Assembly: GCA_040876835.1 (NCBI GenBank)
Contig: JBBDOX010000011.1
Location: 1,452-65,451, forward strand
Reading direction: 5' to 3'
DNA: 64,000 bases
Source of the DNA: Candidatus Anderseniibacteriota bacterium
Lineage (GTDB): Bacteria; Patescibacteriota; Andersenbacteria; UBA10190
Shown here: one piece after another, positions 1 to 64,000 of the stretch
How the letters are laid out: each line of letters starts with the position of its first letter
Numbering within the stretch: the stretch's first letter is position 1
Notes under the pieces: model-generated
The model's database searches: none
Seen by the model: the letters and a program-made list of their open reading frames with translations, nothing else
What the model was told of the DNA's origin: nothing
Made by a program: the position numbers and the translations under genes

Positions 1-1
1 A

Positions 2-181
2 TGGGGGATCACGTCGTTTATAGCTGATGATTACACCAGCCCGCAGCGTATGGTGGAGTTAGGTTTGAAAGAATTAGCAGGAGCTTTTGATATTAGCTCC
101 GGTAGCAAGATTGTCGTGATCTCCGGTTTGCGTCGGGATAACGGCGGCTACAACAGCGGGATTCAGGTTATTGAGGTATAA
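2..181 (+). CDS. 3' end of an upstream gene, truncated by the window edge; product unknown
   Basis: Open frame from the window edge to TAA at 179-181 (…ADDYTSPQRMVELGLKELAGAF…GIQVIEV*). Coding-like composition. No family recognised. Confidence 0.3.
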   Translation, partial: WGITSFIADDYTSPQRMVELGLKELAGAFDISSGSKIVVISGLRRDNGGYNSGIQVIEV

Positions 182-221
182 AAAAGCCGCGGACGGAGGG
201 GTTCGTGCGCGGTGTGGAGGT

Positions 222-1112
222 TCACCAGGAGAAACTTTTCCCGGTGAGCCTCACGTAGGCTTCAACGTATCGCTGACGAGTACGGTTGATGACCGTCTTC
301 GGCAGGGTTGGAGGGTCGCTGTTTTTGTCCCACTTCGCAGTCTTTGTCAGCCAGTCGCGAACGAACTGCTTGTCCAGGGAGACTTGCTCACGGCCAGGGG
401 TATACTTCTGGGTGTCCCAGAAGCGTGAGCTATCCGGCGTGAGCACTTCATCGATCAGATAGACGATCTCGCCGATCTGGCCGAATTCGAACTTGGTGTC
501 AGCGATGATAATGCCCTGAGCGAGAGCATACTCAGCGCCCTTCCTGTAAGCGTCCACGCTCAGATCTCGCAGGAGGTAGGCCAGGCTGTCTCCGACAAGC
601 TGGCGCATACGCTCGAACGAGATGTTTTCGTCGTGGCCATCGTCCACTTTCGTGGCGGGGGTGAAGATTGGCTCGTCGAGCTGGTCGCTTTCCTTCAGTC
701 CCGGAGGAAGCTTCAGCCCGCACACCGTGCCGGACTGCTGGTACTCTTTCCAGCCTGAGCCGGAGAGGTAGCCACGAACGACACATTCGATGGGGATGAC
801 CTGGGTCTTCCTGACCACCATGCTGCGTCCGTGCAGCACATCGAAGTCGGTGCCGCTGGGAAGCGGGAGATCCTTCGGATTCGTGCTGATCAGGTGGTTG
901 GGGATCGGGAGACGCTTGAACCACATCTCGCTCAACCCCGTGAGCACACGCCCCTTGTCGGGGATGCCGTCAGGAAGCACCCAATCATAGGCGCTGATCC
1001 GGTCGCTGGCAACGAACAGCAGCTTGTCGCCGAAGTCGTAAATGTCGCGAACCTTGCCGCGACGGACAGGGATTCCAGGAACATTGCTTTGCAAAAGAGC
1101 TTGCTGCTTCAT
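222..1112 (-). CDS. purC: Phosphoribosylaminoimidazole-succinocarboxamide synthase (SAICAR synthetase)
   Basis: 296 aa. N-terminal GKVRDIY motif plus extended PurC-like length and conservation (…ISAYDWVLPDGIPDKGRVLT…). Visibly G+C-richer than neighbouring genes. Confidence 0.85.
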   Translation of the reverse strand: MKQQALLQSNVPGIPVRRGKVRDIYDFGDKLLFVASDRISAYDWVLPDGIPDKGRVLTGLSEMWFKRLPIPNHLISTNPKDLPLPSGTDFDVLHGRSMVVRKTQVIPIECVVRGYLSGSGWKEYQQSGTVCGLKLPPGLKESDQLDEPIFTPATKVDDGHDENISFERMRQLVGDSLAYLLRDLSVDAYRKGAEYALAQGIIIADTKFEFGQIGEIVYLIDEVLTPDSSRFWDTQKYTPGREQVSLDKQFVRDWLTKTAKWDKNSDPPTLPKTVINRTRQRYVEAYVRLTGKSFSW

Positions 1113-1215
1113 CGGGTTTCCTTTCGAAAAAAGAGGGGGGATCCGGAGGGGTTTACCCTAGCAATATATAGAAGAATTTGCCAGAGAGGGCAGATTTTTG
1201 CATAGTAAGGCGCAA

Positions 1216-1304
1216 GGACAGGTGTCGGAGTGGTCTAACGAGATGGTCTTGAAAACCATTGTGGGTGAAAGCCCACCGGGGGTTCGAATCCCTCCCTGTC
1301 CGCA
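1216..1304 (+). tRNA. tRNA-Ser(UGA) with a long variable arm
   Basis: Acceptor GGACAGG pairs with CCTGTCC. Anticodon stem ATGGT/ACCAT with loop CUUGAAA gives anticodon UGA. Variable-arm hairpin GTGGG…CCCAC. T-loop GGTTCGAATCC. Discriminator G. Confidence 0.8.
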
Positions 1305-1397
1305 CTTAGCTACGATCACCCGATTAATAATACGAAGGATCAGCAAACGTCCCATCCAGTGCAGTTTGATAGACTGTTCGCTGTAAAACTATCGGGC

Positions 1398-2429
1398 CTA
1401 ATAACCTCTGGCTAACTCTGTAAACACCTGTTCGTAGCTGGTAACCATTTGGTCAAGAGAAAAACGTTGCTCCACAGATTCCCGACACTTTTTTCGATCC
1501 AGCGTCGCAACTTTGTTTACGGCATCAATCATCTCTTTGGTTGTTGTCACCAGGAATCCCGTCTTACCTTCTTCAATAATTTCCGGCATCGAGCCTCGTC
1601 GAAAAGCAATAACTGGCGTTCCTGTTACCAAAGCCTCTATTACCACCAGGCCAAATGGTTCATCCCACTGAATGGGCATAAGCATGGCGTAGGCGTTAGC
1701 CAATAGTTCTTTCTTTTCTTCTCCAACCTGCCCGATAAATTCCACCTCTGGCGTTTCTTCAAATAATTTAAGCATCTCTTTAGCGTAAGCAGACAGAGGC
1801 TCATCTACTTTAGCGGCAACTATAAGCTTACGGCCGGTTTGCTTGGCTGTTTCGACGGCTACCTCTACACCTTTTTCTGGGGTGATTCGTCCTAGAAACA
1901 CGAGATATTCACCCCGCTCTTCCCGAAAAGGGAATTCATCTATGGGAATGCCATGGTAGATAGTACGGAGATAAGGAAGGCGCGGAAGGGATTTTCGTTG
2001 GGCATCACTGATGGAAATAAAGCAGGTCTTTTGAGCTTCGGGTGTTTGGAGAATCGCCTGTTCCGCCGGACGCGACAGGTCTGTGTGGAGTGTCGTTACG
2101 AATGATTTATTGAGATACGGCACTAAGGCAAAGGTTTCAAGGATGTGATTATGGATAATATCAAACTTCTCACTCTGACGGGCAAAGTTATTCAGATGAC
2201 GTATGAGTAGCAGCGTTGCGACAGTTTCGTTTACATCATCAAAGCCAAGCGCCTGGTCGCAGACGCTTTCCAGCTGTGCACCTGTTTTGGAGTCCCCGGT
2301 TGCGAAAAGGGTTACCGCATGATCTTTTTTTACCAGACCTTCAGTGACGGCGGAGATAACATATTCTGTTCCGCCGTATTTACGAGGTGGAACAGCTTCT
2401 CGGATGTTTGAAATTTCAGCAATGCGCAT
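1398..2429 (-). CDS. Glycosyltransferase family 4 (GT-B, group 1)
   Basis: 343 aa. N-terminal …GGTEYVISAVTEGLVKKDHAVTLFATGDSKT… and C-terminal …EPFGLVVIEALVTGTPVIAF… (EX7E-like) are typical of GT4. Confidence 0.8.
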   Translation of the reverse strand: MRIAEISNIREAVPPRKYGGTEYVISAVTEGLVKKDHAVTLFATGDSKTGAQLESVCDQALGFDDVNETVATLLLIRHLNNFARQSEKFDIIHNHILETFALVPYLNKSFVTTLHTDLSRPAEQAILQTPEAQKTCFISISDAQRKSLPRLPYLRTIYHGIPIDEFPFREERGEYLVFLGRITPEKGVEVAVETAKQTGRKLIVAAKVDEPLSAYAKEMLKLFEETPEVEFIGQVGEEKKELLANAYAMLMPIQWDEPFGLVVIEALVTGTPVIAFRRGSMPEIIEEGKTGFLVTTTKEMIDAVNKVATLDRKKCRESVEQRFSLDQMVTSYEQVFTELARGY

Positions 2430-2524
2430 ATGGTAGTTTTTGTTAATTAAATCTTAACATGGTCGTAGGCATCTGTGGGTGGATTTTGGATATTGTGCCT
2501 TTTCATTGATAGAATAACTTTATT

Positions 2525-3559
2525 ATGCGTATTGGTGTTTTGGGTCCTATTTGGCTTCCTATTCCTCCCTCGGGATATGGTGGCAGTGAAATTGTTGTCT
2601 ACAACCTGGTTGAAGGATTAGTAGACCGGGGGCATAGCGTAACATTATTTGCCTCTGGGGGGTCGAAGACCCGCGCTGAGCTTCGATCGGTCTTAGATCG
2701 ACCACTACTGGAGATTAAAGGAAAGTTTGATTTCTCGGACAACTCCTACGACCTTCTCAATGCATCTAATGCCTTCGCGGCTTCGGAAGAGTTTGATGTT
2801 CTTCATAACATGCTGGGTTACCAGGTGCTGCCGTTTCTGCCGTTTGCCAAGTGCCCGGTAGTGCATACCTCACACAGCAGTATTAAAGAATATGATGGAT
2901 TAGTTATGCAGTTTAAAGACGCCAATTATATTTCTATTAGCAATGCCCAACGTCAGCTTCACCCCCAGCTCAATTATATAGATACGGTGTATCACGGGAT
3001 TGATACAAAAAAATATGTACCAGCTGCTGATGCTACGCGAGATTACTTTGTTTTCCTGAGCCGCATTATGCCGGAGAAGGGTGTGCATTTGGCCATTGAG
3101 GCGGCCAAGCAGAGTCATCAGAAGCTAGTGATTGCTGGTATTGTCGATGAACGTGACAAGGAATATTTTGCTACTCAAATCGAACCGCGTATTGATGATG
3201 ACCAGATACGCTTTGTTGGCTCCGCAGATGAGGCCAGGAAAATTGAACTCTTTCAACAGGCTAAGGCCATGATTTTCCCCACACAATGGCACGAGGCTTT
3301 TGGGCTGGTACTCATTGAGGCGATGGCCTGCGGGACACCGGTTATAGCCTGGAATAAGGGAGCGGTTCCGGAGGTTATCACGTCAGGGGAAACCGGTTTT
3401 GTTGTTGAATCAACGGAGGAAATGGCAGAGGCTATGAAGAATATTGATGCTATTTCTCAGGAACGGTGCCGCCAGGAGGCTGAGAAGCGATTTAGCCGCG
3501 AGGCGATGGCGCAAGGATACGAGCGTGTATATCAATCACTTCAGGCTGCCGGCAGGTAG
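2525..3559 (+). CDS. Glycosyltransferase family 4, paralog of the divergent neighbour
   Basis: 344 aa. N-terminus …GYGGSEIVVYNLVEGLVDRGHSVTLFASGGSKT… is clearly paralogous to the 1398-2429 product. C-terminal …EAFGLVLIEAMACGTPVIAW… motif. Confidence 0.8.
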   Translation: MRIGVLGPIWLPIPPSGYGGSEIVVYNLVEGLVDRGHSVTLFASGGSKTRAELRSVLDRPLLEIKGKFDFSDNSYDLLNASNAFAASEEFDVLHNMLGYQVLPFLPFAKCPVVHTSHSSIKEYDGLVMQFKDANYISISNAQRQLHPQLNYIDTVYHGIDTKKYVPAADATRDYFVFLSRIMPEKGVHLAIEAAKQSHQKLVIAGIVDERDKEYFATQIEPRIDDDQIRFVGSADEARKIELFQQAKAMIFPTQWHEAFGLVLIEAMACGTPVIAWNKGAVPEVITSGETGFVVESTEEMAEAMKNIDAISQERCRQEAEKRFSREAMAQGYERVYQSLQAAGR

Positions 3560-4909
3560 CGTGAGAGAATATACAACCTGTTTTGTTGATCGAGTTTCCC
3601 ATATAAGAAACCACATTGCTAGGACAAAGAATATGGCTACAGCCGCGCTTCCCAGAGCAATCATCTGTATTGCTCCGCTTGTGAGCAGGCAGGCAGCGAT
3701 ACTTCCTAGCACAAAGAACGTGGCCAGCATGCCATCAACCGGCAGATAAGGGGCCACCTTCTCGGTCGGATCTTTGGTTGTTCTGTGAAACGGAAGCTGA
3801 GGAGAAGTTAGCGTCCACAGCCATACTAGTGACATCGTACCCGTCAGACCAAAATGAGATAGTGTGGTTTTTAATACTGAAATAATTGAAGCAATACCCC
3901 GACGGCGCTGCCCTAGGGAAAAATACAGTACCTTGGCAACAATGAAGCCAGTGATTGTTAACAGACTTAATCCTGCAATGAGAGTAATAAACGGTGTGAT
4001 TGTGCCATAGCTGGCCAGGATCAAAGAGAGGGTAAGAAATATTGTCGGGAAAAGGGTGGGGTGAAACCAGGCAGTGAGCTGAGTGATAAAGCTTAGCTTT
4101 TGTTTCCAGGTCAGGTGCTCGTTTTTAATAGTTGGCCACAGGTCTTTCCGTATAATCTGGGCGTTGCCGTGAACCCAGCGTTCACGCTGTCTCTGAAGAG
4201 AATAATAATTAAAAGGCATGAGTCCCCGGCCGATAAGCTGGTTGATGAACACTCCTTTGTATCCCTTGCTGTATAGATGGATGCTAATCTCTGCGTCCTC
4301 CGTGATACACCATTCATTCCACTTTAGTGATTCGTCTGTCAGGAAGAGACTTGCCCGTAGAAGGCTGAGGGTGCCGGTGGCCGTGACGGCGTTCCAACTA
4401 TTGGCCTGCTCAAGGATGTTATCAAAAAAACTACGGTATTCCTGCTCTAATCCAGCTGTTTTCGGTGAGGAGTTATAGTACGCTTGGGGGTACTGCACAA
4501 TGGCTACGTGTGGATCGCTAAAATGAGGAATAGACTGCTGCAGCATTTTTTCGTCTACTACATAGTCTGAATCCACGATACTTATAATCTCGGTCCGCGG
4601 ATTCATGTGCGGCAAGGCGGCATTTAGGGCGCCAGCCTTGTATCCTTTCAGGTTTTCAAAATGCAAGAATCTAAAAGGAGGGCCTAACTTTTTACAATAC
4701 TGCTCAATCGGTTTCCAGATGGCAGGATCGTATGTGTTGTTATCAATTACTAAAACCTCGTAGTTCGTGTATTTAAGCTGAGACAAGCTTGTCAGCGTCT
4801 TTTCAACGACGCTTAGAGGCTCGTTATGACAGGGGACGTGAATGGAGACAAAAGGACGGGCGGATTTCGCCGGTGGCGAAATGGGCTTAGGTTTAATGAG
4901 AACGCTCAC
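3536..4909 (-). CDS. Processive family-2 glycosyltransferase (cellulose/chitin-synthase-like) with C-terminal transmembrane domain
   Basis: 457 aa read from a GTG start. DxD-type motifs (VIDNNT, IVDSDY) and the QxxRW motif (QRQRERW) are followed by multiple hydrophobic helices. Confidence 0.78.
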   Translation of the reverse strand: MSVLIKPKPISPPAKSARPFVSIHVPCHNEPLSVVEKTLTSLSQLKYTNYEVLVIDNNTYDPAIWKPIEQYCKKLGPPFRFLHFENLKGYKAGALNAALPHMNPRTEIISIVDSDYVVDEKMLQQSIPHFSDPHVAIVQYPQAYYNSSPKTAGLEQEYRSFFDNILEQANSWNAVTATGTLSLLRASLFLTDESLKWNEWCITEDAEISIHLYSKGYKGVFINQLIGRGLMPFNYYSLQRQRERWVHGNAQIIRKDLWPTIKNEHLTWKQKLSFITQLTAWFHPTLFPTIFLTLSLILASYGTITPFITLIAGLSLLTITGFIVAKVLYFSLGQRRRGIASIISVLKTTLSHFGLTGTMSLVWLWTLTSPQLPFHRTTKDPTEKVAPYLPVDGMLATFFVLGSIAACLLTSGAIQMIALGSAAVAIFFVLAMWFLIWETRSTKQVVYSLTLPAGSLK

Positions 4910-5158
4910 TAACTGAATAGCGGCCAGGAAAATAGCGAAGAGGGCGTTTACTAGAAGTATATAAAGAACCAGGCTGGGTAAAAGAGTAATTAAAGCAGCT
5001 GATACGAGAAGAGATATTCCAATAAACCAAGGTTTTTTCAGACTGATTACCTCCCTTCATAAACTAAGATGATAAAGTAGCTATTTTGATAGTATGCCCT
5101 ATATGAAGCATTAAGTCAAAAAGGACTGTGTAGGTGGTTTATGTGATAATATATTTTT

Positions 5159-5650
5159 ATGAGTAAACAAGGGCCAGAAATGCCACCTCCTAATACGCCT
5201 GAAAATGCTGGTAACAGCGACCGAATAGAGGCGGCTAAGAAGCATATAGTGAACAGCCTGCGGGATATAGATAATTTGCCGCTCGCGGATAAAGAAAACA
5301 TATTGCATCTGGGATACAACCTAAACGACAGCGGAGTAAAATTTGATAAGGAGACCCAGCAGCAGCTTGAGCAACTAGCAGCAAAGCTTCATGACAGAGA
5401 CGAGGCAATACGTGCCCAGCTTGCTCAACTTAAACCTGGAGATGTTATTGTATCTCCTTCAAAGAGCTATAAAGTCGTTAAAGTGGACTATAAAGAAAAG
5501 GCAGAAGATTCTTGGATTACTCTGGAGACTCTTCAGATAAAGCCCCAAGAGCAGGATTCAGCTAGTAAGCCATATCAGATAAATTTGTTTGCCCTGAACC
5601 TGCGGACGGACGAGATTGAACAAATTATACCCAAACCGCTCCAGACCTAA
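5159..5650 (+). CDS. Hypothetical protein
   Basis: 163-aa ORF with an ATG start, intergenic placement and coding-like composition. No recognisable domain. Confidence 0.45.
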   Translation: MSKQGPEMPPPNTPENAGNSDRIEAAKKHIVNSLRDIDNLPLADKENILHLGYNLNDSGVKFDKETQQQLEQLAAKLHDRDEAIRAQLAQLKPGDVIVSPSKSYKVVKVDYKEKAEDSWITLETLQIKPQEQDSASKPYQINLFALNLRTDEIEQIIPKPLQT

Positions 5651-5694
5651 GTGGTAGCGTTTTAGATTAGCCTTCGGTAGAGTAAGGGGTTGCT

Positions 5695-6561
5695 ATGCCG
5701 GAATTACCTGAAGTAGAAACCGTACGTCTGGGACTGATGCGCCGTATTATCGGCAAGGAAATTACTCGTGTCCAAGTTAAAAAAGCCAAGCTCATTCGCG
5801 GCGTTTCCGCACCAGTCTTTGTACGCACATTGAAAGGCAGCCGATTTGGTCACATTGATCGTATTGGTAAGCTGCTCATTCTTTCGCTTATGGGTAAGGA
5901 TCGGTACGTGCTGGTTCACCTGAAGATGACCGGTCAGTTAATTTATCAAAAGAATAGTACCGTTATCGCCGGCGGACATCAGTGGCCGCCGATCAGTGGC
6001 GGACTGCCCAATGCGTACTCCCACATCATCATCGACTTTGCAGATGGCGGCAGATTATTTTTTAATGACCTACGGCAGTTCGGATACATGGAGTTGGCTT
6101 CTGCCAAGCGGCGCCAGGAAGTTCTAGACACCTATGGCGTTGATCCTCTGCTAGGAAAGTTTACCTATACTGCTTTCCGCGACGCTCTGGCTAAACGCTC
6201 GCGTACCTTAAAGGCCGTGTTGCTGGATCAATCAGTTATTGCGGGGATCGGTAATATTTATGCAGACGAAATCTGCTTTCACGCCCGCATCAGACCAAAC
6301 CGTTCCGTTAAATCGTTATCCGAAAAAGAACTCAAAGCGCTCTTTGTGGCTACGAAGCACATAATGAAGCGGGCGCTGGAACACGGCGGGACAACATTCA
6401 AGGACTATCGCGACTCTGATGGCGCCAAAGGAAACTTTACGGCGCTGCTGAAGGTATATGGCCGTGGTGGAGCGCCGTGCAAGCGTTGCAGGCAGCAACT
6501 CATCAAAAAAATCCAGCACGCTGGACGAGGCACCCATTTTTGTTTGCGTTGCCAAGTGTAG
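5695..6561 (+). CDS. mutM: Formamidopyrimidine-DNA glycosylase
   Basis: 288 aa. N-terminal MPELPEVE catalytic Pro/Glu signature, H2TH region, and C-terminal zinc finger CKRC…CLRC. Confidence 0.9.
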   Translation: MPELPEVETVRLGLMRRIIGKEITRVQVKKAKLIRGVSAPVFVRTLKGSRFGHIDRIGKLLILSLMGKDRYVLVHLKMTGQLIYQKNSTVIAGGHQWPPISGGLPNAYSHIIIDFADGGRLFFNDLRQFGYMELASAKRRQEVLDTYGVDPLLGKFTYTAFRDALAKRSRTLKAVLLDQSVIAGIGNIYADEICFHARIRPNRSVKSLSEKELKALFVATKHIMKRALEHGGTTFKDYRDSDGAKGNFTALLKVYGRGGAPCKRCRQQLIKKIQHAGRGTHFCLRCQV

Positions 6562-6688
6562 TGATTGCCCCGTACACTTTTACCTACATGGCTAATGAAT
6601 TTCAAAAAGATATCTGGAAAATCGGCATACTAGCTGGAACAGCTGTGATACTGATGATGCTCTTGCTTGTTGCTACATTTATATTTCG

Positions 6689-7225
6689 ATGAGTCAAAAA
6701 CCATACCCTACTCCAGCGAAGCTATCTATACCGATTGATGCCTACAAAGTATCAGGGTATAGATTTGGTGATCGCGTGCGCAGTCGAATCATATTATGGG
6801 CCCGTCACTTAGGAGAAGATGTTCTGGCTGATCCCGGGACATCCATCAAAGCTATTGGTGAAGGTGAAGTCATATGGTCTGAAATCCGACCGGGTTCAAA
6901 ACAGAGACGCAATTGGGGCGGTATTGTAATTATCGGGCACACTCACGTGTCAACTTCCGAACAGTTTTACTCACTGTACGGGCACATTACTGACTTGCAG
7001 GTGAAGGTCGGGGATGTAGTACAGGCGGGTGATTTGGTGGGTAAAGTTGCAGCTGGTCATACGCCCGAGAACGGCTGGTGGGCGCGCCCACACCTGCACT
7101 TTGGGATATATACCGGTCCCTGGATGGGGCAAGTACTGCCGGGCTGGGCGAAGGTCTTTGAACAGCGGACAAAAATGCACTGGTGGCAGGCTCCGCAGCA
7201 GTTCTTGCGTCGATATCCAAAATAA
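6689..7225 (+). CDS. M23 family (LytM-domain) peptidase
   Basis: 178 aa. …YGHITDLQVKVGDVVQAGDLVGKV… and HLHFGIY motifs are typical of the M23/LytM metallopeptidase fold. Confidence 0.72.
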   Translation: MSQKPYPTPAKLSIPIDAYKVSGYRFGDRVRSRIILWARHLGEDVLADPGTSIKAIGEGEVIWSEIRPGSKQRRNWGGIVIIGHTHVSTSEQFYSLYGHITDLQVKVGDVVQAGDLVGKVAAGHTPENGWWARPHLHFGIYTGPWMGQVLPGWAKVFEQRTKMHWWQAPQQFLRRYPK

Positions 7226-7253
7226 AAATCTTGATGGGCTATACTTTAAGATA

Positions 7254-7802
7254 ATGACTCAGCGAATTATTCCTCTTCTGATCTTTATAACAGTAGCCGC
7301 TTGGCTGCCCCATGCGGTATTGGCTCACCGTTCAGGCTGCCATACCTTACATACGTGCCCTTCGGATAGTAATACGTATGTATGCGGAGACCTGGGGTAT
7401 CCGTGCGATGGATCAACAAGCATTAATGATGTATCTCTATCAGCGATTCATGTTCCGTTGTTAGTTGAAAAAGCCTTTACAGATACCTTTGGCAGAAAGC
7501 CGTCAGAGAGTGAAAGCGCATACTGGAAAAAGCGGTTTCGAGCGGAGAAAGACAGTGTGCACAAGATACGGCGGACCATGGCCTGGCACCGAATGAACGG
7601 ATCATTCGGGCCGCCAAAAGCAGAAAGTGCAAAAGCTGATCTCGTGGCTAATATGAATGCGATGTTTCGATCAGTGTACGACGGACGTGACCCACTCCTA
7701 TCCGAACATCAATACTGGATATCCCGTATTCAGGACAAACCCAGTGAGCCCGCCCTCATTGGAGCGATGACGTATCACAAACACCACGGCATTCAGCATT
7801 AA
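7254..7802 (+). CDS. Secreted hypothetical protein (signal peptide)
   Basis: Internal ATG at 7254 of the 7029 ORF begins with signal-peptide-like MTQRIIPLLIFITVAAWLPHAVLA. The upstream in-frame part overlaps the M23 gene and is rejected. Confidence 0.5.
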   Translation: MTQRIIPLLIFITVAAWLPHAVLAHRSGCHTLHTCPSDSNTYVCGDLGYPCDGSTSINDVSLSAIHVPLLVEKAFTDTFGRKPSESESAYWKKRFRAEKDSVHKIRRTMAWHRMNGSFGPPKAESAKADLVANMNAMFRSVYDGRDPLLSEHQYWISRIQDKPSEPALIGAMTYHKHHGIQH

Positions 7803-7851
7803 GAAAAAAGCAGCCGAGAGGGCCGCTGTTAAGGAGGGGGCAACGCTGAGG

Positions 7852-8538
7852 TCACTTCCCTTGCTGGGCGAGGATCTCGACCAGAGGGCCGAGATCGATG
7901 TTCACCTCCGTGCTTTCGCAGTTTGCCGTCTTCGCTTCCTGCAGCAGGAAGCTAATGATAGCCAGACGACTTTTTGGATCGTTCCAGTTATCAACGAGGA
8001 GCGACAGGAGCATCGCCGCCGACTCCGCAAAATCCTTCGCCAGGAAAGCACGCCGGACGAAGCCGGCAAGGTGCCGCTTGTTCAGCAGGATTCGGTGGAG
8101 CTCTTCCCGGGGAATCCGCTTGCCTTCGAATGCGGGAAGCGGTGCGTAGGGGATGAGTGGCGACTTGAGCAAGAGGGTGAAAGTAGCCGTCCTCTCCTCG
8201 CCGGTGTAGTGGGATATCTTGGCCCACAGATCAAGGGCGGTGCTGATGAGAGAGTGGTTGCGACACAGGGCCCTGTCCACCCATCCACCCACGCGTTTGC
8301 CGTGGCGTTGGGCGTACTGTTGCCACGTCTTCTCGCTCGGAGCGTCCTTGTCATAGCAGATGTGCTTGAGGGTATCCGACGGGAGGATGCCGTTGCTGCA
8401 CAGAATGCGAGCGACCAGCTCGCCTTGCGTACCTTGATCTACCGTGTCGAGAACTCGCAGGTAGCGCACGGCCCGGTCGCGTTCGCGGTGAACGTGTGCT
8501 GCGGCGATGGCGTCGATCTGCTCAGCTGGAGTCGTCAT
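7852..8538 (-). CDS. Hypothetical protein (G+C-rich single-gene patch)
   Basis: 228-aa ORF with no recognisable motif. Composition is clearly G+C-richer than the flanks, which also produces many spurious overlapping ORFs in other frames. Confidence 0.5.
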   Translation of the reverse strand: MTTPAEQIDAIAAAHVHRERDRAVRYLRVLDTVDQGTQGELVARILCSNGILPSDTLKHICYDKDAPSEKTWQQYAQRHGKRVGGWVDRALCRNHSLISTALDLWAKISHYTGEERTATFTLLLKSPLIPYAPLPAFEGKRIPREELHRILLNKRHLAGFVRRAFLAKDFAESAAMLLSLLVDNWNDPKSRLAIISFLLQEAKTANCESTEVNIDLGPLVEILAQQGK

Positions 8539-8703
8539 CGTGAAATCCTCGCTGTTTGGGGAAAAGAAGATTGCCGAAAGAGCCGCAATATTGTTACAAT
8601 AAATTGATACTTAGTCAAGAGATGCCGGTTCTCCCGGGGCGTACATGCTCTAAATTCGAACTAAAAGCTGCATCAGGCCTCCGAGGCTGGTATACTGGCT
8701 TTT

Positions 8704-10473
8704 ATGAGTAGTGAAACTGAGCAGATTAAAGACCGACTGGAGATTGCCCAGATCGTGGGCGAATATGTGGTGTTAAAGCCGGCCGGCCGCAGCTTAAAAG
8801 GCCTGTGTCCGTTTCACAACGAGAAGACGCCGTCTTTTACCGTGAGTCCTGACCGAGGCACCTGGCACTGCTTTGGTGCCTGTGGCGAGGGGGGAGATAT
8901 TTTTACCTTTATCCAAAAAGCCGAAGGGCTGGATTTTCCGGCAACATTGAAGCTGCTGGCTGAACGGGCGGGAGTACAACTCAAAGCTGGCTCGCCTCAA
9001 AGCACTAATCACCGTCAGCGGTTATTCGATGTCCTCTCCGCCAGCGCCCGATTTTATCACCAGATTTTAATGACTCAGCAGGCCGGCCGTAAAGCTCGGG
9101 AGTATTTACTGGAGCGCGGTGTGACGAGGGAGACGATGGAGCTGTTCCAGATCGGGTACGCACCTGATTCGTGGGACGTGCTTCAGCAGTGGCTACGCAA
9201 GCACGGGTTTTCCGATCAGGAAATGATTCAGTCAGGGGCGGTAGGTAAAAGCCAGCGGGGCAAACAATATGACCGGTTCCGCGGCCGGATCATTTTTCCG
9301 GTCCAGGATACTCAAGGACGGGTGGTAGCATTCGGCGGCCGTATTGTTCCGTGGCTGGCAACGGGCGAGGAAGGTAAATATATTAACTCTCCTGAAGGGC
9401 CACTGTATGAAAAGCGGCGTGTTGTCTACAACTTGAACCGGGCCAAGCAGGCGCTGCGTCAGAATGCTCCCTGTATTGTGGTGGAGGGGTATATGGATAC
9501 GGCCCTGTTAGTTCAGGCAGGGGTGCAGAACGTCGTGGCTACATCAGGGACAGCTTTTACCGAAGAGCATATTACGCAACTGGCGCGCTTTACTAAAACC
9601 CTCCACTTTGCCTTTGACGGGGATGCGGCCGGCTGGAAGGCAACTGTTTCTGCAACCCAGGCGGCGTTAGCAGCCGGTATGACGGTTGCGACTATCCAAC
9701 TGCCGGCAGGACAGGATCCGGCAGATGTAGTGGTGAAGATGCCGGACAAAGTTCAGGAAACGATGACCCATACAGAATCCCTGATGGCAGTGTTGCTGAC
9801 TCAGCTGAAAGGTAGTTCCAATACAACTGACCGTCAGCAGCAGCTGGAGGCCGTATTGCCACTAGTGCGCATGGTAAAAAATCCCATTCAGCAAGGGCGG
9901 ATGATTCAGGAGATTGCGGACAGTCTTCACGTGCCTGAAACCCGCGTTATTGACCTGATTGAATCCACCCCGGCCTCTCATATCGCGGCTATCCAGTCTT
10001 CTCAAGAGGTAATGACGATGAGTGAAGGAGGGTCCAGCAGCCTGGTGGAGCGGCAAGTGTTGGGACTGCTTCTAGTAGACACTACAGTAAGGGCGGACTT
10101 TTTCCCGTATATGGAGGCAGAATTTTTCCTTGACTCACCCGCCGTTGCGTTATATAACTCAATGCAACGAATCGCTGAAGAAAATGCAAAATTTGACTCC
10201 CTGTCTGCGAATGAGCTGGTGGGCCTGTTGCCCCCGGAATTACTCTCGTATGCGGAAGGAGTGCGGTCATCTGGGGAGGAGCTGTTAAGCACAACTAGCT
10301 TAACTGCTTCCCAAGAAGGACGTCAGCTTTTGCGTTCACTTCAGCATCGTTCACTGCGAAGTCGCTTGCAGCAGCTGCAGACCCGTTTGCAGCAAAGCGG
10401 AGAGAATGAACGAGCAGATGCGCTTCAGGAATTCCGCGGTTTAACGGAAGAGCTGGCGCAGATCGACTCCTAA
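8704..10473 (+). CDS. dnaG: DNA primase
   Basis: 589 aa. CHC2 zinc finger [11 protein letters not shown]…HCFGCGEGGD. Toprim region (…VVEGYMD…FDGDAAG…). Confidence 0.92.
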
Positions 10474-10489
10474 CGTTACTATTACCCCT

Positions 10490-11830
10490 GTGCCACGTAA
10501 GAATTCTTCAGCGAAAAAGAATAGCAAACGTACGAGCAAGGCCGAAAAGTCGACTCGAAAAACTGCACCCCAAAAAAGCGCAAAGAAAACTTCTGCGCGC
10601 TCTTCAGCTGCCAAGAAAAGCTCCGGGCGAACTATCTCTAAACGGGTGTCCAAAAAGCCGGCCCGCAAGCCTCAAAAATCTGCCGGAAAGACAGTTGTTC
10701 GCAAGCGAGTTCCCAAGCAGACTACTGAAGAAATCTTAACGTCTGCTCCGATTATGGGACTGTTGCAGAAAGGTATTCAGACCAGCTTTGTAACTGAAGG
10801 GGAGATTTTACACGCCATCCCGGAAGTCGAGGAACACATTGAAGCCCTAGAAGAACTGTATGATGAGCTGGAAAAGAAAGGCATTCGCATTGAAGAGCCC
10901 CAGGATAGTTTAATTGACTATGACTTGCCTGACGCGCTGCCGAACAAGATCAAGCGTAAAGAGCGGGAAGCCAGCTTGGATAACATTATCGATGTCAGTA
11001 ATATTTCTGATGATTCCGTCCAGATGTATTTGCGCGAAATCGGCAAGGTGCCGCTGCTCAAGGCTGAAGAAGAAGTTGAACTGGCTAAGCGGATTGAACA
11101 GGGTGACAACGAAGCGCGCAAGCGTCTGGCGGAAGCTAACCTGCGTCTGGTTGTCTCAATTGCCAAGAAGTACACTGGCCGTAAAAACCTGTCTCTACTG
11201 GATCTGATCCAGGAGGGAAATATGGGTCTGTTCCGGGCTGTCGAAAAATTTGATTACCGCAAAGGATACAAGTTCTCCACCTACGGCACATGGTGGATTC
11301 GTCAGGCGATCACGCGCGCGCTGGCTGATCAGTCCCGCACCATCCGTATTCCGGTGCACATGGTGGAGACGATTAATAAATTTACGCAAGTGCAGCGTCG
11401 TCTGCTGCAGGACTTAGGACGTGATCCTCTGCCGGAGGAAATAGCGGCCGAGATGGAGCTGCCGGTGGAAAAAGTCCGGCACATTATGAAGATCTCACAG
11501 GAAACAGTCTCCATTGACGCCTCAGTTGGAGATGATGAGGAAGACTCCACCCTCAAGGACTTTATTGAAGACGAGGTAACTATCACTCCTCAACAGGCGG
11601 CGGGCCGGGAGCTTTTGCAGGAACATGTTCAGGAGATTTTAGGAGACTTAACGCCGCGTGAGCAGAAGATTCTGGAGATGCGTTTCGGACTGCTGGACGG
11701 GGTGACGCATACTCTGGAGGAAGTAGGACGGGAATTCGATGTTACCCGCGAGCGCATTCGTCAGATCGAAGCTAAGGCCTTAGAGAAGATCCGTGACCAT
11801 CACAAGGTTAGAAAATTACGTGATTATTAA
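10490..11830 (+). CDS. rpoD: RNA polymerase sigma-70 factor RpoD with a lysine-rich N-terminal tail
   Basis: Region 2-4 motifs (…[57 protein letters not shown]…). A GTG start follows the dnaG stop. The N-terminal ~90 aa is K/S/A-rich. Confidence 0.88.
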
Positions 11831-11833
11831 TCT

Positions 11834-12523
11834 ATGAATACCAATGTTGCAATCGGCACGATTGCCGTTATCGTTATTATTGGCGGACTATTCTATATCA
11901 GCCGCCTGACCAAGTCGGGGACGCAGTACGTCCCGTACTCCACGGACACGTTCGAGTCTTCAGACACTTCAACCCTTAATGAGCAACCCTCTACAACTCC
12001 TATGACATCAAATGCCAACATTGAACCGGTAAACAGTCAGATACGAGCAACGTTGAAGACGAATAAAGGAGATATTGCTGTAATGCTTGACGGCACGAAG
12101 GCACCCGTAACTGTCGGTAACTTCGTCCAGTTAGCGCGGGCGGATTTCTACGACGGTACGACATTTCACCGGATCATTCCTGATTTTATGATCCAGGGTG
12201 GCGATCCATATTCGAAAGACCCAGCTAAGCAGGCTGTAGTGGGCAGTGGAGATCCCGGCTATAAATTTGAAGACGAAATAAACAGTCGCAAGCTGGTGCG
12301 GGGCTCCCTGGCTATGGCCAACAGCGGTCCTAACACTAACGGCAGCCAGTTCTTTATCGTAACCACGGAAGCCACCCCCTGGCTGGATGGACTGCATACG
12401 AATTTTGGAGAGGTTGTTTCCGGGATGGAAGTCGTTGACGCTATCTCCGCCGTTCAAACGGGAGTCGGGGACAGACCTGTTGAGCCTGTTGTAATAGATG
12501 ATGTTATACTAGAGAGCATATGA
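11834..12523 (+). CDS. Cyclophilin-type peptidyl-prolyl cis-trans isomerase with N-terminal membrane anchor
   Basis: 229 aa. …FHRIIPDFMIQGGDP…GSLAMANSGPNTNGSQFFIVT… cyclophilin signature. N-terminal hydrophobic helix. Confidence 0.85.
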   Translation: MNTNVAIGTIAVIVIIGGLFYISRLTKSGTQYVPYSTDTFESSDTSTLNEQPSTTPMTSNANIEPVNSQIRATLKTNKGDIAVMLDGTKAPVTVGNFVQLARADFYDGTTFHRIIPDFMIQGGDPYSKDPAKQAVVGSGDPGYKFEDEINSRKLVRGSLAMANSGPNTNGSQFFIVTTEATPWLDGLHTNFGEVVSGMEVVDAISAVQTGVGDRPVEPVVIDDVILESI

Positions 12524-12639
12524 ACTTCGGTACACAAATTATCGTAAGCGCGGTTGTAATCGTTGTATTAGTGATTGCCATCGCAACATTCGGGCACTTC
12601 TTCGGAGAGCAGCTTAAGGCAGCGATCCCGTTTTTCTAG
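12520..12639 (+). CDS. Possible 39-aa single-helix membrane peptide
   Basis: ATG overlaps the cyclophilin stop (ATATGA). MNFGTQIIVSAVVIVVLVIAIATFGHFFGEQLKAAIPFF. Below the ORF-track size cutoff. Unverified. Confidence 0.25.
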   Translation: MNFGTQIIVSAVVIVVLVIAIATFGHFFGEQLKAAIPFF

Positions 12640-12648
12640 GGGCTACTC

Positions 12649-12680
12649 TGTCAGGTGCGCTGACAATATCTGATTGTCAG
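12649..12680. promoter_or_regulatory. Cluster of TGTCAG/CTGACA inverted repeats including a perfect 8-bp-arm palindrome CTGACAAT-ATC-TGATTGTCAG
   Basis: Read directly from the sequence at the end of the dnaG-rpoD-PPIase operon. No U-run follows. Could be an operator or an RNA hairpin. Confidence 0.3.
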
Positions 12681-13030
12681 TTGTGCTGAATATCATACAG
12701 TGGTGATACTGCAGACGTCACAGGTAGCAAAAGTGTCCACGCGGTGGGCTCTTAGCTTTACTCGTAGTTCTTTATCTGGGAGGAATCTGGTTGAGGTTTT
12801 TGGAAAACTAGGTAGGCAGCCGCTTACTTCCTGGATCGAATATGTTGTATATGAAATACCGCTGTGGTTATATTCGGCGGTATTTCATGTATATGGCTTG
12901 CAAAACAAGGCCTGGTCCTGCAAAATCACTTCGTACCTCTTATACATACGGAGGGTGTTCCTTACTTTGAAACAAGGCCCAGTAATGGGCCTTTATTCCC
13001 GGGTAGCTCAATGGCAGAGCAACTGGCTGT

Positions 13031-13578
13031 GACATGTTCGTATTTAGTCTGCTAAAATATAAAGTATGATTGAAAAGCGAACATATGCCGACCGTCGCGA
13101 GCAAAACATCAAGGCTGTAGCTAAGCGTCGAAGAAAGCTAAAAGCAATGGTGATTGAGTATAAAGGCGGTAAGTGTATGATTTGTGGCTATACTCGTAGT
13201 GCGGCAGCATTAGAGCTTCATCATGTTAATCCCAAGGAAAAATCATTTAGTCTCTCCAAAAGAGGGCTGACGAGATCTTGGGAAAAGACAAAAGCTGAAG
13301 CTGATAAGTGTGTGCTAATCTGCTCGAATTGTCACAAAGAAGTACATGCAGGTGTAACGCAGCTTCCGCAAGTAATTGCGGTCGAATAACTGGGTGAATT
13401 CGGGGAAGCCTTAACTGGTAATCCCGAGCCAAGCCGAAGAGGGTATATAAGTTCTTCGGAAGGTGTAGAGACTAGGAAGTGAGTCCCAACAATATTCTTC
13501 CAGATAGCGCCCAGTACCCTTATATGTTGTAAGGGTGATGATATAGTCCATGCCGGCACGAAAGTGTTGGGTTACATG
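13031..13578 (+). mobile_element. Group I intron (548 nt) in the tRNA-Asn anticodon loop, carrying an HNH homing endonuclease ORF
   Basis: The 5' exon ends in U and the intron ends in G (omega-G). An R-like element GAGACUA (13468-13474) and an S-like element GAUAUAGUCC (13540-13549) can pair as P7 (GACUA/UAGUC). ORF 13066-13389 sits in a peripheral loop. Confidence 0.7.
13066..13389 (+). CDS. HNH homing endonuclease (intron-encoded)
   Basis: 107 aa. CMICG…LELHHVNPKEK…CSNCHKEVH is an HNH/zinc-finger nuclease motif. Basic N-terminus. Confidence 0.75.
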   Translation: MIEKRTYADRREQNIKAVAKRRRKLKAMVIEYKGGKCMICGYTRSAAALELHHVNPKEKSFSLSKRGLTRSWEKTKAEADKCVLICSNCHKEVHAGVTQLPQVIAVE

Positions 13579-13674
13579 TAACCAGTAGGTTGTCGGTTCG
13601 AGTCCGACCCCGGGAGCAAGTTTGTACGTTCGGTTATTATGGTGTTTACGTATTGATTGCTATAAATTGATTGC

Positions 13675-14175
13675 ATGGCTAACAATATCGCTTTTATTGA
13701 TGGACAGAATTTGCATATGGGAACGACTATGTCAGATAGACCATGGCGCGTGGATTTATCAAGATTTAAAATATACTTGCAGCAGAAGTACAATGTGAAA
13801 GAAGCGTACTACTTTCTAGGATTTACTCAGGACAGCCACCAAGACCTATATGATTCCATTCAAAAAGCTGGGTTTATTTTACAGTTTCGAGAACACAGTT
13901 CAGCTATGTTAGGAAAGAAGAAAGGCAACGTCGATACCGACATCGTGTTTTCAATAATGAAGAAGCTGTATCAGCAAGAAGACTTTGAAAAGGTTGTCTT
14001 AGTATCTGGTGATGGAGATTATAGAATGATGGTTGATTTTTTGATTGATGAGAACCGTTTGAGGAAGATATTATTTCCAGAACAAAGGCGAGCTTCGTCT
14101 CTGTATAAAAAGATTGATCTGAAATATAGGGCTGACTTGAGCGCTCAGGACGTGCGAAGAAAAATTGGACGATAA
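13675..14175 (+). CDS. NYN-domain (LabA-like, PIN-related) protein
   Basis: 166 aa. FIDGQNL…NVDTDIV…VLVSGDGDY matches the NYN/COG1432 acidic-residue pattern. Confidence 0.68.
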   Translation: MANNIAFIDGQNLHMGTTMSDRPWRVDLSRFKIYLQQKYNVKEAYYFLGFTQDSHQDLYDSIQKAGFILQFREHSSAMLGKKKGNVDTDIVFSIMKKLYQQEDFEKVVLVSGDGDYRMMVDFLIDENRLRKILFPEQRRASSLYKKIDLKYRADLSAQDVRRKIGR

Positions 14176-14291
14176 ATAAAGAAAAGGGCTCCTTAGGTAA
14201 TTAGCCGTTCGGATCCCTTTTCGTCGTGATAGCTACAGCATACACAAGTGTCATACATTGTCAATAACAAAAAAGAGTAATAAAGATACAA

Positions 14292-14414
14292 TCAATAAAC
14301 TAAATCTGCCGTTGTTTACCCTGAGCACAGTCGAAGGGTGCAGCTAGGTCTGGGACATAAATATAGTCTTTTTGCCTCTGGAAAATAGTTCTAACGTCGT
14401 CTACGATTCGGAGC
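14292..14414 (+). repeat. REP-like intergenic repeat, family R1 copy a; tandem degenerate second unit at 14481-14530
   Basis: About 100 nt similar to 21522-21620. Includes an identical 37-mer CTGGAAAATAGTTCTAACGTCGTCTACGATTCGGAGC at 14378-14414. A degenerate unit with palindromic core CTGGTTCGAAACCCGG follows at 14481. Confidence 0.7.
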
Positions 14415-14693
14415 CAAGTCGATTTTATTGCCGCAACTGTGGCCTGATTGCCTTCTACAAGGCAAAAATCGCCAAAATTCGCTGGTTCGAAACCCGGTAA
14501 AATGGCCTTAACATCATCTACGGGTGGGCCTTACACTACCACTAGAAATTTTGTTGACCGGCGTTCTTACGTTCGCCATAGTGTTTGCCTGATTGATCTT
14601 AATTAGGGGAGGGGAAGCTTGACCATGAATCTGGTGTGGGTATACTTAATGTATTGCTTAATATATTAAGTAAGTGATACCCTGATATTACCT

Positions 14694-15008
14694 ATGCTAA
14701 CCAAGAAGGATATACAAGCCGTGCGTGAGGCGATCATTGTTGATGATGAACAGTGGCCGCTAATGTTTAATGCCCTCGCTGACGTGGGCCGGTTTCGCAT
14801 CTTTAAACTATTACTAAAGCAACCGGAAGTGTGTGTGACTGATGTGGCCAATGTGTTGCAAATCTCTCTGCCAGCGGCTTCCCAGCAACTGCGGATTATG
14901 GAGCATGCGGGCTTAGTGAAAAAAGAGCGAATGGGTCAGATGATGTGCTACAGACTCTGTAATGACGATCTGCTTGTGAAATCAATTATTAAGATTACTA
15001 AAAAGTAG
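14694..15008 (+). CDS. ArsR/SmtB-family metalloregulatory HTH repressor
   Basis: 104 aa. …RFRIFKLLLKQPEVCVTDVANVLQISLPAASQQLRIMEHAGLV… is a winged-HTH ArsR signature. First gene of a co-directional nine-gene cluster. Confidence 0.75.
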   Translation: MLTKKDIQAVREAIIVDDEQWPLMFNALADVGRFRIFKLLLKQPEVCVTDVANVLQISLPAASQQLRIMEHAGLVKKERMGQMMCYRLCNDDLLVKSIIKITKK

Positions 15009-15015
15009 CAGATAT

Positions 15016-16029
15016 ATGAAGCAGCCGGCTACCATCATTCTTATCATCGTTTTAGCAGTAGTCGTTGCCGGGGGAGCCCGGTGGTGGCAGAGCAGATCAT
15101 TCAATCTGCCGTGGGGAGGAGAAGGCGTAACCGAAACAATTATGGTAGATAACCAAGAAAAAGAAATTATGGTAACAGACGGAGTTAAGCACAGTGTCCC
15201 TCTTGAGGAGATACGGACTGGGTGTCCGGGGCGAGATTGTATTCCGTCCATTGATAATCCGCAGTTTGAATCTGTTGAGCAGGCAGCCACGTGGCTTAAC
15301 GGTGATGATATTGGTCTGGCACTGGACTTGCGTGGCGTCAAACGGTTCTATCCCTTTCGTATTCTTGTCTCGCACGAGATTGTCAATGACACTATAGGCA
15401 GTCAGCGCGTCCTTGTGTCGTATTGTCCGCTATGTTTTACGGCTATTGTATTTGATCCCCTCGTCGAAGGTGAGCGGGTAGAGTTTGGCGTGTCCGGCAA
15501 ACTGTGGAATTCCAATCTGCTTATGTATGACCGCAAAACGGAGGATACCTTGTGGTCGCAGGTGCAGGGCGAAGCGGTAGTGGGGCCGTTAACCGGCACA
15601 ACATTACCCATTCTGCCTTCTGATGTGTCTAAGTTCGGTGCCTGGAGCGGCACTAATCCTGATGGCGAGGTGCTGTCCCGGGATACCGGCCGCTCGTTTG
15701 TTTCGTATGACAGCGTTCCCTATGGTGGCGATCTCACTAACATTGAGCCGTTCTTTCCCTACTCAAACAAAGACAGCCGTCTTGAGGCGACGGATATCGT
15801 GGCCGGGATCATTATTGGAGATGTACCGAAAGCATATTTGATGACAGCTGTGCAAGAGGCGGGATCATTTACCGAGACGGTAGGCGGAGTGTCTCTGCGA
15901 GTTGAATATGTTAAAGGAGAAGATGCAATCAGGGTGTTCAATGCCGATACCAATGAACGCATTCCTACGATTCCAGCTTTCTGGTTCTCGTGGGTGTCAA
16001 CTCATCCTGAGACAGAATTGTACGAATGA
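15016..16029 (+). CDS. DUF3179-family protein with N-terminal membrane anchor
   Basis: 337 aa. Cys-containing motifs CPGRDCIPSIDNP and YCPLCFTAIVFD. Resembles the uncharacterised DUF3179 family. Confidence 0.55.
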   Translation: MKQPATIILIIVLAVVVAGGARWWQSRSFNLPWGGEGVTETIMVDNQEKEIMVTDGVKHSVPLEEIRTGCPGRDCIPSIDNPQFESVEQAATWLNGDDIGLALDLRGVKRFYPFRILVSHEIVNDTIGSQRVLVSYCPLCFTAIVFDPLVEGERVEFGVSGKLWNSNLLMYDRKTEDTLWSQVQGEAVVGPLTGTTLPILPSDVSKFGAWSGTNPDGEVLSRDTGRSFVSYDSVPYGGDLTNIEPFFPYSNKDSRLEATDIVAGIIIGDVPKAYLMTAVQEAGSFTETVGGVSLRVEYVKGEDAIRVFNADTNERIPTIPAFWFSWVSTHPETELYE

Positions 16030-16667
16030 TTATGAATACAAAAATCATTACCGCAGGCCTTGGTGCAGCGGCGCTCATTGGAGCAGTTATATTTTTTACT
16101 CGTTCTCCACAAGCCGCTCAAGAGACAAACGTAGTCCTGTCTGCTGAACAGACGGGCGGTGTGGAATCAGGAGGCTGTCCGATTAGCAGCACGGGGCAGT
16201 GTGAGGCAGATGGCGGACACCAGACACCTACTGCCTCAACCGGTTCAACCGCGATGGTCTCTGAAAGTGTCGGCGATCACGATTTCACACTGGAAAAACT
16301 TGGCGGCGGGACGATTACGTTGGCAGAGTATCGCAGTCAAAAACCGGTCATTGTCGACTTCTGGGCATCTTGGTGTCCGAACTGCCGGCGGGACATGCCA
16401 AAAGTAAACGAGTGGTACCAACAGTACCGTGATCAGGTGGAAGTTATTGGTGTTAACCTCCAGGAGAGCTCGAAGACGGTTCAGCAGTTTGTTGACAGTA
16501 ATGACATAGTTTTTCCGATTGCGCTTGACCCAGCCGGGGTTGCATCGGCTCAATTCGGAATCCAGTTTACAAATACCCATCTTCTATTCAACAAATCTGG
16601 TGAGCTCGTCCGCGTGATTCCCGGCGATATTAAAGAGGAGGATATTGTATCCTTAATAGAATCGTAA
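16026..16667 (+). CDS. TlpA/ResA-like thiol:disulfide oxidoreductase (thioredoxin fold), membrane-anchored
   Basis: 213 aa. WASWCPNCRRDMP CxxC active site. N-terminal hydrophobic helix. ATG overlaps the upstream stop. Confidence 0.75.
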   Translation: MIMNTKIITAGLGAAALIGAVIFFTRSPQAAQETNVVLSAEQTGGVESGGCPISSTGQCEADGGHQTPTASTGSTAMVSESVGDHDFTLEKLGGGTITLAEYRSQKPVIVDFWASWCPNCRRDMPKVNEWYQQYRDQVEVIGVNLQESSKTVQQFVDSNDIVFPIALDPAGVASAQFGIQFTNTHLLFNKSGELVRVIPGDIKEEDIVSLIES

Positions 16668-16670
16668 ACC

Positions 16671-17201
16671 ATGCAGTCGAAGACCACACTATCGATCGCC
16701 GCCGCCGTTGTCACTATTGTGGCGGGAGCAGTGTGGCTTAGTGCGCAAAATATGAGTCAGGAAGAAGTCAACGAACCCTCGAGTGCGCAACTACCTAGTG
16801 TTTCTTTGACAGATTATGAGGGTAATGAAGTGAACGTAGCTGACTTTTTTGGTAAACCAATCGTTGTTAACTCGTGGGCCGTTTGGTGCCCGTTTTGTGT
16901 GAAAGAATTGCCGGATTTTGTGACGGTCCAGAAAGAATTTGAAAATCAGGTTACCTTTATTGCCATTGACCGCGCCGAACCGCGTGACGTGGCTAAAGAG
17001 TTTACTGATGGCTTAGGCATTACTGATGACTTAGTATTCTTGCTCGATCCAAGAGACTCTTTTTACCAAGCCATTGGAGGTTTTTCTATGCCGGAGACGT
17101 TGTTCGTGAACACTGACGGGGAAGTGGTATTTCACAAGCGCGGCCCGATGCCGCTTGAAGAAATCCGGCAACGGACGCAAGCGTTACTTCAGCAGCAATA
17201 A
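16671..17201 (+). CDS. Second TlpA-like redoxin
   Basis: 176 aa. WAVWCPFCVKELPD CxxC site. N-terminal anchor. Confidence 0.75.
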   Translation: MQSKTTLSIAAAVVTIVAGAVWLSAQNMSQEEVNEPSSAQLPSVSLTDYEGNEVNVADFFGKPIVVNSWAVWCPFCVKELPDFVTVQKEFENQVTFIAIDRAEPRDVAKEFTDGLGITDDLVFLLDPRDSFYQAIGGFSMPETLFVNTDGEVVFHKRGPMPLEEIRQRTQALLQQQ

Positions 17202-17205
17202 ATCT

Positions 17206-17967
17206 ATGATAGATGTTTCTTTGATTATCCCCTCGTTTATAGCCGGCGTACTCACATTCTTGGCGCCCTGCACGCTGCCGTTGGTGCCTGGCTATTTAGG
17301 ATTTATCAGCGGCGTGTCGCTTGATGATTTGCGTGATCCGGTGAAAGCTCCGGGCATTCGTCGTCGAATTCTCTTAAACGGTCTGTTGTATGTTATCGGT
17401 TTTAGCGTTGTCTTTATTATTCTCGGATCATTAGTCGGTTTTGCCGGAGCTTTACTGGGGCAGTATCGTTTGTGGCTGACTCGTATTGGCGGGGTGCTGG
17501 TGATCTTCTTCGGGCTTTACATGATGCGGATTATCAAGCTACCGGCCTCAATGAGCGCGGAAAAACACTTCATTCCCGTGCGCTGGCTTAAACCCGGACA
17601 TCCAACGAGTTCTTTTCTGTTTGGCGTGGCCTTTGCCGCCGGGTGGACTCCGTGCGTAGGCCCCATACTCGCCTCTATCCTGGCGTTAGCGGCGGCGACA
17701 ACCACTCTGTGGCAAGGCGCGTTTTTACTGACTATTTTCTCACTCGGCCTGGCAGTGCCGTTTTTGGTCATCGCTGCCGGTATCGGGTCGGTCGCCCCGC
17801 GGCTCACTAAGCTGGAGAAGTATCTCAATTGGGTATCAATTGTCGGCGGGATATTCCTGGTCTTTGTCGGTATCTTGCTTCTAACCAATCGCTTGGCGGT
17901 CTGGATTGGCTACTCGTACCAGTGGCTGGAATTTCTTAACTATGACCGGTTACTCGAATACCTATGA
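17206..17967 (+). CDS. ccdA: Cytochrome c-type biogenesis / thiol-disulfide transporter CcdA (DsbD membrane core)
   Basis: ATG at 17206, 4 nt after the redoxin stop. …LAPCTLPLVPGY… and …WTPCVGPILASIL… are the two conserved Cys-containing TM motifs. The upstream in-frame extension of the ORF track is rejected. Confidence 0.78.
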   Translation: MIDVSLIIPSFIAGVLTFLAPCTLPLVPGYLGFISGVSLDDLRDPVKAPGIRRRILLNGLLYVIGFSVVFIILGSLVGFAGALLGQYRLWLTRIGGVLVIFFGLYMMRIIKLPASMSAEKHFIPVRWLKPGHPTSSFLFGVAFAAGWTPCVGPILASILALAAATTTLWQGAFLLTIFSLGLAVPFLVIAAGIGSVAPRLTKLEKYLNWVSIVGGIFLVFVGILLLTNRLAVWIGYSYQWLEFLNYDRLLEYL

Positions 17968-18347
17968 AGTATCAACTTGCCAGGAAAGAACTTTTTAAGA
18001 TAACCTGGTTCCCGGTGCTGATAGCATCGTTATGCTGTTTTGCTCCCGTTATTCTGGTGCTGTTTGGTTTGAGCACCGTTGCGTTTGCGGCGTCACTTTC
18101 CGATTTTCTCTACGGTCAATACAAATGGTGGTTTCGCTTGGTTGGTCTATTGCTGCTGGCTGCTTCACTCGTGGTCTACCTGCGTCGCTCAAAAGGTATT
18201 TGCACCATTAATCAAGCCAAACAAAGGCGCAATGAAATCATTAACTTAGCCTTCATAGTCTTAAGCGTCAGTGTGGTTGGGTATATCCTATGGTTATATG
18301 TCATTGTTGAACTTATTGGCCATCTCCTGGGTATTTGGGGAGTATAG
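17964..18347 (+). CDS. Small polytopic membrane protein with CC motif in TM1 (MerT-like)
   Basis: 127 aa. …ASLCCFAPVILVLFGL…YLRRSKGIC… resembles the MerT-superfamily architecture (vicinal Cys pair in the first helix). Assignment is tentative. Confidence 0.4.
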   Translation: MKYQLARKELFKITWFPVLIASLCCFAPVILVLFGLSTVAFAASLSDFLYGQYKWWFRLVGLLLLAASLVVYLRRSKGICTINQAKQRRNEIINLAFIVLSVSVVGYILWLYVIVELIGHLLGIWGV

Positions 18348-18350
18348 TCT

Positions 18351-18812
18351 ATGAACGCTCATCCTGATCACAAGCCACTCGATTACGATTACATTACTGA
18401 TGGTATCTACATTGGCACAAATGTCTGTTGCCAAGTTCATTTTGATGAACGCCTCGCCAAGGAAGGCATAGAGGCAGACATATCTTTGGAAGCAGACCGC
18501 GTGGATGCACCATTTGGTGTGGAGTTTTATTTGTGGCTGCCAGTGGTTGATCATACGGCACCAACACCGGAACAGGTAGAAACTGGTATTCAGATGCTAG
18601 AAACGCTGATGAAATTAGGCAAGAAAGTATACGTCCATTGCAAGAATGGGCATGGCCGGGCACCGACACTAATAGCTGCGTATCTGGTTAAACAAGGTAA
18701 GTCGGTGGATGAGGCAATTGCTTTTTTGCAGACGAAGCGGTCAGCCGTTCACCTTCGCGATATTCAGGAAAAAGCTTTAAGAGCATGTCGACAATCACTA
18801 ACAGTCTCTTAA
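18351..18812 (+). CDS. Dual-specificity / tyrosine-phosphatase-fold protein (CX5R)
   Basis: 153 aa. VHCKNGHGRAPT is the HCxxGxxR(S/T) P-loop of the PTP/DSP fold. Confidence 0.7.
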   Translation: MNAHPDHKPLDYDYITDGIYIGTNVCCQVHFDERLAKEGIEADISLEADRVDAPFGVEFYLWLPVVDHTAPTPEQVETGIQMLETLMKLGKKVYVHCKNGHGRAPTLIAAYLVKQGKSVDEAIAFLQTKRSAVHLRDIQEKALRACRQSLTVS

Positions 18813-18815
18813 GTT

Positions 18816-18998
18816 ATGGCAAGGAGTGTACAACAAGACGATTCAAGTCAGTTTCAATGTGAGGAGTGTGGTTTTATATACCGCGAAAGGCAGTGGGCGG
18901 AGAAATGCGAGGCGTGGTGCAAAGAGCACCAAAGCTGCAATCTCGAAATAATCCAGCATGGGGTTCCTGGCAAAGAAGGAGGTGATAGTCATGGATAA
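18816..18998 (+). CDS. Small CxxC…C…C zinc-ribbon-like protein
   Basis: 60 aa. QCEECGFIY…CEAWCKEHQSC. Directly follows the phosphatase. Confidence 0.4.
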   Translation: MARSVQQDDSSQFQCEECGFIYRERQWAEKCEAWCKEHQSCNLEIIQHGVPGKEGGDSHG

Positions 18999-19152
18999 GT
19001 GTTTAAAGTGTAGTATGGATTCGGAGGGATACAAGTGCGACGCGTGCGGGGCAGAGTCGAAGGAGCACGATGATAACCATGCGTGCGGGAGCGATCACTG
19101 CATGCCCAAATGCAAGGGATGTGGTCAAGCCCAAGTAAAATGTCCTTGCTAA
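18991..19152 (+). CDS. Cysteine-rich (12 Cys in 53 aa) metallothionein-like metal-binding peptide
   Basis: An AGGAGG RBS sits 8 nt before ATG 18991. MDKCLKCSMDSEGYKCDACG…HACGSDHCMPKCKGCGQAQVKCPC. The ORF-track entry starts earlier at 18958. Confidence 0.5.
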   Translation: MDKCLKCSMDSEGYKCDACGAESKEHDDNHACGSDHCMPKCKGCGQAQVKCPC

Positions 19153-19242
19153 TAACCTTTCGCAGCTGTAACAAAAACCGCTCGGTGGCCGATATTTCTT
19201 CCTTTTTATGCTTTTTATGTATTTTTAGTTTATTATGTAGGT

Positions 19243-20496
19243 ATGAATAAAAATATAATTGTTTCTGCTCTTTTTCTTCTCATCGGCGGTCTTGTAGGCG
19301 TAGGCGCATATGCCACTTCGACCGGTACCCGAGTGCCGAGTGATCGCATCCCCGGCCAGTATGTTGTTGTTCTCAAAGACACAACAACAAACCCAAATGA
19401 AGTTGCGAACAAGGTTGCTAAAGAATACGGCTTGGGCTTGCAGCAGGTATATGAGCACGCCCTGAAAGGATTTGCGGCGACTATTCCCGATGCCAGACTG
19501 GATAATGTAAAAAATGACAGTCGGGTGTTGTTTGTGAGTGAGGATAAAGTCGTGACGACATTTGCCAAACCTTCAGCTCCCAGTTCTTCAGCTAGCCAGA
19601 CCCTGCCAACTGGTGTTGACCGGATTAATGCGGAGAATAAAGCGAACAAAGGCACAGGCGTGAACGTAGCGGTGATTGATACTGGCATTGATCTAAAACA
19701 CCCTGACCTTAAAGCGAATATTGTGGGTGGTAAGAATTGCTCAACCGGCCGAAGCTATACTGACGGCAACGGGCACGGCACGCATGTGGCCGGAACGATT
19801 GCGGCGCTGAATAACAGCACGGGTGTAGTCGGCGTGGCGCCAGAAGCTAAGTTATGGGCGGTGCGGGTTTTGGATAATAGTGGCAGTGGATCATGGTCTT
19901 CAGTCATCTGCGGTATTGATTTTGTGACGAGCAAGGCGGGAACTATCAAAGTAGCCAATATGAGTCTCGGTGGCAGTGGGGGTAGTGATAACAATTGTGG
20001 GTTCACAAATAAGGATGCGTTACATAAAGCGATCTGCAATTCCCGGAATGCGGGTGTAACGTATGTGGTGGCGGCCGGTAACAGTGCGGCGGATGCCAGC
20101 AAATTTGTTCCGGCAGCGTATGACGATGCGGTCATTACTGTTTCCGCTTTGGCTGATTCTAATGGTCAACCGGGTGGCGGCGGAGCCGCAACCAGTTATG
20201 GTGTCGATGACACCTTTGCCAGTTTCAGCAATTACGGCAACGTGGTTGATCTGGGTGCACCTGGTGTGAATATTCTCTCCACATGGAAAGGTGGCGGCTA
20301 CAATACGATTAGTGGCACTAGTATGGCCACACCGCATGTGACCGGATCAGCGGCATTGTATATTGCTGCGCATCCCGGTTCGACTTGGGCACAAGTACAC
20401 GATGGCCTGAAAGCAATTGGTGAACTGACTGGCTTTGGGCACACAGATCCGTCCGGCAACCACCCCGAAGCGGTTGTTCGGGCTGATGCACTCTAA
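19243..20496 (+). CDS. Secreted subtilisin-like serine protease (S8) with I9 propeptide
   Basis: 417 aa. Signal peptide. Catalytic-triad motifs VAVIDTGID, HGTHVAGTIAA and GTSMATPHVTG. Confidence 0.88.
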   Translation: MNKNIIVSALFLLIGGLVGVGAYATSTGTRVPSDRIPGQYVVVLKDTTTNPNEVANKVAKEYGLGLQQVYEHALKGFAATIPDARLDNVKNDSRVLFVSEDKVVTTFAKPSAPSSSASQTLPTGVDRINAENKANKGTGVNVAVIDTGIDLKHPDLKANIVGGKNCSTGRSYTDGNGHGTHVAGTIAALNNSTGVVGVAPEAKLWAVRVLDNSGSGSWSSVICGIDFVTSKAGTIKVANMSLGGSGGSDNNCGFTNKDALHKAICNSRNAGVTYVVAAGNSAADASKFVPAAYDDAVITVSALADSNGQPGGGGAATSYGVDDTFASFSNYGNVVDLGAPGVNILSTWKGGGYNTISGTSMATPHVTGSAALYIAAHPGSTWAQVHDGLKAIGELTGFGHTDPSGNHPEAVVRADAL

Positions 20497-20504
20497 CTCT
20501 ACAC

Positions 20505-20804
20505 ATGGAAACACCTCTACCGCCTCGTAAATCAAAGAAGGGTAAGTTAGTCGGCGTACTTATCATTATAGTATTGGTCGTTGGTGTTGCTGCCTATTTC
20601 TACGTGCGACATGTTTTCACCCGCCTCAACCAAGCCGAACAAGTTATTGCCGACGCCCAAGCCTACCAGATCACGAGCGATGCTCTGCAAACCGAGCACG
20701 CTCGGTGTCAGGATTTTATTGTCCAGCGCCGCGGCGATTTTGGAGACTTTGAGTACTGCAAAGCATTTATTAATTGGGTGGCAAGCAATCAATTGCTGCC
20801 CTAG
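20505..20804 (+). CDS. Hypothetical membrane-anchored protein
   Basis: 99 aa with an N-terminal TM helix. No recognisable domain. Confidence 0.4.
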   Translation: METPLPPRKSKKGKLVGVLIIIVLVVGVAAYFYVRHVFTRLNQAEQVIADAQAYQITSDALQTEHARCQDFIVQRRGDFGDFEYCKAFINWVASNQLLP

Positions 20805-20852
20805 TACGCAATTATTAATGGGGTCAGCCACCATTAATTCTTCAGCTCCCTT

Positions 20853-20885
20853 ATTCTGGTTCGGAAGACGTCCTGGTCTGCGAGC
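20853..20885 (+). repeat. REP-like repeat family R2 copy a
   Basis: ATTCTGGTTCGGAAGACGTCCTGGTCTGCGAGC is identical to 23080-23112. Confidence 0.7.
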
Positions 20886-20966
20886 TCGTAAAAATATAGC
20901 TTAATTAAGCAGTTGAACATTAGACAAGAGCAGGACGCTAGAACCACTAACATTTATTATTACTAA

Positions 20967-21533
20967 ATGGAGAGTGAGCCCAAATTGATAATCATTACAG
21001 GTCGTCCAGGTTCAGGAAAAACAACCCTAGCTAAGAAGCTTGGAGAGTCTCTATTTATGCCTGTGGTTGTTCGGGATGAAATAAAAGAGGGTTACATTAA
21101 CACATTCAATACGAGTCACAATAATCTTCCGGATGAGACAAATGGCAAAGTAACAAGGATATTTTTTGAAAATGTTGATTTTCTTTTATCTCGCAATGTC
21201 TCATTGGTTGCAGAAGCTGCCTTCCAGCATCATGTTTGGGAGCCACAGATTGCCAAATGGAAGGAAACTGCAAATATATTCTTCATTATTTGTGAAATTG
21301 ATGCCGACGTGGCTGCTGAGCGTCATATAAAGAGGGGCGTAGAAGAACCTAAGCGAGAGCTATATCACGGAGACAACAAGGTGGTTCACTTCAAAAAGAC
21401 GGGGGAAGTATTGCCGGCGGGTGAATATACGCCACCTTCCCTTGATGTGCCGACTTTGAAAGTCTCAACCCTAGATGGCTACGCCCCGTCATTAGAAGAA
21501 ATTGAAAAACAAATTACTGAGTCAATAAACTAA
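20967..21533 (+). CDS. P-loop NTPase / putative small-molecule or nucleotide kinase (AAA_33/zeta-like)
   Basis: 188 aa. Walker A GRPGSGKTTLAKKL near the N-terminus. No other diagnostic motif. Confidence 0.5.
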   Translation: MESEPKLIIITGRPGSGKTTLAKKLGESLFMPVVVRDEIKEGYINTFNTSHNNLPDETNGKVTRIFFENVDFLLSRNVSLVAEAAFQHHVWEPQIAKWKETANIFFIICEIDADVAAERHIKRGVEEPKRELYHGDNKVVHFKKTGEVLPAGEYTPPSLDVPTLKVSTLDGYAPSLEEIEKQITESIN

Positions 21534-21620
21534 ATTTGCCCTCGTGGGCGCAGGTCTGGAATATAAACATATTCTTTCTGCATCTGGAAAATAGTTCTAA
21601 CGTCGTCTACGATTCGGAGC
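21522..21620 (+). repeat. REP-like repeat family R1 copy b
   Basis: Begins inside the last codons of the preceding CDS (TCAATAAACTAA). Includes the identical 37-mer at 21584-21620. Confidence 0.7.
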
Positions 21621-21674
21621 AATACATACGAGCCATATCCTTGCACCTTGTGTATATAGAAATATAATCAGGAT

Positions 21675-22496
21675 ATGGATGCAAAAGACATGCAGTTCGC
21701 AGACTCGATACCGAAGAATTATGATCGGTACCTTGGACCTCTCTTATTTACGTTCACAAGTGCTGACACCGCGCGGCGGGTCGCAGCGATCGGTCTTAAA
21801 ACCGGAAAGGTGCTTGAGATCGCTGCCGGGACGGGCATTACAACCGAACATATGCGAAATGCCTTACCAGAGTCGGTACATATTGTCGCGACGGACATTT
21901 CAGAGGCAATGCTCGTGTTTGCAAGACAGAAGCGAGGCCATTTACAGAATGTTGCCTGGGAGGCCGCTGACGCGATGGATCTTCTGTATGAAGACAATAG
22001 TTTTGATGCCGTGGTTTGTCAGTTCGGGATCATGTTTTTTCCTGATAAAGAAAAAGGCCTTGTTGAGATGCTACGCGTCCTGAAACCAGGAGGGACGCTC
22101 ATTATTAATGTTTGGGATTCACAAGATAAGAATCGTGTTGTAAGGCTCTGCGGTGAGATAATAGCGTCATTTTTTGAAACAGAGCCGCCGACATTTCTTA
22201 AGATCCCGTTTGGGTTCTATGATGTCGATGCGATCACCACAATGATAGAGGACGCCGGATTTGACGAAGTTACATCTGAATATGTTTCAGAAACATTCAC
22301 CACTATTCCGGCATCCGACATCGCACGCGGCATGGTCATGGGAAATCCAACCATTGGAGAGTTACAAAAACGAGGAACTACTGGTATCGATACTGTGGTC
22401 AATGCGATCACTGAGGCTATTGAAGACGAATTTGGGAAAAACACACCGACATTCTCAATACAAGAAATAGTTTTTACCGCAAAGAAACCTTTTTAG
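21675..22496 (+). CDS. Class I SAM-dependent methyltransferase
   Basis: 273 aa. VLEIAAGTGITTE (motif I) and …LKPGGTLII… (post-II). Confidence 0.75.
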   Translation: MDAKDMQFADSIPKNYDRYLGPLLFTFTSADTARRVAAIGLKTGKVLEIAAGTGITTEHMRNALPESVHIVATDISEAMLVFARQKRGHLQNVAWEAADAMDLLYEDNSFDAVVCQFGIMFFPDKEKGLVEMLRVLKPGGTLIINVWDSQDKNRVVRLCGEIIASFFETEPPTFLKIPFGFYDVDAITTMIEDAGFDEVTSEYVSETFTTIPASDIARGMVMGNPTIGELQKRGTTGIDTVVNAITEAIEDEFGKNTPTFSIQEIVFTAKKPF

Positions 22497-22631
22497 AATA
22501 AAGGTGTCAGGTACTTTTATTCCTTTACAGAGCATCTTGGCTGGTGTTCAGCAGAGTCCAGTGATTGAAAAAAGAATCAAGAAGCTGTTGCTTAGAAATA
22601 GTGAGTAGCGGAGTGGGGTATACTAAACCAT

Positions 22632-23033
22632 ATGCAAAAAGTTATCTTCATATGTGCTGAAAACGCGGGGCGCTCTCAAATGGCAGAAGCGTTTTTTAAT
22701 ACCTTATCGGGCAATTCTGGTTTTACCGCTGAAAGTGCTGGTACTACGCCTGCTTCCACAATTAACCCCGTGGCTATTGAAGTAATGGGAGAAAAAGGCA
22801 TGGATATTTCTTCTCAATTTCCCAAGCAGTTTGACCCTGATACTGCTGGTGAGTATGAACGCCTTATCTCTTTCGGGTGTCTGGTAAAATCTGCATTTTC
22901 GCCAGCCGTGCAGGAAAGGATTGAGGATTGGATTGTAGAAGACCCCAAGGATAAGGAGCTAGAAGAGGTTCGTACTATCCGTGATGATATTGAGCGACGG
23001 GTGAAAGCACTGTTAGCTGACCTGGGAGAATAA
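22632..23033 (+). CDS. Low-molecular-weight phosphotyrosine phosphatase / ArsC-like (LMW-PTP fold)
   Basis: 133 aa. N-terminal P-loop ICAENAGRSQMAE (CX5R-S). Lacks the downstream Cys pair of thioredoxin-coupled ArsC, so LMW-PTP is favoured. Confidence 0.68.
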   Translation: MQKVIFICAENAGRSQMAEAFFNTLSGNSGFTAESAGTTPASTINPVAIEVMGEKGMDISSQFPKQFDPDTAGEYERLISFGCLVKSAFSPAVQERIEDWIVEDPKDKELEEVRTIRDDIERRVKALLADLGE

Positions 23034-23079
23034 CTTTCCTTGTCCCTGCTTTGACCAGATATGCTTTTGATACTGCCGG

Positions 23080-23112
23080 ATTCTGGTTCGGAAGACGTCC
23101 TGGTCTGCGAGC
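23080..23112 (+). repeat. REP-like repeat family R2 copy b, plus an inverted related element at 23152-23182
   Basis: Identical 33-mer to 20853-20885. The reverse complement of 23152-23182 reads GCCTACCTCTGGTTCGAAACTCCGACTTGG, related to R1 and unit 2. Confidence 0.65.
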
Positions 23113-23239
23113 AGTAATTTTAACCGCTCAATACAGCGATATAATTTTCGACCCAAGTCGGAGTTTCGAACCAGAGGTAGGCAATTAATAACTTCGCTTG
23201 ATTATCTCTTTATCTCTTTATATATTCGTAGTAGCGAAT

Positions 23240-23752
23240 ATGTATCAAGAGGTGTTCCAACTTCACGCTGATCTCCTTAAAGCCTTGGCCCAACCACGCC
23301 GTCTTGAGATTATCAACTTGCTTCAAAATCAAGAGCTGTCAGTGACTGAGATGCAGGAGATGTTGGCTTTACCCCAGGCTAACCTAAGCCAGCACTTGCA
23401 GGTGTTACGCAAGCAAGGAGTGGTTATTGATCGACGAGATGGCAAACAGATATTTTATCGGTTAGCACACAAGAACTTTCTCAAAGCCAATCATCTTTTG
23501 CGCGATGTGTTGATTAAACGGCACGAGAAAACACCATTAGCAAAAGTTATGAATAAAGAGGTGGCTCAACTACTACCCGTCGTTATCGACCCCGTCTGTG
23601 GTATGCGGGTGAGTAAAAAAACTGCAGCCGCTTCTCACCCACACAAAGGAAGTCGCTTTTATTTCTGCGCTAGGGGGTGTTTGAATAAATTTAAGAAGTC
23701 CCCTCAAGTATATTCCTTAACAACAAAAACTCATGAACACACCGCACCGTAA
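23240..23752 (+). CDS. ArsR-family HTH regulator fused to a C-terminal YHS/TRASH-type metal-binding domain (putative copper sensor)
   Basis: ATG at 23240; the ORF-track start is TTG 23198. HTH …LSVTEMQEMLALPQANLSQHLQVLRKQGVV…. C-terminal DPVCGMRV…FYFCARGC is a YHS-like motif. Confidence 0.68.
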   Translation: MYQEVFQLHADLLKALAQPRRLEIINLLQNQELSVTEMQEMLALPQANLSQHLQVLRKQGVVIDRRDGKQIFYRLAHKNFLKANHLLRDVLIKRHEKTPLAKVMNKEVAQLLPVVIDPVCGMRVSKKTAAASHPHKGSRFYFCARGCLNKFKKSPQVYSLTTKTHEHTAP

Positions 23753-25427
23753 CAAGTATCTTGGCATCATCGTTGTTATCGCCCTACTTATTGGCGCCGG
23801 TTGGTTAGCGGGCAGATATCAGAATGGTGGCGATCAACGCACTAGATCACAGCAAGTTTTGAAATTCTTTTCATCTGAAACAACGGGATTAACCGATGCT
23901 GTGCCTATGCCAATCGTTGAGCTGAAAGACGGTGATACCTACGACCTCACAGCGCAGCAAGTTAAGAAAAGTATCAACGGGCAGGATGTGAAAATGCTCG
24001 CCTACAACGGCTCTGTTCCCGGGCCGCTGATTAAAGTGCCGCAAGGAGCGGAGATCACTGTTAACTTCACCAACAACACGGATGTGGAAACCACCCTACA
24101 TTCTCACGGCGTACGGGTTGATAACGCATTCGATGGTATCCCAGGCATAACCCAAGACCCCATTCCCGTCGGCGGGTCTTTTACCTATCGCCTCAAATTC
24201 CCCGATGCTGGTATGTACTGGTATCACCCGCATATCCGAGAAGACTATGCCCAAGAGCTGGGACTGTACGGTAATTTCTTAGTTGAACCGAAAGATACTG
24301 CGTTGTGGTCGCCGGTTAATCGTGAAGTACCCCTGGTGCTCGATGACATTTTAATTGAGAATGGCCGGATCGCAGCTTTTGCGGAAAATGATGCCAGTCA
24401 TACCCTTATGGGTCGCTTTGGTAATACGATGCTGATAAATGGCGAAACCAGTGCAAGCCTTATTGCCAATCCAGGAGAAGTTGTCCGTTTCTTTATCACT
24501 AACACCGCCAACACCCGCACTTTCAATTTTAGTATTCCGGGGGCACAAATGAAGCTCGTTGGTAGCGATGGCGGAATGTATGAGAAAGAAACATTTGTTG
24601 ATAGCGTTACCATTAGCCCATCGGAGAGAGCGACAGTAGACGTGCGATTCGCGAACGTCGGAACATACTCACTGCAACACGCCACACCTCAAAAAACGTA
24701 TCCGCTTGGCACTGTCATTGTAAGTGGTGAGGCAGTCTCTCCCTCATATGCATCCCAGTTTGCAACGACGCGAACCAATGCAATTGTGCAATCGGAAATG
24801 GATGAGTTGCGTCCTCTGCTAGCAAGGGTTGTTGATAAAAGTCTCAATATTGGCATCGACATGGAAATGATGAACATGATACAGGGTGGTGGCGGACACA
24901 TGATGTTCAACGGACTGCTTGGCAACGAAGCCTTAGCGCAAATGAGTAATCCCACAGCTGGTCACGGGCAGCACATGATGCCGGACGGTAGCATAATGAG
25001 TAACAATATGATGATGGGTGGCAATGATCCGATTGAGTGGGAAGATGATATGGTACCGATGAATATAAACTCCAACAAAGAGTCAGTTCAATGGAAGCTG
25101 ATCGATGAAGTGACTGGTAAAGCGAACATGGATATTGACTGGAAGTTTAAGGTCGGAGACAAAGTCAAAATTAGAATTACCAATGACGCTAATTCCATGC
25201 ATCCGATGCAACATCCCATTCATCTACACGGTCAGCGTTTTCTTGTCACCAGCACCAATGGTATAGCAAGTGGTAACCTAGTCTGGAAAGACACCGCGCT
25301 TATCAAAACTGGCGATACGGTTGAACTGCTGGTTGATATGACTAATCCAGGAGAGTGGATGCTGCACTGTCACATTGCTGAGCACTTGGAGGACGGCATG
25401 ATGCTGCCGTTTACCGTTAGCCCTTAG
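23733..25427 (+). CDS. Multicopper oxidase (CueO/laccase-like) with Met/His-rich insert
   Basis: 564 aa. Copper-ligand motifs HSHGVRV, WYHPH, HPIHLHGQRF and HCHIAEHLEDGMM. Met-rich segment MEMMNMIQGGGGHMMFN…HMMPDGSIMSNNMMMGG. Signal/TM helix at the N-terminus. Confidence 0.85.
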   Translation: MNTPHRNKYLGIIVVIALLIGAGWLAGRYQNGGDQRTRSQQVLKFFSSETTGLTDAVPMPIVELKDGDTYDLTAQQVKKSINGQDVKMLAYNGSVPGPLIKVPQGAEITVNFTNNTDVETTLHSHGVRVDNAFDGIPGITQDPIPVGGSFTYRLKFPDAGMYWYHPHIREDYAQELGLYGNFLVEPKDTALWSPVNREVPLVLDDILIENGRIAAFAENDASHTLMGRFGNTMLINGETSASLIANPGEVVRFFITNTANTRTFNFSIPGAQMKLVGSDGGMYEKETFVDSVTISPSERATVDVRFANVGTYSLQHATPQKTYPLGTVIVSGEAVSPSYASQFATTRTNAIVQSEMDELRPLLARVVDKSLNIGIDMEMMNMIQGGGGHMMFNGLLGNEALAQMSNPTAGHGQHMMPDGSIMSNNMMMGGNDPIEWEDDMVPMNINSNKESVQWKLIDEVTGKANMDIDWKFKVGDKVKIRITNDANSMHPMQHPIHLHGQRFLVTSTNGIASGNLVWKDTALIKTGDTVELLVDMTNPGEWMLHCHIAEHLEDGMMLPFTVSP

Positions 25428-25445
25428 TTTATTAATTGTTCTTTT

Positions 25446-27590
25446 ATGAACCACAATAATCAAACATCGAAAACATACACTTGTCCGATGCATCCTAATG
25501 TTCGGCAGGGTACTCCCGGTATGTGTGCTGAATGCGGAATGGCACTTGTAGAGACAAAGGACGAAGCTATTCACCACGGACACGCTGAAGACCATAGTCA
25601 GCACGACAAGCACGAAGGCCACAGCACGAATATCTTCGCCAAGAAATTCTGGATTAGCTTGGTTTTAACAATCCCGATTGTTCTTTATTCACCTTTGCCG
25701 CAAACATTTCTCGGCTGGTCACCGCCGACTTTTTCTGGCTCTTGGCTTATCCCACTGCTACTTGGATCAATTGTCTTTTTCTACGGCGGCTGGGTTTTCC
25801 TAACCAGCGCTTGGCGGGAACTGAAGGGCAAAGCGCCCGGAATGATGACGCTCATTTCGTTGGCGATAGTGACGGCGTATGTGTATAGCGTCATCCAAGT
25901 TTTACGAGGATTAGAAGAAACACTGTTTTGGGAACTCACGACTTTGATTGTTGTGATGCTCTTAGGGCACTGGATGGAGATGCGGGCAGTCAAAGGAGCG
26001 CAAGGAGCTTTAAAGGAGTTGTCCAAGTTGTTACCTGATACGGCAGAAGTTGAATCCCCCTCCGCTAAAGTTTCGGGGGATAAACTCACTCGTGTTATTC
26101 CTCTCTCTGAACTGCAAGCAGGCGATATTATCATTGTTCGCCCCGGTGGCAAGGTGGCGGCTGATGGTGATGTTATTGAAGGAGAATCAGATATCGACGA
26201 AGCTTTGGCCACCGGTGAATCAAAGCCAGTCCAGAAAAAAGTTGGGGATGCGGTGATTGCCGGTACTATAAACGGCGATGGTTCGCTGCGTGTAAAGATC
26301 ACCAAGATTGGCGACGACACGTTCTTAGCTGGCGTGATGCGTTTGGTGCAAGAAGCGCAAGCCAGCAAGTCAAAGCTACAACTTTTATCTGATAAAGCAG
26401 CTTTTTATCTGACAGTCATCGCGGTTGCAGTTGGGTTGCTCACCTTGGTTGTCTGGTTGCCGTTGCGCGGCGCTGACTTTGGCTTTACCCGCATGGTGGC
26501 CGTTCTGGTGATTGCCTGTCCGCATGCGCTTGGACTTGCTATCCCCCTTGTCGCTTCTATCTCAACTACGATGGCTGCTCGTAACGGTTTTCTGGTCAGG
26601 CAGCGATTAGCACTTGAAGCAGCTCGCAATATTGATGTAGTTCTGTTCGATAAAACCGGAACACTGACCAAAGGAGAGTATGGCGTGTCTCGTATTTTTC
26701 CCGTACATGCGGCCGATGATAAGGAAGTATTATATTTGGCAGCTTCGGTTGACGTAAAATCTGAACACTCAGCTTCCCGAGCAATCGTCAGGAAGGCGCA
26801 AGAAGAGAATATTAGCTTGACGGCCATTACTGGTTTCAAGCGACTGCCGGGCAGAGGTGTCAGCGGTGTGATTAATGGTCAAACAACTAAAGTTGGTGGT
26901 CGCGCTCTCTGGAATGAGTCAGGCCTATCGTTGGCAGTTGCCGATCGTCAAAAGATTGAAGCGGAGAGCAAGGCCGGTAAAACCATTATTTATGTACTGA
27001 AAGAAAAGGAGCTCGCAGGCATTATTACACTCGGTGACATCATCCGCGAAGAGTCACGAGAGGCCATCCGGCAACTCAAGGCTCAAAATGTTCAGGTAGC
27101 TTTGGTTTCTGGAGATTCAGAAGCCGTAGCAAAGTGGGTATCACAGGAGCTTGATATCGATGAATACTTTGCGGAAGTGTTGCCGGAGCACAAAGCGGAC
27201 AAGGTTAAACAATTACAGCAGCAAGGTAAGAAGGTCGCCATGGTCGGCGACGGCATCAACGACGCCCCGGCCTTAACGCAGGCTGATGTCGGCATTGCCA
27301 TCGGAGTCGGTACGAACGTCGCCATCGAATCAGCCGGCATCGTGCTGGTAAAAAACGATCCGCGAGACATTCCCAAGATTATCCGGCTTTCCCGTCTGAC
27401 CTACACCAAAATGATCCAGAACCTCTTCTGGGCAACGGGGTACAATATTGTAGCACTGCCATTAGCAGCAGGGGTGGCAGTCGCTTGGGGTATTGTGCTT
27501 AACCCGGCCGTGTCAGCTGTTTTTATGTCGCTTTCCACTGTAATTGTGGCTGTGAATGCGGTGATGTTGCGACGACAGTCGTTACAGTAG
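25446..27590 (+). CDS. copB: Copper-translocating P1B-type ATPase, CopB-like (P1B-3: CPH motif, His-rich N-terminus)
   Basis: 714 aa. N-terminal CPMHP…CAECGM and HHGHAEDHSQHDKHEGH. TM CPH (ACPHALG). DKTGTLT, GDGINDAP and TGES motifs. Confidence 0.9.
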   Translation: MNHNNQTSKTYTCPMHPNVRQGTPGMCAECGMALVETKDEAIHHGHAEDHSQHDKHEGHSTNIFAKKFWISLVLTIPIVLYSPLPQTFLGWSPPTFSGSWLIPLLLGSIVFFYGGWVFLTSAWRELKGKAPGMMTLISLAIVTAYVYSVIQVLRGLEETLFWELTTLIVVMLLGHWMEMRAVKGAQGALKELSKLLPDTAEVESPSAKVSGDKLTRVIPLSELQAGDIIIVRPGGKVAADGDVIEGESDIDEALATGESKPVQKKVGDAVIAGTINGDGSLRVKITKIGDDTFLAGVMRLVQEAQASKSKLQLLSDKAAFYLTVIAVAVGLLTLVVWLPLRGADFGFTRMVAVLVIACPHALGLAIPLVASISTTMAARNGFLVRQRLALEAARNIDVVLFDKTGTLTKGEYGVSRIFPVHAADDKEVLYLAASVDVKSEHSASRAIVRKAQEENISLTAITGFKRLPGRGVSGVINGQTTKVGGRALWNESGLSLAVADRQKIEAESKAGKTIIYVLKEKELAGIITLGDIIREESREAIRQLKAQNVQVALVSGDSEAVAKWVSQELDIDEYFAEVLPEHKADKVKQLQQQGKKVAMVGDGINDAPALTQADVGIAIGVGTNVAIESAGIVLVKNDPRDIPKIIRLSRLTYTKMIQNLFWATGYNIVALPLAAGVAVAWGIVLNPAVSAVFMSLSTVIVAVNAVMLRRQSLQ

Positions 27591-27634
27591 AAGTTAGTTA
27601 GGATTTACAAATAGGCTTCTTATGCAGCGCCAAT

Positions 27635-27664
27635 TTGGTTCGAACTTTCTCCGTCCCTTGGAGC
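27635..27664 (+). repeat. Degenerate REP-like element (TTTGGTTCGAACTTTCTCCGTCCCTTGGAGC)
   Basis: Shares the TGGTTCGRA…TCC…GAGC pattern with R2. Lies directly 3' of copB. Confidence 0.4.
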
Positions 27665-27674
27665 ACTTTTTAGC

Positions 27675-27959
27675 CTATTTTTCACCCAGAGGTATTTTTT
27701 TGTATGGTCCCCAGGACTGTGTCCAACTTTTGGACTTCCACCGAAGAAAGAAATGAAGACTTATTCCTAATAGACTTAACGGTAAGAAGAACAAGCCAAC
27801 AGCAACCCATCCTTTCCAAAGAAGTAAAAAGAGCGCGACACTTAAAATAACAATCCATTTCACTAACCTAAACCAGGAGGGCTGGCCATTCAGAATCACA
27901 TACTTTTCTCTTCTAAGAAATTCTTTGAATTTCATTTTTAAAGTGTATACCAAATTCAA
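27675..27959 (-). CDS. Small two-helix membrane protein, hypothetical
   Basis: 94-aa hydrophobic ORF. Confidence 0.35.
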   Translation of the reverse strand: MNLVYTLKMKFKEFLRREKYVILNGQPSWFRLVKWIVILSVALFLLLWKGWVAVGLFFLPLSLLGISLHFFLRWKSKSWTQSWGPYKKIPLGEK

Positions 27960-28036
27960 ATCAGCTAGCTCTAATTTCCCCTTTTCCCAGTTCAGAGTTC
28001 TGAATTTGTTCAGTAAGAGGAGCTACAACTTAAAGC

Positions 28037-28423
28037 CTACCTTTTCGTGACGAAGTGGAGTGCAAACAGATGTTCTTCAAAACTGACCGGAACCATAATA
28101 ACCGTCGTATCCACTGTTCCCGCATCTTTTCTCACCCAAGTGACAGGAATAGTTGAGCCTACTTTCTGTTGAATAGTTTCTTGGAAGGCCTCAACGAGGG
28201 TGGGCTGGCTCACTTCGTCCACAAAGGCTTGTGGAAATGGTTCGGTGACTTTTGCCCACTCGTCTGGGGACGTATACCCAAGAAGGTCGGCAAATTTCTG
28301 GTTGCATACCTTGTGGGTATCATCTAAGTACACGTAGATAGCCTGAGCGGAGCCTTCAAGGATTTCTTTGAATTGATCCGACAAGTCGCGGAGCAACTCG
28401 TGATGGTGTTCGTGATTCGTCAT
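28037..28423 (-). CDS. Hypothetical protein
   Basis: 128 aa. His-rich N-terminus MTNHEHHHELL. No family recognised. Confidence 0.45.
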   Translation of the reverse strand: MTNHEHHHELLRDLSDQFKEILEGSAQAIYVYLDDTHKVCNQKFADLLGYTSPDEWAKVTEPFPQAFVDEVSQPTLVEAFQETIQQKVGSTIPVTWVRKDAGTVDTTVIMVPVSFEEHLFALHFVTKR

Positions 28424-28563
28424 TAGTACTTACTATAACACTATGGGATTGGATGTACATTGACACTTTGTGCGGCAATCTGGGCTCCAATACAGTAAGC
28501 CCCTTGTAGGGCGATGCCACGAGTAGCGACGACCTTCTAAAAGAGGTATGTTAGTAATTGAAT

Positions 28564-29007
28564 ATGAACATGTTTAAGCCAACTAAAGCCAAGACGGTTA
28601 AGGAATATTTTGCTGCCTTGCCGAACGAGCGGCGCGAGCCCATGGAATTTTTGCATACATTCATACAAAAATATGCACCTAAACTTAAGCCAAACTTTAT
28701 TTACAACATGCCTGGCTACGGCAGTTTTCAATACACCAACCACAAAAAGGAAGTTCTTGATTGGCCAGTTATTGCTTTGGCCAGCCAGAAAAACTACATT
28801 AGCCTTTATGTCTGCGCTGTCGAGGATGGTGAATATATTGCTGAAAAGTACAAGGATGGGCTTGGTAAGGTGAGTGTTGGCAAGAGTTGTATAAGGTTCA
28901 AGAAGCTCGAGGACTTAAATCTTCCGGAGCTCAAGAAAGTGTTACGCAAAGCAGCAAAACTGCCTGGGCTTGTCGGCTTGGGTGAACACAAAAAACAGAA
29001 GAAATGA
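28564..29007 (+). CDS. DUF1801 (YdhG-like) family protein
   Basis: ATG 28564; the ORF-track start is TTG 28558. …VKEYFAALPNERREPMEFLHTFIQ… is a typical DUF1801 N-terminus. Confidence 0.6.
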   Translation: MNMFKPTKAKTVKEYFAALPNERREPMEFLHTFIQKYAPKLKPNFIYNMPGYGSFQYTNHKKEVLDWPVIALASQKNYISLYVCAVEDGEYIAEKYKDGLGKVSVGKSCIRFKKLEDLNLPELKKVLRKAAKLPGLVGLGEHKKQKK

Positions 29008-29019
29008 ACTTTAAAGACT

Positions 29020-29268
29020 ATGCAAAAAGCAATCGCCGCCGGTGTGGTTCATAAGGTGCCAGCGGATTTACGAAAGACCCTTGAGGTCACTTCGGCGGCG
29101 CGAGTAGCATGGGAGGATATTACGCCACTGGCGCGCAATGAGTGGATCTGCTGGATTGAGTCCGCCAAGAAACCAGAAACAAGGAATCGTAGAATCAAAA
29201 GAACGTGCACGGAGCTTATGGAAGGGAAGCGCCGACCTTGCTGCTGGGCCGGCTGTATTCATAGGTGA
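29020..29268 (+). CDS. YdeI/OmpD-associated (OmdA) family small protein
   Basis: 82 aa. …ARNEWICWIESAKKPETRNRRI… matches the conserved C-terminal motif of that family. Confidence 0.5.
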   Translation: MQKAIAAGVVHKVPADLRKTLEVTSAARVAWEDITPLARNEWICWIESAKKPETRNRRIKRTCTELMEGKRRPCCWAGCIHR

Positions 29269-29319
29269 AATAAGCGCAGCAGAGGGACGTTTGTCCCAAG
29301 TTTTTATTAAACTATAATA

Positions 29320-30780
29320 CTACTCTACTTCTTGAATTATCTTCAAAGCTCGGGTGCGAGAAAGATTTGCTGATTGCCAATTGTCGCTACTTTTTTGTAG
29401 ATGATCTTTGTCTTTCTGAAGGAATTCTCGCAGAACTTCTTTATCTTCACCTTCTAATTTCTGATACAGTTCAATTTTCCAAGGTTCCGCATCGGCTGAA
29501 AGCTCTCCTACATGAAGAACATCAATCTTTCCTGTCCGATTGTATTGCTCCATATTTGATTTGGCGATAAATGCGTCAGGGTTCACAATGTTTACCGCCA
29601 CCAAGAAAGTTATCACTAACAACAAGGTCCCAAAGGTAAAGAATTGTTCCTGTTTTGCCTTCATAAATTTAACTGTGAGTAAAATGAACAACGCCAAGAG
29701 CAACATAATGAACCCAGCTGCATAAAAGCGAAGCGCGGTCAGGCTATATGCATCGATATACAAAGACAACCGTTTAAATGCAGAAGCGATAACAATTATC
29801 ACCTCCGCTATCAGTACCAGGGCAGGTATCAGAAATTGCTTATTTCTTTTGGATTCAACGCCGGCATACTTCTCCGAAACAAAGAGCACCACAAGTGACA
29901 ACATGGCTACGGCGAGCAATTCCCAGAAACCACGACGCGCATATTCAGCATAGGTAAACCCAGCTTTCGCAATATTCGTCTCCCCGCCAAACAAATACGT
30001 AATCTGGAATGCGATAAACACTAAAAACAGAGTCGAAATAAGTCCTAAGAAGACCAGCACCTCTGTATTCCTGCCTCCTGGCGTTACAGCTTTCGATTTT
30101 TCATCAGTTTTCGTCTGAGGAATCTTCTTAGGGAAAAATATGTAGGAAAGCCAGCTCAAGGCTGCCACGAAAGCAAAAAGCAGCAACACAAGATATTGTA
30201 TTGAATGCTCAGAGATAGTGATGGTAACGAAGCTATTGATAAACCGCGAAAAGGCTAAGTCGGCTTGTGAAAACAAAACACCAAAAATGATTAGTAGTGG
30301 TATCGCCATAAGTACACCTTTAATGACACGTATCCACACGTCGCGGTGCTTTACCTCGCTATGGATCTGGCCAATGAGAGAGACTGAGTATAACGCTCTG
30401 CTCAACATTCTAAGTGGCACCAGAACTGCGAGACTAAGATAATCGAGTAGTTTCATTAAAAAAGTTGGGGTGCCAGTGAGTTCATGCGCCAGTAGCATCA
30501 GCAAACCGAGTGTCGCGCAGAGATTCAGAAAGCTTAGAAATTCATTTGATCGAATACTAGGCATGAGAGCAAAGAAGAGGATCGGTAAACCTAGCCACCA
30601 TATTTTCTGGAAATGTAACTGCTGGCGCAATCCAAACAAGAATACAGCTCCCAAAAGAACTACGGTAAAAATCAATACCGAAATTCCAATTAGCTTGTCA
30701 AAGAACAAGAAATTAAACGTTACGGCCAGACCCAAACTTATTAAAATAATGTATAGCGCTTTTAGTAATGAGTGGTTCAT
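29320..30780 (-). CDS. Large polytopic membrane protein, hypothetical
   Basis: 486 aa with more than 10 predicted hydrophobic helices. Downstream of the XRE/DUF2975 pair on the same strand. Confidence 0.6.
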   Translation of the reverse strand: MNHSLLKALYIILISLGLAVTFNFLFFDKLIGISVLIFTVVLLGAVFLFGLRQQLHFQKIWWLGLPILFFALMPSIRSNEFLSFLNLCATLGLLMLLAHELTGTPTFLMKLLDYLSLAVLVPLRMLSRALYSVSLIGQIHSEVKHRDVWIRVIKGVLMAIPLLIIFGVLFSQADLAFSRFINSFVTITISEHSIQYLVLLLFAFVAALSWLSYIFFPKKIPQTKTDEKSKAVTPGGRNTEVLVFLGLISTLFLVFIAFQITYLFGGETNIAKAGFTYAEYARRGFWELLAVAMLSLVVLFVSEKYAGVESKRNKQFLIPALVLIAEVIIVIASAFKRLSLYIDAYSLTALRFYAAGFIMLLLALFILLTVKFMKAKQEQFFTFGTLLLVITFLVAVNIVNPDAFIAKSNMEQYNRTGKIDVLHVGELSADAEPWKIELYQKLEGEDKEVLREFLQKDKDHLQKSSDNWQSANLSRTRALKIIQEVE

Positions 30781-30794
30781 ATTAAACGTTTAAG

Positions 30795-30998
30795 TTACTT
30801 TTTATATTCTAGAATATCTCCAGGCTGACACTCTAAAGCTTTGCAAATTGACTCCAAAGTTGAAAAACGTATAGCCCGCGCCTTCCCATTTTTTAATATG
30901 GAAAGGTTAGCCATGGTTATGCCAACTTTCTCTGTAAGTTCAGTGACGCTCATCTTTCTTTTTGCCAGCATCACATCAATGTTGATTATAATTGCCAT
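30795..30998 (-). CDS. XRE-family (Cro/C1-type) HTH transcriptional regulator
   Basis: 67 aa. …MSVTELTEKVGITMANLSILKNGKARAIRFSTLESICKAL… is a classic HTH_XRE. Confidence 0.8.
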   Translation of the reverse strand: MAIIINIDVMLAKRKMSVTELTEKVGITMANLSILKNGKARAIRFSTLESICKALECQPGDILEYKK

Positions 30999-31009
30999 AG
31001 TGTGCTCAT

Positions 31010-31474
31010 TTAGACGGTTAAATCATTTTCTGATTTTATGTCTAGAACGTTTTGTAACAACTTTTGGAGAACTGCAGCAAAGACGGCAATCACAAATGAA
31101 GCAAAAATAATGACAAGTCCGATTGCCACGGCACCTGGGGCATCGTCTTTATCTGCTACGTAAATGATGTATGGCATGCCTGCCGCATATAGCGCACTGA
31201 TTGCGATTGCGCAGTATTTTATATTCTTTAAAGCCGTTACAGATAAAGGTGAAAACGCTTTGTTCTTGTCGATATAATCCAAGAGCTTCAGGGTTTGATA
31301 GAGTGCAACGAAAAACGGTATTGCTGGCACATACATACCTAATAAAAGGGGACGATAATATCCCGCCTCTTCCGAACTGATCACCGGGGGCAATATGAAA
31401 ATGCACAACGCAGCCACTCCTATTCCAATAAGGTAAATTACGGCTCTTAAGAATAGTGTTGATCCTCGTTTCAT
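31010..31474 (-). CDS. DUF2975-like four-helix membrane protein (partner of the XRE regulator)
   Basis: 154 aa. The conserved gene pair with a small XRE regulator and the topology fit DUF2975. Confidence 0.55.
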   Translation of the reverse strand: MKRGSTLFLRAVIYLIGIGVAALCIFILPPVISSEEAGYYRPLLLGMYVPAIPFFVALYQTLKLLDYIDKNKAFSPLSVTALKNIKYCAIAISALYAAGMPYIIYVADKDDAPGAVAIGLVIIFASFVIAVFAAVLQKLLQNVLDIKSENDLTV

Positions 31475-31862
31475 AAATAGAATCCTGGTTATGAGATATA
31501 TACGTACATGCTACTCTAGTATTATCGTTTGTCAATATATATTTATCGTTATTTATTATGGCCTACATATAGTGTAGCGCTTGCCTCCTGAAGAATTCAT
31601 CAGACTTTATTGGGTCCAACCCTACCCGTTTTCTCTCGTATGCTGTTGAGATTAGATCGCGGGACGGGTACCTTTTTAAAAATCATTGTTCTCTCTTTCA
31701 TCACACTGGATGGCATCATGCAGGCGCCTGCAAGGGACTGCAGGACGCCTACGAAGGCAAATAGCTAATTACTACAAAAACCATATGGCAAAAGTGAGTA
31801 CACAGTTGACCAGCCGGTAGAAAACTCAGAGATTTATAGAAAAGAGTGGTAGGATACCAGCT

Positions 31863-32024
31863 ATGAAGAACGATCGAATTAAAATCGAAAACCATACCTT
31901 CAGCGGAGCTATCTGGTTCGTCGGCTGGCTGTTTACTATTGGCTTTCTGCATCTTTCCTTTGGGAAAGGCATAATCGCCATCATTATCTGGCCGTACCTG
32001 CTGGGCGTACACTTTGCGGGCTAA
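31863..32024 (+). CDS. Possible 53-aa hydrophobic peptide
   Basis: MKNDRIKIENHTFSGAIWFVGWLFTIGFLHLSFGKGIIAIIIWPYLLGVHFAG in a 660-nt stretch that is otherwise unannotated. Unverified. Confidence 0.3.
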   Translation: MKNDRIKIENHTFSGAIWFVGWLFTIGFLHLSFGKGIIAIIIWPYLLGVHFAG

Positions 32025-32138
32025 GTGCCTGGTGGAGTGGTTGTCGCTAATCTGGTCCGGAACCGGTCGTAGTTTTGGAGCTCAGCGACTTACGGTGCCT
32101 GTTTGTCGTGACTTTTAAAATAGTACATAGTTAAGGAT

Positions 32139-32564
32139 ATGACTACTACACGAAAGATCACCATCTCAACTGTGGTAATTGCGATACTGGCTTTTCCCCT
32201 CACTCGTGTTATCTGGCCGGATGCACCTGATGCTGTGGGGCCCCCTTCTAGTCTGCTCCCGTGGTTCATTGTATTGGGTGCTATTGAGGCCGTTTCCTTC
32301 GGCCTGGGAGTCTCGATGCTTGTCTTCTGCTGGAAAGAGGGGCAGCGTCACTTATGGCCTTTTCTAGCCGTGGTGTGGCTACTGATGTCGTGGTGGCCGC
32401 ACGATAATCTTCACCGGGTGGCTCATGAGAACAACTTTTTGAATCTCCTGATTATTGAATACGTATTTCACGTCACTCTCATGATTGCCGGGTTTATTCT
32501 GGCCCGCTTCCTCGTCAAGAATGTTTTGAGTGAACGCACGGCTAGAAATTCTGAACAAGTTTAG
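32139..32564 (+). CDS. Membrane protein, hypothetical
   Basis: 141 aa with four hydrophobic segments. Confidence 0.5.
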   Translation: MTTTRKITISTVVIAILAFPLTRVIWPDAPDAVGPPSSLLPWFIVLGAIEAVSFGLGVSMLVFCWKEGQRHLWPFLAVVWLLMSWWPHDNLHRVAHENNFLNLLIIEYVFHVTLMIAGFILARFLVKNVLSERTARNSEQV

Positions 32565-32599
32565 CAGCGGGAAATTAAAAATCGTAAAGAGATGAAAGT

Positions 32600-33004
32600 A
32601 TGCTAAGAGAATTCAAGCAATTCGTACTTCGGGGGAACGTTGTCGATCTGGCAGTTGGCGTTGTCGTAGGTGCGGCATTCGGTACGGTTGTAACTGCGCT
32701 GGTGTCGGATGTGCTCACTCCCTTTATTGCGGCTATTGCAAAGGTACCTGACTTCTCAGCCCTCACGTTTACGGTCAATGGTAGTAAGTTTATGATCGGA
32801 CATTTTATTAACGCTCTTATTTCTTTCATACTTGTGGCCGGCACCGTATTCTTTTTTGTTGTTAAGCCTATGAATATGCTTGTAGCGCGCTCACGAAAAG
32901 GATCCTCGATTGACCCAACCACGAAAAAATGTAAGGAGTGCCTGAGTGAAATTCCGGTACAAGCTAAACGTTGCGCGTATTGCGCTCAAGTGGTAAAAGG
33001 GTAG
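32600..33004 (+). CDS. mscL: Large-conductance mechanosensitive channel MscL with C-terminal 4-Cys zinc-ribbon tail
   Basis: 134 aa. …FVLRGNVVDLAVGVVVGAAFGTVVTALVSDVLTPFIAAI… TM1 signature. C-terminal CKEC…CAYC. Confidence 0.85.
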   Translation: MLREFKQFVLRGNVVDLAVGVVVGAAFGTVVTALVSDVLTPFIAAIAKVPDFSALTFTVNGSKFMIGHFINALISFILVAGTVFFFVVKPMNMLVARSRKGSSIDPTTKKCKECLSEIPVQAKRCAYCAQVVKG

Positions 33005-33011
33005 GCGATAG

Positions 33012-33641
33012 ATGACATATTTACCAGAGTTACTAACAGTTGCGTCGATTCATCTCCTTGCAGTTATGAGTCCCGGTCCAGACTTTTTCCTTATTAGCAG
33101 GAATAGTCTAGTGTACTCTCGAAAAGCAGGCATATATTCTGCTTTGGGACTAGCGTTGGGAATAAGTGTACATATAGCATATTCTTTGTTAGGTATTGGT
33201 CTTATTATCTCAAAATCAGTAGTCCTGTTTTCGTTAATCAAGTTTTTAGGAGCTGGGTACCTTATCTATATCGGATACAAGTCTCTTTATGCGCAATCGC
33301 CGGCCGTTCATGCTGCTGATGAAGAAAAGAAAGAAGATTTACCGATCAGCCAGGCGATTCGTGTAGGGTTTCTGACTAATATACTTAACCCCAAAGTAAC
33401 GCTGTTTTTTCTAGCACTCTTCACCCAGGTTATTAACCCCCAGACTCCATTGCCCGTGCAGCTGCTGTATGGATTAGAAATGGCATTCATGACTTTTGCG
33501 TGGTTTGCGGGAGTGGCCACCCTGCTTTCTCATAGCATTGTAAGGAGTCGTTTTGCCTTTATTCAGCAGTATGCTGAGAAGTTCTTTGGTGCAATTCTGA
33601 TTGTTCTGGGTATCAAGGTGGCAATTTCTAGTAGCAAGTAA
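33012..33641 (+). CDS. LysE/RhtB-family amino-acid exporter
   Basis: 209 aa. N-terminal …SPGPDFFLISRNSL… motif. Six TM helices. Confidence 0.78.
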   Translation: MTYLPELLTVASIHLLAVMSPGPDFFLISRNSLVYSRKAGIYSALGLALGISVHIAYSLLGIGLIISKSVVLFSLIKFLGAGYLIYIGYKSLYAQSPAVHAADEEKKEDLPISQAIRVGFLTNILNPKVTLFFLALFTQVINPQTPLPVQLLYGLEMAFMTFAWFAGVATLLSHSIVRSRFAFIQQYAEKFFGAILIVLGIKVAISSSK

Positions 33642-33658
33642 ACCGAGGAACGCAATAA

Positions 33659-34279
33659 ATGAATACTCCTGACAGTAAATTTGAGAAAGCAACAAAAGAA
33701 CTGGAACAACTCGCCTTATCCTACTCAGTACCTAAAGATACTAAGGGATATGAAGAAGTATGGGTGCCAGGGGAGAGTATAAAAATGTGGTCTGTGCCAA
33801 GAAGAACTGCTGAGCTACTTAGGAAATATGTACTAGAATACAAACCAAAAGTAATTCTTGAACTAGGAACATCTTCAGGATACTCAACAATATGGTTGGC
33901 GTCCGGCGCAAAGGAGTATGGCGGTAAAATATACACAGTTGAAATGGCTAGACCAAAAATTGAAATTGCCAGAAAATATATTAAAGAAACGGAGATGGAG
34001 GATGTTGTTGAAATAACTGAAGGTAAAATTGCGGACGTTTTAAAGAATTGGGAAAAGCCAATCGATTTCGTTTTTCTTGATGCAGATAAGATGAACTATA
34101 AACCATACATTGACCAAATAGAGCCCCATCTAAACAAAGGAGCAATTGTTATTGCTGATAACGCTATAGATTTTGCTCATCTGATGAAAGATTACTTAAC
34201 GTATGTTCAGGAAAGCGGGAAATATAAGAGCGAGCTCCTTAACATTGATAACGGATTGATGGTATCAGTTAAGCTATAG
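33659..34279 (+). CDS. Class I SAM-dependent O-methyltransferase (family 3, caffeoyl-CoA OMT-like)
   Basis: 206 aa. …VILELGTSSGYSTIWLA… and …VFLDADKMNYKPY…. Confidence 0.78.
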   Translation: MNTPDSKFEKATKELEQLALSYSVPKDTKGYEEVWVPGESIKMWSVPRRTAELLRKYVLEYKPKVILELGTSSGYSTIWLASGAKEYGGKIYTVEMARPKIEIARKYIKETEMEDVVEITEGKIADVLKNWEKPIDFVFLDADKMNYKPYIDQIEPHLNKGAIVIADNAIDFAHLMKDYLTYVQESGKYKSELLNIDNGLMVSVKL

Positions 34280-34407
34280 CGTGGCGCGAAGCTTGTCGTA
34301 CGCCTGCTCACTCTGGGGCGTGCCAGTGAAGAAAGATGGATAGGCGATGAGCGCAAGAAAAAAGCCCCGTACCTCGTGAAAGGTTCGGGGCCAGGGGATC
34401 TGTTCAC

Positions 34408-35619
34408 TTAGCTTCTGAGAACAGTTTCCAAGTTGTCGAGACCACGCTCGATGTGTTCCAAGTCCTGAGTGAATGTGATCCGCAACACGTTGTCGGTTGG
34501 GTTGTAGCCGTAACCTGACGCTGGCATCATCAGCGTCTTTCGCTCCATCAACTTGCCGGCGAGTGTCAGGTCGTCACCGTCGAAATCGACCTTGAAGGCA
34601 ACGTTGACGCAGCCGCCACGCGGGTAGACCTCTACTACCTCGGGGATGACTGACAGTCTCTCCCGAACGTAGTACTCCTTCTCCCGGAGCGAGGCTTCAA
34701 CCTCAAGGAGAAAGTCCGGCTTCGGCCCATCGAGATCGAGGAGCGCTTGAAGTATCACATCCAGGCTCTTCGGGGCGTTGGCGATGAAACTGCTCATGCG
34801 ACCGATGATGCCGCTACGCCGGGTTCCGAGCAGCTCCGGGGAGGTGATAACCCATCCCACCCTGTGCTGAGCCAGTCCGAATCGTTTGGCAGGACTGTCC
34901 AGTCGAACGACGTGAGGCTGCTCGATCCATTGTTCGTAACCCAGACAGGCCCCCTCGGACGTGAAGCAGTTCTGCATCTCGTCGATGATGATGACGATAT
35001 CCTCCTGAGCCGCTCGCTCGATAACCTCTCTGAGCAAGTTGGCAGGGAAGAAAACGCCGTCCGGGTTGTTGGGGTTTGAGATGATGATGGTGCGAGGCTT
35101 GTCGCTGAACACCTCCTCCATTTCGTTCATGGTCTGCGGCACGTGATGGTGTCCGCTCAGGACGTAATCATACGCGATCACTCGCATTCCGTAATCGCGA
35201 ATGGGGCGCTGGAACATCTGATAGAGAGTGGGGCCGATCACGGCAATGTGTTCGCGACGATACTGCCCAGACTCAAGTCCCATCGCTTCCTCGATGGAGA
35301 GGACGAGACCAGCCCAGGCCCCCGGCACAATGGCGACATTCGCAACGGTGTAGGCAGTATTGTGTTTGCGATTTTCCACTTCCGCGATCTTCTCGCGCAG
35401 TCGAAAGGCTCCAGCCTCGTGGCCGTAAGCCCGTGCCGTCGGCAGCAAATGTTTTTCCATGAATTCCTTCGGGAAGATATCCCAGGGTCCCCGGAAGAAA
35501 ACGCCGGTATCCAGCAGATCTTGGGGCTCCTTGCCCTCGAACATGTCGTGGTAGCTGCAGAACCTGTCGATTGCCTGAATGATATCCGCAGAGTTCCTAC
35601 GAAAATACGTTCGCTGCAT
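34408..35619 (-). CDS. PLP-dependent aminotransferase, class I/II fold
   Basis: 403 aa. NPNNPDG and SPAKRFGLAQHRVGW (Schiff-base Lys). G+C-rich. Confidence 0.72.
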   Translation of the reverse strand: MQRTYFRRNSADIIQAIDRFCSYHDMFEGKEPQDLLDTGVFFRGPWDIFPKEFMEKHLLPTARAYGHEAGAFRLREKIAEVENRKHNTAYTVANVAIVPGAWAGLVLSIEEAMGLESGQYRREHIAVIGPTLYQMFQRPIRDYGMRVIAYDYVLSGHHHVPQTMNEMEEVFSDKPRTIIISNPNNPDGVFFPANLLREVIERAAQEDIVIIIDEMQNCFTSEGACLGYEQWIEQPHVVRLDSPAKRFGLAQHRVGWVITSPELLGTRRSGIIGRMSSFIANAPKSLDVILQALLDLDGPKPDFLLEVEASLREKEYYVRERLSVIPEVVEVYPRGGCVNVAFKVDFDGDDLTLAGKLMERKTLMMPASGYGYNPTDNVLRITFTQDLEHIERGLDNLETVLRS

Positions 35620-35886
35620 GGATTAATCTCCTTGCGTGTGCCCGCCGGCAGGTTGTGGGTTGGAATGTGCAACGCTATTAAGCGCTCCCTGAGGAGCAGC
35701 TGGTCAAAAATGTTTGCTCAACTGCTCTTCAGTGAACTTGTTCGATCATGCAACGTACAATAACAACTCAAACGTGTCAACATAAAAAACTTGACAAAGT
35801 GTTAAATTTTAGCAATAGTGTTTTGCCTATCACAACGGAGTGATAGTGAGCGGAAACAACAGCCCTTATCTTAGGGGGAAGACGTC

Positions 35887-36495
35887 GTGGTCGAATCCAA
35901 AGAGGAGAGTTACAAGGAAGTGATTGCAGAAATCAGGAACCTGCACTGGGAAAATCTTGGACGGAGCGAGTTGCAACAATTGATGTGTCTGTCATACGTT
36001 GCCGCTCTGGAGTTTGCGGAAGCCTTGCGCATCGCTGAGCGGTTGTATACGACTAGCCGCAATGTGCAAGAACTTGTGGCAGGAGAACTGCAGACCAGCA
36101 ACCTCGTCTTCGATGACTACACAGGCCCAGGAGATCACGCCGCATTTCTCAAGCACTTTTTGGAGAAAGGGAATATCCAGCCCCGTGAGGGAGTGCGGAA
36201 GGCAGGAGCTGGATATCTGGAGGTTTGCCACTCTTTATCGGACGAAGTGCGCGCAATGTCTGTGTTCAGCCGTGAAGAGGAGCTGGCCGGAATCTTTGCT
36301 CGTATCCTCGAGGCAGCTGAATGGTTCGGTGCGGACCTCGCGGCGTATCGATACTTCTTGGAGTCGCACATTCGTCTCGACTCCCAAGAAGGAGGGCACC
36401 ACGACCTGACAAAAGAATTCCCAATCGACAGCCGGGTCGGGGACTTCTACAGGGCGAGACTCGACATGTACAGATCCCTGCCAGGCCTCTTCTAG
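35887..36495 (+). CDS. Hypothetical protein (G+C-rich, GTG start)
   Basis: 202-aa ORF with composition like the neighbouring aminotransferase. Helical. Family not assigned. Confidence 0.45.
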   Translation: MVESKEESYKEVIAEIRNLHWENLGRSELQQLMCLSYVAALEFAEALRIAERLYTTSRNVQELVAGELQTSNLVFDDYTGPGDHAAFLKHFLEKGNIQPREGVRKAGAGYLEVCHSLSDEVRAMSVFSREEELAGIFARILEAAEWFGADLAAYRYFLESHIRLDSQEGGHHDLTKEFPIDSRVGDFYRARLDMYRSLPGLF

Positions 36496-36614
36496 CAGTG
36501 AAAAGTACGATACACGCCGCCAACGCTTTCGAGCCGGGGCGGTTTTTCTTTACGCAAGCTCAAAAAAACGTTGGAGTAGCTGGGACATCTAGAGGATGGA
36601 CAGTCGATGGGTAG

Positions 36615-37154
36615 ATGGATCAGTATAAACACATGGTTTCATTGAAAGACACTATTGGAGATTATCAGGTTTTTCTGAACGAAGTTTTAGACCAGGTTAC
36701 AGAAGAAGGATTTGATCTAGCTGACTTTGTACAGCTCGATCATATCTGTTATCGCACAGTTTCTTTAGAGAATTATTATGTTAAGAAAAACGAACTTACA
36801 ACGTTTGCAGAACTGCTTGGTGAAACCATTGTAAGCGAGCGACCAATATCAGCATTCCGCTTACATGATCCTATTATCCATGATAGATGGCGCATAGATA
36901 CAATTGAGCTACCTGCACCAAAAGTTGGCAGTGAATACCCTGAAGGACTCGAGCATGTCGAGTTTGTTCTCTATGACAATATCAAAACTTTCCTTAGCAG
37001 GTACTCACATAAACAGTTCGATTTAAAGGCTGCTGATCGAGGCATTAATCCAGAAGTTGGTTTGAGTCTAGAAAAGCATTCAGTGAAATTTCATTTACTG
37101 AATCTGCCTACGGTTATCTATCTTGAGCACAAGCTTGGTATTACGGAGGTATAG
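36615..37154 (+). CDS. YecM-family protein (VOC-like fold)
   Basis: 179 aa. Alignable by eye to E. coli YecM: DHICYRT, ERPISAFRLHDPI, IELPAPKVGSEYPEGLEHVEFVL, SVKFHLLNL. Confidence 0.62.
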   Translation: MDQYKHMVSLKDTIGDYQVFLNEVLDQVTEEGFDLADFVQLDHICYRTVSLENYYVKKNELTTFAELLGETIVSERPISAFRLHDPIIHDRWRIDTIELPAPKVGSEYPEGLEHVEFVLYDNIKTFLSRYSHKQFDLKAADRGINPEVGLSLEKHSVKFHLLNLPTVIYLEHKLGITEV

Positions 37155-37340
37155 CTGCAGAATAGAGAAGATGTTTATCCAGGCTTAGAGGTTGATATTA
37201 TTTTAAAAAAAGATCAGCGGTCGGGAAAGCTTACGCGAGGGAAGGTGCAGGACATTTTAACGAGTGCGCCATTCCCTAGCTGGGGTATCAAAATGCGTCT
37301 AACCAGTGGCGATGTTGAGCGTGTAGCCCACATTATTTAA
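37155..37340 (+). CDS. YwbE/DUF2196-like small protein lacking a canonical start codon
   Basis: In frame immediately after the YecM TAG. (L)QNREDVYPGLEVDIILKKDQRSGKLTRGKVQDILTSAPFPSWGIKMRLTSGDVERVAHII matches the conserved YwbE core. The only nearby candidate starts are CTG at 37155 or a much later GTG at 37245. Confidence 0.4.
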   Translation: MQNREDVYPGLEVDIILKKDQRSGKLTRGKVQDILTSAPFPSWGIKMRLTSGDVERVAHII

Positions 37341-37440
37341 ACCTCGTAGGCAATTGCTGCTGCAAAAGGCTGGTGAGGGTAAAAATGAAACAGCGTTTGC
37401 TTGACTTAAGAAGCTGTTTCGTGTTTTGGTATATGTTTGT

Positions 37441-38913
37441 ATGAGTAAAGATTCAGTCATTTTACGATTTTCAGAAGTCAGCTTCGAATACGACCACATT
37501 CGACTCCTGCTGGACGAGGTCAGCTTTTCCGTACGCACTGGCAGCCGCATTACATTAATGGGACAGAACGGGGCGGGTAAAAGCTCTCTCTTTAAACTGA
37601 TTACTGGCGAGCTTACTCCGACCGCGGGCCGGATTTCCCGTACCCCCGCTGATGCTACGATCGCTATTTCCCGGCAGGTGATGCCGCAGGAGGCACTGGA
37701 TCTGACGCTGCGCGAATATTTTGCCACTGCTTTTCCGGAAACAGAATATGCGCTCGATAGGTTAATTGCCGAAGTGCTCGATATTGTGCATCTGGACCTG
37801 CCGATCGATATGAAAGTTAGGGAGTGTTCCGGTGGTCAGCAGGCTCGCCTGCTGCTGGCGTACGCTCTGATTCAAAAGCCTGATATTTTATTACTGGATG
37901 AGCCGACGAATAATCTGGATCAGTACGGCATTGATCATCTCACAGCGTTTCTGGTGATGTATGAAAAAACCTGTCTGGTTATTTCCCACGATGCTGACTT
38001 CCTGAACGCCTTCTCTGATGGAGTGTTGTATCTCGACGCCGCAACACGGAAAATCGAGCAGTATACCGGCAACTATACTGATGTAGTGGAGGAGATTAAG
38101 CAGCGACGGGAGCGAGAGAATAAATTAAACGCTCGTATGCAGGCGCAGATTAAAGAAAAGCGATCTCAGGCCGAAGTGTTCGCTCACAAGGGCGGTAAGT
38201 TGCGCGGAGTAGCTAAGCGTATGCGAGAGGCGGCTGAAGAAGCGGAAGAAAATATTGTCAGTGTGCGCACCGAAGATAAATCGATCCGCCCCTTTACGAT
38301 ACCGGCCCAGGAGTTCGATTCATTGTTTGACGGCGCCATTATTAGGTTTAGCCATGTCTCCGCTTGGCATAACAAAAAAGTGATAGAGCGGCCGCTCGAT
38401 CTGACAGTGCGCAAAGGTATACATATGTTGATTGCTGGCCCTAACGGGATCGGGAAGAGTACTCTTCTGGAAAAGCTGGCCTTACGTTCATCGGACGGGG
38501 CTGTGATTCCGGCAGATATAGTAGTCGGCTATTACAAGCAGGATTTTAGCAATCTGGATCCTGATCGCACCGCCCTAGATACTCTTCTAGAAGTTATGAA
38601 AGTAAAAGACGAACGAGTACTGCGGTCGACGGCCGCTGGATTTCTTTTTGATAGCAAACTTCTGGCTAGTCCCATCCGTGCTCTGTCCGAAGGACAGAAG
38701 GGGCTGCTGTCGTTCTGTCGATTAGTCCTTCTGAAACCCGGTCTGCTTATACTGGACGAACCCACCAATCATATTAACTTTCGACACCTTCCAATTATTG
38801 CTAAAGCACTAGATGAATATACGGGAGCAATGGTGATGGTATCTCACATCCCTTCTTTCGTAGAGCAGATCCGGATTAATGAAGTTGTTGATTTGGAGGC
38901 AGGTAGGGTCTAA
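37441..38913 (+). CDS. ABC-F family ATPase (tandem ABC domains, EttA/Uup-like)
   Basis: ATG 37441; the ORF-track start is TTG 37426. Two Walker A sites (GQNGAGKSSL, GPNGIGKSTL) and two LSGGQ-like signatures. No TM domain. Confidence 0.85.
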   Translation: MSKDSVILRFSEVSFEYDHIRLLLDEVSFSVRTGSRITLMGQNGAGKSSLFKLITGELTPTAGRISRTPADATIAISRQVMPQEALDLTLREYFATAFPETEYALDRLIAEVLDIVHLDLPIDMKVRECSGGQQARLLLAYALIQKPDILLLDEPTNNLDQYGIDHLTAFLVMYEKTCLVISHDADFLNAFSDGVLYLDAATRKIEQYTGNYTDVVEEIKQRRERENKLNARMQAQIKEKRSQAEVFAHKGGKLRGVAKRMREAAEEAEENIVSVRTEDKSIRPFTIPAQEFDSLFDGAIIRFSHVSAWHNKKVIERPLDLTVRKGIHMLIAGPNGIGKSTLLEKLALRSSDGAVIPADIVVGYYKQDFSNLDPDRTALDTLLEVMKVKDERVLRSTAAGFLFDSKLLASPIRALSEGQKGLLSFCRLVLLKPGLLILDEPTNHINFRHLPIIAKALDEYTGAMVMVSHIPSFVEQIRINEVVDLEAGRV

Positions 38914-38965
38914 GAGACTAAATTCAAGAGCAGACGGATAAGGAAGGCTGTGCTTTAATGTAAAT

Positions 38966-39331
38966 ATGAGTAGCAGAAAGAAGTTCAAAACAGTTCCTGA
39001 ATACATTGACGCTTTTCCGAAGGATGTGCAGAAGCTTTTACGGGATATGAGAAGAACAATCAGAAAGGCAGCTCCGGATGCGCAGGAGGCGATTGGTTAT
39101 GGGATACCAGCATATAAACTAAGGAGGCCGGTAATATATTTTGCTGCATTCAAGAATCACATCGGGCTTTATCCGATGACTTCGACTGTTAAAAAAGAGT
39201 TTAAAAAAGAATTATCTGTATACAAGCAGGGGAAGGGAACGGTTCAGTTTCCTCTGGATAAACCTATTCCGCTTAGTCTGGTCGCAAGGATTGTGAAGTT
39301 CCGGGTGAAAGAAAATTTAGCAAAGCAGTAA
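38966..39331 (+). CDS. DUF1801 (YdhG-like) family protein, second copy
   Basis: 121 aa. …VPEYIDAFPKDVQKLLRDMRRTI…. Confidence 0.62.
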   Translation: MSSRKKFKTVPEYIDAFPKDVQKLLRDMRRTIRKAAPDAQEAIGYGIPAYKLRRPVIYFAAFKNHIGLYPMTSTVKKEFKKELSVYKQGKGTVQFPLDKPIPLSLVARIVKFRVKENLAKQ

Positions 39332-39346
39332 GACAAATTGCTGTTA

Positions 39347-40144
39347 TTACAGATCGCTGCCCGCGCCTGTTTTCAGATACGTTATAATCCCATCTGCAAT
39401 TCCTTGAATAGACAGCTCCGGCTGACTGACAATAATTTTTCTGTCCTGGGGGCTGGTCAAAAATCCGGTTTCAATAATGACAGCCGGAGTCATGGGATGG
39501 ATAGCGTGCTCGTAGCGACGCCAGTTGAAAGCGTAGTACCCGCTCATGCGTCGGCTGATGCTCGGGTCCCGGTTTAAACCTGTGGCCTGCTCATAGGTTT
39601 TGTATAAAGATTCTTCAAGATAGATTGACCGGCCGGAGTAATCCCGGCGGGGACTGGCAATTTTGAAGCCGGATACCGAGGAGTCTATATTGCCATCGGC
39701 GTGGATGGACACAAATGCATCCGCTATATACCCGGGCGGGACGGTAGCTGGCAGCAGATCCGCTTCAATACCTGCCTCCTTAAGTAATGCTGCTACCTGC
39801 TCTGCGATCTTTAAGACCACGTCTCGCTCATTTGTTCCGCCACCGACGGCTCCACCTCCATTTTTTCGCAGGCCCCCCAGCTCTTCCGGCACTTCATCAT
39901 TACGCCAGTGGCCGGCCTGGATACCAACTCGCAGGGGTCCGGGCGGCCGCTGCCATTTTTCAAGTTCGGAGAGGGTATAACGATCATTGGCTCCTAAAGT
40001 CTCGTCAGGTGAAACTTCTTCAAAGCCAACTTCTTCGGTTGTATATGAGAAAGTAGAGGATACGTCCCGACCGGGCTGTACCAGGTACCAGATAGTGGAA
40101 CCCGCGACTATCAAAAGAGCCAAAAGAAGCAAAAAATACTTCAT
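39347..40144 (-). CDS. N-acetylmuramoyl-L-alanine amidase (Amidase_3) with N-terminal anchor
   Basis: ATG at 40144 gives MKYFLLLLALLIVAGS…. …ISIHADGN… and downstream Zn-ligand context. The ORF-track N-terminal extension is rejected. Confidence 0.7.
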   Translation of the reverse strand: MKYFLLLLALLIVAGSTIWYLVQPGRDVSSTFSYTTEEVGFEEVSPDETLGANDRYTLSELEKWQRPPGPLRVGIQAGHWRNDEVPEELGGLRKNGGGAVGGGTNERDVVLKIAEQVAALLKEAGIEADLLPATVPPGYIADAFVSIHADGNIDSSVSGFKIASPRRDYSGRSIYLEESLYKTYEQATGLNRDPSISRRMSGYYAFNWRRYEHAIHPMTPAVIIETGFLTSPQDRKIIVSQPELSIQGIADGIITYLKTGAGSDL

Positions 40145-40240
40145 ATCACTGAGCGTTGAGAGCTTACGGATATATGTTATGGTTAGAATGCAGATGCCGC
40201 AATCCTTATACAAAAAACCGCCGAGTCTTATTCCCGCTAG

Positions 40241-41791
40241 ATGTTCACCGCTCAGGAGTGCGTTCGGTATCGCAACCTTGCACGTTATATGAACCCGATC
40301 ACATCCTGGCTGCAAAACATCACCATGTACCGGTTGATGTTGTACTTTATGCTGGTCCTGCTTTTGGCTGCGATCCTGCTGAGTGTTGTGGGAGTTTTGC
40401 CTTACAGTCCGTGGAGCATCGCGCTGCAGACAATACTGTTTCCTGGGCTCTGCTGGGGAGTTAACAAAGTAATTTCTCGTAGCTTAAAGCTGCAGTCGAA
40501 CATCGAGTCTTCGCTTATTACCGGTCTGATCCTGTCAGCGATTGTGGGCCCTTTGGTGTTGTCGCGCGACTGGCTGATTTTTCTGGTCATAACCGCTACT
40601 GCAATCGGGTCAAAGTACCTGCTCGCGATCAGACGCAGCCACATCTTTAATCCGGCTGCTTTCGGAGTGGTGGTATCCGCGTTGGTGCTTGGATATCCGG
40701 CTAGCTGGTGGATTGGGAGTGAGGCGTTGTTGCCGGTTATTCTCATCGGAGGCGTGCTGATGATAATAAAGATCAGACGCTGGCATCTCATTGTCAGTTT
40801 TCTGGGGGTCTACCTGGGATTAAGGGCACTTGATGCTTTATTTATTGACGGCCGAAGCCTCACACAGGCGGGCGTCTTGCTGCAAACTCTGGCCACATCT
40901 CCATCAATTCTTTTCTTCTGCTTTGTCATGCTGATCGAACCGCTTACCGCTCCCCAGGTGCGGTCACGCCGTGTGGCGTTTGGTTCGTTTGTAGGAGTAA
41001 CGCTATTTGCGTTTCAGCAATTCCTGGCCTCTGTGCCTTACTCGCTGGAGTTAACGCTCCTGATCGGAAATATCTTTACCCGGATTGTTAATCCTGATTT
41101 CCGGCAGGCATTTGTCTTAAGGCAAAAGGAGCTATTTTCTTCCGCGATCGGCAGTTTCTGGTTCGAACCTACCCGACGATTTACTTTTAAGCCGGGGCAG
41201 TTTCTGGAATATACATTTGCGCACCCTCACCCTGACACTCGCGGCGTTCGAAGGTACTTCAGTATTGCGTCTTCACCGACCGAAGAGAAAGTGCTCTTAA
41301 CTGCCCGGTTTTCTGAGCCCGGCAGCACCTTCAAACAGGCACTGCGGAAGATGGGAGAGGGGGACGAGATTGTCGCCTCGAAAGTGGCGGGTGACTTCGT
41401 GCTGCCGTCAGATACGGCGCAGAAGCTCGTCTTTATTGCCGGCGGCATCGGTATTACCCCGTTTCGCAGCATCGTAAAATATTTGCTTGATACTAATCAA
41501 TCCCGCGATCTTGTATTGCTGTACGGCTCGCGCGAGGAAGGGGATCTGATATTTCGCGATGTTTTTGAGGAGGCCCGCAAAATATTCAACATGAATACTG
41601 TGTATGTAGTGTCCCGGGTGATTGATGAGCAGGTTATACGGAAAGAGATACCGGATTTTACTGAGCGCCTGTTTTATATCTCCGGACCGGAAGGCATGGT
41701 GCAGGGCTTGAGCAAGATGTTAGTTGGTATGGGGGTTTCGCGCCGGCAGATCAGGCGGGATTACTTTCCCGGGTACGCAGAGCAGGGATAG
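40241..41791 (+). CDS. Fusion protein: N-terminal polytopic membrane domain + C-terminal ferredoxin-NADP-reductase-like FAD/NAD(P)-binding module
   Basis: 516 aa. C-terminal RRYFSIASSP (RxYS FAD motif) and GGIGITPF (NAD motif). The membrane domain family is unassigned, with weak RnfD/NqrB-like flavour. Alternative in-frame ATG starts at 40289 and 40325. Confidence 0.6.
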   Translation: MFTAQECVRYRNLARYMNPITSWLQNITMYRLMLYFMLVLLLAAILLSVVGVLPYSPWSIALQTILFPGLCWGVNKVISRSLKLQSNIESSLITGLILSAIVGPLVLSRDWLIFLVITATAIGSKYLLAIRRSHIFNPAAFGVVVSALVLGYPASWWIGSEALLPVILIGGVLMIIKIRRWHLIVSFLGVYLGLRALDALFIDGRSLTQAGVLLQTLATSPSILFFCFVMLIEPLTAPQVRSRRVAFGSFVGVTLFAFQQFLASVPYSLELTLLIGNIFTRIVNPDFRQAFVLRQKELFSSAIGSFWFEPTRRFTFKPGQFLEYTFAHPHPDTRGVRRYFSIASSPTEEKVLLTARFSEPGSTFKQALRKMGEGDEIVASKVAGDFVLPSDTAQKLVFIAGGIGITPFRSIVKYLLDTNQSRDLVLLYGSREEGDLIFRDVFEEARKIFNMNTVYVVSRVIDEQVIRKEIPDFTERLFYISGPEGMVQGLSKMLVGMGVSRRQIRRDYFPGYAEQG

Positions 41792-41852
41792 ACACATACT
41801 ACCTACCTTTTCTGTCCCAGACAGGAATAGTTGTTTACACTAAGGGTATTCT

Positions 41853-42830
41853 ATGGGAGGGATATATCTTGCCGGGCTGGTATTAATACTTTCCTTTGTT
41901 TTAGGGAAGGTATCTGACTTTACTGCTGCCAGCGTTCGCCGTCTCAGCCTCCGTTTTAAAATCAACGAATTCATAACCGCCTTCTTCTTTCTTGGTATTG
42001 CCACCTCTATTCCGGAGATAGCGGTGGCTGTTTTTTCTGCAATTAGAGGAGTGCCTGAACTGTCGTTCGGAAACCTCATCGGTGCTAACATTGTCATTCT
42101 AACATTCATGATTGGTCTGGCCGCTGTCTTTTCGGGCAAGCTCAGTGTTCACAAGGCAATCCACAGAGATGACTTCTTTTTAACGCTGATGCTGGTCGGA
42201 TTGCCCATCCCCTTTATTCTCAACGGCTATATCTCCAGAGTTGAAGGATTAGTCATGATGGTTGCCTATGGATATTTTCTCCTTCACTTTTTCTGGCGTC
42301 GGCGGGCATATCGCAAGCAATCAAAGGCAACCCATCTTCGCGGTACAGTCCAGCGGGATATTGCCATATTTCTGGTTTCTTCAATAGTTTTGCTCATTGT
42401 CTCTTATGTTTTGGTACAGGTATCGCTAACGGCTGCGGCTGCCTTGGGTATACCAATCCTGGTTGTGGGATTGCTCATGATATCTCTCGGCACGAATGTG
42501 CCGGAGGTTTCATTTGTCTTGAATCAGGCTTCGCGTCGGTATACGAAAGATAAAGATATTGTTACAGGCGTTCTGTTGGGTAACGTTGTACTCAACACCC
42601 CTACGCTAGGTCTCTTGGCACTTATCCGCCCCTTCTCGATTGGGAACCTGCAGATGGTATGGGTATCGGCTGCGTTCCTTGCAGTTGTATTGTATGCCAC
42701 TTGGGTCTTCTTTCTTTCGGAAAGAAAGTTAACCAGGCGCGAGGGCATACTGCTTCTTCTGTTGTACGCATTGTTTGTTGGATACCAGCTTGGACTATTC
42801 AGCAGACTTTTTCCTGGTTCTTTTTCTTAA
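41853..42830 (+). CDS. Sodium/calcium exchanger (CaCA, YrbG-like) membrane protein
   Basis: 325 aa. Two alpha-repeats: …SIPEIAVAVFSA…GNLIGANIV… and …GTNVPEVSFVLNQA…GNVVLN…. Confidence 0.75.
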   Translation: MGGIYLAGLVLILSFVLGKVSDFTAASVRRLSLRFKINEFITAFFFLGIATSIPEIAVAVFSAIRGVPELSFGNLIGANIVILTFMIGLAAVFSGKLSVHKAIHRDDFFLTLMLVGLPIPFILNGYISRVEGLVMMVAYGYFLLHFFWRRRAYRKQSKATHLRGTVQRDIAIFLVSSIVLLIVSYVLVQVSLTAAAALGIPILVVGLLMISLGTNVPEVSFVLNQASRRYTKDKDIVTGVLLGNVVLNTPTLGLLALIRPFSIGNLQMVWVSAAFLAVVLYATWVFFLSERKLTRREGILLLLLYALFVGYQLGLFSRLFPGSFS

Positions 42831-42850
42831 TTATCCTATACTTTTAAGTC

Positions 42851-43069
42851 ATGCGTCGTCGTCATCATCCTCTGTCATATTTCACCTCAAGTTTTGCAAT
42901 TGTACTGGGGTTGGTTCTGATTTGGCGTGGCATTTGGTACGTGCTGGATGAGATTGATAAGGTATTCTTTGGTGGTAGTCACATTTTCACTGCAGTAGGC
43001 GGAGTGATAGTAGGACTGTTAGTTCTGTATCTGCCGGATAAAAACTTAAGTGAACTGCGCAAACTCTAA
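42851..43069 (+). CDS. Small two-helix membrane protein
   Basis: 72-aa hydrophobic ORF immediately after the exchanger. Confidence 0.4.
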   Translation: MRRRHHPLSYFTSSFAIVLGLVLIWRGIWYVLDEIDKVFFGGSHIFTAVGGVIVGLLVLYLPDKNLSELRKL

Positions 43070-43106
43070 TACCCGGCTTGTTGATCTGAGGGTAGTCTAC
43101 CCAGCT

Positions 43107-43601
43107 TTATTCATTTATTGCACCAAGTACGCCCCTGCGGTCGAGCCAGCTGAGGAATGCTAGGTAGACTGGCCCTGCAAAGATATAAAACATTTTCATT
43201 ATAACCGGAGCGTGAATGACTCCGAGGTTAAGCAGACTGGTATAACGGGAGTTCAGACGAATATTCAGAAAGTGATAGCCGATGGCTTCCGCTGCGATCA
43301 GCAGGATCAGGTAAAGGATAATAACAAGGGCAAGGCGATACCGTTTGGGGAATTCGTAACTTGTCAGTTGTAATCCCGTCAATCCAACCGTCCACAGTAT
43401 AAGAGGATATACATTAATCCTGTCCATCAGAAACAGATTGCTTCCGTTGTATTCATAGCGAAAGTAGAAAGACCAGACGGTGGCTACGAGCAGCGCCAAA
43501 GCAAAAGGAACAAATGCTTTCCGGCGGTACCGCGCAAAAAGGAAGAGTAAGATCACTACCGCCAGCGCAATAATGAGTGTTTTGGTATCAAGGTAAATCA
43601 T
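43107..43601 (-). CDS. Membrane protein, hypothetical
   Basis: 164 aa with 4-5 hydrophobic helices. Confidence 0.5.
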   Translation of the reverse strand: MIYLDTKTLIIALAVVILLFLFARYRRKAFVPFALALLVATVWSFYFRYEYNGSNLFLMDRINVYPLILWTVGLTGLQLTSYEFPKRYRLALVIILYLILLIAAEAIGYHFLNIRLNSRYTSLLNLGVIHAPVIMKMFYIFAGPVYLAFLSWLDRRGVLGAINE

Positions 43602-43772
43602 ATCGGAGGGAGTGCTTGCCAGCTTAACACATCTTGCAGCTACGGAGCTTTAAGCCCTTGATCGCACGTTCATTTTGCTTAAGTTGCCCTATCCCGGTTT
43701 TAGTCTGTAGACCAAGGTAGGCGTGCTTGAAGGTGGTTTGAAAAGGAACGATGGCGCTAGAGGGAGAACTTT

Positions 43773-44042
43773 ATGCTGACGAGGAGACCTACTTGTTTGA
43801 TAAGGGATCAGATCATAAAACCCTGTGGGGGGATTAATATCTATCCTGACCTCGAAATGCCCGACGCGCTTGAGTTTGACTCAATGATTAACATTCGGCC
43901 GAGCCAGAGCAACACGTCGCGCGATATTGAGGATGAAAGTATTCACACCCGGCTTAAGGAAATTGTGAGCAGGCCTGTTTCTGATCTGGTATGGGTGAGA
44001 TCAAAACATCTTCACAACATGGCTAAAGCTGCTCGGCGGTAA
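43773..44042 (+). CDS. Hypothetical ORF in a 490-nt intergenic region
   Basis: 89 aa with no motif. Could be noncoding. Confidence 0.2.
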   Translation: MLTRRPTCLIRDQIIKPCGGINIYPDLEMPDALEFDSMINIRPSQSNTSRDIEDESIHTRLKEIVSRPVSDLVWVRSKHLHNMAKAARR

Positions 44043-44092
44043 CGTAAAAGAGACGCCCAGAAGGCCCAGCATGTTATGAAGGGGGATAAAGG

Positions 44093-44740
44093 GTGGTGGA
44101 TCTTGTGCCTCAGGAAGGAATGTTCAATACTACCAGCATGATGCAGCAGGTTTTCGCAATTCACGGAGGAACTTCGTTTGATAGCTATGGGGAATACATA
44201 TCTTTCATCAAAACTCGTGAGCTTACGCTGGAAAAACTAAAGCAGACGGAAGACTGGAAAGCCTCACTGCCCCGGGAGCTGGGAGATATGTTTGAAGTGT
44301 TACTGCCTAAAATGCCCAACGGCACGAATGTACGGTATGCGGAATGGTGCATCTGGTTTGAACGATGCATTCCCTTTTTGCAGGAGGGCGTTATTTTGAT
44401 CGGACACTCTCTGGGTGGAATCTTTCTGGCTAAATATCTGGCAGAACATTCTTTCCCGAAAAAGATTAAAGCAACGCTGTTGGTAGCAGCGCCCTTTAAT
44501 GACACATCAACTGTTGAATCACTAAAAGACTTTGTGTTGCCTTCGTCTTTGGAAAAACTTGAGAGCCAGGCAGGGGCAATCTATATCATCCACAGCAAGG
44601 ACGATCCCGTTGTTCCTTTTGAGCAGGTGAAAAAATATCAGGATATGCTGCCAGAAGCGCAGCTAGTAGTCTTTGATGATAGAGGACACTTCAATCAGCA
44701 GACATTTTCTGAGTTAGTCACTCTGATTAAGTCCTTGTAG
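44093..44740 (+). CDS. Alpha/beta serine hydrolase, YdeN/RBBP9-like
   Basis: GHSLGG nucleophile elbow. ~200 aa with …IHSKDDPVVPF… and a distal H. The start is ambiguous: GTG 44093 or ATG 44120. Confidence 0.68.
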   Translation: MVDLVPQEGMFNTTSMMQQVFAIHGGTSFDSYGEYISFIKTRELTLEKLKQTEDWKASLPRELGDMFEVLLPKMPNGTNVRYAEWCIWFERCIPFLQEGVILIGHSLGGIFLAKYLAEHSFPKKIKATLLVAAPFNDTSTVESLKDFVLPSSLEKLESQAGAIYIIHSKDDPVVPFEQVKKYQDMLPEAQLVVFDDRGHFNQQTFSELVTLIKSL

Positions 44741-44880
44741 GTTTCAAGCCGATAACGGGAGGCATTCTTTGGCTTTCAGAACAGTGTTCCCCTGGAGTGC
44801 TACACTTAAGAACGTGCCATTGCCCGACACGATATAAGGGGTACGCAAAGGAGAATCGGGAAATATTAAACCCTCAACCT

Positions 44881-45501
44881 ATGAGCCGTAATGTCAATCA
44901 TCTGAAAGAGAAAGCCCGGTGGTTATCCTACTTCACCGTCGGGTACAACATTGCTGAAGGTGCTGTCTCGGTTATTGCTGGCTCTCTTGTTGGTAGCGTA
45001 GCTCTGATAGGTTTTGGCTTTGACAGTTTTCTGGAGAGTCTGTCGGGCGGAGTTATGATCTGGCGCTTTAAGGCTCGACACGTGCTTTCCCACAAACAGG
45101 AGGAGCGAATTGAGTACCGGGCCATCAAGCTGATTGGCTATAGTTTCTTTGTCTTTGGCACCTATGTTTTATATGAGTCGCTGCGAAAACTGTATCTGCA
45201 GGAGGTGCCTGATGCTAGTCTGGCGGGGATCTTTATTGCCGTATTCTCTCTCATTATTATGCCTGTTTTATTTTATCAAAAACGCAAGACTGCCAGGGCC
45301 ATGCACAGTCACAGTTTGTTAGCTGATTCCAAGCAGACTCTCGCCTGTATGTGGATGAGTGTCGCGTTGCTGGCCGGAGTAGGCCTTCATTATCTCTATG
45401 GCTGGTGGTGGGCAGATCCGGTGGCCGGACTCTTTATCGTGTTGTTTTTGTTTAGAGAGGGCTACCACGCTCTTAAGGAAGCGGAGCTGTGTGCTTGTTA
45501 A
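44881..45501 (+). CDS. Cation-efflux (CDF-like) family membrane protein, short form
   Basis: ATG 44881 gives MSRNVNHLKEKARWLSYFTVGYNIAEGAVSVIAGS…, with six hydrophobic segments. Family assignment is tentative. Confidence 0.45.
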   Translation: MSRNVNHLKEKARWLSYFTVGYNIAEGAVSVIAGSLVGSVALIGFGFDSFLESLSGGVMIWRFKARHVLSHKQEERIEYRAIKLIGYSFFVFGTYVLYESLRKLYLQEVPDASLAGIFIAVFSLIIMPVLFYQKRKTARAMHSHSLLADSKQTLACMWMSVALLAGVGLHYLYGWWWADPVAGLFIVLFLFREGYHALKEAELCAC

Positions 45502-45612
45502 TAGGGAAGAATCGCGCTGTTTATTGATGAGCATACACAAAGCTATTCCGTTGCTGATCCGGCTTGAAGACTATCCTGGACAAGGACCCTAAAGAGACAT
45601 AGCCTCAAATTT

Positions 45613-45713
45613 ATGAGCAAGAAAAAAATACTGGTTACCGGGGGAGTAAGAAGGCGAGCTATGTTACCGGTGCTGCCTATACCGTAGACGGTGGTGAGTC
45701 TATCTCTCGTTAA
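45613..45713 (+). pseudogene. Remnant of a short-chain dehydrogenase (SDR) gene: N-terminus fused to C-terminus after a large internal deletion plus frameshift
   Basis: MSKKKILVTGG (SDR NAD-binding start) sits in one frame. …KASYVTGAAYTVDGGESISR* (SDR C-terminal motif) sits in the +2 frame. The two are joined at a run of five G near a shared GTTACCGG. Confidence 0.5.
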
Positions 45714-45802
45714 CTAGATCCTACTGTTTAGAAAATATCAGTGAGGGCTGTTAGCTTCGCCGGTGGTAAATTTTCTTAACTTATGTAGACTGGATTACTA
45801 CT

Positions 45803-46762
45803 ATGAGTGAACAGACAAATGCAATTGAGCTGCGAGGACTGCGTAAGTCTTTTAAAAACACTGAAGTTTTAAAAGATATTAATTTGGACGTTGCGCGCGG
45901 CAGTGTCCTGGCGCTGCTGGGGCCTAACGGTGCAGGAAAAACCACAACGGTTCGAATTCTCAGCACCCTCTTGTCGTTCGATGGCGGGGAAGCTGTCGTG
46001 AACGGGTATAGCGTGAAGAAGGACCCTAAGCATGTTAGGGCGAGCATCGGCTTAACGGGTCAGTATGCGGCCGTTGACGAATATCTGACGGGCAGACAAA
46101 ATCTGGAAATGATGGGGCGCCTGTATCATTTAAGCCGCTCCGACACCCGACGTCGAACTGAGGAGTTGCTGACACAATTTGATCTGCAGGATGCGGCAGG
46201 GAGAATTGTAAAAACATATTCTGGTGGCATGCGCCGTCGTCTTGACCTGGCCGCTAGTCTCATCGCCACCCCGCCGGTTCTTTTTCTGGATGAACCAACA
46301 ACCGGGCTTGATCCCAGAAGTCGCCTCGCTATGTGGGAGATTATTCAAAACCTAGTGAAGGCCGACGTTACTATTCTGCTCACTACCCAGCACCTAGAAG
46401 AAGCTGATCGACTGGCCGACCGCATTGCCGTCCTTGATCATGGCCGGATTATCGCTGAAGGCACTTCCAACGAACTCAAAGACCGTGTGGGTAAAGAACG
46501 TCTGGATCTGGTGGTGGAGAATGCAGCATCGTTTGAAGCAGCTATACGTATTTTTGGCAAAGAGATTATGCAGTCTGACGGGGATCGGCGACTTGTGAGC
46601 GTTGTTATTGAGGACGCGGTGCGCGATATCCGGCGGATGCTGGATGTGGCTAGTGAGAATAAGATTGGAATTGAATCGCTATCAATGCACAAACCAACGC
46701 TTGATGATGTGTTCCTGCAGTTTACCGGGCACGAAGCGGAAGCAGCTAATAACAACGAATAG
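45803..46762 (+). CDS. ABC transporter ATP-binding protein (DrrA-like, ABC-2 exporter)
   Basis: 319 aa. Walker A GPNGAGKTT, signature YSGGMRRRL, Walker B LFLDEPTTGLD. Confidence 0.85.
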   Translation: MSEQTNAIELRGLRKSFKNTEVLKDINLDVARGSVLALLGPNGAGKTTTVRILSTLLSFDGGEAVVNGYSVKKDPKHVRASIGLTGQYAAVDEYLTGRQNLEMMGRLYHLSRSDTRRRTEELLTQFDLQDAAGRIVKTYSGGMRRRLDLAASLIATPPVLFLDEPTTGLDPRSRLAMWEIIQNLVKADVTILLTTQHLEEADRLADRIAVLDHGRIIAEGTSNELKDRVGKERLDLVVENAASFEAAIRIFGKEIMQSDGDRRLVSVVIEDAVRDIRRMLDVASENKIGIESLSMHKPTLDDVFLQFTGHEAEAANNNE

Positions 46763-46763
46763 T

Positions 46764-47585
46764 ATGAAGCATCTTTTTGATTACAAGACATATCAGGTGA
46801 AGGCGGAGCAGCGGGCTCAACTTTACTGGATTTTTAGTGACCTGTCAGTCTTTATTCAGCGCAGTCTGCGGCACATTTTTACGAACATGGATCAGCTGCT
46901 GGGGCTTACTATCCAGCCGGTTATGTTTATGCTGCTTTTCCGCTATGTGTTTGGTGGAGCGATTGATACCGGCGGACAGAATTACGCTAACTTTCTGGTA
47001 GCCGGGATTCTGATACAGTCAGCTGCATTTGGCGCTATGACGACGTCGTTAAGCGTAGCCACTGATTTGCAGAGGGGGATTATTGAGCGTTTTAAGTCGC
47101 TGCCAACAATCGGCTGGGGCGTTCTGATGGGACACGTCACAGCTGACGTAGTCCGAAATTTTATCCAGGCGCTGGTTATGATTGGGGTTGGGTTGCTCGT
47201 CGGCTTTCGTCCTACGGCCTCTGTCATAGAATGGCTCATGATTGCCGGCCTGCTGTTTGTGTTTACGTTTGCCTTCTCCTGGGTGGCAGCGGTGATGGGC
47301 TTGCTGGCAAAATCAGTGGAATCTGTTCAATGGATGGGCTTTTTTGTTGTGTTTCCTTTGACGTTTGCCAGCGCCGCCTTTGTGCCAACGAACACCATGC
47401 CGAGGGCTTTGCGTCTGTTTGCGGAAAATCAGCCTATAACCCACATCATTGAAGCAGTGAGAGCATTAATGATCGGCACCCCCGTAGGCAATCACGCATT
47501 TTTGTCCGTTGTATGGTTTGTGGTGATTGCCCTGATATCAATTCCTGTTGCCTCTGTTTTGTTTCGTCGATACAGTGGTCGTTAG
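46764..47585 (+). CDS. ABC-2 type transporter permease
   Basis: ATG 46764 overlaps the ATPase stop. MKHLFDYKTY… with six TM helices. The N-terminal extension of the ORF track is rejected. Confidence 0.8.
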   Translation: MKHLFDYKTYQVKAEQRAQLYWIFSDLSVFIQRSLRHIFTNMDQLLGLTIQPVMFMLLFRYVFGGAIDTGGQNYANFLVAGILIQSAAFGAMTTSLSVATDLQRGIIERFKSLPTIGWGVLMGHVTADVVRNFIQALVMIGVGLLVGFRPTASVIEWLMIAGLLFVFTFAFSWVAAVMGLLAKSVESVQWMGFFVVFPLTFASAAFVPTNTMPRALRLFAENQPITHIIEAVRALMIGTPVGNHAFLSVVWFVVIALISIPVASVLFRRYSGR

Positions 47586-47624
47586 AGTCGTGTAAGGAGT
47601 AGTAATTCATAACAATATACTATT

Positions 47625-48023
47625 ATGAACCGAGTAATACACTTCGAAATACAGGCAGATGATCCGGAACGCGCCGCTACCTTTTATCGCGAAGTTTTCG
47701 GTTGGAATATTGAGAAGTGGGCAGATTCGGAACAAGAATACTGGGTAGTTAGGACAGCGGACCAGAATAGTACTGAGCCGGGAATTAACGGGGGGTTATT
47801 AAAACGTCCGGCTAAAACGCCACCCCAGGAGTGTGGTACTAACGCGTACGTCTGTACGGTGGGGGTTGAGAGCTTTGATGAGATAGCAGGAAAGATAGAA
47901 GTTGCTGGCGGTCTTGTTGCCATGCCGAAATTTGCCCTGACTGGAATGGCCTGGCAGGGATATTTTCTCGACACGGAAGGTAATACCTTTGGTATTCACC
48001 AGTCTGACGAGAATGCGAAATAG
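47625..48023 (+). CDS. VOC-family (glyoxalase/bleomycin-resistance fold) protein
   Basis: 132 aa. …VIHFEIQADDPERAATFYREVFGW…. Confidence 0.68.
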   Translation: MNRVIHFEIQADDPERAATFYREVFGWNIEKWADSEQEYWVVRTADQNSTEPGINGGLLKRPAKTPPQECGTNAYVCTVGVESFDEIAGKIEVAGGLVAMPKFALTGMAWQGYFLDTEGNTFGIHQSDENAK

Positions 48024-48149
48024 TCTTTTTGCTGTTTGAGTGGATAGTACTGGTGCGGTTTGCTTTAACATAAAACATCGCTATGATTATCGGCCAGGAA
48101 CGGTTTCTGGCGGTAACTCTTTCAAACAGAATACGAGAGGAGAGGTCCA

Positions 48150-49187
48150 ATGCTTTCTGCTTACGCTGACAGTGGCGTCGACATCGACGCTGGTGAGCTG
48201 TTCGTGGCCATGCTGAAGGAGCGGATTGCTGCCGCATGGCCGGAAGTCGGCAAGGAGATTGGGGGGTTTGCCGGGAGCGTGCAGTTCCCGGCGCTCACGA
48301 ACAAGGTCCGCTGTGGTGCGGACGGATCGGGCACGATGGCAATCGTGGCAGCCCTGTGTGACCAGTACGAGGTCATTGGTACTGCCGCTGCCGCCATGTC
48401 GCTGGTGGACACGTACGTGGGCGGAGCACTCCCAGTGGGACTGCTCGACGTCATCGACGTGGGCAAGCTCGTTCCGGAAAAGCACATCCGCATCATTGAC
48501 GGCCTCATTCAGGGATGCAAGCTGGCTGGTTCTGCCAGGCTGATTGGCGGGGAAACTGCTGAGTTGCCCGACATGTTCCGGCACAGCTGGATGGTCAACG
48601 TCAACACAGCAGCGATCGGCTTTCCCGATCCCTGCCTTCTGACCGGAAACATTCGCCCGGGCATGACGGTGTGGGGTTGGCGGTCTGAGGGCCCGGCTTC
48701 CAATGGCTTCTCGCTGATCCGTCGAGCGTTGCAGCTCAAGGGTCGACCTTCGCTGGCCAGAAAGCGGCTGACGCGGTACTCACCGGACCTGCGCGGCTCG
48801 CTGCAGGAGGCGCTGCTGGTTCCGGTGCCCATCTGGATCAACCAGATTGAGATCCAGCGCAGTGTCGGTACGCGATTTGCCGGACACGCCCACATTACGG
48901 GTGGCGGACTGGTCGATAACATCCCGCGCATCCTGCCGGAGAGTTGCAAGGTCGTTCTGGATCGCTCAACGTGGGAGCGGTCGGCGATCTTTCCCATCAT
49001 TCAGCGCGAGGGAAATGTTTCCGCGGAAGAGATGGATCGCGTCTTCAACCAGGGGCTCATGGTCGTCTCCGTCCTGGATTCGTCCGGCAAAGAGCCGACC
49101 ACGCCCAACATTCTTCCCATCGGCACTGTCGAAAAGAGAGGAGAGGGAGAGCGGCAAGTGCAGTTCACGGGAGTCTTCAACAACTGA
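48150..49187 (+). CDS. purM: Phosphoribosylformylglycinamidine cyclo-ligase (AIR synthase)
   Basis: 345 aa. N-terminal YADSGVDIDAG plus a PurM-like domain organisation. Strong RBS GAGAGGAGAGG. Markedly G+C-rich. Confidence 0.82.
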   Translation: MLSAYADSGVDIDAGELFVAMLKERIAAAWPEVGKEIGGFAGSVQFPALTNKVRCGADGSGTMAIVAALCDQYEVIGTAAAAMSLVDTYVGGALPVGLLDVIDVGKLVPEKHIRIIDGLIQGCKLAGSARLIGGETAELPDMFRHSWMVNVNTAAIGFPDPCLLTGNIRPGMTVWGWRSEGPASNGFSLIRRALQLKGRPSLARKRLTRYSPDLRGSLQEALLVPVPIWINQIEIQRSVGTRFAGHAHITGGGLVDNIPRILPESCKVVLDRSTWERSAIFPIIQREGNVSAEEMDRVFNQGLMVVSVLDSSGKEPTTPNILPIGTVEKRGEGERQVQFTGVFNN

Positions 49188-49247
49188 AAATCATCCGGCA
49201 GCTATACCACGTGGCTGCTTTTTCTTTTACGGTACGGCTCTGGGTGT

Positions 49248-49751
49248 GTGCCGGATGGTGCTACACTGATACCCATGCATATACCGAATATTGGCAAGCT
49301 GATTATTGCGATTGTCGTCTCACAACTCGCCGGTGCAATAGGTTCCGTTTTTACGGTTCCGTCGATCCCGACGTGGTATGCCTCTCTTGTAAAGCCGGAG
49401 CTTGCGCCACCCAACTGGGTATTCGGTCCGGTATGGATTTCTCTTTTTGTACTTATGGGGATATCGGCATTCCTGGTATGGAAGCGGGGGTTGGATCGTA
49501 AAGATGTGAAAATATCATTAGGTGTTTTTCTGGTTCAGCTGGTGTTAAACACGTTGTGGTCAATTCTCTTTTTTGGTTTCCAGAATCCGGGAGCGGCTTT
49601 CTTGGAAATACTCATATTGTGGTTAGCTATATCGTGTACCATTTTCCTGTTTTACCGGATTTCGAAAGCGGCAGCGTGGCTGCTCGTGCCATACCTTGTG
49701 TGGGTTAGTTTTGCTGGCTACCTCAACTATGCCTTGTGGGTGTTGAATTAA
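49248..49751 (+). CDS. tspO: TspO/MBR tryptophan-rich sensory protein
   Basis: …WYASLVKPELAPPNWVFGPVWISLFVLMGISAFLVW… with five TM helices. The start could instead be ATG 49275. Confidence 0.8.
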   Translation: MPDGATLIPMHIPNIGKLIIAIVVSQLAGAIGSVFTVPSIPTWYASLVKPELAPPNWVFGPVWISLFVLMGISAFLVWKRGLDRKDVKISLGVFLVQLVLNTLWSILFFGFQNPGAAFLEILILWLAISCTIFLFYRISKAAAWLLVPYLVWVSFAGYLNYALWVLN

Positions 49752-49761
49752 TATTGATGGT

Positions 49762-50193
49762 ATGGAGAAAAAGGAACTTGTACGAAAAGTGATAAGCCAT
49801 GAATTACTGGGAGTGATTGCGACCGTATCGTCTGACGGGATGAAGCCGGAGGCGGCTCTGGTGGCAGTAACGGAAACGGATGATCTGGAAATAGTATTTG
49901 GCACGCGCAATACGACACAGAAGTACAAAAACATTCAGAAGAATCCGAATGTCTCGTTTGTTATAGGAACAAGTTCTGAGCAGAAAATAACGGTGCAGTA
50001 TGCTGGTTTGGCCAGGGAATTAGCAGACAAGGAACTGGATACGTATCAGCGGCTGCATATCAAAAAGCATCCGGGATCAAAGAAGTTTGTGTTTTCTCCC
50101 GAAGAACGGATGTTTATCGCATCCCCTGTCTGGATCCGCTATTCGGATTACAAGAGCGAGCCGCCGGTTATCTTTGAATTAGAAGCTTTCTAG
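49762..50193 (+). CDS. Pyridoxamine 5'-phosphate oxidase-like FMN-binding protein
   Basis: 143 aa. Split-barrel PNPOx-like pattern (…LLGVIATVSSDGMKPEAALVAV…). Confidence 0.65.
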   Translation: MEKKELVRKVISHELLGVIATVSSDGMKPEAALVAVTETDDLEIVFGTRNTTQKYKNIQKNPNVSFVIGTSSEQKITVQYAGLARELADKELDTYQRLHIKKHPGSKKFVFSPEERMFIASPVWIRYSDYKSEPPVIFELEAF

Positions 50194-50366
50194 GATATGC
50201 ATTTGCCGATTTCCGGCAATACGGCAAACTAGTCGTGGCACGTATTGTTCCCTGGTAGTATAGAGACTCGGGCGGAAGTGACAGCGAACATTCCTAAGGG
50301 CAAACCCAGGCCGAGGCTTCTCGAAGAGAAGGAGAGGGAAAAGAAGTCAACATAGATAGGAGGTAA

Positions 50367-50394
50367 GACCGGGCAACTCGCTCGGTCTTTTTTT
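50367..50394 (+). terminator. Rho-independent terminator
   Basis: GACCGGG-CAACTCG-CTCGGTC hairpin (7-bp stem with one G·U) followed by TTTTTTT. Confidence 0.55.
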
Positions 50395-50457
50395 AAGCTG
50401 CAAGTATGCAAGTCTGAATAAAAGCATTTTTTTTAGATCGCATGGTAGCATATTCTT

Positions 50458-51111
50458 ATGAATGATCTACTCAACGTCCCGTCTTCTGTAGAGCAGCCGA
50501 ATATAATAGCCAAGAAGCCCCGCATGGTGCGTCTTTCAACCACTCTTGCAATCGCTGTTATCGTAGGCCTTATCATGACTGGTGTGAATTTTTTGGCATA
50601 TTCCATGATACTGAGTTCTTTTACGCCAGGAGTCACTGATCCGGCCATTCTGCGAGGCGTAGACAACGCTCGTGAAAAAGTGGAAACGGCTTTGAAGGAA
50701 GGTGAAGCAGAACTTCTGCTAGAAATCGATGTGGAGGATGAAGTGTGTATGGGTGATCCGATTGCAATTAGCTGGCAAGGCGATGAGCGAATTGAATATG
50801 TTTCGCTATACTTGAATGATACTAATAGTATAAGGCCGATAGGAGACTATCCGCTTGACTTCGTAGATGGGGAGCGGGTAGGGGGTAACGCAGGCAAATA
50901 TACGTGGCCTGCAGGAGAGCGCAGTGACTCGGGCTATGTTGATGAGGGGTATCTGTACCGTATAGGAATCACAGGGCGATATACTACAGCAGATGGGACT
51001 CCAACCTCCGTGCATAAGAATACAGAGCGTTTTGCTCTACTTGATTGTCCAATTAGAAGTTTTGAAGAGGGAGATGGACTCAATGCACCAGCAGCGCCGC
51101 TAGGATATTAG
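50458..51111 (+). CDS. Hypothetical membrane-anchored protein
   Basis: 217 aa with one N-terminal TM helix. No motif. Confidence 0.45.
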   Translation: MNDLLNVPSSVEQPNIIAKKPRMVRLSTTLAIAVIVGLIMTGVNFLAYSMILSSFTPGVTDPAILRGVDNAREKVETALKEGEAELLLEIDVEDEVCMGDPIAISWQGDERIEYVSLYLNDTNSIRPIGDYPLDFVDGERVGGNAGKYTWPAGERSDSGYVDEGYLYRIGITGRYTTADGTPTSVHKNTERFALLDCPIRSFEEGDGLNAPAAPLGY

Positions 51112-51151
51112 GGAACGTACCTGTAATAAGCGCCTGTGATATAATTTCACC

Positions 51152-51331
51152 ATGAAGTCGTGGTTTACATGGGGTGAGCTCGTAGTTTTAATAGCCGCCA
51201 TCCTTTTACTAGTGAGTTTGCCGCTACTGGCAGCCGGGCGTGCAGGTCTCTGGTTTGGCGCACAAGGATTGTATTTCATCGGAGTGGCATTAATTGTTGG
51301 ACGATACTTCTCACGCTATGTTCGAGATTAG
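51152..51331 (+). CDS. Possible 59-aa two-helix membrane peptide (leaderless-type promoter)
   Basis: MKSWFTWGELVVLIAAILLLVSLPLLAAGRAGLWFGAQGLYFIGVALIVGRYFSRYVRD. An extended -10 TGTGATATAAT ends 6 nt before the ATG. Confidence 0.3.
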   Translation: MKSWFTWGELVVLIAAILLLVSLPLLAAGRAGLWFGAQGLYFIGVALIVGRYFSRYVRD

Positions 51332-52259
51332 TTTTTTTGAAATCGTCGCATTCGTACGCCAGGTATCAGGAGCCGTTGCCGGAGCGGGAGGACTCCATGG
51401 TTGGCTGTTGTTTAACCGGCAACACGGCAAACTGTCACGACTCATTGAGCCGCTCATGATTGGAGGAGCAGTTATATATCTGGTTGCCTGGCTAATTGGC
51501 TTTGTTGGCCAATCACTGGCCCAGGCCCATGTTGGGATATCGCTTGAGCCGACGGTCATTGATGTGGCCCGATCATATGCTGTGCAGACACCGCTGGCGA
51601 TTGTGTTAGTAGCTCTGCTGGTTACCAGTAAGAGGGGTCTCTCAAAGGTGCCGCGACTCTACCACTTCCTGTTTTTCGTCGTGATGAGTCTGTTAATCAG
51701 TACCTATGCGATATCGGGTCATATAGATTTACGACAGGTATCGTATGTGTGGCATGGCTGGCATTCTATCCTGACGTTAGGGACAGTAATCGTCCTGGAT
51801 TATCTCTTTTTCGTATGCCGGCATAATCGCAAGCTTCTAGCGAGACTAACGGAGTCGTTCGATCGCTTTACGGTATTCATTCTGGCTGGACTGGCGATTG
51901 ATATTATGAGTACATACCTGATTCTTGAAGAAGCACTGAGGTTGGACGCCCGCTTCTTCTTTATGCAGACAGTCGTTGGTGTCCTGCTCATTAACGGTAT
52001 TCTTCTTTCAGGGCCCCTTACGCGCAGGGCGGCAGTGTATCTCAAGAGCGAACGGAAGATACCAGGCAGACTCCAGGCAGTGCTCGGACTATTCGGCGCA
52101 ACCTCTTTAGTTTCCTGGAATACGATTACCTTCCTTGATTTCGTTCCGAATATTTCACTGCCGTATGTGGCATTACTTGTCATTTACGTCGCGGTTATCG
52201 CCGGCGGCTTTGTCAGTCACCTCATCATCGAAGGCTGGCCGGTTAAAGTGCGGGCGTGA
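51318..52259 (+). CDS. Polytopic membrane protein, hypothetical
   Basis: ATG 51318; the ORF-track start is TTG 51294. About nine hydrophobic helices. Confidence 0.5.
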   Translation: MFEISFFEIVAFVRQVSGAVAGAGGLHGWLLFNRQHGKLSRLIEPLMIGGAVIYLVAWLIGFVGQSLAQAHVGISLEPTVIDVARSYAVQTPLAIVLVALLVTSKRGLSKVPRLYHFLFFVVMSLLISTYAISGHIDLRQVSYVWHGWHSILTLGTVIVLDYLFFVCRHNRKLLARLTESFDRFTVFILAGLAIDIMSTYLILEEALRLDARFFFMQTVVGVLLINGILLSGPLTRRAAVYLKSERKIPGRLQAVLGLFGATSLVSWNTITFLDFVPNISLPYVALLVIYVAVIAGGFVSHLIIEGWPVKVRA

Positions 52260-52984
52260 TGACAGATTTGCTTCTGCTGGCGGCCCTTACGTTTATTGCC
52301 AGCACTGTCGGTACCATCAGCGGTTTCGGCACCTCAACAATTATGATCCCGGTACTGGTACTGTTCCTGTCTCCGATTGAGGCGATATTCCTGGTGGCAA
52401 TCGTTCACTGGTTTGGAGATCTGTGGAAGGTTCTGCTATTCCGCAAGGGTGTTAATTTTCGTCTTGTCATCTTGCTGGGGGTGGTGGGGCTCGTGGCCAG
52501 CTACTTCGGGGCGTCAGTATCCCTCGGCGCGGGCGAGGCGATACTGATTCGTCTCTTAGGAGCGTTTTTAGCAGGATACGCGGTATTCTTGATAACGCAG
52601 AAGAAGTTTAGAATCCCTACTGGTACTATCACTACTCTGATCGGAGGGGTGCTGTCGGGTTTTTTCGCCGGAATCTTCGGGATCGGCGGGCCGATCCGCA
52701 GCATGGTTTTATCCGCTTTTAATCTGCGCAAGTCGGTGTATATAGCGACAGCGGGAGCAATCGGGCTCATGGTTGATGTGACGCGTATTATTACCTATGT
52801 CGCCGGCGGAGTAACGTTGCGGGAACAACTGTGGTGGAGCCTGCTGTTACTTATTCCCGTTTCCTTTGTAGGAGCACAGGTAGCTCGAAAGATTGTAAAC
52901 AAGGTGCCGCAGAGACAGTTTCGTGCAGTCGTGGCTGTGTTTTTTCTCATTATTGGTCTTAAGCTCCTGGTGTTTCCTAGCTAA
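52259..52984 (+). CDS. TauE/SafE (DUF81) sulfite/anion exporter family protein
   Basis: ATG 52259. Repeated G-rich TM motifs (…GFGTSTIMIPVLVLFL…, …GIGGPIRSMVLSAF…). Confidence 0.72.
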   Translation: MTDLLLLAALTFIASTVGTISGFGTSTIMIPVLVLFLSPIEAIFLVAIVHWFGDLWKVLLFRKGVNFRLVILLGVVGLVASYFGASVSLGAGEAILIRLLGAFLAGYAVFLITQKKFRIPTGTITTLIGGVLSGFFAGIFGIGGPIRSMVLSAFNLRKSVYIATAGAIGLMVDVTRIITYVAGGVTLREQLWWSLLLLIPVSFVGAQVARKIVNKVPQRQFRAVVAVFFLIIGLKLLVFPS

Positions 52985-53070
52985 ATTGCAGTGACTCAAG
53001 AATGGCGTCGGAATCCATTTATAGCTAGAAGAAAAAGTGTTAGCAATGGCGCTTAACGTATAATACATAC

Positions 53071-53355
53071 ATGTATTATACGTATATCCTGATGTGCAGC
53101 GACGGCTCACTTTATACGGGCTGGACGAAGGATGTGGAGAAAAGAGCTGCCCAGCATGATGCTGGTACTGGGGCGAAATATACCCGCTCGCGCCGGCCCG
53201 TGAAGCTGGTGTATTCGGAAACGCTGAGTTCTCAGTCTGAAGCCATGCGCCGGGAGCATGCGATAAAGGCTCTTCCCCGTCAGGATAAACTGGCTCTCAT
53301 TCAGCACTTTATGAAGATAAAGGAGACAAAAAGCAAACTTTCGTATATGCTATAA
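53071..53355 (+). CDS. GIY-YIG nuclease-superfamily protein (UPF0213-like)
   Basis: 94 aa. YYTYILMCSDGSLYTGWT…RRE(H) GIY-YIG core. TATAAT ends 7 nt before the ATG. Confidence 0.8.
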   Translation: MYYTYILMCSDGSLYTGWTKDVEKRAAQHDAGTGAKYTRSRRPVKLVYSETLSSQSEAMRREHAIKALPRQDKLALIQHFMKIKETKSKLSYML

Positions 53356-53425
53356 GGTGCTATTTACCGACGAGACACTTAAAAGTTTCCAGGGAAGCAT
53401 ATTTACCATTAATTCATATAACAAT

Positions 53426-53623
53426 ATGGAAGGAACAATTAAGACGCTAACAGAAAAGGGATTTGGATTTATCTCCCGCGAAGGTGAGTCAAAAGACCTC
53501 TTCTTCCACTCAAAGGAACTTCAGGGTGTAACATTTGATGAACTCCGGGTTGGAGATGCGGTTACCTTCGAAGTTATTGATACTGAAAAAGGTCCAGCAG
53601 CTACCAGCGTTTCACGCGCGTAA
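53426..53623 (+). CDS. cspA: Cold-shock protein (CspA family)
   Basis: ATG 53426. MEGTIKTLTEKGFGFISREGESKDLFFH… with RNP1/RNP2 motifs. Confidence 0.9.
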   Translation: MEGTIKTLTEKGFGFISREGESKDLFFHSKELQGVTFDELRVGDAVTFEVIDTEKGPAATSVSRA

Positions 53624-53635
53624 GAATGCATGAAG

Positions 53636-53667
53636 AAAAACCACCCTTTCAACAAAGGGTGGTTTTT
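53636..53667 (+). terminator. Rho-independent terminator of csp
   Basis: AAAAACCACCCTTT-CAACA-AAGGGTGGTTTTT perfect hairpin plus a U-run. Confidence 0.75.
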
Positions 53668-53689
53668 AATTCAGCAACCTACCCGTTAG

Positions 53690-53816
53690 CCGCCCGTGTG
53701 GCAGCGACGTGGAGATTCTGCTGAATCCCGCCTTGTCGGCTGTCCTGATGTTCCTTTCGACTGTAATTGTGGCCGTAAATACTCTGCTTCTCCGCTGGCA
53801 GATGCTAACGCTCTAG
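53690..53816 (+). pseudogene. 3'-terminal fragment of a second P1B-type ATPase gene
   Basis: Encodes …EILLNPALSAVLMFLSTVIVAVNTLLLRWQMLTL*. Clearly homologous to the CopB C-terminus …GIVLNPAVSAVFMSLSTVIVAVNAVMLRRQSLQ*. No upstream gene body. Confidence 0.6.
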
Positions 53817-53907
53817 CGGAACTGTTACCGCGTTTATATAGTAGTGACTGTAGCGGCAAAAAAGCCGCGATGGCTTGTGTATTAAAATATGAAAGAAGGT
53901 GATCTAT

Positions 53908-54108
53908 ATGCATGATATGAAAAATGCTATGAAGCATCTGCGCGAACATCAGACGTACCCCGCCACCAAGGCCGAGCTCGTTGAAGCGTGCAATAACCTG
54001 TCTGACTTTACGGAAGCCGATAAGAATGAATTTGCCAGTAAGTTGCCCGACCGCACGTACGACTCAGCTGAAGAGGTAATGGAAGCCATGGAGTGGCAGG
54101 TGGCGTAA
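53908..54108 (+). CDS. DUF2795-family small protein
   Basis: An RBS AAGGTG sits 7 nt before ATG 53908. MHDMKNAMKHLREHQTYPATKAELVEACNN…. Confidence 0.55.
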   Translation: MHDMKNAMKHLREHQTYPATKAELVEACNNLSDFTEADKNEFASKLPDRTYDSAEEVMEAMEWQVA

Positions 54109-54120
54109 ATACTAGGCACA

Positions 54121-54167
54121 AGAAAACACGCATGACGGCAGATAATCGTCATTGTGTTTTCTGTTTT
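54121..54167 (+). terminator. Rho-independent terminator
   Basis: AGAAAACACGCATGACG…CGTCATTGTGTTTTCT hairpin followed by GTTTT. Confidence 0.55.
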
Positions 54168-54236
54168 GAACTGCTGACAGGATGCTCTTGTTGGTAGTAT
54201 GCGCTGTCACCATACTGGAAGCATAAGCTCTTTGTT

Positions 54237-54608
54237 ATGCCGTTTTCTTTAACGAAAAAATACAGTTATTTGTGGGTGACACTGGCATTCTTCTGCTTTT
54301 CAGTAGCAGGGCACTGGCTGTTTGCCTGGTATGCATACGTTGACGAGCAGAATAATTTTAATCATCTCGTGCGGGCTGAGGAATACTTCGTACAGGTAAG
54401 TCGTGACACGTTCGAAAACTGGCAATCTGAGTTTCTTCAGTTGATATGGCAGGTGGGAGGGTTGGCCCTGCTGCTGTATGTCGGCTCACCTCAATCGAAA
54501 GAAGGGGATGAACGGAAAGAAGAAAAGGTTGATCGCATTCTTGAGATGGTAGACCCGAAGGCAAAACGTTTTATTGCGACGGTTGATAGGAAATATCCAC
54601 GGCAATGA
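54237..54608 (+). CDS. Small membrane protein, hypothetical
   Basis: 123 aa with two N-terminal TM helices. Overlaps the downstream oxidoreductase start (ATGA). Confidence 0.45.
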   Translation: MPFSLTKKYSYLWVTLAFFCFSVAGHWLFAWYAYVDEQNNFNHLVRAEEYFVQVSRDTFENWQSEFLQLIWQVGGLALLLYVGSPQSKEGDERKEEKVDRILEMVDPKAKRFIATVDRKYPRQ

Positions 54609-55876
54609 GCAAGGCTAATGTACGAATGAAAGAGGGATCGACGTGGGATGAGGGAGTAGACATGCCGCGATTTTCACCTCTAACTCGATCCATTAGTGCG
54701 GATGTAGCGATCATCGGTGGAGGGATAACAGGAATTACAACAGCCTACCTGCTATCAAACACCGGCCTGGATGTTGTTTTGGTAGAGAAAGACCGCCTTA
54801 CCCGCGGCGCCACCGGCGCTACTACTGCTTTTCTCACCCAATATATTGACACTGAACTTTCAGAGTTAATTTCCATGTTCGGTGTTAAGAAAGCTCAAGC
54901 GATTGTCGCCTCGCATGCTCAAGCGATTGATGATATTGAAGGGATTATTCAGACGGAGAATATAGAGTGTGAATTTATGCGTTGCTCTAACTATATATAT
55001 GCTACTTCCGCTCAAGAGAAGGAGAGGCTGGCTGTAGAGCAACAGGCAGCGCAGATGTTAGGTCTTCACACTAAAGCTGTACGCGAGGGGTCATTTCCAT
55101 TTGAATATAGCGGTTGTGTGGAGTTGCCGGGGCAGGCTAAGTTTCATCCGTTGAAATACCTTGCCGGATTAGTTGATATTCTTCAGCAGCGCGGCGTGCG
55201 GATATTTGAAGAGACGGAAGCACATATTGACCACGAAGGCAGTCCTACAGTAGTAACAGCACCCGACGGAGAGGTCGTGGCTCAACAGGTAGTAGTTGCA
55301 ACATACGCACCGCTGGGTAAGAAGCTATTTTTTAAAAAAGCTTTTTACACCTCCTACATATATGAGATGACTGTTCCGGCTGGAATAATTTCCGAAGGGA
55401 TATATGAAGACATGCACGAGCCCTATCACTATTTTCGAGTTGATCAGGGAGGAGGAAGAGACCGGGTTATTATTGGCGGAGAAGACCATCGATCAGACTT
55501 GCCGGTTAAAAGCTCGAAAAGCTTCCAGGCGCTTGCAAGATATATTGAGACTACATTTCCATCCATCCCGTATACTCTCGTAAGGCGCTGGGAGGGTTCG
55601 ATTGTGGAGTCTGTAGATGGCCTGGCTTTTATCGGATCGCTCGAGCACTTCAATATATTCTATGCCACGGGATTTTCCGGCAACGGCATGACGTACAGCA
55701 TGATTGCAGCAACATCATTCATGTATCTCATTCAAAACCAGCAGAATGAGTTGCTGTTTCTGTATGATCCAACCCGAATACCAACGATTCGATCACTGGC
55801 CTTCAAAGGACGTGATTATACTAACGAGTTAGTCGGCGGGGCGGTAAAGAATACGATGCAGGGCTCAAAGGAATAA
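54605..55876 (+). CDS. FAD-dependent oxidoreductase (DAO family)
   Basis: 423 aa. Rossmann VAIIGGGITGITTAYLL. DAO-like length. Confidence 0.78.
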   Translation: MSKANVRMKEGSTWDEGVDMPRFSPLTRSISADVAIIGGGITGITTAYLLSNTGLDVVLVEKDRLTRGATGATTAFLTQYIDTELSELISMFGVKKAQAIVASHAQAIDDIEGIIQTENIECEFMRCSNYIYATSAQEKERLAVEQQAAQMLGLHTKAVREGSFPFEYSGCVELPGQAKFHPLKYLAGLVDILQQRGVRIFEETEAHIDHEGSPTVVTAPDGEVVAQQVVVATYAPLGKKLFFKKAFYTSYIYEMTVPAGIISEGIYEDMHEPYHYFRVDQGGGRDRVIIGGEDHRSDLPVKSSKSFQALARYIETTFPSIPYTLVRRWEGSIVESVDGLAFIGSLEHFNIFYATGFSGNGMTYSMIAATSFMYLIQNQQNELLFLYDPTRIPTIRSLAFKGRDYTNELVGGAVKNTMQGSKE

Positions 55877-55925
55877 CTGTGGAAGAACTCTTACGTTTGT
55901 ATTTCTTCTTGGCATATTTAAAAAT

Positions 55926-56540
55926 ATGACACATACCAATAAAGTTGGCCGCGTCATGGAGCGATTCGAGCAATTGTACCAGCGGGGTATCACTCCTTGG
56001 ACCGAACACGGAATGGAACCGGAAATTCCGGCATTGGCTGACCTGTTACTTGAGCGCATTGCAGAGCCTGTGTTGTTAGATATTGGTTGCGGAAATGGAT
56101 GGACAAGCATCTATTTTGCGAAGCGAGGGATTGCAGTCAAGGGTATTGATAGCTCACCGACAGCCATTGTTGCAGCGCAGGAGAAAGCCAAGCGAGCTAG
56201 GTTAGAACAGGTCATACATTTTGAAGTAGGCGATGGATTGGCGCTACCGTATGTATCATCCACATTCGATGCTGTCTTCGACCGTGGGTTTTTCCATCAC
56301 GTACCGATACAGCAATATGAACAGTACATCTTCGAGGTGAGCCGAGTACTGACATCGAAAGGATTGCTCTCACTGCACGCCTTTACTCCTCGTACTGGAG
56401 TTGGAGAGTATCGGTTTGAGAGAGATGATATTGAGCGAATATTCGGCGAACACTTTGTAATATTGCAGGAAAGTTATGACCCATGGCCGACTGATGCGCC
56501 GGCCCACTTGGGACACTACTTGCTTGAGCGACGGATCTAG
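55926..56540 (+). CDS. Class I SAM-dependent methyltransferase
   Basis: 204 aa. LLDIGCGNGWTSIYFAKRG (motif I). Confidence 0.75.
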   Translation: MTHTNKVGRVMERFEQLYQRGITPWTEHGMEPEIPALADLLLERIAEPVLLDIGCGNGWTSIYFAKRGIAVKGIDSSPTAIVAAQEKAKRARLEQVIHFEVGDGLALPYVSSTFDAVFDRGFFHHVPIQQYEQYIFEVSRVLTSKGLLSLHAFTPRTGVGEYRFERDDIERIFGEHFVILQESYDPWPTDAPAHLGHYLLERRI

Positions 56541-56560
56541 GCTACACAAAAGGCAGATAT

Positions 56561-57415
56561 ATGGCTTGGACAAAAAACAACTATGCGTTACTAGGAATAG
56601 CGGCAGTGATCTTGCTGGGTGCGGTGTTGTATTTGCGCGGCGGCCAGGAGGCGCCTCAGCTCGAGGTACTGTATGATAAAGTACCGTACGATATTTCTAT
56701 TACCTCTGACACATTTACTCCTGCAGTTGGACAGACTGTAAAGATGGGGTTCGAAGTGAAACTAAACGGGCAGCCGATTGATCTGGCGGCGCAGGAGATA
56801 TATCCGCATGCTAGCGTTGTCAGTAACGACCTGGGGGATGTCTGGTTTTACCATATTGATGAACTGGAAAATCCGGCAACAGGAGTATATGAATTTGAAC
56901 ATACCTTCGCCCAGACTTCCGATTATACGGTGTGGATTGAAGTTAACAACAATCAGACACCTGATCATCACGAAGCAGACTCAGATTACATTGCACGTTT
57001 TGCCATAGACGTTCAGGGAGCACAGGCATTTCCTGCAGTCGTTACATCGTATAGCGAAACGTTTGCAGTTAACTTTGTGCCTGGTGAAAGGTACAAGCTC
57101 AAGGTTCCTCCTTATAATCTGCAGGCAGGGCAGCCGGGAACGTTTTCTGTTATGGCAGAAAAGGCAGATGGCTCAGCTGTTCCTCTGTTGCCCGACTTCG
57201 ATCATTTTTATATCTTAGCCTCACCCGAACACGATAACTTTTATACCCTTGAACATCCACAGTTCAACAAGCTGGGAGAAACCCAGGTTATAACAAAGTC
57301 CGTGATCTTCCCGGCTCCCGGCAAGTATGCCTTCTGGGTGCGGCTTTTCCCGGACGATGGGTCAGGTACTGTGACGGATGCTATCGAAGGTCCGCTGGTA
57401 CTGGAGGTTAAGTAA
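56561..57415 (+). CDS. Secreted or membrane-anchored hypothetical protein
   Basis: 284 aa with an N-terminal TM/signal helix. Beta-rich composition. Confidence 0.5.
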   Translation: MAWTKNNYALLGIAAVILLGAVLYLRGGQEAPQLEVLYDKVPYDISITSDTFTPAVGQTVKMGFEVKLNGQPIDLAAQEIYPHASVVSNDLGDVWFYHIDELENPATGVYEFEHTFAQTSDYTVWIEVNNNQTPDHHEADSDYIARFAIDVQGAQAFPAVVTSYSETFAVNFVPGERYKLKVPPYNLQAGQPGTFSVMAEKADGSAVPLLPDFDHFYILASPEHDNFYTLEHPQFNKLGETQVITKSVIFPAPGKYAFWVRLFPDDGSGTVTDAIEGPLVLEVK

Positions 57416-57420
57416 AGTTT

Positions 57421-58359
57421 CTAGGGTTGCAGAATATCTTCAGTCCGACCGTTAACGGAAATGACAACATCCCGCACGGTGGGGAACTGTTCTAATGTTT
57501 GAACGATCTGGCTGCGGATGGCTGTAACCCGGCAGGATCCGCCCACTGCCCGATCCAGCTCTTCGCTGAAATCAACCCGGGCCACACCGTCTTGAATAGT
57601 AAGTTTTTGAATAGTTATGTCGGGATTCAGCGAGGTGATGTACCCCTGCTGTTTTTCTGCCGCGGTGGGGCCAGCTAGCAGCTGTTCTAAGGCAGCGCGT
57701 CCTATTACGGATGTTCGGGGAACAGTTCGTTCAACCGGAAATACTGTCTGGCAGTCATCCTGGCCGGAAGGTACGAGTGATGAGTTATTAAAAAACACTT
57801 TAACTGTGGTGGTTTCATTAGTCGTGAGAGGAGAGACAACAATCGGAATTCGCACGGAGCTGTCATTCTCAGGTAATCCTGAAGGGTTGGCTTTCTCTAG
57901 AACCAAAGTTGCTGCACCCTTGATGCCCGGCGGAATAGCAAGCGCGGCCTGAAAAGGAACAAAATCAGTCGTCATCCAGTCTCCCTGAGGCTGAGCAATG
58001 GCAGTTCCAACTATAGCTCCAGAGGTGTCGAATAAGTGAATAGGGAAAGAGGCTTCAAAAAACCATGTCCCGCGAGCCTCCCCCGTGATACGTAGGGGGC
58101 TAGTGACAACTTGGCCCGGCTGCGGAGAGGTAACATTAATAAGGTTAGAATCCTCCCCTGGAGATGCGATATTCTGCGTAAATACTGTCCCATCGTCTGT
58201 GCGACACTGGGGCGGGTAACTTTCCATAACAGGAAACCCGGCCGATGCACATTCTTCAAAGGTTGTAATGCTAGCAGGAGCGGATGATTGCATGTACCAA
58301 ATGACTGCCCCGAGTATAAGAAGGGCGAAGACTCCATATATCAGGTATTTTGGATTCAT
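57421..58359 (-). CDS. Membrane-anchored protein with C-terminal GerMN domain
   Basis: ATG at 58359 gives MNPKYLIYGVFALLILGAVIWY…. The C-terminal ~120 aa resembles the GerMN (sporulation/germination) domain. The long ORF-track N-terminal extension is rejected. Confidence 0.55.
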   Translation of the reverse strand: MNPKYLIYGVFALLILGAVIWYMQSSAPASITTFEECASAGFPVMESYPPQCRTDDGTVFTQNIASPGEDSNLINVTSPQPGQVVTSPLRITGEARGTWFFEASFPIHLFDTSGAIVGTAIAQPQGDWMTTDFVPFQAALAIPPGIKGAATLVLEKANPSGLPENDSSVRIPIVVSPLTTNETTTVKVFFNNSSLVPSGQDDCQTVFPVERTVPRTSVIGRAALEQLLAGPTAAEKQQGYITSLNPDITIQKLTIQDGVARVDFSEELDRAVGGSCRVTAIRSQIVQTLEQFPTVRDVVISVNGRTEDILQP

Positions 58360-58522
58360 ATCCGTAAAGGTACCAGTATTTTCTATTGTGAACAGGCTTC
58401 TTTCTCCCTGACAGAACAATGTTGACAGGCATGATTTTTGTCGGCATGTATGGATGCGCACCAGGAGCAATGTGTCAGGGACTGATTGGTGGATGTTGTA
58501 CTTTGTTACAAGGAACAGATCG

Positions 58523-59107
58523 ATGCCCAAAGCAAAGACCTCTCGGACTACGGCTATTCGTAGCCTGAAAGATGCAGCGAGAGTCGTCGGGAAGATCGGG
58601 CAGCTCAAGCGTAATCTGGAGCGTGTGACGGTCCAGATGAATGAGAAGATCGAGAAGATCAAGCAGCCGTACACGGAGAAGGCTGGCGGCTACATCGCCG
58701 AGCTGGAGCCGCTGATGGAAGCCATGTTCCGTTACGCTCAGGGCAATCGTCCTCAGCTGACCGACAATGGTGAGCGACAAACCGTCAAGCTGCCGACGGG
58801 ATCCTTTTACTGGCGGAAGACGGGTAAGTCCGTTCAGTTCACGGGGAGTGACGATGAGCTTGTGGATTTGCTCAAGGCACTCGGACTTTCGGACTGGGTT
58901 CGGGTCGTGGAGGAACCGAACCGGGAACGCATGTTGCAGGAAGAGGAGAAAGCCCAGGCGGTGGCCGGCGTGACGATCGAACAGCGCGAAGTGTTTTACG
59001 TCAAGCCGGCAGCAAGCATGGCTGCCGTGACGGTCACTCCCGAGGGCGATCATCTGAAGATCGTGCCAAAGGATCCCCGGAAGCAGAAGGATAAGAAATC
59101 TGCCTAA
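58523..59107 (+). CDS. gam: Bacteriophage Mu Gam-like host-nuclease inhibitor (Ku-like DNA-end-binding) protein
   Basis: ATG 58523 after an AAGGAAC RBS. Alignable by eye with Mu Gam: …VKLPTGSFYWRKTGKSVQFTGSDDELVDLLKALGLSDWVRVVEEPNRE…AVAGVTIEQREVFYVKP…. G+C-rich. Confidence 0.7.
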   Translation: MPKAKTSRTTAIRSLKDAARVVGKIGQLKRNLERVTVQMNEKIEKIKQPYTEKAGGYIAELEPLMEAMFRYAQGNRPQLTDNGERQTVKLPTGSFYWRKTGKSVQFTGSDDELVDLLKALGLSDWVRVVEEPNRERMLQEEEKAQAVAGVTIEQREVFYVKPAASMAAVTVTPEGDHLKIVPKDPRKQKDKKSA

Positions 59108-59213
59108 AGGGCTGATCCCACCCCACATTCAAGGACGAGTGTGGTTTTTTCATGCGTAACTGTGTGATGCAGATGATATTGACTGTGTCCGGTAATATTG
59201 AGACGCTTCATGT

Positions 59214-59408
59214 ATGGAAGAACAGGCTCCTCAAAAAAGCTCAGGCTATGGCAAACGGCCAATGTGGCAATGGCTGCTGATATATCTGGTGGCTGGAGCA
59301 ATAGTATATGGACTTATCTACTACTTTGTTATCGCCAAAGAGGGCGGTTACGGTACTGGCGAGAGCGTCAACCCCACCGACCAGGATATAGAGCAGGGAT
59401 TGTATTAA
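59214..59408 (+). CDS. Small membrane protein, hypothetical
   Basis: 64 aa with one TM helix (WQWLLIYLVAGAIVYGLIYYFVIA). Confidence 0.35.
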   Translation: MEEQAPQKSSGYGKRPMWQWLLIYLVAGAIVYGLIYYFVIAKEGGYGTGESVNPTDQDIEQGLY

Positions 59409-59535
59409 CTGGGAGAAGATACTCCCGGCTAGACAAAACGACTGAAATGCCGCAGTATTGACCTAGCTTAGAGGGAATTAGCGCAGATGTATAAGCTTGG
59501 CCCCATTAGATGGGGTCGTTACCTTTTCAATAGTC

Positions 59536-61347
59536 ATGAAACAGGATATTCGAAATGTTGCCATTATCGCTCACGTGGACCACGGGAAAACTACTCTGGT
59601 GGATGCTTTACTGCGTCAGTCAGAATCTTTTCGCACCAAAGAAGATGCCGCGGCGAACCTTATTATGGATTCCAATGAACTAGAGCGGGAGCGCGGGATT
59701 ACCATCTTTTCAAAGAATGCTGCCATTCATTACAAGGGCTACAAGATTAATATTATTGACACTCCCGGACACGCTGACTTTGGCGGGGAAGTAGAGCGCA
59801 TCATGAGCATGGCCAGTGGAGTTTTGCTGCTGGTTGATGCCAAAGATGGGCCGATGCCTCAGACAAAATTCGTATTGAAAAAGGCTCTGGAAGCTGGTCA
59901 TCGCGTTATTGTTGTTATCAACAAAATTGATGTGCCACAGGCTCGCGTTGACTGGGTGCTTGATCAGACATTCGGACTCTTCATTGATCTGGGTGCAACG
60001 GATGAGCAGGCTGACTTCCCGGTACTCTACGCTTCGGCTATTCAGGGCAAGGCCGGCATGGCTCCTGACCTGGCCGTTATGGAGAACATCACGCCGGTGT
60101 TTGATGCCATCATCAAACACATCTCAGCGCCCACGGTGAATGATGCGCCCATGCAGATGCTGGCTGTGAATGTTATTTACGATGACTACAAAGGACAGAT
60201 TGCAATTGGGCCACTATTGAGCGGCACCCTGACAAAAAATCAGCCCGTCATGCGGATTCAGGCTGATGGCACACAGGTAGCTGCCCGTATCGCTTCAGTT
60301 ATGACATTCGAGGGATTAGGCCGGGTAGAAGTAGCCGAAGCCCAGGCCGGAGACATCGTGGCGGTAGCCGGTATTGAAGGCGTAAAAATTGGTGAGACGA
60401 TTGCAGATCATGCGGATCCCCGACAACTACCGCTTATCGCTATTGATGAACCAACTGTAAAGATGAAATTCTCAGTTAATACTTCACCCTTGGCTGGAAC
60501 TGAAGGAGATTTCTCAACGGCTCGACATCTGAAAAATCGTCTCCAGCGTGAGTTGCTCAGTGACGTGGCGTTGAAGATAGAGACGGATGAAGGATCAGAT
60601 TCAGCCTTCACTATTCTAGGCCGTGGCGAGTTGCACCTATCAATCCTTATTGAGAAGATGCTGCGGGAAGGTTATGAATTCCAGGTTGGCAAACCTCACG
60701 TTATTTTCAAAGACGATGAACTGGGCAAAAAGCTTGAACCGTTTGAAGATATATATATTGAATGTCCGGAGCAGCATGCCGGAATTGTGATCGAGAAGAT
60801 GGGCAAGCGCAAAGGGGAGATGAAGGATATGAAAGTAGACCAGGGTATTACGAAAATGCATTTCCTGGTATCAACCCGCGGATTAATCGGATACCGGGCG
60901 GAGTTTTTAACTGATACCCGCGGTGAAGGAATAATGAATGCTATTTTCCATGGGTACCTGCCGTATCTGGGAGATCTTGGATTGGAGTATCACGGCTCAC
61001 TGGTGGCTCACGAGCCAGGGGTTACTACACTCTACGGACTGCTGCAGGCCCAGGGGCGCGGGCAGCTTTTTGTCGGCCCCGGGATCCAGGTATATGAGGG
61101 AATGATTGTCGGACAGAACGCCCGGGTGGAAGATATTGATGTAAATGTCTGTAAGGAAAAGAAACTGACAAATATTCGCTCAGCGGGCGAAGGGGTATCC
61201 GAACATTTTCACGCTCCGAAAAAACTTACGCTGGAAGAGGCGATTGAATACCTTGGCGAAGACGAATTGCTGGAAGTAACACCCAAAAATTTGCGTCTGC
61301 GTAAAATGTATTTGAGTAAAAACGAGCGCAAGCGAGGCAAGAAATAA
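59536..61347 (+). CDS. typA: Translational GTPase TypA/BipA
   Basis: ATG 59536. [23 protein letters not shown]…[12 protein letters not shown]…NKID… with EF-G-like domains. 603 aa. Confidence 0.92.
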
Positions 61348-61358
61348 CAAAGAAAAAA

Positions 61359-61384
61359 CCAGAGAGCGACAGGATCGTCTCTGG
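61359..61384 (-). terminator. Terminator hairpin for the minus-strand HD gene (between convergent typA and the HD gene)
   Basis: CCAGAGA-N12-TCTCTGG stem. The A-run on the plus strand is a U-run on the minus strand. Confidence 0.5.
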
Positions 61385-62659
61385 CTATAGGCTTGCCATG
61401 TGAATCAGGTATTCGAAGATGTCGCGGGACAGAAAAGGATTGGATACCTTCTCCCGGTATTCTTCGAAGACACAGACACGTACGGCGGCGTAGGTTTCCA
61501 GCTCTTCCTCGAGACTGGCGTAGTGACGTGGACGGACTTCTCGGAGAGTGCCGATAATGCCCGACCCGTTGTAGATCCCCACATCCGGCAGGTGGAATCG
61601 ATGAGGGGATACGACGGGGGTGATCAGTACAGCTTCGGGAGGGATGCCGCACAGGTTGGCAACGGCCCGTTCGTAGACTGCAGCACTCTCGCGCCGATGC
61701 AAGTGATCGAACGCATTCAGCTGCTCAAGCGGAAGCCGAAAGGTTGCGATCGACTTGCCTTCGGCATTGTCAAGCGGCACGACCTCGTTCGGAATGAGCC
61801 GGACTGCCACCTTGGGCAACTTCCGCTTATCCAGCCGGGCGAACAGCTCCCGGGTGGTTTTGTCGCTGGAGCTGAGCAGGAACGAATCCAGTTCGCAGTC
61901 GGTGAACTGAAACAGCTGCTCCTCTTTCAAGTTCCGCGGATCCAGCAGCATGGCGCGAGATACGATCTGCTGCAGGAAACACTGTGCGATGGCGCAGGCT
62001 TTCCGGAAGTAAACTCGGCTGTGCATCGCGGCGTAGTCCCGTTGGACCTGGATGACCTCGGCAATGATTTTCTGGTCGATGACGAGCTGCTGATCAATGA
62101 AGTAGATGTGGTTCAGCAGGTCTCCGGCTCTAAATCCCACTGCCTCGTGGGTGTTACGACCGTCCCGTTTCAGGTAGTCCATCTTGTCGGTGCCCAGCGG
62201 GCGGTGACTGACGCAGGCTGACAGCGGGTCCTTCCGCAGAAACAGAGAGCGGATTGCTGCCGGATTACCACCACAGGCGGTAATCTCCTTCTTGAGTTTT
62301 TTCAGAAGCAGGAGGCCGTGAGCGTTGTGGTCCAGTCGGCAGGCTCCTTCGATGGCGTGCGAGTAGGGACCATGACCAATGTCATGCAGAAGTCCGTACA
62401 GAGCGATATTCCACCCTTCTTCAGGCGAAATGATGCCGTCGCTGATCCAGCGGGCGATGCGCTCCAGAGTCATGGAGAAAGTGCCCAAAGCGTGCTCGAA
62501 ACGAGTGTGCTGAGCACAGGGGAAAGTCAGAAAACTGATACCAAGCTGTTTGCGCCGGCGCAGTCTCTGAAATACGCGGGTGTCGATGATGCGCTGAATG
62601 GGCGCGATGTCCAGGTCGTGCAGTCCGGGCAGGGCAATAGTTCTGCGGGTAAGCTTCAT
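61385..62659 (-). CDS. HD-domain phosphohydrolase, dGTP triphosphohydrolase-like
   Basis: 424 aa. …FEHALGTFSMT…LLHDIGHGPYSHAIEG… is the HD motif of dNTP triphosphohydrolases. G+C-rich. Confidence 0.78.
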   Translation of the reverse strand: MKLTRRTIALPGLHDLDIAPIQRIIDTRVFQRLRRRKQLGISFLTFPCAQHTRFEHALGTFSMTLERIARWISDGIISPEEGWNIALYGLLHDIGHGPYSHAIEGACRLDHNAHGLLLLKKLKKEITACGGNPAAIRSLFLRKDPLSACVSHRPLGTDKMDYLKRDGRNTHEAVGFRAGDLLNHIYFIDQQLVIDQKIIAEVIQVQRDYAAMHSRVYFRKACAIAQCFLQQIVSRAMLLDPRNLKEEQLFQFTDCELDSFLLSSSDKTTRELFARLDKRKLPKVAVRLIPNEVVPLDNAEGKSIATFRLPLEQLNAFDHLHRRESAAVYERAVANLCGIPPEAVLITPVVSPHRFHLPDVGIYNGSGIIGTLREVRPRHYASLEEELETYAAVRVCVFEEYREKVSNPFLSRDIFEYLIHMASL

Positions 62660-62743
62660 GAGGCTTCTCCTCTTGTGAATGAACGGGGTATCCCTCCAGG
62701 CCTTAATACTAGAGGCTGGTATACTCCGCGTAAAGCAGCGGAC

Positions 62744-62977
62744 TTACAGCTGTCGGGTGCGCCGGTGAATGGCGTGATCAATGGTTGCCTCGGCGATGTT
62801 CATAAGGTAACCACGTACACGGTCCAGGCTATCTTCCAGGAGAATAGTTGTAGATGTTGCCTCCGGGGAGCGGCGTCGTTGTCGGATGAGTGCCTGTTCA
62901 AACGAAGTGTTTTTGTTAAGAATACTGTGGGCAGTCTTCTGATTAACGATTCTAACCATGCTGCGAGCAGTGTCCAT
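62744..62977 (-). CDS. Hypothetical small protein
   Basis: 77-aa ORF in a 490-nt spacer. No family assigned. Confidence 0.2.
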   Translation of the reverse strand: MDTARSMVRIVNQKTAHSILNKNTSFEQALIRQRRRSPEATSTTILLEDSLDRVRGYLMNIAEATIDHAIHRRTRQL

Positions 62978-63153
62978 AGTTGCCAGAAGCTGGTTAAGCA
63001 GTGCGCGGTACCCCTCAGCTGTGAGGAGTGGTGTTCCCGGCTATGGAGCATCGAGTGTGTGCCCAGGAACAATTTTTCAATAGTATCGGGGATGGATAAT
63101 GCGAGTATTATATTTGCCGGTAGGGGAAGGTATGCTGTAGTATAATAAATAAT

Positions 63154-63732
63154 ATGAATGGACGACTTATGCACAACCTTACCAGACAGATTCCTTTGCT
63201 GGCTCTAGCATTCTTGTTGCTGGTCCCTGCAGCCGCATCCGCGGCTTCGTCGCGCGAGAAAAAAGACACATCGTTATGGGGGTACGTTCGGTCGCAAGTG
63301 GTCGGTGTGAAAGAGAAGCAGCCAAATCCCCGCGCTGTGTTACGACAGGAACAACACGCCAAGCGGATGGTTAAGGTGCAGGGTATTACCCGCGGGATGA
63401 CAAAAAAGATGGAAAACTTGTCTCGTCGACTCGATAAACAGTTGGCAAACGCGGAGCAGCGTATTGAGCGATTGCAGGCAGCCGGACATGTACTTACTGT
63501 TGACAGCGAACTTAACGCTTTGCGCGAAACAGTCGAAGGGACTCAAAATGACATTGATGAAATTATTGTAACGCTCGAGTCAATCGTTGAGAGCGAACAG
63601 CCGGAACAATCCGTCGCTCAGATACGTGCTATGATCAGGACGCTGAATGACAAGCTCAAGGGTGTTCGCGAAGCTTTCCATACTCTGCAGCAGGCAGTCA
63701 GCAGTGACCTTTCTTTAAAAGAATCTGAATAG
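63154..63732 (+). CDS. Secreted coiled-coil protein, hypothetical
   Basis: 192 aa. Signal peptide …LLALAFLLLVPAAASAASS followed by a heptad-like charged region. TATAAT ends 6 nt before the ATG. Confidence 0.5.
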   Translation: MNGRLMHNLTRQIPLLALAFLLLVPAAASAASSREKKDTSLWGYVRSQVVGVKEKQPNPRAVLRQEQHAKRMVKVQGITRGMTKKMENLSRRLDKQLANAEQRIERLQAAGHVLTVDSELNALRETVEGTQNDIDEIIVTLESIVESEQPEQSVAQIRAMIRTLNDKLKGVREAFHTLQQAVSSDLSLKESE

Positions 63733-63734
63733 CT

Positions 63735-63986
63735 ATGGATAAAACATTTGTTATAGTAAGTGTTGTAGCGGGGTTTCTGGTGGTGATTGCCCTCTTCCTG
63801 TGGCGATTCCCAGAATTTGCCTATGCGCCCGAAAGCAACTACTTCGATACGCAGACTCAAACATTCCCTTCAGAGGAAGAGCTCGGTATTGCCGATCTGA
63901 CTGCTGAGGCTGATTCAGAAATAGTGCTGGACGAAAACTTTGACTCCGACATCCAGCAACTTGAAGTGGAGCTTGGTGGGCTATAG
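63735..63986 (+). CDS. Small membrane-anchored acidic protein
   Basis: 83 aa with an N-terminal TM helix and an acidic C-terminus. Confidence 0.35.
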   Translation: MDKTFVIVSVVAGFLVVIALFLWRFPEFAYAPESNYFDTQTQTFPSEEELGIADLTAEADSEIVLDENFDSDIQQLEVELGGL

Positions 63987-64000
63987 CAAATAAGCAGCTT

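Follow-up and report, generated by a model that had tools for sequence, protein, structure and literature searches.

Group I introns that interrupt tRNA-Asn(GUU) between anticodon positions 35 and 36 have been described in Patescibacteria (Nakagawa et al., mSystems 2026, PMC13011429) and correspond to class 'Asn.4Ug' of Williams 2020 (bioRxiv 10.1101/2020.01.27.920355). Accurate, GTP-dependent splicing in vitro has been shown for an ORF-less intron of this kind from a different Patescibacteria genome, a PF01844 HNH gene was reported in four introns at this site, and HNH-bearing 35/36 introns were found only in Patescibacteria in that study (PMC13011429). The kind of intron analysed here, at exactly this site, is therefore already published, in 2020 and in 2025-26, and the first-pass annotation of the present locus overrated its novelty, since the site, the HNH-bearing copies and the in vitro self-splicing of an ORF-less one were all on record.

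The IC3 introns of cyanobacterial/plastid tRNA-Leu(UAA) and of Azoarcus/Agrobacterium tRNA-Ile/tRNA-Arg mostly lack an ORF and measure about 200-250 nt. The intron of the Synechocystis tRNA-fMet gene encodes the endonuclease I-Ssp6803I (Bonocora and Shub 2001, as cited in PMC3984707). Free-standing homing endonucleases are known from phage tRNA clusters (T4 SegB, T5 F-TflI/II/IV; PMC2330249), and the term collaborative homing is used where such an endonuclease works together with an intron that has no ORF (reviewed in PMC3984707).

The locus described here lies in a 64-kb stretch of DNA (the window) from Candidatus Andersenbacteria (Patescibacteria, bacteria with tiny genomes). It is best explained, with a probability of roughly 90%, as a tRNA-Asn(GUU) gene into which a self-splicing group I intron has been inserted between U35 and U36, with a gene for an HNH homing endonuclease lying in the P1 loop of the intron. 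With the introns of Nakagawa et al. and Williams it shares the host gene, the U35|U36 site, the phylum, U-1, omegaG and the match to RF00028, and its relatives are likewise mis-called as tRNA-Thr split at 33/34 by the usual tools. The Andersenbacteria copy does not appear to be among the 95 complete genomes of PMC13011429. Moreover, the intron spliced in vitro there is ORF-less, whereas that of the window carries an ORF, and that study makes no mention of the ORF being in L1 or extending over the guide and P2. What is added for the HNH-bearing member is a matter of detail, i.e. an endonuclease gene placed in the P1 loop and a 'TQLP' motif that is the translated guide. The IC3 tRNA introns have a similar P7 (GUAGAGACUA / AUAGUC), but they are inserted at 34/35 (Leu) or 36/37 (Arg, Ile) and have no P7.1-like hairpin, whereas the window intron sits at 35/36 and has one. 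I-Ssp6803I is a PD-(D/E)XK enzyme from a cyanobacterial tRNA-fMet gene split at 33/34, in contrast to the HNH ORF in tRNA-Asn 35/36. SegB belongs to the GIY-YIG family, whereas the gene in the window is of the HNH type and resides inside an intron within its putative target.

The split tRNA-Asn gene

All features described below are on the forward (+) strand. Exon 1 (12997-13030) consists of the acceptor 5′ strand, the D-arm, the anticodon stem 5′ strand and C32, U33, G34 and U35, with U13030 as the base directly before the intron (U-1). Exon 2 (13579-13617) contains U36, A37, A38, the anticodon stem 3′ strand, the variable loop, the T-arm, the acceptor 3′ strand and the discriminator base G73; CCA is not encoded at its 3′ end. 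Exon 1 ends with CUGU and exon 2 begins with UAA, which gives CUGUUAA as the loop of the joined sequence. It had been claimed that 12997-13030 and 13579-13616 together restore a complete tRNA-Asn(GUU), and every coordinate of that claim was correct; with the discriminator G13617 added, the joined sequence is a 73-nt cloverleaf that ARAGORN called tRNA-Asn(gtt). When the unspliced DNA was searched with introns allowed, ARAGORN placed tRNA-Asn(GUU) at 12997-13617 and gave the length of the intron as 548 nt (gctgt-intron-taacc). Because ARAGORN counts bases, and the D-loop is one base shorter than in the standard numbering, its 'position 34-35' corresponds to the canonical site 35/36. The proposed insertion between anticodon positions 35 and 36 thus agrees with the ARAGORN site and with the register set by omegaG and P9.0 (see below), and the U and the G that had been claimed for the ends of exon 1 and of the intron, respectively, are present as U13030 and G13578. 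Neither plain ARAGORN nor the Rfam tRNA model detected the split gene; an intron-aware mode was required. In many Patescibacteria, tRNA-Asn is overlooked or wrongly labelled by standard tRNA finders, which distorts estimates of genome completeness, a point already made by Nakagawa et al.

For comparison, the best 80 of at least 506 related genome loci were examined. The intron boundaries of these relatives were re-derived by the U-1/omegaG/anticodon-stem rule and the spliced sequences re-called; Thr, His and Asp labels that ARAGORN had assigned to related loci turned out to be register errors. The same 35/36 split of tRNA-Asn was present in 73 of these best 80 loci, and in approximately 66 of them the ORF was intronic. 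The nearest introns (loci L006 and L001) are both from Andersenbacteria metagenome-assembled genomes (MAGs). The composition profile of the 64-kb window showed nothing unusual.

Ribozyme anatomy of the intron

The intron (13031-13578; 548 nt) matched the covariance model RF00028 (Intron_gpI) at 13335-13570 over the full model (1-253) with 73.2 bits (E 1e-16), above the gathering score of 50, which bears out its earlier assignment to group I. Sixty-four homologous introns were aligned for covariation. The core anchor AATTCGGG was often matched within the ORF, and the guide GCAGC was used as the anchor instead; loci L051 and L055 (anchor matched inside the ORF) and L007 and L008 (no anchor in the allowed distance range) were left out. 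In this alignment, 86.5% of the cells of the proposed helices were paired (68.1% when shuffled), and 726 double-change cells were observed compared with 247 in the shuffles, none of 500 of which reached the observed value. When the partners were slid by one to three columns, at most 43% were paired. The minimum free energy (MFE) fold of 13359-13578 recovered P2, P3, P4, P5, P6a, P7.1, P8 and P9 (z = -3.25).

P1 is formed by the end of exon 1 (GGCUGU, 13025-13030) and the internal guide GCAGCU (13359-13364), with 6 bp including the wobble U13030.G13359, so that the P1 pairing that had been put forward as a check on the splice sites is present. Between 4 and 6 contiguous pairs can be formed in all 70 related loci considered, and GCAGC is invariant in 64/64 aligned introns; the four core pairs of P1 are invariant and hence cannot show covariation. 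The position of the guide follows from homology with ORF-less introns. Since the ORF occupies the loop of P1 (L1, 13031-13358), the guide is not found near the 5′ end of the intron but 328 nt downstream of the 5′ splice site, and P1 must form across the ORF. The 328 nt of L1 comprise a 35-nt leader and most of the HNH ORF; in ORF-less relatives, L1 measures only 5-12 nt. The first hairpin in the Rfam alignment (13339-13362) is not P1; homology with the ORF-less relatives places P1 across the ORF.

The hairpin P2 (13366-13381; CCGCAA-GUAA-UUGCGG) was paired in 96% of cells, with compensatory changes at 6/6 pairs. P3 (13390-13396 with CGCCCAG at 13508-13514) was 91% paired, with changes on both sides at 5/7 pairs. 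P4 (13400-13404 with 13423-13427), which together with P5 (13408-13410 with 13417-13419) spans 13400-13427, was 98% paired and had compensatory changes at 5/5 pairs. Within 13428-13464, P6 (13428-13430 with 13462-13464) and P6a (13434-13440 with 13453-13459) were paired in 93% and 86% of cells, respectively, the latter with compensatory changes at 7/7 pairs. P8 (13516-13536; 13516-13522 with 13530-13536) was 75% paired, with 6/7 compensatory. The strands that had been proposed for P7, GAGACUA (13468-13474) and GAUAUAGUCC (13540-13549), were confirmed and are invariant in 64 homologues; GAGACUA, with A13469 bulged, pairs with UAGUCC (13544-13549) to form the guanosine-binding helix, which is 100% pairable in the alignment and in which the strands align to the Rfam consensus AGACUA/UAGUC.

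Between P7 and the 3′ strand of P3, an extra, P7.1-like hairpin (13475-13501) is present in the MFE fold; it was 59% paired, with compensatory changes at 5/5 pairs, and occurs in most homologues while being absent from some. Its position fits the subgroup IA to which tRNA-Asn 35/36 introns were assigned (PMC13011429), a subgroup with extra P7.1/P7.2 elements, of which the window intron has a single hairpin only. A reading of the core as Azoarcus-like (IC3) was dropped in view of this hairpin and of the published IA assignment.

At the 3′ end, P9.0 (A13550-U13577 and U13551-A13576) encloses P9 (13553-13559 with 13564-13570, GAAA loop), together covering 13550-13577, and omegaG, the final base of the intron (G13578), follows directly. 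P9.0 is 100% paired in the 64 sequences, with pair types AU 51/GC 12/UA 1 at one position and CG 34/UA 24/AU 4/UG 2 at the other, and the G at 13578 is invariant. The covariation of P9.0 hence fixes omegaG, and the 3′ splice site along with it, in the Asn register, which provides a sequence-only rule for choosing the Asn over the Thr splice register. The pairing from P1 to P10 that had been suggested as a check did not extend to P10: a conserved P10 was not found among the related loci, and the window intron and most of the loci lack contiguous pairs in the canonical register. In tRNA introns, the exons are paired by the anticodon stem, and a P10 helix can reportedly be done without (Zaug et al. 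1993, listed in PMC3984707).

The HNH gene in the P1 loop and what it may do

The ORF at 13066-13389 encodes a predicted HNH homing endonuclease of 107 aa. That an HNH ORF lies inside the intron had been noticed before, and it matched Pfam HNH (PF01844) with 26.8 bits (cut-off 21.4) and PHROG HNH families with E values down to 3e-30. NCBI lists a protein of identical sequence, from a MAG, under the name 'HNH endonuclease [Candidatus Andersenbacteria bacterium]'. Just upstream of the start codon, a consensus scan gave a tentative match to a sigma-70-like promoter (13029-13058; GTGACA, 18-nt spacer, TAAAAT, TG before the -10 element). More than 1200 homologues share 60-73% identity, with the residues of CxxC, HH and CxxCH being invariant; among 31 homologues, C37, C40, H52, H53, C82, C86 and H90 were invariant and N88 and C89 nearly so. 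Pairwise dN was 0.25-0.30 and 66-70% of the residues were kept; dS was saturated in 5/6 pairs, for which dN/dS is hence not computable. The AlphaFold2 model (pLDDT 87) shows strand-strand-helix elements, a possible beta-beta-alpha metal finger, and a single long N-terminal helix. The top Foldseek matches in the PDB were HNH nucleases (Cap5, Cas9 HNH, T4 EndoVII, Gme HNH), all weak (E >= 0.15); the best PDB sequence match, also weak, was the HNH domain of a group II maturase (6ME0; E 1.8e-4), and no NCBIfam family exceeded its cut-off.

The protein has the HNH catalytic motif in common with other intron-borne mobility proteins, such as the phage enzymes I-HmuI and I-TevIII and the group II maturase of PDB 6ME0, but it is much smaller, and the similarity is confined to the HNH core. 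With 107 aa, there is little room for a separate DNA-binding domain, the place of which appears, in the model, to be taken by the N-terminal helix. The 3′ end of the ORF (codons 98-107 and the stop codon) runs through the guide sequence, P2 and J2/3, and the C-terminal 'TQLP' motif is the internal guide sequence in translation. Because the last 10 codons coincide with the guide and P2, translation and the folding of P1/P2 should exclude each other on any one RNA molecule.

Once the precursor is transcribed, P1 would form between the guide GCAGCU and the terminal GGCUGU of exon 1, with the wobble U13030.G13359 at the splice site, and a free guanosine bound to P7 would attack after U13030. OmegaG13578, placed by P9.0, would then enter the same site, whereupon the exons would be ligated to give the loop CUGUUAA. 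During these steps it is probably the tRNA anticodon stem, and not a P10 helix, that keeps the exons together, just as the anticodon stem probably aligns the exons of the IC3 tRNA introns. The HNH protein, in turn, most likely acts on tRNA-Asn genes that lack the intron, cleaving or nicking them close to the site of insertion, and use of the intron-bearing copy as the repair template would spread intron and ORF together (homing).

A dead tRNA-Asn pseudogene, disrupted by an intron that does not splice, with a second, intact tRNA-Asn gene elsewhere supplying the function, would be compatible with the limited view of 64 kb of the genome, and decay is indeed seen in one related locus (L018), in which the intron lacks its 3′ part and exon 2 its beginning. 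In the window, however, none of the core helices is damaged, and the invariant P7 strands, U-1, omegaG and P9.0 have all been kept; the two exons together form a complete cloverleaf, and intron-bearing and intron-less copies of one anticodon rarely coexist in a genome (Nakagawa et al., PMC13011429), which makes a pseudogene very improbable. That assembly or binning fused unrelated fragments is a concern with any MAG, which the source is, but the exon halves fit perfectly as one tRNA, and an independently assembled Logan contig (L081) contains the same stretch (a PPIase gene, the split tRNA with its HNH gene, and an NYN gene). In addition, more than 70 genomes, obtained in many projects, share this architecture, so that the chance of an artefact is negligible. 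Much the same holds for splicing two bases earlier, at 33/34, which would create the anticodon UGU (Thr): some 30 related loci are labelled tRNA-Thr 33/34 by ARAGORN, tFind calls many relatives likewise, and in those 30 or so loci both registers put a U ahead of the 5′ site and a G ahead of the 3′ site. The window intron, however, would then end in A13576 and not in G, the covariation of P9.0 sets omegaG in the Asn register in 64/64 introns, U1-A72 and G73 are found in the tRNA body, the E. coli genes closest to the spliced sequence carry a tRNA-Asn annotation (80% identity), and the sequenced in vitro spliced product of a relative was joined at 35/36 (PMC13011429). A Thr register is, thus, scarcely credible.

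For the ORF, the alternative to a homing endonuclease in current use is a protein that has lost its activity, assists splicing (as a maturase) or serves the cell as a nuclease in some other way, which would suit the very small size of the protein, its weak structural matches to solved HNH nucleases and the lack of an NCBIfam family over cut-off. Yet, the reading frame is intact, the HNH and zinc ligands are conserved across the more than 1200 homologues, and residues have been retained to the extent given above while synonymous sites are saturated. The lineage also adjoins tRNA-Asn in unrelated phages and bacteria, as a site-specific mobile endonuclease would. A maturase is not needed, because an ORF-less relative splices in vitro (PMC13011429). 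A non-homing ORF is therefore considered unlikely, and a homing endonuclease inside a self-splicing intron is the preferred reading of the locus.

HNH relatives beside tRNA-Asn genes

Wider searches revealed that one HNH lineage adjoins tRNA-Asn genes in phages and bacteria, irrespective of whether an intron is present or not. Relatives of the HNH gene adjoin tRNA-Asn in 26 of 31 viral (IMG/VR) loci, where they are free-standing in phage tRNA arrays with an intron-less tRNA-Asn, similar to the free-standing endonucleases known from phages. Cultured phages with a free-standing HNH relative beside an intron-less tRNA-Asn are Bacillus phage Bastille (gp259), Cronobacter phage CR3 (gp262) and Vibrio phage F86. 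Eight bacterial loci have a free-standing HNH gene next to tRNA-Asn; in seven of them (L012, L032, L046, L063, L066, L073 and L078) the tRNA gene contains an ORF-less 35/36 intron, an arrangement like that of collaborative homing, and in one (L075, a MAG) it is intron-less. The occurrence beside tRNA-Asn even where there is no intron supports the tRNA-Asn gene as the target of the endonuclease. In L046, a candidate relic of a 5′ splice site (CCTGT|AGAG, 33 nt before the ATG of the free-standing HNH gene) was discarded as indistinguishable from chance.

The pattern suggests that a lineage of endonucleases targeting tRNA-Asn may have entered the intron, which is possibly new. That a single HNH lineage tied to tRNA-Asn exists in three states, i.e. 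free-standing with an intron-less tRNA, free-standing with an ORF-less intron, and inside the P1 loop, is a tentative proposal, to which slightly less than even odds are given. As part of it, switches between the free-standing and the intronic state appear to have been repeated, and may have gone in either direction. In a neighbour-joining tree of the 100-aa HNH proteins, which carries no support values and from which no direction is inferred, phage and bacterial groups are interleaved. If the proposal is true, these loci form a natural series in which a free-standing endonuclease, already adapted to the site, and an ORF-less intron residing there are combined into a mobile group I intron. HNH-bearing 35/36 introns are also present in MAGs labelled Blastocatellia/Pyrinomonadaceae and others, and the phages would, on the same proviso, be possible carriers between phyla.

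A tRNA-Asn gene interrupted between anticodon bases two and three

Inspection of the window's sequence placed two tRNA gene halves, 548 nt apart, within 12997-13617 on the + strand, a region in which neither plain ARAGORN nor the Rfam tRNA model found a match. Joining 12997-13030 to 13579 onward gave a 73-nt sequence that ARAGORN called as tRNA-Asn(gtt) and folded into a regular cloverleaf; when introns were allowed, the same gene was recovered from unspliced DNA, the intron lying between gctgt and taacc. Both calls bear out the tRNA-Asn(GUU) assembled in the first-pass annotation. The spliced tRNA has a U1-A72 pair and discriminator G73, and its best matches in E. coli genomes were annotated tRNA-Asn genes (80% identity over 60 nt). 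The position reported by ARAGORN ("34-35") is a base count, not canonical numbering; because the D-loop has 7 bases, the ARAGORN boundaries correspond to canonical site 35/36, as originally proposed. The last base of exon 1 is U, G stands at both ends of the intron (the terminal U and G had been pointed out before), and exon 2 opens with U. The placement is therefore unique: in any shifted register the loop would be a different one.

On related loci, ARAGORN returned mixed Asn, Thr, and His calls. Boundaries were re-derived under three requirements (...CUGU, G preceding UAA, and an anticodon stem that pairs), and the spliced product was then re-called. The Thr reading of the relatives reflects a two-base register ambiguity (CU|GU...G|UGUAA) and was rejected, as covariation in P9.0 favours Asn: in a 64-sequence alignment, P9.0 was paired in 64/64 sequences, with AU, GC, or UA at one position and CG, UA, AU, or UG at the other. 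Splicing the window intron in the Thr register would require A as its final base.

Introns of this kind have been published. Nakagawa et al (mSystems 2026, PMC13011429; preprint 2025) described 15 tRNA-Asn 35/36 introns from 95 complete Patescibacteria genomes, assigned them to subgroup IA, remarked on Thr mis-calls, and found PF01844 HNH genes in four of them; in that complete-genome survey, HNH-bearing 35/36 introns occurred in Patescibacteria only. Accurate GTP-dependent splicing in vitro was demonstrated for one Patescibacteria tRNA-Asn intron, with an ωG-to-C control (PMC13011429). According to the same authors, "Asn.4Ug" is one of the classes of Williams 2020 (bioRxiv 10.1101/2020.01.27.920355). 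The window intron is a further tRNA-Asn 35/36 member, from an Andersenbacteria MAG. The initial observation is confirmed and its interpretation supported, but the main claim will no longer surprise a specialist, site and HNH cargo being in print already. The present analysis contributes a close anatomical description of a copy with an ORF, a rule by which P9.0 settles the splice register, and the distribution of the endonuclease lineage over three states.

The surroundings of the gene deserve brief mention. A GC-rich hairpin (GGCCCA-GUAA-UGGGCC, then UUUAUU; 12974-12996), terminator-like in form and missing from the scan tool's listing, reaches the first base of the tRNA, leaving no space for a promoter in between. 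Beginning 58 nt downstream of the split tRNA, an NYN-domain protein is encoded (13675-14175, + strand; predicted RNase fold, PF01936, 58 bits), and the NYN gene also neighbours the split tRNA in L081, the independently assembled Logan contig of the same DNA.

The ribozyme fold

RF00028 matched 13335-13570 with 73.2 bits (gathering score 50; E 1e-16), which upholds the group I identity assigned earlier. The fold was mapped by homology with 63 related introns (giving, with the window, the 64-sequence alignment) and by energy folding. Both approaches, the latter as the MFE fold of 13359-13578 alone (z = -3.25), yielded P2 (13366-71 with 13376-81, GUAA loop), P3 (13390-96 with 13508-14), P4 (13400-04 with 13423-27), P5 (13408-10 with 13417-19), P6a (13434-40 with 13453-59), an extra, P7.1-like hairpin (13475-79 with 13497-501), P8 (13516-22 with 13530-36), and P9 (13553-59 with 13564-70, GAAA loop). 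Homology placed the guide GCAGCU (13359-64), P6 (13428-30 with 13462-64), P7 (G13468 and 13470-74 with 13544-49), P9.0 (13550-51 with 13576-77), and ωG (13578). The P7 strands are those already proposed to pair, and P7 is invariant in the alignment. Lying between P7 and P3', the extra hairpin is consistent with subgroup IA; because both site and core differ, the intron is not of the IC3 tRNA-Leu type.

Across the 64 sequences, 86.5% of cells held standard pairs, compared with 68.1% in shuffles, and double-sided changes occurred in 726 cells versus 247, a value reached by 0/500 shuffles. Sliding the 3' partners by 1-3 columns lowered pairing to 32-43%. Because the mapped structure was derived from the window's own sequence, this control is somewhat biased in its favour; no such dependence applies to the compensatory changes seen in P2, P4, P6a, P8, and P9.0. 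In three relatives (L010, L039, and L061), introns are 710-716 nt long, with ∼340 nt from the ORF stop to the 3' splice site and an extra insertion within the ribozyme part.

P1 was identified from seven relatives with short, ORF-less introns, in which the exon end CUGU is followed after 5-12 nt by GCAGC, forming an ordinary hairpin. In the window, the guide lies 328 nt past the 5' splice site; P1 (GGCUGU with GCAGCU, 6 bp, one of them U13030.G13359) thus encloses a 35-nt leader and the ORF in its loop. By the same comparison, the first stem aligned by Rfam (13339-62) was rejected as P1. Between 4 and 6 contiguous P1 pairs were present in 70/70 loci tested; the four core pairs carry no covariation signal, because C32, U33, G34, and U35 never vary in tRNA-Asn. 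Of the pairings the first-pass annotation had singled out for checking, P1 with the CUGU exon end was thus found, but a canonical P10 was absent from the window and from most relatives among the 70 loci. In tRNA introns, exons can be held together by the anticodon stem (Zaug et al, 1993, as listed in PMC3984707), and by analogy this stem may take the place of P10 here.

An HNH reading frame that overlaps the guide

The ORF within the intron (13066-13389, 107 aa) matched Pfam HNH with 26.8 bits (cut-off 21.4) and several PHROG HNH families (best E 3e-30), in agreement with its earlier designation. Public data hold more than 1,200 proteins at 60-73% identity, and an identical protein is recorded as "HNH endonuclease [Candidatus Andersenbacteria bacterium]". 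Among 31 homologues, the CxxC, HH, and CxxCH residues show no or almost no variation; dN to the nearest relatives is 0.25-0.30 with synonymous sites saturated, which indicates that the protein is under constraint. In a confident AlphaFold2 model (pLDDT 87), a long helix at the N terminus leads into strand-strand-helix elements. HNH nucleases took the top ranks in a PDB fold search, all as weak matches (E ≥ 0.15), and among solved structures a group II intron maturase gave the best sequence match, through its HNH domain (E 1.8e-4). A consensus match to a sigma-70-like promoter with a TG-extended -10 lies at 13029-58, in the intron leader directly before the HNH ATG, and the HNH gene could be expressed from it separately from the tRNA precursor.

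At 13357-13389 the sequence serves twice: HNH codons 98-107 (TQLPQVIAVE), together with the stop, are encoded by the guide, P2, and J2/3. The conserved "TQLP" corresponds to ACG CAG CUU CCN, the guide itself, and its Q-L-P results from translation of the guide GCAGCUUCC; the C-termini of free-standing HNH relatives lack the guide-encoded TQLP. Given this overlap, it is plausible that translation and P1/P2 folding interfere with each other.

HNH relatives inside and beside tRNA-Asn

When one genome per species was scanned, at least 506 genomes encoded an HNH relative, and the best 80 loci were fetched. These were mostly from Patescibacteria MAGs, a few being labelled Blastocatellia/Pyrinomonadaceae, Omnitrophica, Simkania, Methylomirabilota, or Proteobacteria. 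A tRNA-Asn(GUU) with a 35/36 intron was present in 73 of the best 80; the others comprised five cut contigs, the decayed-looking L018, and L075, with an intron-less tRNA-Asn. Intronic loci share a constant layout, with 20-50 nt between the 5' splice site and the start codon and, after the ORF, a core of mostly ∼150-250 nt. L018 (740-1345, Berkelbacteria MAG) appears to be a decayed copy; it retains exon 1, the HNH ORF, and the guide, along with the ribozyme from P2 to the P7 5' strand, lacks P9, the intron 3' end, and the beginning of exon 2, and yielded no tRNA call.

At seven bacterial loci, the HNH gene lies outside the intron and adjoins a tRNA-Asn(GUU) with an ORF-less 35/36 group I intron (192-257 nt; RF00028 55.8-65.5 bits where tested), either directly upstream (L012 2501-3141, L046 2501-3158, L032, L063, L073, and L078) or directly downstream (L066 2004-2751). 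A free-standing endonuclease combined with an ORF-less intron has a precedent in collaborative homing (PMC3984707). In core RNA and protein, the intronic loci most like these seven fall into several different subtypes, which suggests several independent switches between the free-standing and intronic states; a neighbour-joining tree, without support values, did not resolve the direction of change. At L075 (1500-1938, bacterial MAG), the HNH relative ends 14 nt upstream of the intron-less tRNA-Asn(GTT), the presumed target site thus being uninterrupted beside the endonuclease gene.

HNH relatives with 44-63% identity also occur in phage tRNA arrays (L083-L112 from IMG/VR; L113-L115). At 26/31 IMG/VR viral loci, a free-standing HNH gene in a tRNA array has an intron-less tRNA-Asn(GTT) as its immediate neighbour; only L082 and L094 among the 31 contain the intron. 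The HNH gene likewise adjoins an intron-less tRNA-Asn in 3/3 cultured phages checked by ARAGORN and record annotation, Bacillus phage Bastille (L113), Vibrio phage F86 (L114), and Cronobacter phage CR3 (L115), with a tRNA-Asn annotated at each side in Bastille. Such adjacency supports tRNA-Asn as the probable target of this HNH lineage, a tie for which a limited literature search found no published description. Free-standing endonucleases in phage tRNA clusters have precedents in T4 SegB and T5 F-TflI/II/IV (PMC2330249).

As to the loci labelled outside Patescibacteria, five HNH-bearing tRNA-Asn 35/36 introns (L045, L050, L060, L071, and L077) come from Blastocatellia/Pyrinomonadaceae-labelled MAGs of four separate projects and have their own tRNA body and intron subtype in common. 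The same intron subtype was observed in L019, labelled Heliobacteriaceae, and one locus each was labelled Omnitrophica, Simkania, Methylomirabilota, and Burkholderiales.

Follow-up and report, generated by a model that had tools for sequence, protein, structure and literature searches.

Repeats in a metal-resistance region of a Candidatus Andersenbacteria genome as probable attachment-site arms of large serine recombinases stacked at tRNA-Asn

Introduction

In the attachment-site model for large serine integrases (Rutherford et al. 2013; PMC3783163), the zinc-ribbon-domain (ZD) motif sits 5 bp nearer the centre in attB than in attP. Attachment sites may also reside in the gene of the enzyme that uses them. 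For intP of the myxophage Mx8 (PMC6070905) and the integrase of the fusellovirus SSV1 (PMC4383910), attP is located within the coding sequence, and integration provides the gene with a new 3' end.

The DNA analyzed here, a 64-kb stretch referred to as the window, stems from a Candidatus Andersenbacteria MAG. It contains short repeats that a sequence-only reading had described as REP-like. Comparison with large serine recombinase (LSR) genes indicated that the repeats are probably the P arms of LSR attP sites together with short coding tails, and that the region containing them is made up of element remnants stacked at tRNA-Asn.

Results

Extent of the repeats

The two exact repeat pairs of the sequence-only reading were confirmed. 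R1, a 37-mer, occurs at 14378-14414 and 21584-21620 and R2, a 33-mer, at 20853-20885 and 23080-23112; neither has further exact copies in the window, and all lie inside one 14-kb region. No exact duplicates of R1 or R2 were expected in shuffled sequence. The similarity of the repeats reaches past the exact cores. The claim that R1 is embedded in a similar context of about 100 nt held, as copies A (14292-14414) and C (21522-21620) are alike over ~100-123 nt with a 24-nt indel. Copies B and D, which contain R2, are similar over ~100 nt, but this is carried solely by the identical core, and their flanks showed no significant likeness when tested without it. The motif CTGGTTCGRAA occurs four times exactly in the window, always in repeat-bearing intergenic regions, and ten times with one mismatch (2.05 expected). 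Among the proposed degenerate relatives, the one at 27635-27664 proved to be a true relative (arm E), whereas 14481-14530 lies inside a recombinase pseudogene and 23152-23182 shares merely an inverted 11-mer. A sixth probable arm, F, was found at 27996-28023 with a spacing regex.

Homology to large serine recombinases

On the minus strand, all copies in the window correspond to the last 16-37 codons of an LSR gene. In the metagenomic homologue L003, the R2 33-mer is located inside the 3' end of an intact 524-aa LSR ORF (302-1876) with Recombinase and Zn_ribbon_recom domains; homologues also carry PF00239. When recombinases were used as tblastn queries against the window, relic D matched the L003 recombinase (73% identity over 22 aa, E 5.9e-6), the pseudogene stump next to relic A matched P0005 (76% identity over 37 aa, E 1.4e-13) and P0015 (E 1.4e-11), and relic B was also hit, but no intact recombinase gene was found in the 64 kb. 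The 31 homologues from CPR bacteria have two kinds of C-terminus after a conserved ..TWL. The first, the integrated form, is encoded by antisense tRNA and reads PGSDSNRQPTGYM, which is identical to the antisense translation of exon 2 of the tRNA in the window. The second consists of xxDD[VFY]RT tails resembling R1, R2 and E. Two recombinase subfamilies at least, one R1-type and one R2-type, are represented among the arms.

Short minus-strand ORFs with start codons lie over B, C and D, and D has inverted CTGGTTCGRAA ends, so that the copies could be taken for small protein genes of 38-47 aa or for MITEs with terminal inverted repeats. Both explanations are very improbable. The peptides match solely the C-terminal tails of 500-600-aa recombinases, their N-terminal parts are mutually unrelated and no Pfam family was found for them; inverted ends are clear in D alone, and there are no target-site duplications.

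A common break point and a 5-bp offset

Homology to intact LSR genes ends at ...GAGC/ (the slash denotes the break) in all window copies A-F, and the same end was seen in arms of five related loci (L001, L007, L012, L021, and L023). The break coincides with position 74 of the tRNA-Asn present in the window itself. Intact LSR genes carry on with CAAGT past this point, which yields TGG (Trp), the reverse complement of the tRNA CCA. The pattern [AG]GTTC[GT]...GAGC is common to the repeats and tRNA-Asn, but the distance from motif to break is 28 nt in every P arm versus 23 nt in tRNA-Asn, as measured in the window and in L004, L007 and L022. In a MAFFT alignment with three tRNA-Asn genes, a 5-nt gap was placed in the tRNA rows, and only GTTC, TC and GAGC were invariant between arms and tRNA. 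The difference between 23 and 28 nt equals the 5-bp attP/attB offset of serine integrases, pointing to the repeats as P arms of attP. The earlier impression that GGTTCGAA recalls a tRNA T-loop is borne out, the arm being an imitation of both the T-loop and the 3' end of tRNA-Asn, its target. Sites for a dedicated DNA-binding protein, then envisaged as an alternative, are likewise supported, with a large serine recombinase as the protein. The R2 33-mer is identical at 32-33 of 33 positions across four copies from three samples, while the adjoining 47 nt are only 43-60% identical, indicating a constraint on the DNA site beyond coding demands.

The tRNA junction in the window now reads GAGC/AAGTTTG and appears unoccupied despite the island downstream. 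To the right of B, C, E and F, a P' half (the recombinase side of attP) was not recognizable; the right flank of D had a marginal likeness to P' (p 0.08).

A region downstream of a tRNA gene, with several T-loop-like direct repeats in what looks like a tandem island stack, would also fit tyrosine-integrase islands that have left behind displaced pieces of the tRNA 3' end, the classical sign of which is a tRNA gene accompanied by a tRNA-gene fragment. The arms, however, do not duplicate the tRNA 3' end and share with it only scattered invariant bases, at a 5-nt offset. Moreover, a Phage_integrase domain was absent from every ORF scanned with Pfam between 13066 and 27959, and intact copies sit in serine recombinase genes. 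We consider this origin very unlikely.

Organization of the region

The proposed integration target, tRNA-Asn(GUU), is located on the plus strand (12997-13617). Its exons (exon 1, 12997-13030; exon 2, 13579-13617) splice to a 73-nt tRNA-Asn(gtt) and are separated by a 548-nt group I intron (13031-13578; Rfam RF00028, 73 bits) with an internal HNH ORF (13066-13389; Pfam). The B arm, GGTTCGAGTCCGACCCCGGGAGC, occupies 13595-13617. All arms and relics that follow are on the minus strand and all cargo modules, which were annotated with Pfam, on the plus strand. A single NYN-domain gene, module M0 (13675-14175; Pfam NYN, 2e-15), separates the tRNA from relic A; an NYN gene likewise follows the intact recombinase in L003. 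Relic A (14300-14414, with likeness to C extending to 14292) comprises P arm R1a (14387-14414) and the coding tail LRIVDDVRTIFQRQKDYIYVPDLAAPFDCAQGKQRQI up to the stop. It adjoins the LSR pseudogene stump (14415-14560), which was recognized by tblastn and six-frame translation and reads ..VDDVKAILPGFEPANFGDFCLVEGNQATVAAIKSTW. The stump has an upstream stop codon and no start codon; the attP-like junction GGAGC/CAAGTCGA, of which it forms the P' side, is unrecombined.

Module M1 (14694-20804) encodes ArsR, a DUF3179 protein, two thioredoxin-like proteins, DsbD/CcdA, a membrane protein, a dual-specificity phosphatase, small Cys-rich ORFs, a subtilase and an unknown protein. It is followed by relic B (20834-20885) with P arm R2a (20858-20885), the tail LADQDVFRTRIRELKN up to the stop and the junction GAGC/TCGTAAAAA. 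Module M2 (20967-21533) is one AAA/zeta-toxin-like kinase gene, the stop codon of which is overlapped by the tail of relic C (21530-21620; P arm R1b, 21593-21620; tail LRIVDDVRTIFQMQKEYVYIPDLRPRGQI up to the stop; junction GAGC/AATACATAC). Module M3 (21675-23033) consists of genes for a SAM methyltransferase and a low-molecular-weight phosphatase/ArsC-like protein and precedes relic D (23013-23112; P arm R2b, 23085-23112; tail LADQDVFRTRIRQYQKHIWSKQGQGKLFSQVS up to the stop; junction GAGC/AGTAATTTT). Module M4 (23198-27590), with an ArsR-YHS regulator, a multicopper oxidase and a copper P-type ATPase, is succeeded by relic E (27598-27664), which has a diverged P arm (27637-27664), the tail LQGTEKVRTKLALHKKPICKS up to the stop and the junction GAGC/ACTTTTTAG. 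Arm F (27996-28023) reads AGTTCTGAATTTGTTCAGTAAGAGGAGC/TACAAC and encodes LLLLNKFRTLNW; its frame continues into an ORF at 27675-27959, and its FRTLNW is identical to the tail of P0008 at an equal offset from the break. It is probably a sixth P arm, weaker than A-E. The six arms downstream of tRNA-Asn share one orientation. The earlier view that the repeats are not att repeats of one island was upheld: 13618-28023 is best read as the piled-up remnants of five or more elements, which belong to two or more recombinase subfamilies.

Folding and the REP/BIME interpretation

The repeats had been called imperfect palindromes resembling REP/BIME elements. The palindromic character applied strongly to the D region (dG -40.7 and -40.5 kcal/mol, z -3.3 and -4.2) and weakly to the B region (z -2.1), but not to R1: compared with shuffled sequences, R1a gave z values of +0.16 and +1.26 and thus no significant structure. 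The stem in D is formed by R2 pairing with an inverted partial copy ~60 nt downstream. This long-hairpin partner of R2b is an inverted exact copy of CTGGTTCGAAA on the minus strand (23164-23174).

REP/BIME palindromes, whether mobilized by a RAYT or acting as RNA-stability or terminator elements, would account for intergenic copies 3' of plus-strand genes and for B and D regions that fold better than shuffled sequence. Nevertheless, we regard this identity as extremely improbable and have abandoned it. R1 has no fold signal, and R2 folds solely through the distant partial inverted copy. Homology links the elements to the 3' coding ends of recombinase genes, with a break at a fixed point. In addition, tblastn with a Y1 transposase (E<=1) revealed no RAYT-like gene in the window, no Rfam family matched the repeats, and scans of a 596-Gb genome collection with a degenerate R1-family pattern and with the 21-nt R2 core were both without a match.

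Related loci

The gene order Fpg-M23-DnaG-RpoD-PPIase-tRNA-Asn in the window matches L004, L007 and L022, and in all three an intact recombinase element directly follows tRNA-Asn. The orthologous tRNA-Asn has no intron in L007 and L022. One distal P arm was present in L007. L009 and L012 contain tandem arrays with two recombinase genes, and in L012 a single 199-aa gene is flanked by two arms. Three arms without a recombinase were found in L023, where the kinase gene of M2 reappears with an R1-type arm behind it, in a context unlike that of the window. The related recombinase element of L021 carries ArsR-x-DsbD cargo as in M1, and a relic in L021 retains a clear recombinase coding remnant adjoining the arm. 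No orthologous empty attB site was recovered, two extra loci proving not to be orthologous, and no circular attP junction was present among the loci examined.

These loci bear on whether the arms are live. Modules composed of left flank, cargo, and tail plus P arm could be recombinase-less cassettes, captured or moved in an integron-like manner by a recombinase acting in trans. In favor of this, short arm-bounded modules without a recombinase recur (the 199-aa gene of L012, the three arms of L023), the window and L023 share the kinase plus R1-type arm although the contexts are unrelated, and the cargo genes point toward the arm in all window modules but the E-F one. The arms are also far better conserved than neighboring sequence, and the right flanks of R2-type arms, window B versus L001, are alike in register at 18 of 26 positions. 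On the other hand, no circular cassette was seen, and none of the arrays seen has a demonstrated active recombinase. No serine integrase is known to recombine attP with attL or attR. Furthermore, L007 and L021 contain full elements, from which it is clear that an arm normally forms the distal end of a complete element, and the recombinase remnant beside the L021 arm indicates decay, not design. We consider live cassettes unlikely. Cassette capture by a serine recombinase at a tRNA 3' end, with reshuffling in trans as a functional analogue of the integron that is built on another enzyme family in CPR bacteria, is equally unlikely.

Discussion

Homology to recombinase 3' ends, the single break point of all copies, the offset of 5 bp, the chromosomal locus in common with relatives and the tandem arrays of related loci were observed directly. 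That the arms derive from real integration events, in which order these took place and how the recombinase genes were removed, we infer. According to the model that we favor and consider likely, an integrative-element family of CPR bacteria would use the very 3' end of tRNA-Asn(GUU) as its insertion site. The recombinase would take the T-loop and acceptor 3' strand of the tRNA as the B arm of attB, with crossover within or just after ...GAGC (tRNA position 74). Each repeat would consist of a P arm, belonging to an attP embedded in the 3' end of a minus-strand LSR gene, and a short coding tail. The arm carries the same [AG]GTTC[GT] motif as the B arm, 5 bp farther from the crossover; it is by such a shift that serine integrases distinguish attP from attB half-sites. 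After integration, the recombinase ORF would enter the antisense tRNA and end ..TWL-PGSDSNRQPTGYM, while the P arm and the old tail would stay behind at its distal end, away from the tRNA. The arms separate the modules (NYN; ArsR-DsbD-subtilase; kinase; methyltransferase with ArsC; copper module), from which recombinase and core genes were presumably lost, the stump at 14415-14560 being the sole survivor. Under the canonical rules, serine integrases recombine attP with attB only, and these rules alone cannot explain several P arms without an adjacent recombinase gene.

The label of REP-like repeats is thus replaced by a precise map in which six ...GAGC/ junctions split the metal-resistance region into modules. 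From the junctions follow the target site at the 3' end of tRNA-Asn, the P arm and the probable crossover point of a recombinase family from CPR bacteria, a group that has been little studied. For specialists, the interest lies in a tRNA gene serving as attB of a serine recombinase, in an attP within the recombinase ORF such that integration exchanges the C-terminal tail of the enzyme, and in recurrent modules that lack a recombinase but have a perfectly conserved arm. Pairs of 28-nt P arms and 23-nt B arms could serve as new integrase/att pairs.

REP/BIME elements resemble the window repeats in being short and in their 3' intergenic placement, but the latter are coding-derived, not generally palindromic and, within the window, low in copy number and without a RAYT gene. 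As in integrons, co-oriented cargo genes, some forming single-gene modules, each have a recombination site of ~60-120 nt behind them. Unlike in integrons, however, the arms, when read directly, have no RYYYAAC/GTTRRRY core sites, there is no IntI tyrosine recombinase, the associated family is serine-type, and the mobility of the window cassettes is putative. Tandem islands of the Islander/TIGER class also accumulate at a single tRNA, with a distal site bounding each of them, and carry adaptive cargo, here metal resistance; in the window, the repeats mimic rather than copy the tRNA end, the recombinase is of the serine type, and most islands have no integrase gene. The sites of Mx8 and SSV1 offer a parallel in that the xxDDVRT tail is swapped here for a tRNA-antisense tail, but theirs are tyrosine recombinases, whereas here a serine recombinase exchanges only its last roughly 16-45 codons. 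With the large serine integrases of Listeria A118/LI, phiC31 and Bxb1, the family shares Resolvase, Recombinase and Zn-ribbon domains, short sites, a fixed crossover and a half-site motif 5 bp nearer the centre in attB; it differs from them in that the target is a tRNA gene 3' end and attP lies inside the recombinase ORF.

Repeat pairs and their folding

The two exact repeat pairs described in the sequence-only reading were confirmed: the 37-nt R1 at 14378-14414 (R1a, site A) and 21584-21620 (R1b, site C), and the 33-nt R2 at 20853-20885 (R2a, site B) and 23080-23112 (R2b, site D). No exact pair of either kind is expected by chance. The motif CTGGTTCGRAA occurs exactly four times, every time in these intergenic regions. 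The similarity between A and C is wider than the exact core (14292-14414 versus 21522-21620, with a 24-nt indel). The ~100-nt alignment of B with D arises only through the identical core, and the flanks outside the 33-mer showed no significant mutual similarity. The supposed imperfect palindromy held for only part of the family. In the D region, R2b pairs with an inverted exact CTGGTTCGAAA at 23164-23174, ~60-70 nt downstream, in a hairpin spanning 23083-23174 (dG ~-40 kcal/mol; z = -3.3 and -4.2), and B has a weak counterpart, whereas R1 gave no fold signal. The hairpin may act as a terminator or represent a further half-site; the inverted CTGGTTCGAAA is not explained by the recombinase-site model developed here.

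Homology to the 3' ends of recombinase genes

On the minus strand, A and C translate as LRIVDDVRTIFQ... and B and D as LADQDVFRTRI.... Beside the identical core, A and C differ only by synonymous or conservative changes (D/E, I/V, V/I). Neither Pfam, even at E<=10, nor Rfam, at gathering and permissive thresholds, recognized the repeat peptides and regions. LRIVDDVRTIF and LLADQDVF were considered as N-terminal receiver-domain stubs of response regulators; this was rejected on the same Pfam result, and recombinase homology explains both peptides. A metagenome scan with the 21-nt R2 core matched three contigs. At one of them, locus L003, a 524-aa ORF contains the core within its 3' end; this ORF has Recombinase and Zn-ribbon-recombinase domains and terminates in ...PLVAAVRETWLADQDVFRTRMRQFDKDVWSKEQTPVA and a stop codon. 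With this protein and its relatives as tblastn queries, D (E = 5.9e-6) and also B were matched. Over a longer stretch than at B or D, the homologue P0005 matched region A at 14411-14521 (76% identity, 37 aa, E = 1.4e-13). With an internal stop and lacking a start codon, this stretch is a pseudogene stump; no other recombinase gene parts are present in the 64-kb window. Because the repeats are homologous to recombinase gene 3' ends and R1 lacks a fold signal, the proposal that they are REP/BIME elements was abandoned. An apparent recombinase remnant just 3' of the tRNA gene (13618-13760) was discarded as well, its tblastn score coming mainly from the tRNA-antisense part and the rest overlapping the NYN gene.

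The tRNA-Asn gene, the probable target

A database search with the L003 protein returned 31 matches including itself, i.e. 30 further homologues; those with organism names came from Candidatus Andersenbacteria or Paceibacterota. Beyond a conserved ..[ST]WL, two types of C-terminus are seen among them. The first (PGSDSNRQPTGYM, ATWVSNQKRDTKGEF and similar) consists of tRNA genes translated in antisense; the second, xxDD[VFY]RT..., resembles R1, R2 and the diverged copy E (27598-27664). In ..TWL, the Trp codon TGG is the reverse complement of the tRNA CCA. PGSDSNRQPTGYM is exactly what antisense translation of exon 2 of the window tRNA gives, LLPGSDSNRQPTGYM followed by a stop. This gene (12997-13617, spliced at 13030/13579) encodes a 73-nt tRNA-Asn(GUU) ending at 13617. 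A 548-nt group I intron (Rfam, 73 bits), inserted in the anticodon loop after U35 and encoding an HNH endonuclease (13066-13389), splits the gene, which is why ARAGORN missed it. The orthologues at L007 and L022 are intron-less, and that at L004 has a shorter intron without an ORF. At these three loci an intact recombinase gene directly adjoins tRNA-Asn, its reading frame running into the tRNA gene, and the host genes upstream are arranged Fpg-M23-DnaG-RpoD-PPIase, the order found at window 5695-12523. The island in the window thus occupies the locus used by this recombinase family. A search for an empty tRNA-Asn site through PPIase homologues reached only paralogous loci without the tRNA.

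Site anatomy and probable crossover

Read in tRNA orientation, the arms all end in ...GAGC and then diverge. The junctions are GAGC/CAAGTCGA at A, where the sequence is intact and runs on into the recombinase stump, GAGC/TCGTAAAAA at B, GAGC/AATACAT at C, GAGC/AGTAATTTT at D and GAGC/ACTTTTTAG at E, compared with GGGAGC/AAGTTTG for the window tRNA-Asn and GAGC/CAAGTC for recombinase-occupied tRNAs. A MAFFT alignment of 11 sites showed GTTC, TC and GAGC to be invariant and opened a gap of 5 nt in the tRNA rows. [AG]GTTC[GT] lies 23 nt from the break in the tRNAs and 28 nt from it in every arm. This is the spacing relation of serine-integrase attB and attP (PMC3783163), and the repeats are therefore probably P arms, half-sites of attP. 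The tRNA T-loop plus acceptor strand would constitute the B arm, a half-site of attB. Two hints of the sequence-only reading, that the repeats may be protein-binding sites and that their core recalls a T-loop, are borne out. The R2 33-mer is identical at 32-33 of 33 positions in four copies from three samples, while the adjoining 47 nt of the tail are only 43-60% identical, a pattern consistent with constraint on a DNA site bound by protein. Because the arms do not duplicate the tRNA 3' end, they were ruled out as att repeats of the tRNA, and a tyrosine-integrase island flanked by a tRNA fragment was rejected on the same ground.

A second GGTTCG motif in P-arm orientation, encoding a conserved [TLFV]EP, lies ~66-72 nt upstream of the crossover in the recombinase genes of L003, L004 and L007. 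In the window it is found at 14482-14492, followed by a stretch (14499-14530) that matches R1 at 20/28 positions. The motif and the R1-like stretch could derive from an old internal arm duplication or be coincidence.

Decayed recombinase sequence (P', the recombinase side of attP) was sought in the right flanks of the arms. It was significant only for a relic arm at L021 (z = 5.9) and marginal for window D (p = 0.08); at B, C, E and F no such remnant was demonstrable. The right flanks of two R2-type arms, window 20886-20911 and L001 3355-3380, match in register at 18/26 positions and include the near-palindrome GCTTAATTAAGC; the corresponding offset at window D reads GCTCAATACAGC. On L001, an unrelated metagenome contig, a Y1 (IS200/RAYT-like) transposase gene (2149-2829) lies ~500 nt from the R2-type arm, probably by coincidence; nothing similar was found in the window.

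Organization of the window region and its relatives

From the tRNA-Asn gene onward, the region comprises the NYN gene (13675-14175), arm R1a running on into the recombinase stump, module M1 (ArsR ... DsbD ... subtilase), arm R2a, M2 (a kinase), arm R1b, M3 (methyltransferase, ArsC-like), arm R2b, M4 (ArsR-YHS, multicopper oxidase, CopA), arm E, a membrane-like 94-aa ORF on the minus strand (27675-27959) and a probable sixth arm, F (27996-28023). Arm F encodes FRTLNW, which matches the tail of the homologue P0008 at identical offset. The frame of arm F is open for 115 codons (27675-28022, minus strand) into the 94-aa ORF, and the 5' region of another gene may here be a former recombinase tail. 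An NYN-domain (PIN-like nuclease) gene also lies beside the recombinase 3' end at L003 (1881-2381), in opposite relative orientation to that in the window. Within M1, two overlapping small Cys-rich ORFs (18816-19152), one of them matching DUF7128, lie between phosphatase and subtilase and may encode metal-binding peptides.

A normal complete element of ~10.8 kb is seen at L007, with recombinase, core genes, cargo and P arm following the tRNA in that order before the flank. Two recombinase elements stand in tandem at L009 and at L012, which explains the attP-type tails kept by some chromosomal recombinase ORFs. Arm-bounded modules without a recombinase are not confined to the window. At L012, a lone 199-aa gene lies between two arms (6110-6947). 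At L023 (7859-10400), an R1-type arm comes after the closest homologue of the window kinase (74% identity), with two further arms beyond it, all downstream of a tRNA-Gln; the window kinase itself had no record in an exact-protein look-up. ArsR-x-DsbD cargo reminiscent of M1 lies past the relic arm at L021. Scans of a genome collection, whose representatives exclude the source genome, gave no match to the degenerate R1-family pattern or the R2 core, and a degenerate arm pattern gave only chance matches, in high-GC contigs, in a viral-contig scan.

The window belongs to a Candidatus Andersenbacteria MAG, with P0032 and P0152 as 100% matches. The simplest reading of the window region is serial integration followed by loss of recombinase and core genes. 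Five or more elements of at least two subfamilies (R1-type, R2-type and others) would have integrated one after another, and their recombinase and core genes would have been lost afterwards. The arms could be eroded tandem arrays. That they served as sites for cassette-like capture is unlikely, and an integron was rejected by membership tests.

Comparison with known systems

The system, as proposed here, works like serine-integrase integrative elements but differs from them in three respects. Its target is a tRNA gene. Its attP lies inside the recombinase ORF, an arrangement paralleled by the tyrosine integrases of Mx8 (PMC6070905) and SSV (PMC4383910). Finally, many of its arms have no adjoining recombinase gene, and arm arrays of this kind are not predicted by canonical serine-integrase rules.

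Follow-up and report, generated by a model that had tools for sequence, protein, structure and literature searches.

What does an operon do that places an ArsR-type repressor in front of two thioredoxin-like proteins, CcdA, a DUF3179 protein and a MerT-like membrane protein? The operon lies in a 64-kb stretch of DNA (the window) from a genome of Candidatus Andersenbacteria (Patescibacteria/CPR). A first-pass annotation had suggested, as a possibility, a periplasmic thiol-based detoxification of metal(loid)s. With moderate confidence, a redox rather than a metal operon is preferred here: an ArsR-controlled chain would run from NADPH via thioredoxin reductase (TrxR), glutaredoxin (Grx) and CcdA to TlpA and serve the surface protein DUF3179.

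Layout and conservation of the operon

Nine co-directional open reading frames on the plus strand span positions 14694–19152 (Table 1). From 5' to 3', their junctions measure +7, -4, +3, +4, -4, +3, +3 and -8 nt. Number, coordinates, strand and spacing (-8 to +7 nt) are all as first annotated, and the tight junctions bear out the claim of a single unit. Families were assigned by Pfam and NCBIfam profile searches with their cutoffs. All earlier family calls hold (ArsR, DUF3179, two redoxins, CcdA, MerT-like, CX5R protein of the DSP type, two Cys-rich peptides), and the operon indeed differs from canonical mer, ars and scs operons. The CcdA start follows the gene call of the identical public contig (ATG 17206); the mechanical ORF list gives TTG 17155. 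No convincing terminator candidate was found downstream of ORF9.

Table 1. Features of the operon and its upstream region (window positions).
Feature	Position	Strand	Description
Promoter-like site	14619..14646	+	TTGACC-16 nt-TATACT, 10 of 12 match; top sigma-70-like score in 13500-21000
Inverted repeat	14643..14672	.	TACTTAATGTATT / AATATATTAAGTA, core palindrome CTTAATATATTAAG; candidate ArsR operator
ArsR/SmtB-family repressor	14694..15008	+	104 aa; HTH_5 38.5 bits; NF033788 71 bits (cutoff 55)
DUF3179 protein	15016..16029	+	337 aa; DUF3179 257.8 bits; N-terminal membrane anchor, all-beta ectodomain
TlpA/ResA-like thioredoxin 1 (TlpA1)	16026..16667	+	Membrane-anchored; WCPNC; AhpC-TSA 79.7, Redoxin 69.4 bits
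TlpA/ResA-like thioredoxin 2 (TlpA2)	16671..17201	+	Membrane-anchored; WCPFC; Redoxin 65.9 bits
CcdA (DsbD transmembrane-domain family)	17206..17967	+	253 aa; DsbD_TM 68.3 bits
CC-membrane protein, E-type	17964..18347	+	Divergent MerT-family; 3 TM; weak MerT match (18.1 bits, below 32.9)
DSP-fold CX5R protein	18351..18812	+	Cytoplasmic; DSPc 56 bits; HCKNGHGR
ORF8, DUF7128-like protein	18816..18998	+	Small, cytoplasmic; PF23447 24.7 bits, just below cutoff 25.7
ORF9, Cys-rich peptide	18991..19152	+	53 aa, 13 Cys; no Pfam or NCBIfam family

The Andersenbacteria copy is a version of an undescribed operon that is widespread in Patescibacteria. Module loci were counted in 53 DUF3179-anchored metagenome loci, each of at least 5 kb. 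The most frequent co-directional partners are ArsR (38 loci, 72%), TlpA2 (38, 72%), Grx (36, 68%) and CcdA (32, 60%), followed by TlpA1 (22), TrxR (12) and a DsbA-like protein (10). TlpA2 is the TlpA copy most common beside DUF3179 (38/53). The accessories DSP, DUF7128 (15 loci), CC-membrane gene and TrxR are found in 23–28% each. Among 28 well-flanked loci, CcdA is present in 22 and TlpA in 25. Dozens of independent CPR contigs carry the same gene set in one direction and in variable order, far more than chance would give. The suggestion that these genes co-occur elsewhere is thus strongly confirmed in both locus sets. The module Grx is YruB-type (TIGR02196, 91.3 bits, above 88.55). The likeness of the TrxR to thioredoxin reductase reaches 296 bits, short of the cutoff of 343. 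Both genes are absent from the Andersenbacteria operon in the window.

The S8 protease (a secreted subtilase) encoded downstream at 19243 never accompanies the module in other loci and is unrelated to it. ORF9 is a real gene, but it lies outside the module core. Its ATG (18991) is preceded by a strong SD sequence, AAGGAGGTG, and two homologs of the same length (75–81% identity) are found in other genomic contexts. Peptides of this kind, metallothionein-like in composition, are present in 3 of the 53 module loci.

Redoxins, CcdA and the DUF3179 protein

One hydrophobic helix opens each of DUF3179, TlpA1 and TlpA2. The CxxC motif is retained in all orthologs of TlpA1 (30/30) and TlpA2 (49/49), and the membrane cysteines C22 and C150 of CcdA in 44/44. 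The earlier proposal is supported in this respect: a CcdA/TlpA pathway for reduction on the extracytoplasmic side is combined with Cys-motif proteins that are uncharacterised.

Within NCBIfam, both redoxins match the ResA subfamily best. The thiol-reduction arm of System II, which reduces the haem-binding cysteines of apocytochrome c, likewise consists of CcdA and ResA/TlpA-like proteins. Such a role in cytochrome c maturation is nevertheless extremely improbable here. The ResA scores (100.3 bits for TlpA1, 69 for TlpA2) are far below the cutoff of 170, and genes for ResB/ResC (CcsBA) or cytochromes c are absent from the 292 neighbours scanned and from the module loci. In DUF3179 of CPR, the residue following CPLC is Leu or Phe, so the motif is not CxxCH. 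Furthermore, CPR bacteria are not known to have respiratory chains.

The ectodomain of DUF3179 contains the invariant motif H120...Y-C137-P-L-C140, with E121 beside H120. Its fold is Rieske-like beta and not a thioredoxin fold. It shares about 10% sequence identity with Rieske-type [2Fe-2S] ferredoxins (T4moC, 1vm9; NDO ferredoxin, 2qpz; NirD-like, 3c0d). Of their four ligand positions, only three carry ligand-like residues in DUF3179, with the residue types swapped, and two copies of the domain lie within a larger ectodomain that is anchored in the membrane. A CPLT (CxxT) variant exists in the family, and selenoprotein forms with UxxC/T have been published (PMC9312934, PMC13188914). The invariant residues and these variants point to C137 as the catalytic nucleophile, and the Sec and CxxT forms argue for redox catalysis rather than binding of a Rieske cluster. 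Taken together with the fold, they make a thiol(selenol)-dependent reductase or an enzyme of the peroxidase type the most likely identity of DUF3179. Alternatively, the H/C/C arrangement could bind a metal. Outside CPR, DUF3179 is found next to thioredoxin, DsrE, TauE, LMW-phosphatase, peroxidase and chromate genes.

The gene content, conservation, motifs and fold of the operon are observed; the electron flow is predicted from them. In most versions of the operon, cytoplasmic NADPH/TrxR and the YruB-type glutaredoxin would reduce CcdA. CcdA would carry the electrons through the membrane to the two anchored TlpA-like thioredoxins, and both of these would hold the C-P-L-C site of DUF3179, the presumed signature client, in the reduced state. 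The CC-membrane protein, the atypical DSP, the DUF7128 peptide and the Cys-rich peptide would be accessory modules. A simple linear reducing chain does not account for what the DSP, DUF7128 and the CC-membrane protein do.

Transfer from CcdA via an anchored thioredoxin to a surface reductase is an established paradigm for MsrAB. The CcdA-Etrx(TlpA-like)-MsrAB systems of Streptococcus pneumoniae, S. gordonii and Fusobacterium nucleatum share with the CPR module the combination of CcdA and anchored thioredoxin-fold proteins in one operon (PMC3914529, PMC7034828, PMC9239216). Their electrons go to a thiol-dependent reductase exposed at the surface, in defence against oxidative stress, as is proposed for the CPR module. 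However, the terminal client of the latter would be DUF3179 and not MsrAB, and no Msr gene is present in the 64-kb window. The CPR module also adds an ArsR-type regulator, MerT-family, DSP and DUF7128 proteins and often its own Grx and TrxR.

A second parallel is ScsABCD of Salmonella (PMC10907172). In composition, CcdA corresponds to ScsB (a DsbD-family membrane reductase) and the anchored redoxins to ScsD, and the DsbA-like protein of some module versions would be the counterpart of ScsC. The CC-membrane protein would be that of ScsA, as both are small membrane proteins whose Cys motif is buried in the membrane. The Scs system is stress-induced and links thiol and metal stress, as is predicted for the CPR module. 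In contrast, CcdA lacks the periplasmic domains of ScsB, and nothing in Scs corresponds to DUF3179, DSP or DUF7128. A cytoplasmic ArsR takes the place of CpxRA as regulator, and the hosts are CPR instead of enterobacteria. This parallel, the DsbA-like gene in 10 of the 53 loci and the subtilase downstream in the window would fit a folding pathway for secreted or surface proteins. In it, CcdA and TlpA would supply an isomerase, namely DUF3179, the DsbA-like protein or both, for the correction of disulfides in exported proteins, for example pilins or the S8 protease. We regard this as improbable: DUF3179 has no thioredoxin fold, the window operon has no DsbA-like gene and the S8 gene accompanies the module in no other locus. 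A stress-type ArsR with dedicated TrxR/Grx suits an inducible defence better than housekeeping folding.

The MerT-like protein, the DSP and possible metal(loid) handling

Worked out in full, the metal(loid) reading suggested by the first-pass annotation would have DUF3179 capture Hg(II), Cu(I) or As(III) on the outside in a MerP-like manner, and the MerT-like CC protein would pass the metal inward. The Cys-rich peptides would sequester it, the CX5R/CC enzyme would reduce an oxyanion, TlpA/CcdA would only maintain external thiols and ArsR would be the sensor. We consider this unlikely, although parts of the operon favour it.

The CC-membrane family is a genuine branch of the MerT superfamily, as 53 of its 54 members match Pfam MerT (best E 5.9e-10). 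At this level the label 'MerT-like' holds; the window copy itself is below the Pfam and NCBIfam cutoffs. The likeness to mer comprises a length of about 120 aa, three TM helices, full-length collinear similarity to Pfam MerT, an adjacent gene for an external CxxC partner, C24-C25-x-x-P in TM1 (invariant in the E-type) and an invariant cysteine, C80, in the positively charged cytoplasmic TM2-TM3 loop. MerT has a Cys pair in this loop, whereas the window protein has one. The E-type also has Glu116 in TM3. The family has two subtypes, the E-type within the DUF3179 module and the H-type beside membrane-anchored MsrAB, the commonest genomic partner (adjoining or fused in frame in 39/80 loci). This split and the pairing with MsrAB or CcdA/TlpA/DUF3179, not with metal genes, suggest a redox role rather than mercury transport. 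In the window and in four related loci (L002, L094, L135, L148), the start of the CC-membrane gene overlaps the ccdA stop by 4 nt. Translationally coupled to CcdA, the protein would probably perform membrane thiol exchange and not Hg(II) import.

Some related loci do contain metal genes. In L075, DUF3179 and the CC-membrane gene have a true MerA with a C-terminal CC as their neighbour. L007 has a close homolog of it, and a MerC-like gene is present in L004. At a distance of 3.5–8 kb downstream, the window contains an ArsC-like gene and a cluster of ArsR-YHS, multicopper oxidase and CopA; in L003, this trio directly adjoins a CC-membrane gene. One ORF9 homolog lies near CsoR-CopA, and the composition of ORF9 itself fits metal sequestration. 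The proximity of copper-resistance and ArsC-like genes (~4 kb) is an observation against the redox reading, as are the MerA beside the module in L075 and L007 and the missing Grx and TrxR genes of the window operon. However, the operon contains no MerA, MerP (HMA fold), MerR, ArsB/Acr3 or efflux pump according to Pfam and NCBIfam. Of 133 related loci, 2 have a true MerA and 7 a Cu-ATPase in the vicinity. Metal genes thus accompany the module in less than 10% of loci as against 60–72% for redox partners, and its constant partners are glutaredoxin, TrxR, TlpA, CcdA and DsbA-like proteins. With neither pump nor MerA and with so few metal genes, the case for metal(loid) detoxification as the primary function is weak. 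The CxxT and Sec variants of DUF3179 likewise favour catalysis over chelation.

The DSP has the vicinal C26 and C27 and also C97 in 28/28 orthologs. Like thioredoxin-coupled arsenate reductases and the Cdc25/Acr2-type CX5R reductases, it combines a CX5R P-loop nucleophile with two further invariant cysteines and does without conservation of the canonical general acid (Asp in 11/28, Asn in 17/28 orthologs); its gene is located among Grx and TrxR genes. The resemblance of the three cysteines to thioredoxin-coupled ArsC would suit oxyanion reduction. In contrast to these enzymes, the fold is that of a DSP and not of LMW-PTP or rhodanese, and there is no arsenite pump. Among solved structures, atypical DSPs, PTPMT1 and PRL come closest; the fold is also DUSP23-like. 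The DUF7128-like ORF8 has five cysteines (C15, C18, C31, C35, C41; all in 31/31 orthologs) and H38.

Predicted regulation by ArsR

Sigma-70-like sites are no more numerous in the region than in shuffled sequences, so the promoter is assigned by position. The inverted repeat overlaps its -10 element directly 5' of arsR. It is kept upstream of arsR in L002, and L006 carries the related repeat TACTTAAG..TTGCTTAAT. This makes the repeat a candidate ArsR binding site. Cys47 and Cys85 of ArsR are invariant (43/43 orthologs). Its closest solved relatives are CadC, CzrA and SmtB, with C47 aligned to the first Cys of the CadC CVC motif. That these relatives are metal sensors supports the metal reading and speaks against the redox reading; the absence of the canonical alpha3 CVC and alpha5 His/Asp sites counts against the metal reading. 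With its two invariant cysteines, the repressor would probably sit on the promoter palindrome and let go under thiol-reactive stress, caused by oxidants or soft metals.

Overall, the operon resembles a system for redox repair at the cell surface rather than a classic mercury or arsenic resistance operon. If the redox reading is true, it would represent an undescribed export of reducing power in CPR bacteria to DUF3179, an uncharacterised surface protein.

The operon, its regulator and its surroundings

The nine ORFs lie on the plus strand in the order ArsR, DUF3179, TlpA1, TlpA2, CcdA, a MerT-like membrane protein with a vicinal cysteine pair (ORF6, the CC-membrane protein), a dual-specificity phosphatase (DSP), a DUF7128-like protein (ORF8) and a Cys-rich peptide (ORF9). 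Their positions are those given in the first-pass annotation. With the ATG codons at 17206 and 18991 taken as the starts of CcdA and ORF9, the junctions measure +7, -4, +3, +4, -4, +3, +3 and -8 nt; AAGGAGGTG stands directly 5' of the ORF9 start. ORF6 and ORF2 encode products with 100% identity to NCBI entries from a Candidatus Andersenbacteria MAG (Patescibacteria/CPR), and a public sequencing run contains an identical 6.5-kb contig.

Pfam and NCBIfam agree with the family assignments made at first pass, with the reservations that the MerT match of ORF6 is weak, that ORF8 stays below the DUF7128 cutoff and that ORF9 belongs to no family. The expected co-occurrence of these genes elsewhere was also found: the same gene set recurs co-directionally in two independently anchored locus scans. 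The cluster is a conserved, previously undescribed CPR operon. Its core is an extracytoplasmic reducing pathway of the known CcdA/TlpA kind, and the proposed client, DUF3179, and the accessory genes are new. The observation made at first pass is confirmed, and its functional interpretation is supported in part. A literature search returned nothing on the operon, on the function of DUF3179 or on a link between MerT and Msr.

The ArsR protein matches PF01022 (HTH_5) with 38.5 bits (cutoff 22) and NF033788 with 71 bits (cutoff 55). Its closest solved relatives are CadC, CzrA and SmtB. No recognised sensing site is present in this regulator: the CVC motif is reduced to CVT with the first Cys kept, and His is missing from the C-terminal helix. 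C47 and C85 are invariant in all 43 orthologs. The regulator may respond either to a soft metal or to the oxidation of thiols. The top promoter-like site of the region overlaps an inverted repeat that is kept 5' of arsR in a related genome (Table).

Upstream of the operon, an HNH endonuclease ORF runs into a group I intron, which is followed by an NYN-domain ORF. In 12500-14700, Rfam gave no match to an rRNA or tRNA gene that could host the intron. A direct repeat brackets the operon together with S8, small-TM and AAA-kinase genes. Its interpretation as a structured RNA was rejected (z = -0.28, no Rfam match), and an exact match to its 27-nt core is missing from the other loci. None of the other loci scanned pairs the module with the S8 protease. 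A second, shorter repeat pair, a SAM methyltransferase gene and, after the latter, an ArsC-like low-molecular-weight (LMW) phosphatase gene are found further downstream.

Coordinates of features in the window and in related loci (L-numbers)
Sequence	Feature	Position	Strand	Remarks
Window	HNH endonuclease ORF	13066-13389
Window	Group I intron	13335-13570		RF00028, 73 bits
Window	NYN-domain ORF	13675-14175
Window	Direct repeat, ~130 nt	14292-14414 and 21522-21620		88-91% identical
Window	Promoter-like site	14619-14646
Window	Inverted repeat	14643-14672
Window	Nine-ORF operon	14694-19152	+
Window	DUF3179 gene	15016-16029
Window	Repeat pair, 40 nt	20846-20885 and 23073-23112
Window	SAM methyltransferase	21675-22496
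Window	ArsC-like LMW phosphatase	22632-23033		CX5R loop, C8 and C83; best matches are arsenate reductase models, all below cutoff
Window	Copper trio	23198-27590	+	ArsR-YHS fusion regulator, multicopper oxidase, Cu P1B-type ATPase (TIGR01511, 574 bits)
L002	Glutaredoxin gene	6812-7045		between arsR and DUF3179
L003	ArsR-YHS, multicopper oxidase, CopA	5550-10378		directly 5' of the CC-membrane gene
L007	MerA	3124-4527	-	close homolog of L075 MerA, beside the L007 module
L075	MerA	10395-11798	-	TIGR02053, 515.8 bits (cutoff 454); GGTCVNVGC; C-terminal CC; beside DUF3179 and CC-membrane genes
L012	CC-membrane protein fused to alpha/beta-hydrolase domain	10007-11056		Saccharibacteria; not MsrAB
L014	CC-membrane-MsrA-MsrB fusion	10007-11272		in frame, H-type
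L017	CC-membrane-MsrA-MsrB fusion	9992-11314		in frame, H-type
L026	CC-membrane-MsrA-MsrB fusion	10007-11284		in frame, H-type
L027	CC-membrane-MsrA-MsrB fusion	1134-2411		in frame, H-type
L166	ORF9 homolog, 53 aa	3307-3468
L168	ORF9 homolog, 53 aa	3080-3241

The reducing pathway and DUF3179

With ORF6 homologs as anchors, species-representative genomes of many CPR phyla and of DPANN archaea yielded 80 loci; with DUF3179 homologs as anchors, 80 metagenome loci were obtained. The ORFs of all loci were searched with the proteins of the window by phmmer. Co-directional neighbours of DUF3179 were counted in the 53 loci that span 5 kb or more. ArsR and TlpA2-type proteins are each present in 38 of these 53 loci, a small glutaredoxin in 36, CcdA in 32 and a TlpA1-type protein in 22. 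The DUF7128 peptide (15), the DSP (14), the CC-membrane protein and a thioredoxin reductase (12 each), a DsbA-like protein (10), an FMN reductase (7) and an ORF9-like peptide (3) are less frequent. Where at least 3.5 kb is available on each side of DUF3179, CcdA is found in 22 and TlpA in 25 of 28 loci. Module content is kept while gene order varies, a pattern classically taken as a sign that genes are functionally coupled.

The glutaredoxin of the module (Grx) is of the YruB type (TIGR02196, above cutoff), and the reductase (TrxR) is thioredoxin-reductase-like (296 bits, cutoff 343). The Grx gene is absent from the operon of the window (15008-15016) and kept in 68% of related loci, among them that of an 88%-identical relative (L002, Table).

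Both TlpA proteins score above the Redoxin/AhpC-TSA cutoffs and carry a hydrophobic N-terminal anchor. Their motifs, WCPNC in TlpA1 and WCPFC in TlpA2, are invariant among orthologs. The equivalog models all remain below their curated cutoffs (ResA 100.3 and 69 bits, cutoff 170; TlpA 61 bits, cutoff 230). CcdA matches DsbD_TM (PF02683) with 68.3 bits (cutoff 27.1) and has two membrane cysteines in 44 of 44 orthologs. The CxxC motif of Grx is conserved among its orthologs. Judged by sequence, the conserved cysteines of Grx, CcdA, TlpA1, TlpA2 and DUF3179 are exactly those that would be expected for a thiol relay.

Electrons would accordingly be handed from NADPH via TrxR, Grx, CcdA and TlpA to DUF3179. 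The module content, the relay cysteines and the motif and context of DUF3179 argue for such a dedicated reducing chain. CcdA-Etrx-MsrAB surface pathways exist in streptococci and Fusobacterium (PMC3914529, PMC7034828, PMC9239216). The proposed chain is analogous to these, with DUF3179 standing as the client. It differs in that the 64-kb window contains no Msr homolog and that only 2 of the 53 DUF3179 loci have Msr nearby. A role in cytochrome c maturation was rejected, since no CcsBA or cytochrome genes are present in any neighbourhood examined.

The putative client matches DUF3179 (PF11376) over profile positions 1-292 of 292 with 257.8 bits (cutoff 27). The motif Y-C137-P-L-C140 is invariant, as are H59, D74, D80, H120, E121, N124 and D125. 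DUF3179 is counted among the selenoprotein families of prokaryotes, its motif being UxxC/T (PMC9312934, PMC13188914). In a haloarchaeal paralog, CPLC is replaced by C-P-L-T. The UxxC/T forms and this paralog point to C137 as the indispensable nucleophile and to the second Cys as replaceable. A replaceable second Cys would be typical of a catalytic redox site and not of a structural metal site. DUF3179 is probably a surface reductase. In cultured organisms it is located amid thioredoxin, DsrE, TauE, LMW-phosphatase, peroxidase and chromate-efflux genes. Plasmid genes annotated as '(seleno)protein', examined for the position of the selenocysteine, encode Cys and contain no in-frame TGA, which left CPLT as the one informative variant. 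A sequence-profile search of DUF3179 against the PDB gave no match. The copy of the window has an additional Cys pair at residues 70-75 (C-P-G-R-D-C, family consensus G-P-P-K-D-G), a lineage-specific second CxxxxC motif.

The MerT-like membrane protein

The window copy of ORF6 scores below the MerT cutoffs (PF02411 18.1 bits, cutoff 32.9; merT_RC607 25.2 bits, cutoff 130). At the level of the family, 53 of 54 members match Pfam MerT at E<=0.01 (best E 5.9e-10); the family is therefore a true, divergent branch of the MerT superfamily. On this profile evidence, ORF6 is classed as a MerT superfamily relative and not as a MerT equivalog. Family members share 57-88% identity across CPR phyla. The DPANN copies, from Woesearchaeota/Pacearchaeota (L019, L020, L043, L053 and L059), are about 60-66% identical to the bacterial ones. 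The CPR-DPANN similarity suggests that the gene may have been transferred between domains among ultra-small organisms.

The protein has three transmembrane (TM) helices. In 54 sequences, C24-C25-x-x-P28 in TM1 is invariant, and this CCxxP vicinal pair is common to MerT and the ORF6 family. MerT has a second Cys pair on the cytoplasmic loop, whereas the ORF6 family has a single invariant C80 and a strongly basic TM2-TM3 loop. MerR, MerP and MerA are absent from the window, and only 2 of the 80 CC-membrane loci have MerA as a neighbour.

Among the 292 genes flanking the CC-membrane gene in these 80 loci, Pfam identifies SelR/MsrB 28 times and PMSR/MsrA 26 times, followed by DsbD_TM (11). Of the 80 CPR/DPANN loci, 39 have an MsrA or MsrB gene that is fused to the CC-membrane gene, overlaps with it or lies within about 100 nt; the four in-frame fusions, and a fusion to a different domain in a Saccharibacteria locus, are included in the Table. 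Two subtypes are distinguished by TM3. The H-type has V-H-Y (29 of 32 Msr-adjacent copies), and neither CcdA nor TlpA is visible within 10 kb in the 39 Msr-linked H-type loci. The E-type has V-E-Y/L (18 of 19 copies beside CcdA/TlpA, that of the window included). In most cases the start of its gene overlaps the ccdA stop by 4 nt, or the gene comes right after a TlpA gene. DUF3179 is accompanied by the E-type without visible CcdA/TlpA in L077, L035, L044, L150/153/155 and L156.

Nearly all separate Msr proteins have an N-terminal hydrophobic anchor of their own. The CC-membrane protein is therefore unlikely to be a mere anchor for its partners. Delivery of zinc to MsrB was rejected as a function, because the fused MsrB domains have no CxxC zinc site. 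The genomic patterns suggest a part for the CC-membrane protein in thiol exchange across the membrane. An AF2 model is of low quality (pLDDT 66, pTM 0.36) and a sequence-profile search of the family against the PDB gave no match.

A more specific proposal, which we consider rather unlikely as it stands, is that the MerT-fold CC proteins of CPR and DPANN form a class, hitherto unnoticed, of minimal thiol-disulfide relays that carry electrons through the membrane to surface MsrAB and DUF3179. Cys80 of the cytoplasmic loop would be the entry point of the electrons and the vicinal CC pair of TM1 their exit. The CC proteins would replace or assist CcdA/DsbD in function, the H-type feeding surface MsrAB and the E-type feeding DUF3179. 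The latter would then be a surface reductase of a new kind, Cys/Sec-dependent and descended from a Rieske fold.

Accessory proteins, the metal link and implications

The DSP matches PF00782 with 56 bits (cutoff 33.5) and is most similar to the atypical DSPs PTPMT1, DUSP23 and PRL. Its P-loop HCKNGHGRAPT is invariant. The HC(X5)R loop is combined with an unusual vicinal pair, C26-C27, in 28 of 28 orthologs. The general-acid position is Asp67 in the window copy and Asn in 17 of the 28 orthologs. In most loci, the gene ends 3 nt 5' of ccdA. These features make the DSP a poor fit to a conventional protein phosphatase; they are compatible, speculatively, with a reductase in the thiol cascade. An assignment of the CC pair as the regulatory back-door Cys of PRL/PTEN was dropped: the alignment offsets speak against it and alignments to solved structures begin past the pair.

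ORF8 reaches 24.7 bits against DUF7128 (PF23447, cutoff 25.7) over profile positions 1-38 of 44. Five Cys and one His are invariant in 31 of 31 orthologs. Tblastn found no plasmid matches for the CC-membrane protein, the DSP or DUF7128. The homologs of ORF9 are of identical length (53 aa) with 75-81% identity, which marks ORF9 as a genuine gene; they occur in unrelated contexts. One lies 3' of a DsbA-like gene, ~2 kb from a CsoR-Cu-ATPase pair, and the other lies alone between glycosyltransferase and DUF3800 genes.

The first-pass annotation had proposed metal(loid) detoxification. The link to metals is real but minor: of all loci, only 2 have a true MerA in the vicinity and 7 have CopA. The two MerA genes belong to a Peregrinibacteria and a Magasanikbacteria genome (L075 and L007, respectively), and a MerC-like gene is present in one further locus (L004). 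The copper trio of the window is found again in another Andersenbacteria contig (L003), immediately 5' of a CC-membrane gene. The ArsC-like LMW phosphatase of the window is located 3.5 kb 3' of the operon. Canonical ars operons include ArsB/Acr3 and ArsC, whereas none of the nine ORFs matches those families. The operon differs from canonical mer and ars operons, as had been claimed, in its scores against MerT models, in its lack of a mer context and in its lack of ars components. Scs is an envelope reducing pathway that ties copper to oxidative stress, and it includes ScsA, a small membrane protein that carries a Cys motif buried in the membrane and whose role is unknown (PMC10907172). By composition only, Scs is a good conceptual parallel to the CPR operon.

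The model is testable in E. coli, without CPR culture. It places DUF3179, a family with thousands of members and selenoprotein forms, in a functional context for the first time, namely as the proposed client of a CcdA/TlpA chain dedicated to it. The branch of the MerT family described here is tied to MsrAB/CcdA and not to mercury genes, which calls for caution over the annotation of mercury transporters in metagenomes. If MerT-fold proteins do carry electrons across the membrane, they would represent a third, much smaller solution beside the DsbD/CcdA-type proteins. CPR/Patescibacteria make up a large, mostly uncultured share of bacterial diversity, have minimal genomes and attach to hosts by their cell surface; they are not known to have a respiratory chain. 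Since the operon is kept by a large share of these minimal, non-respiring genomes, it is likely important for life at the surface.
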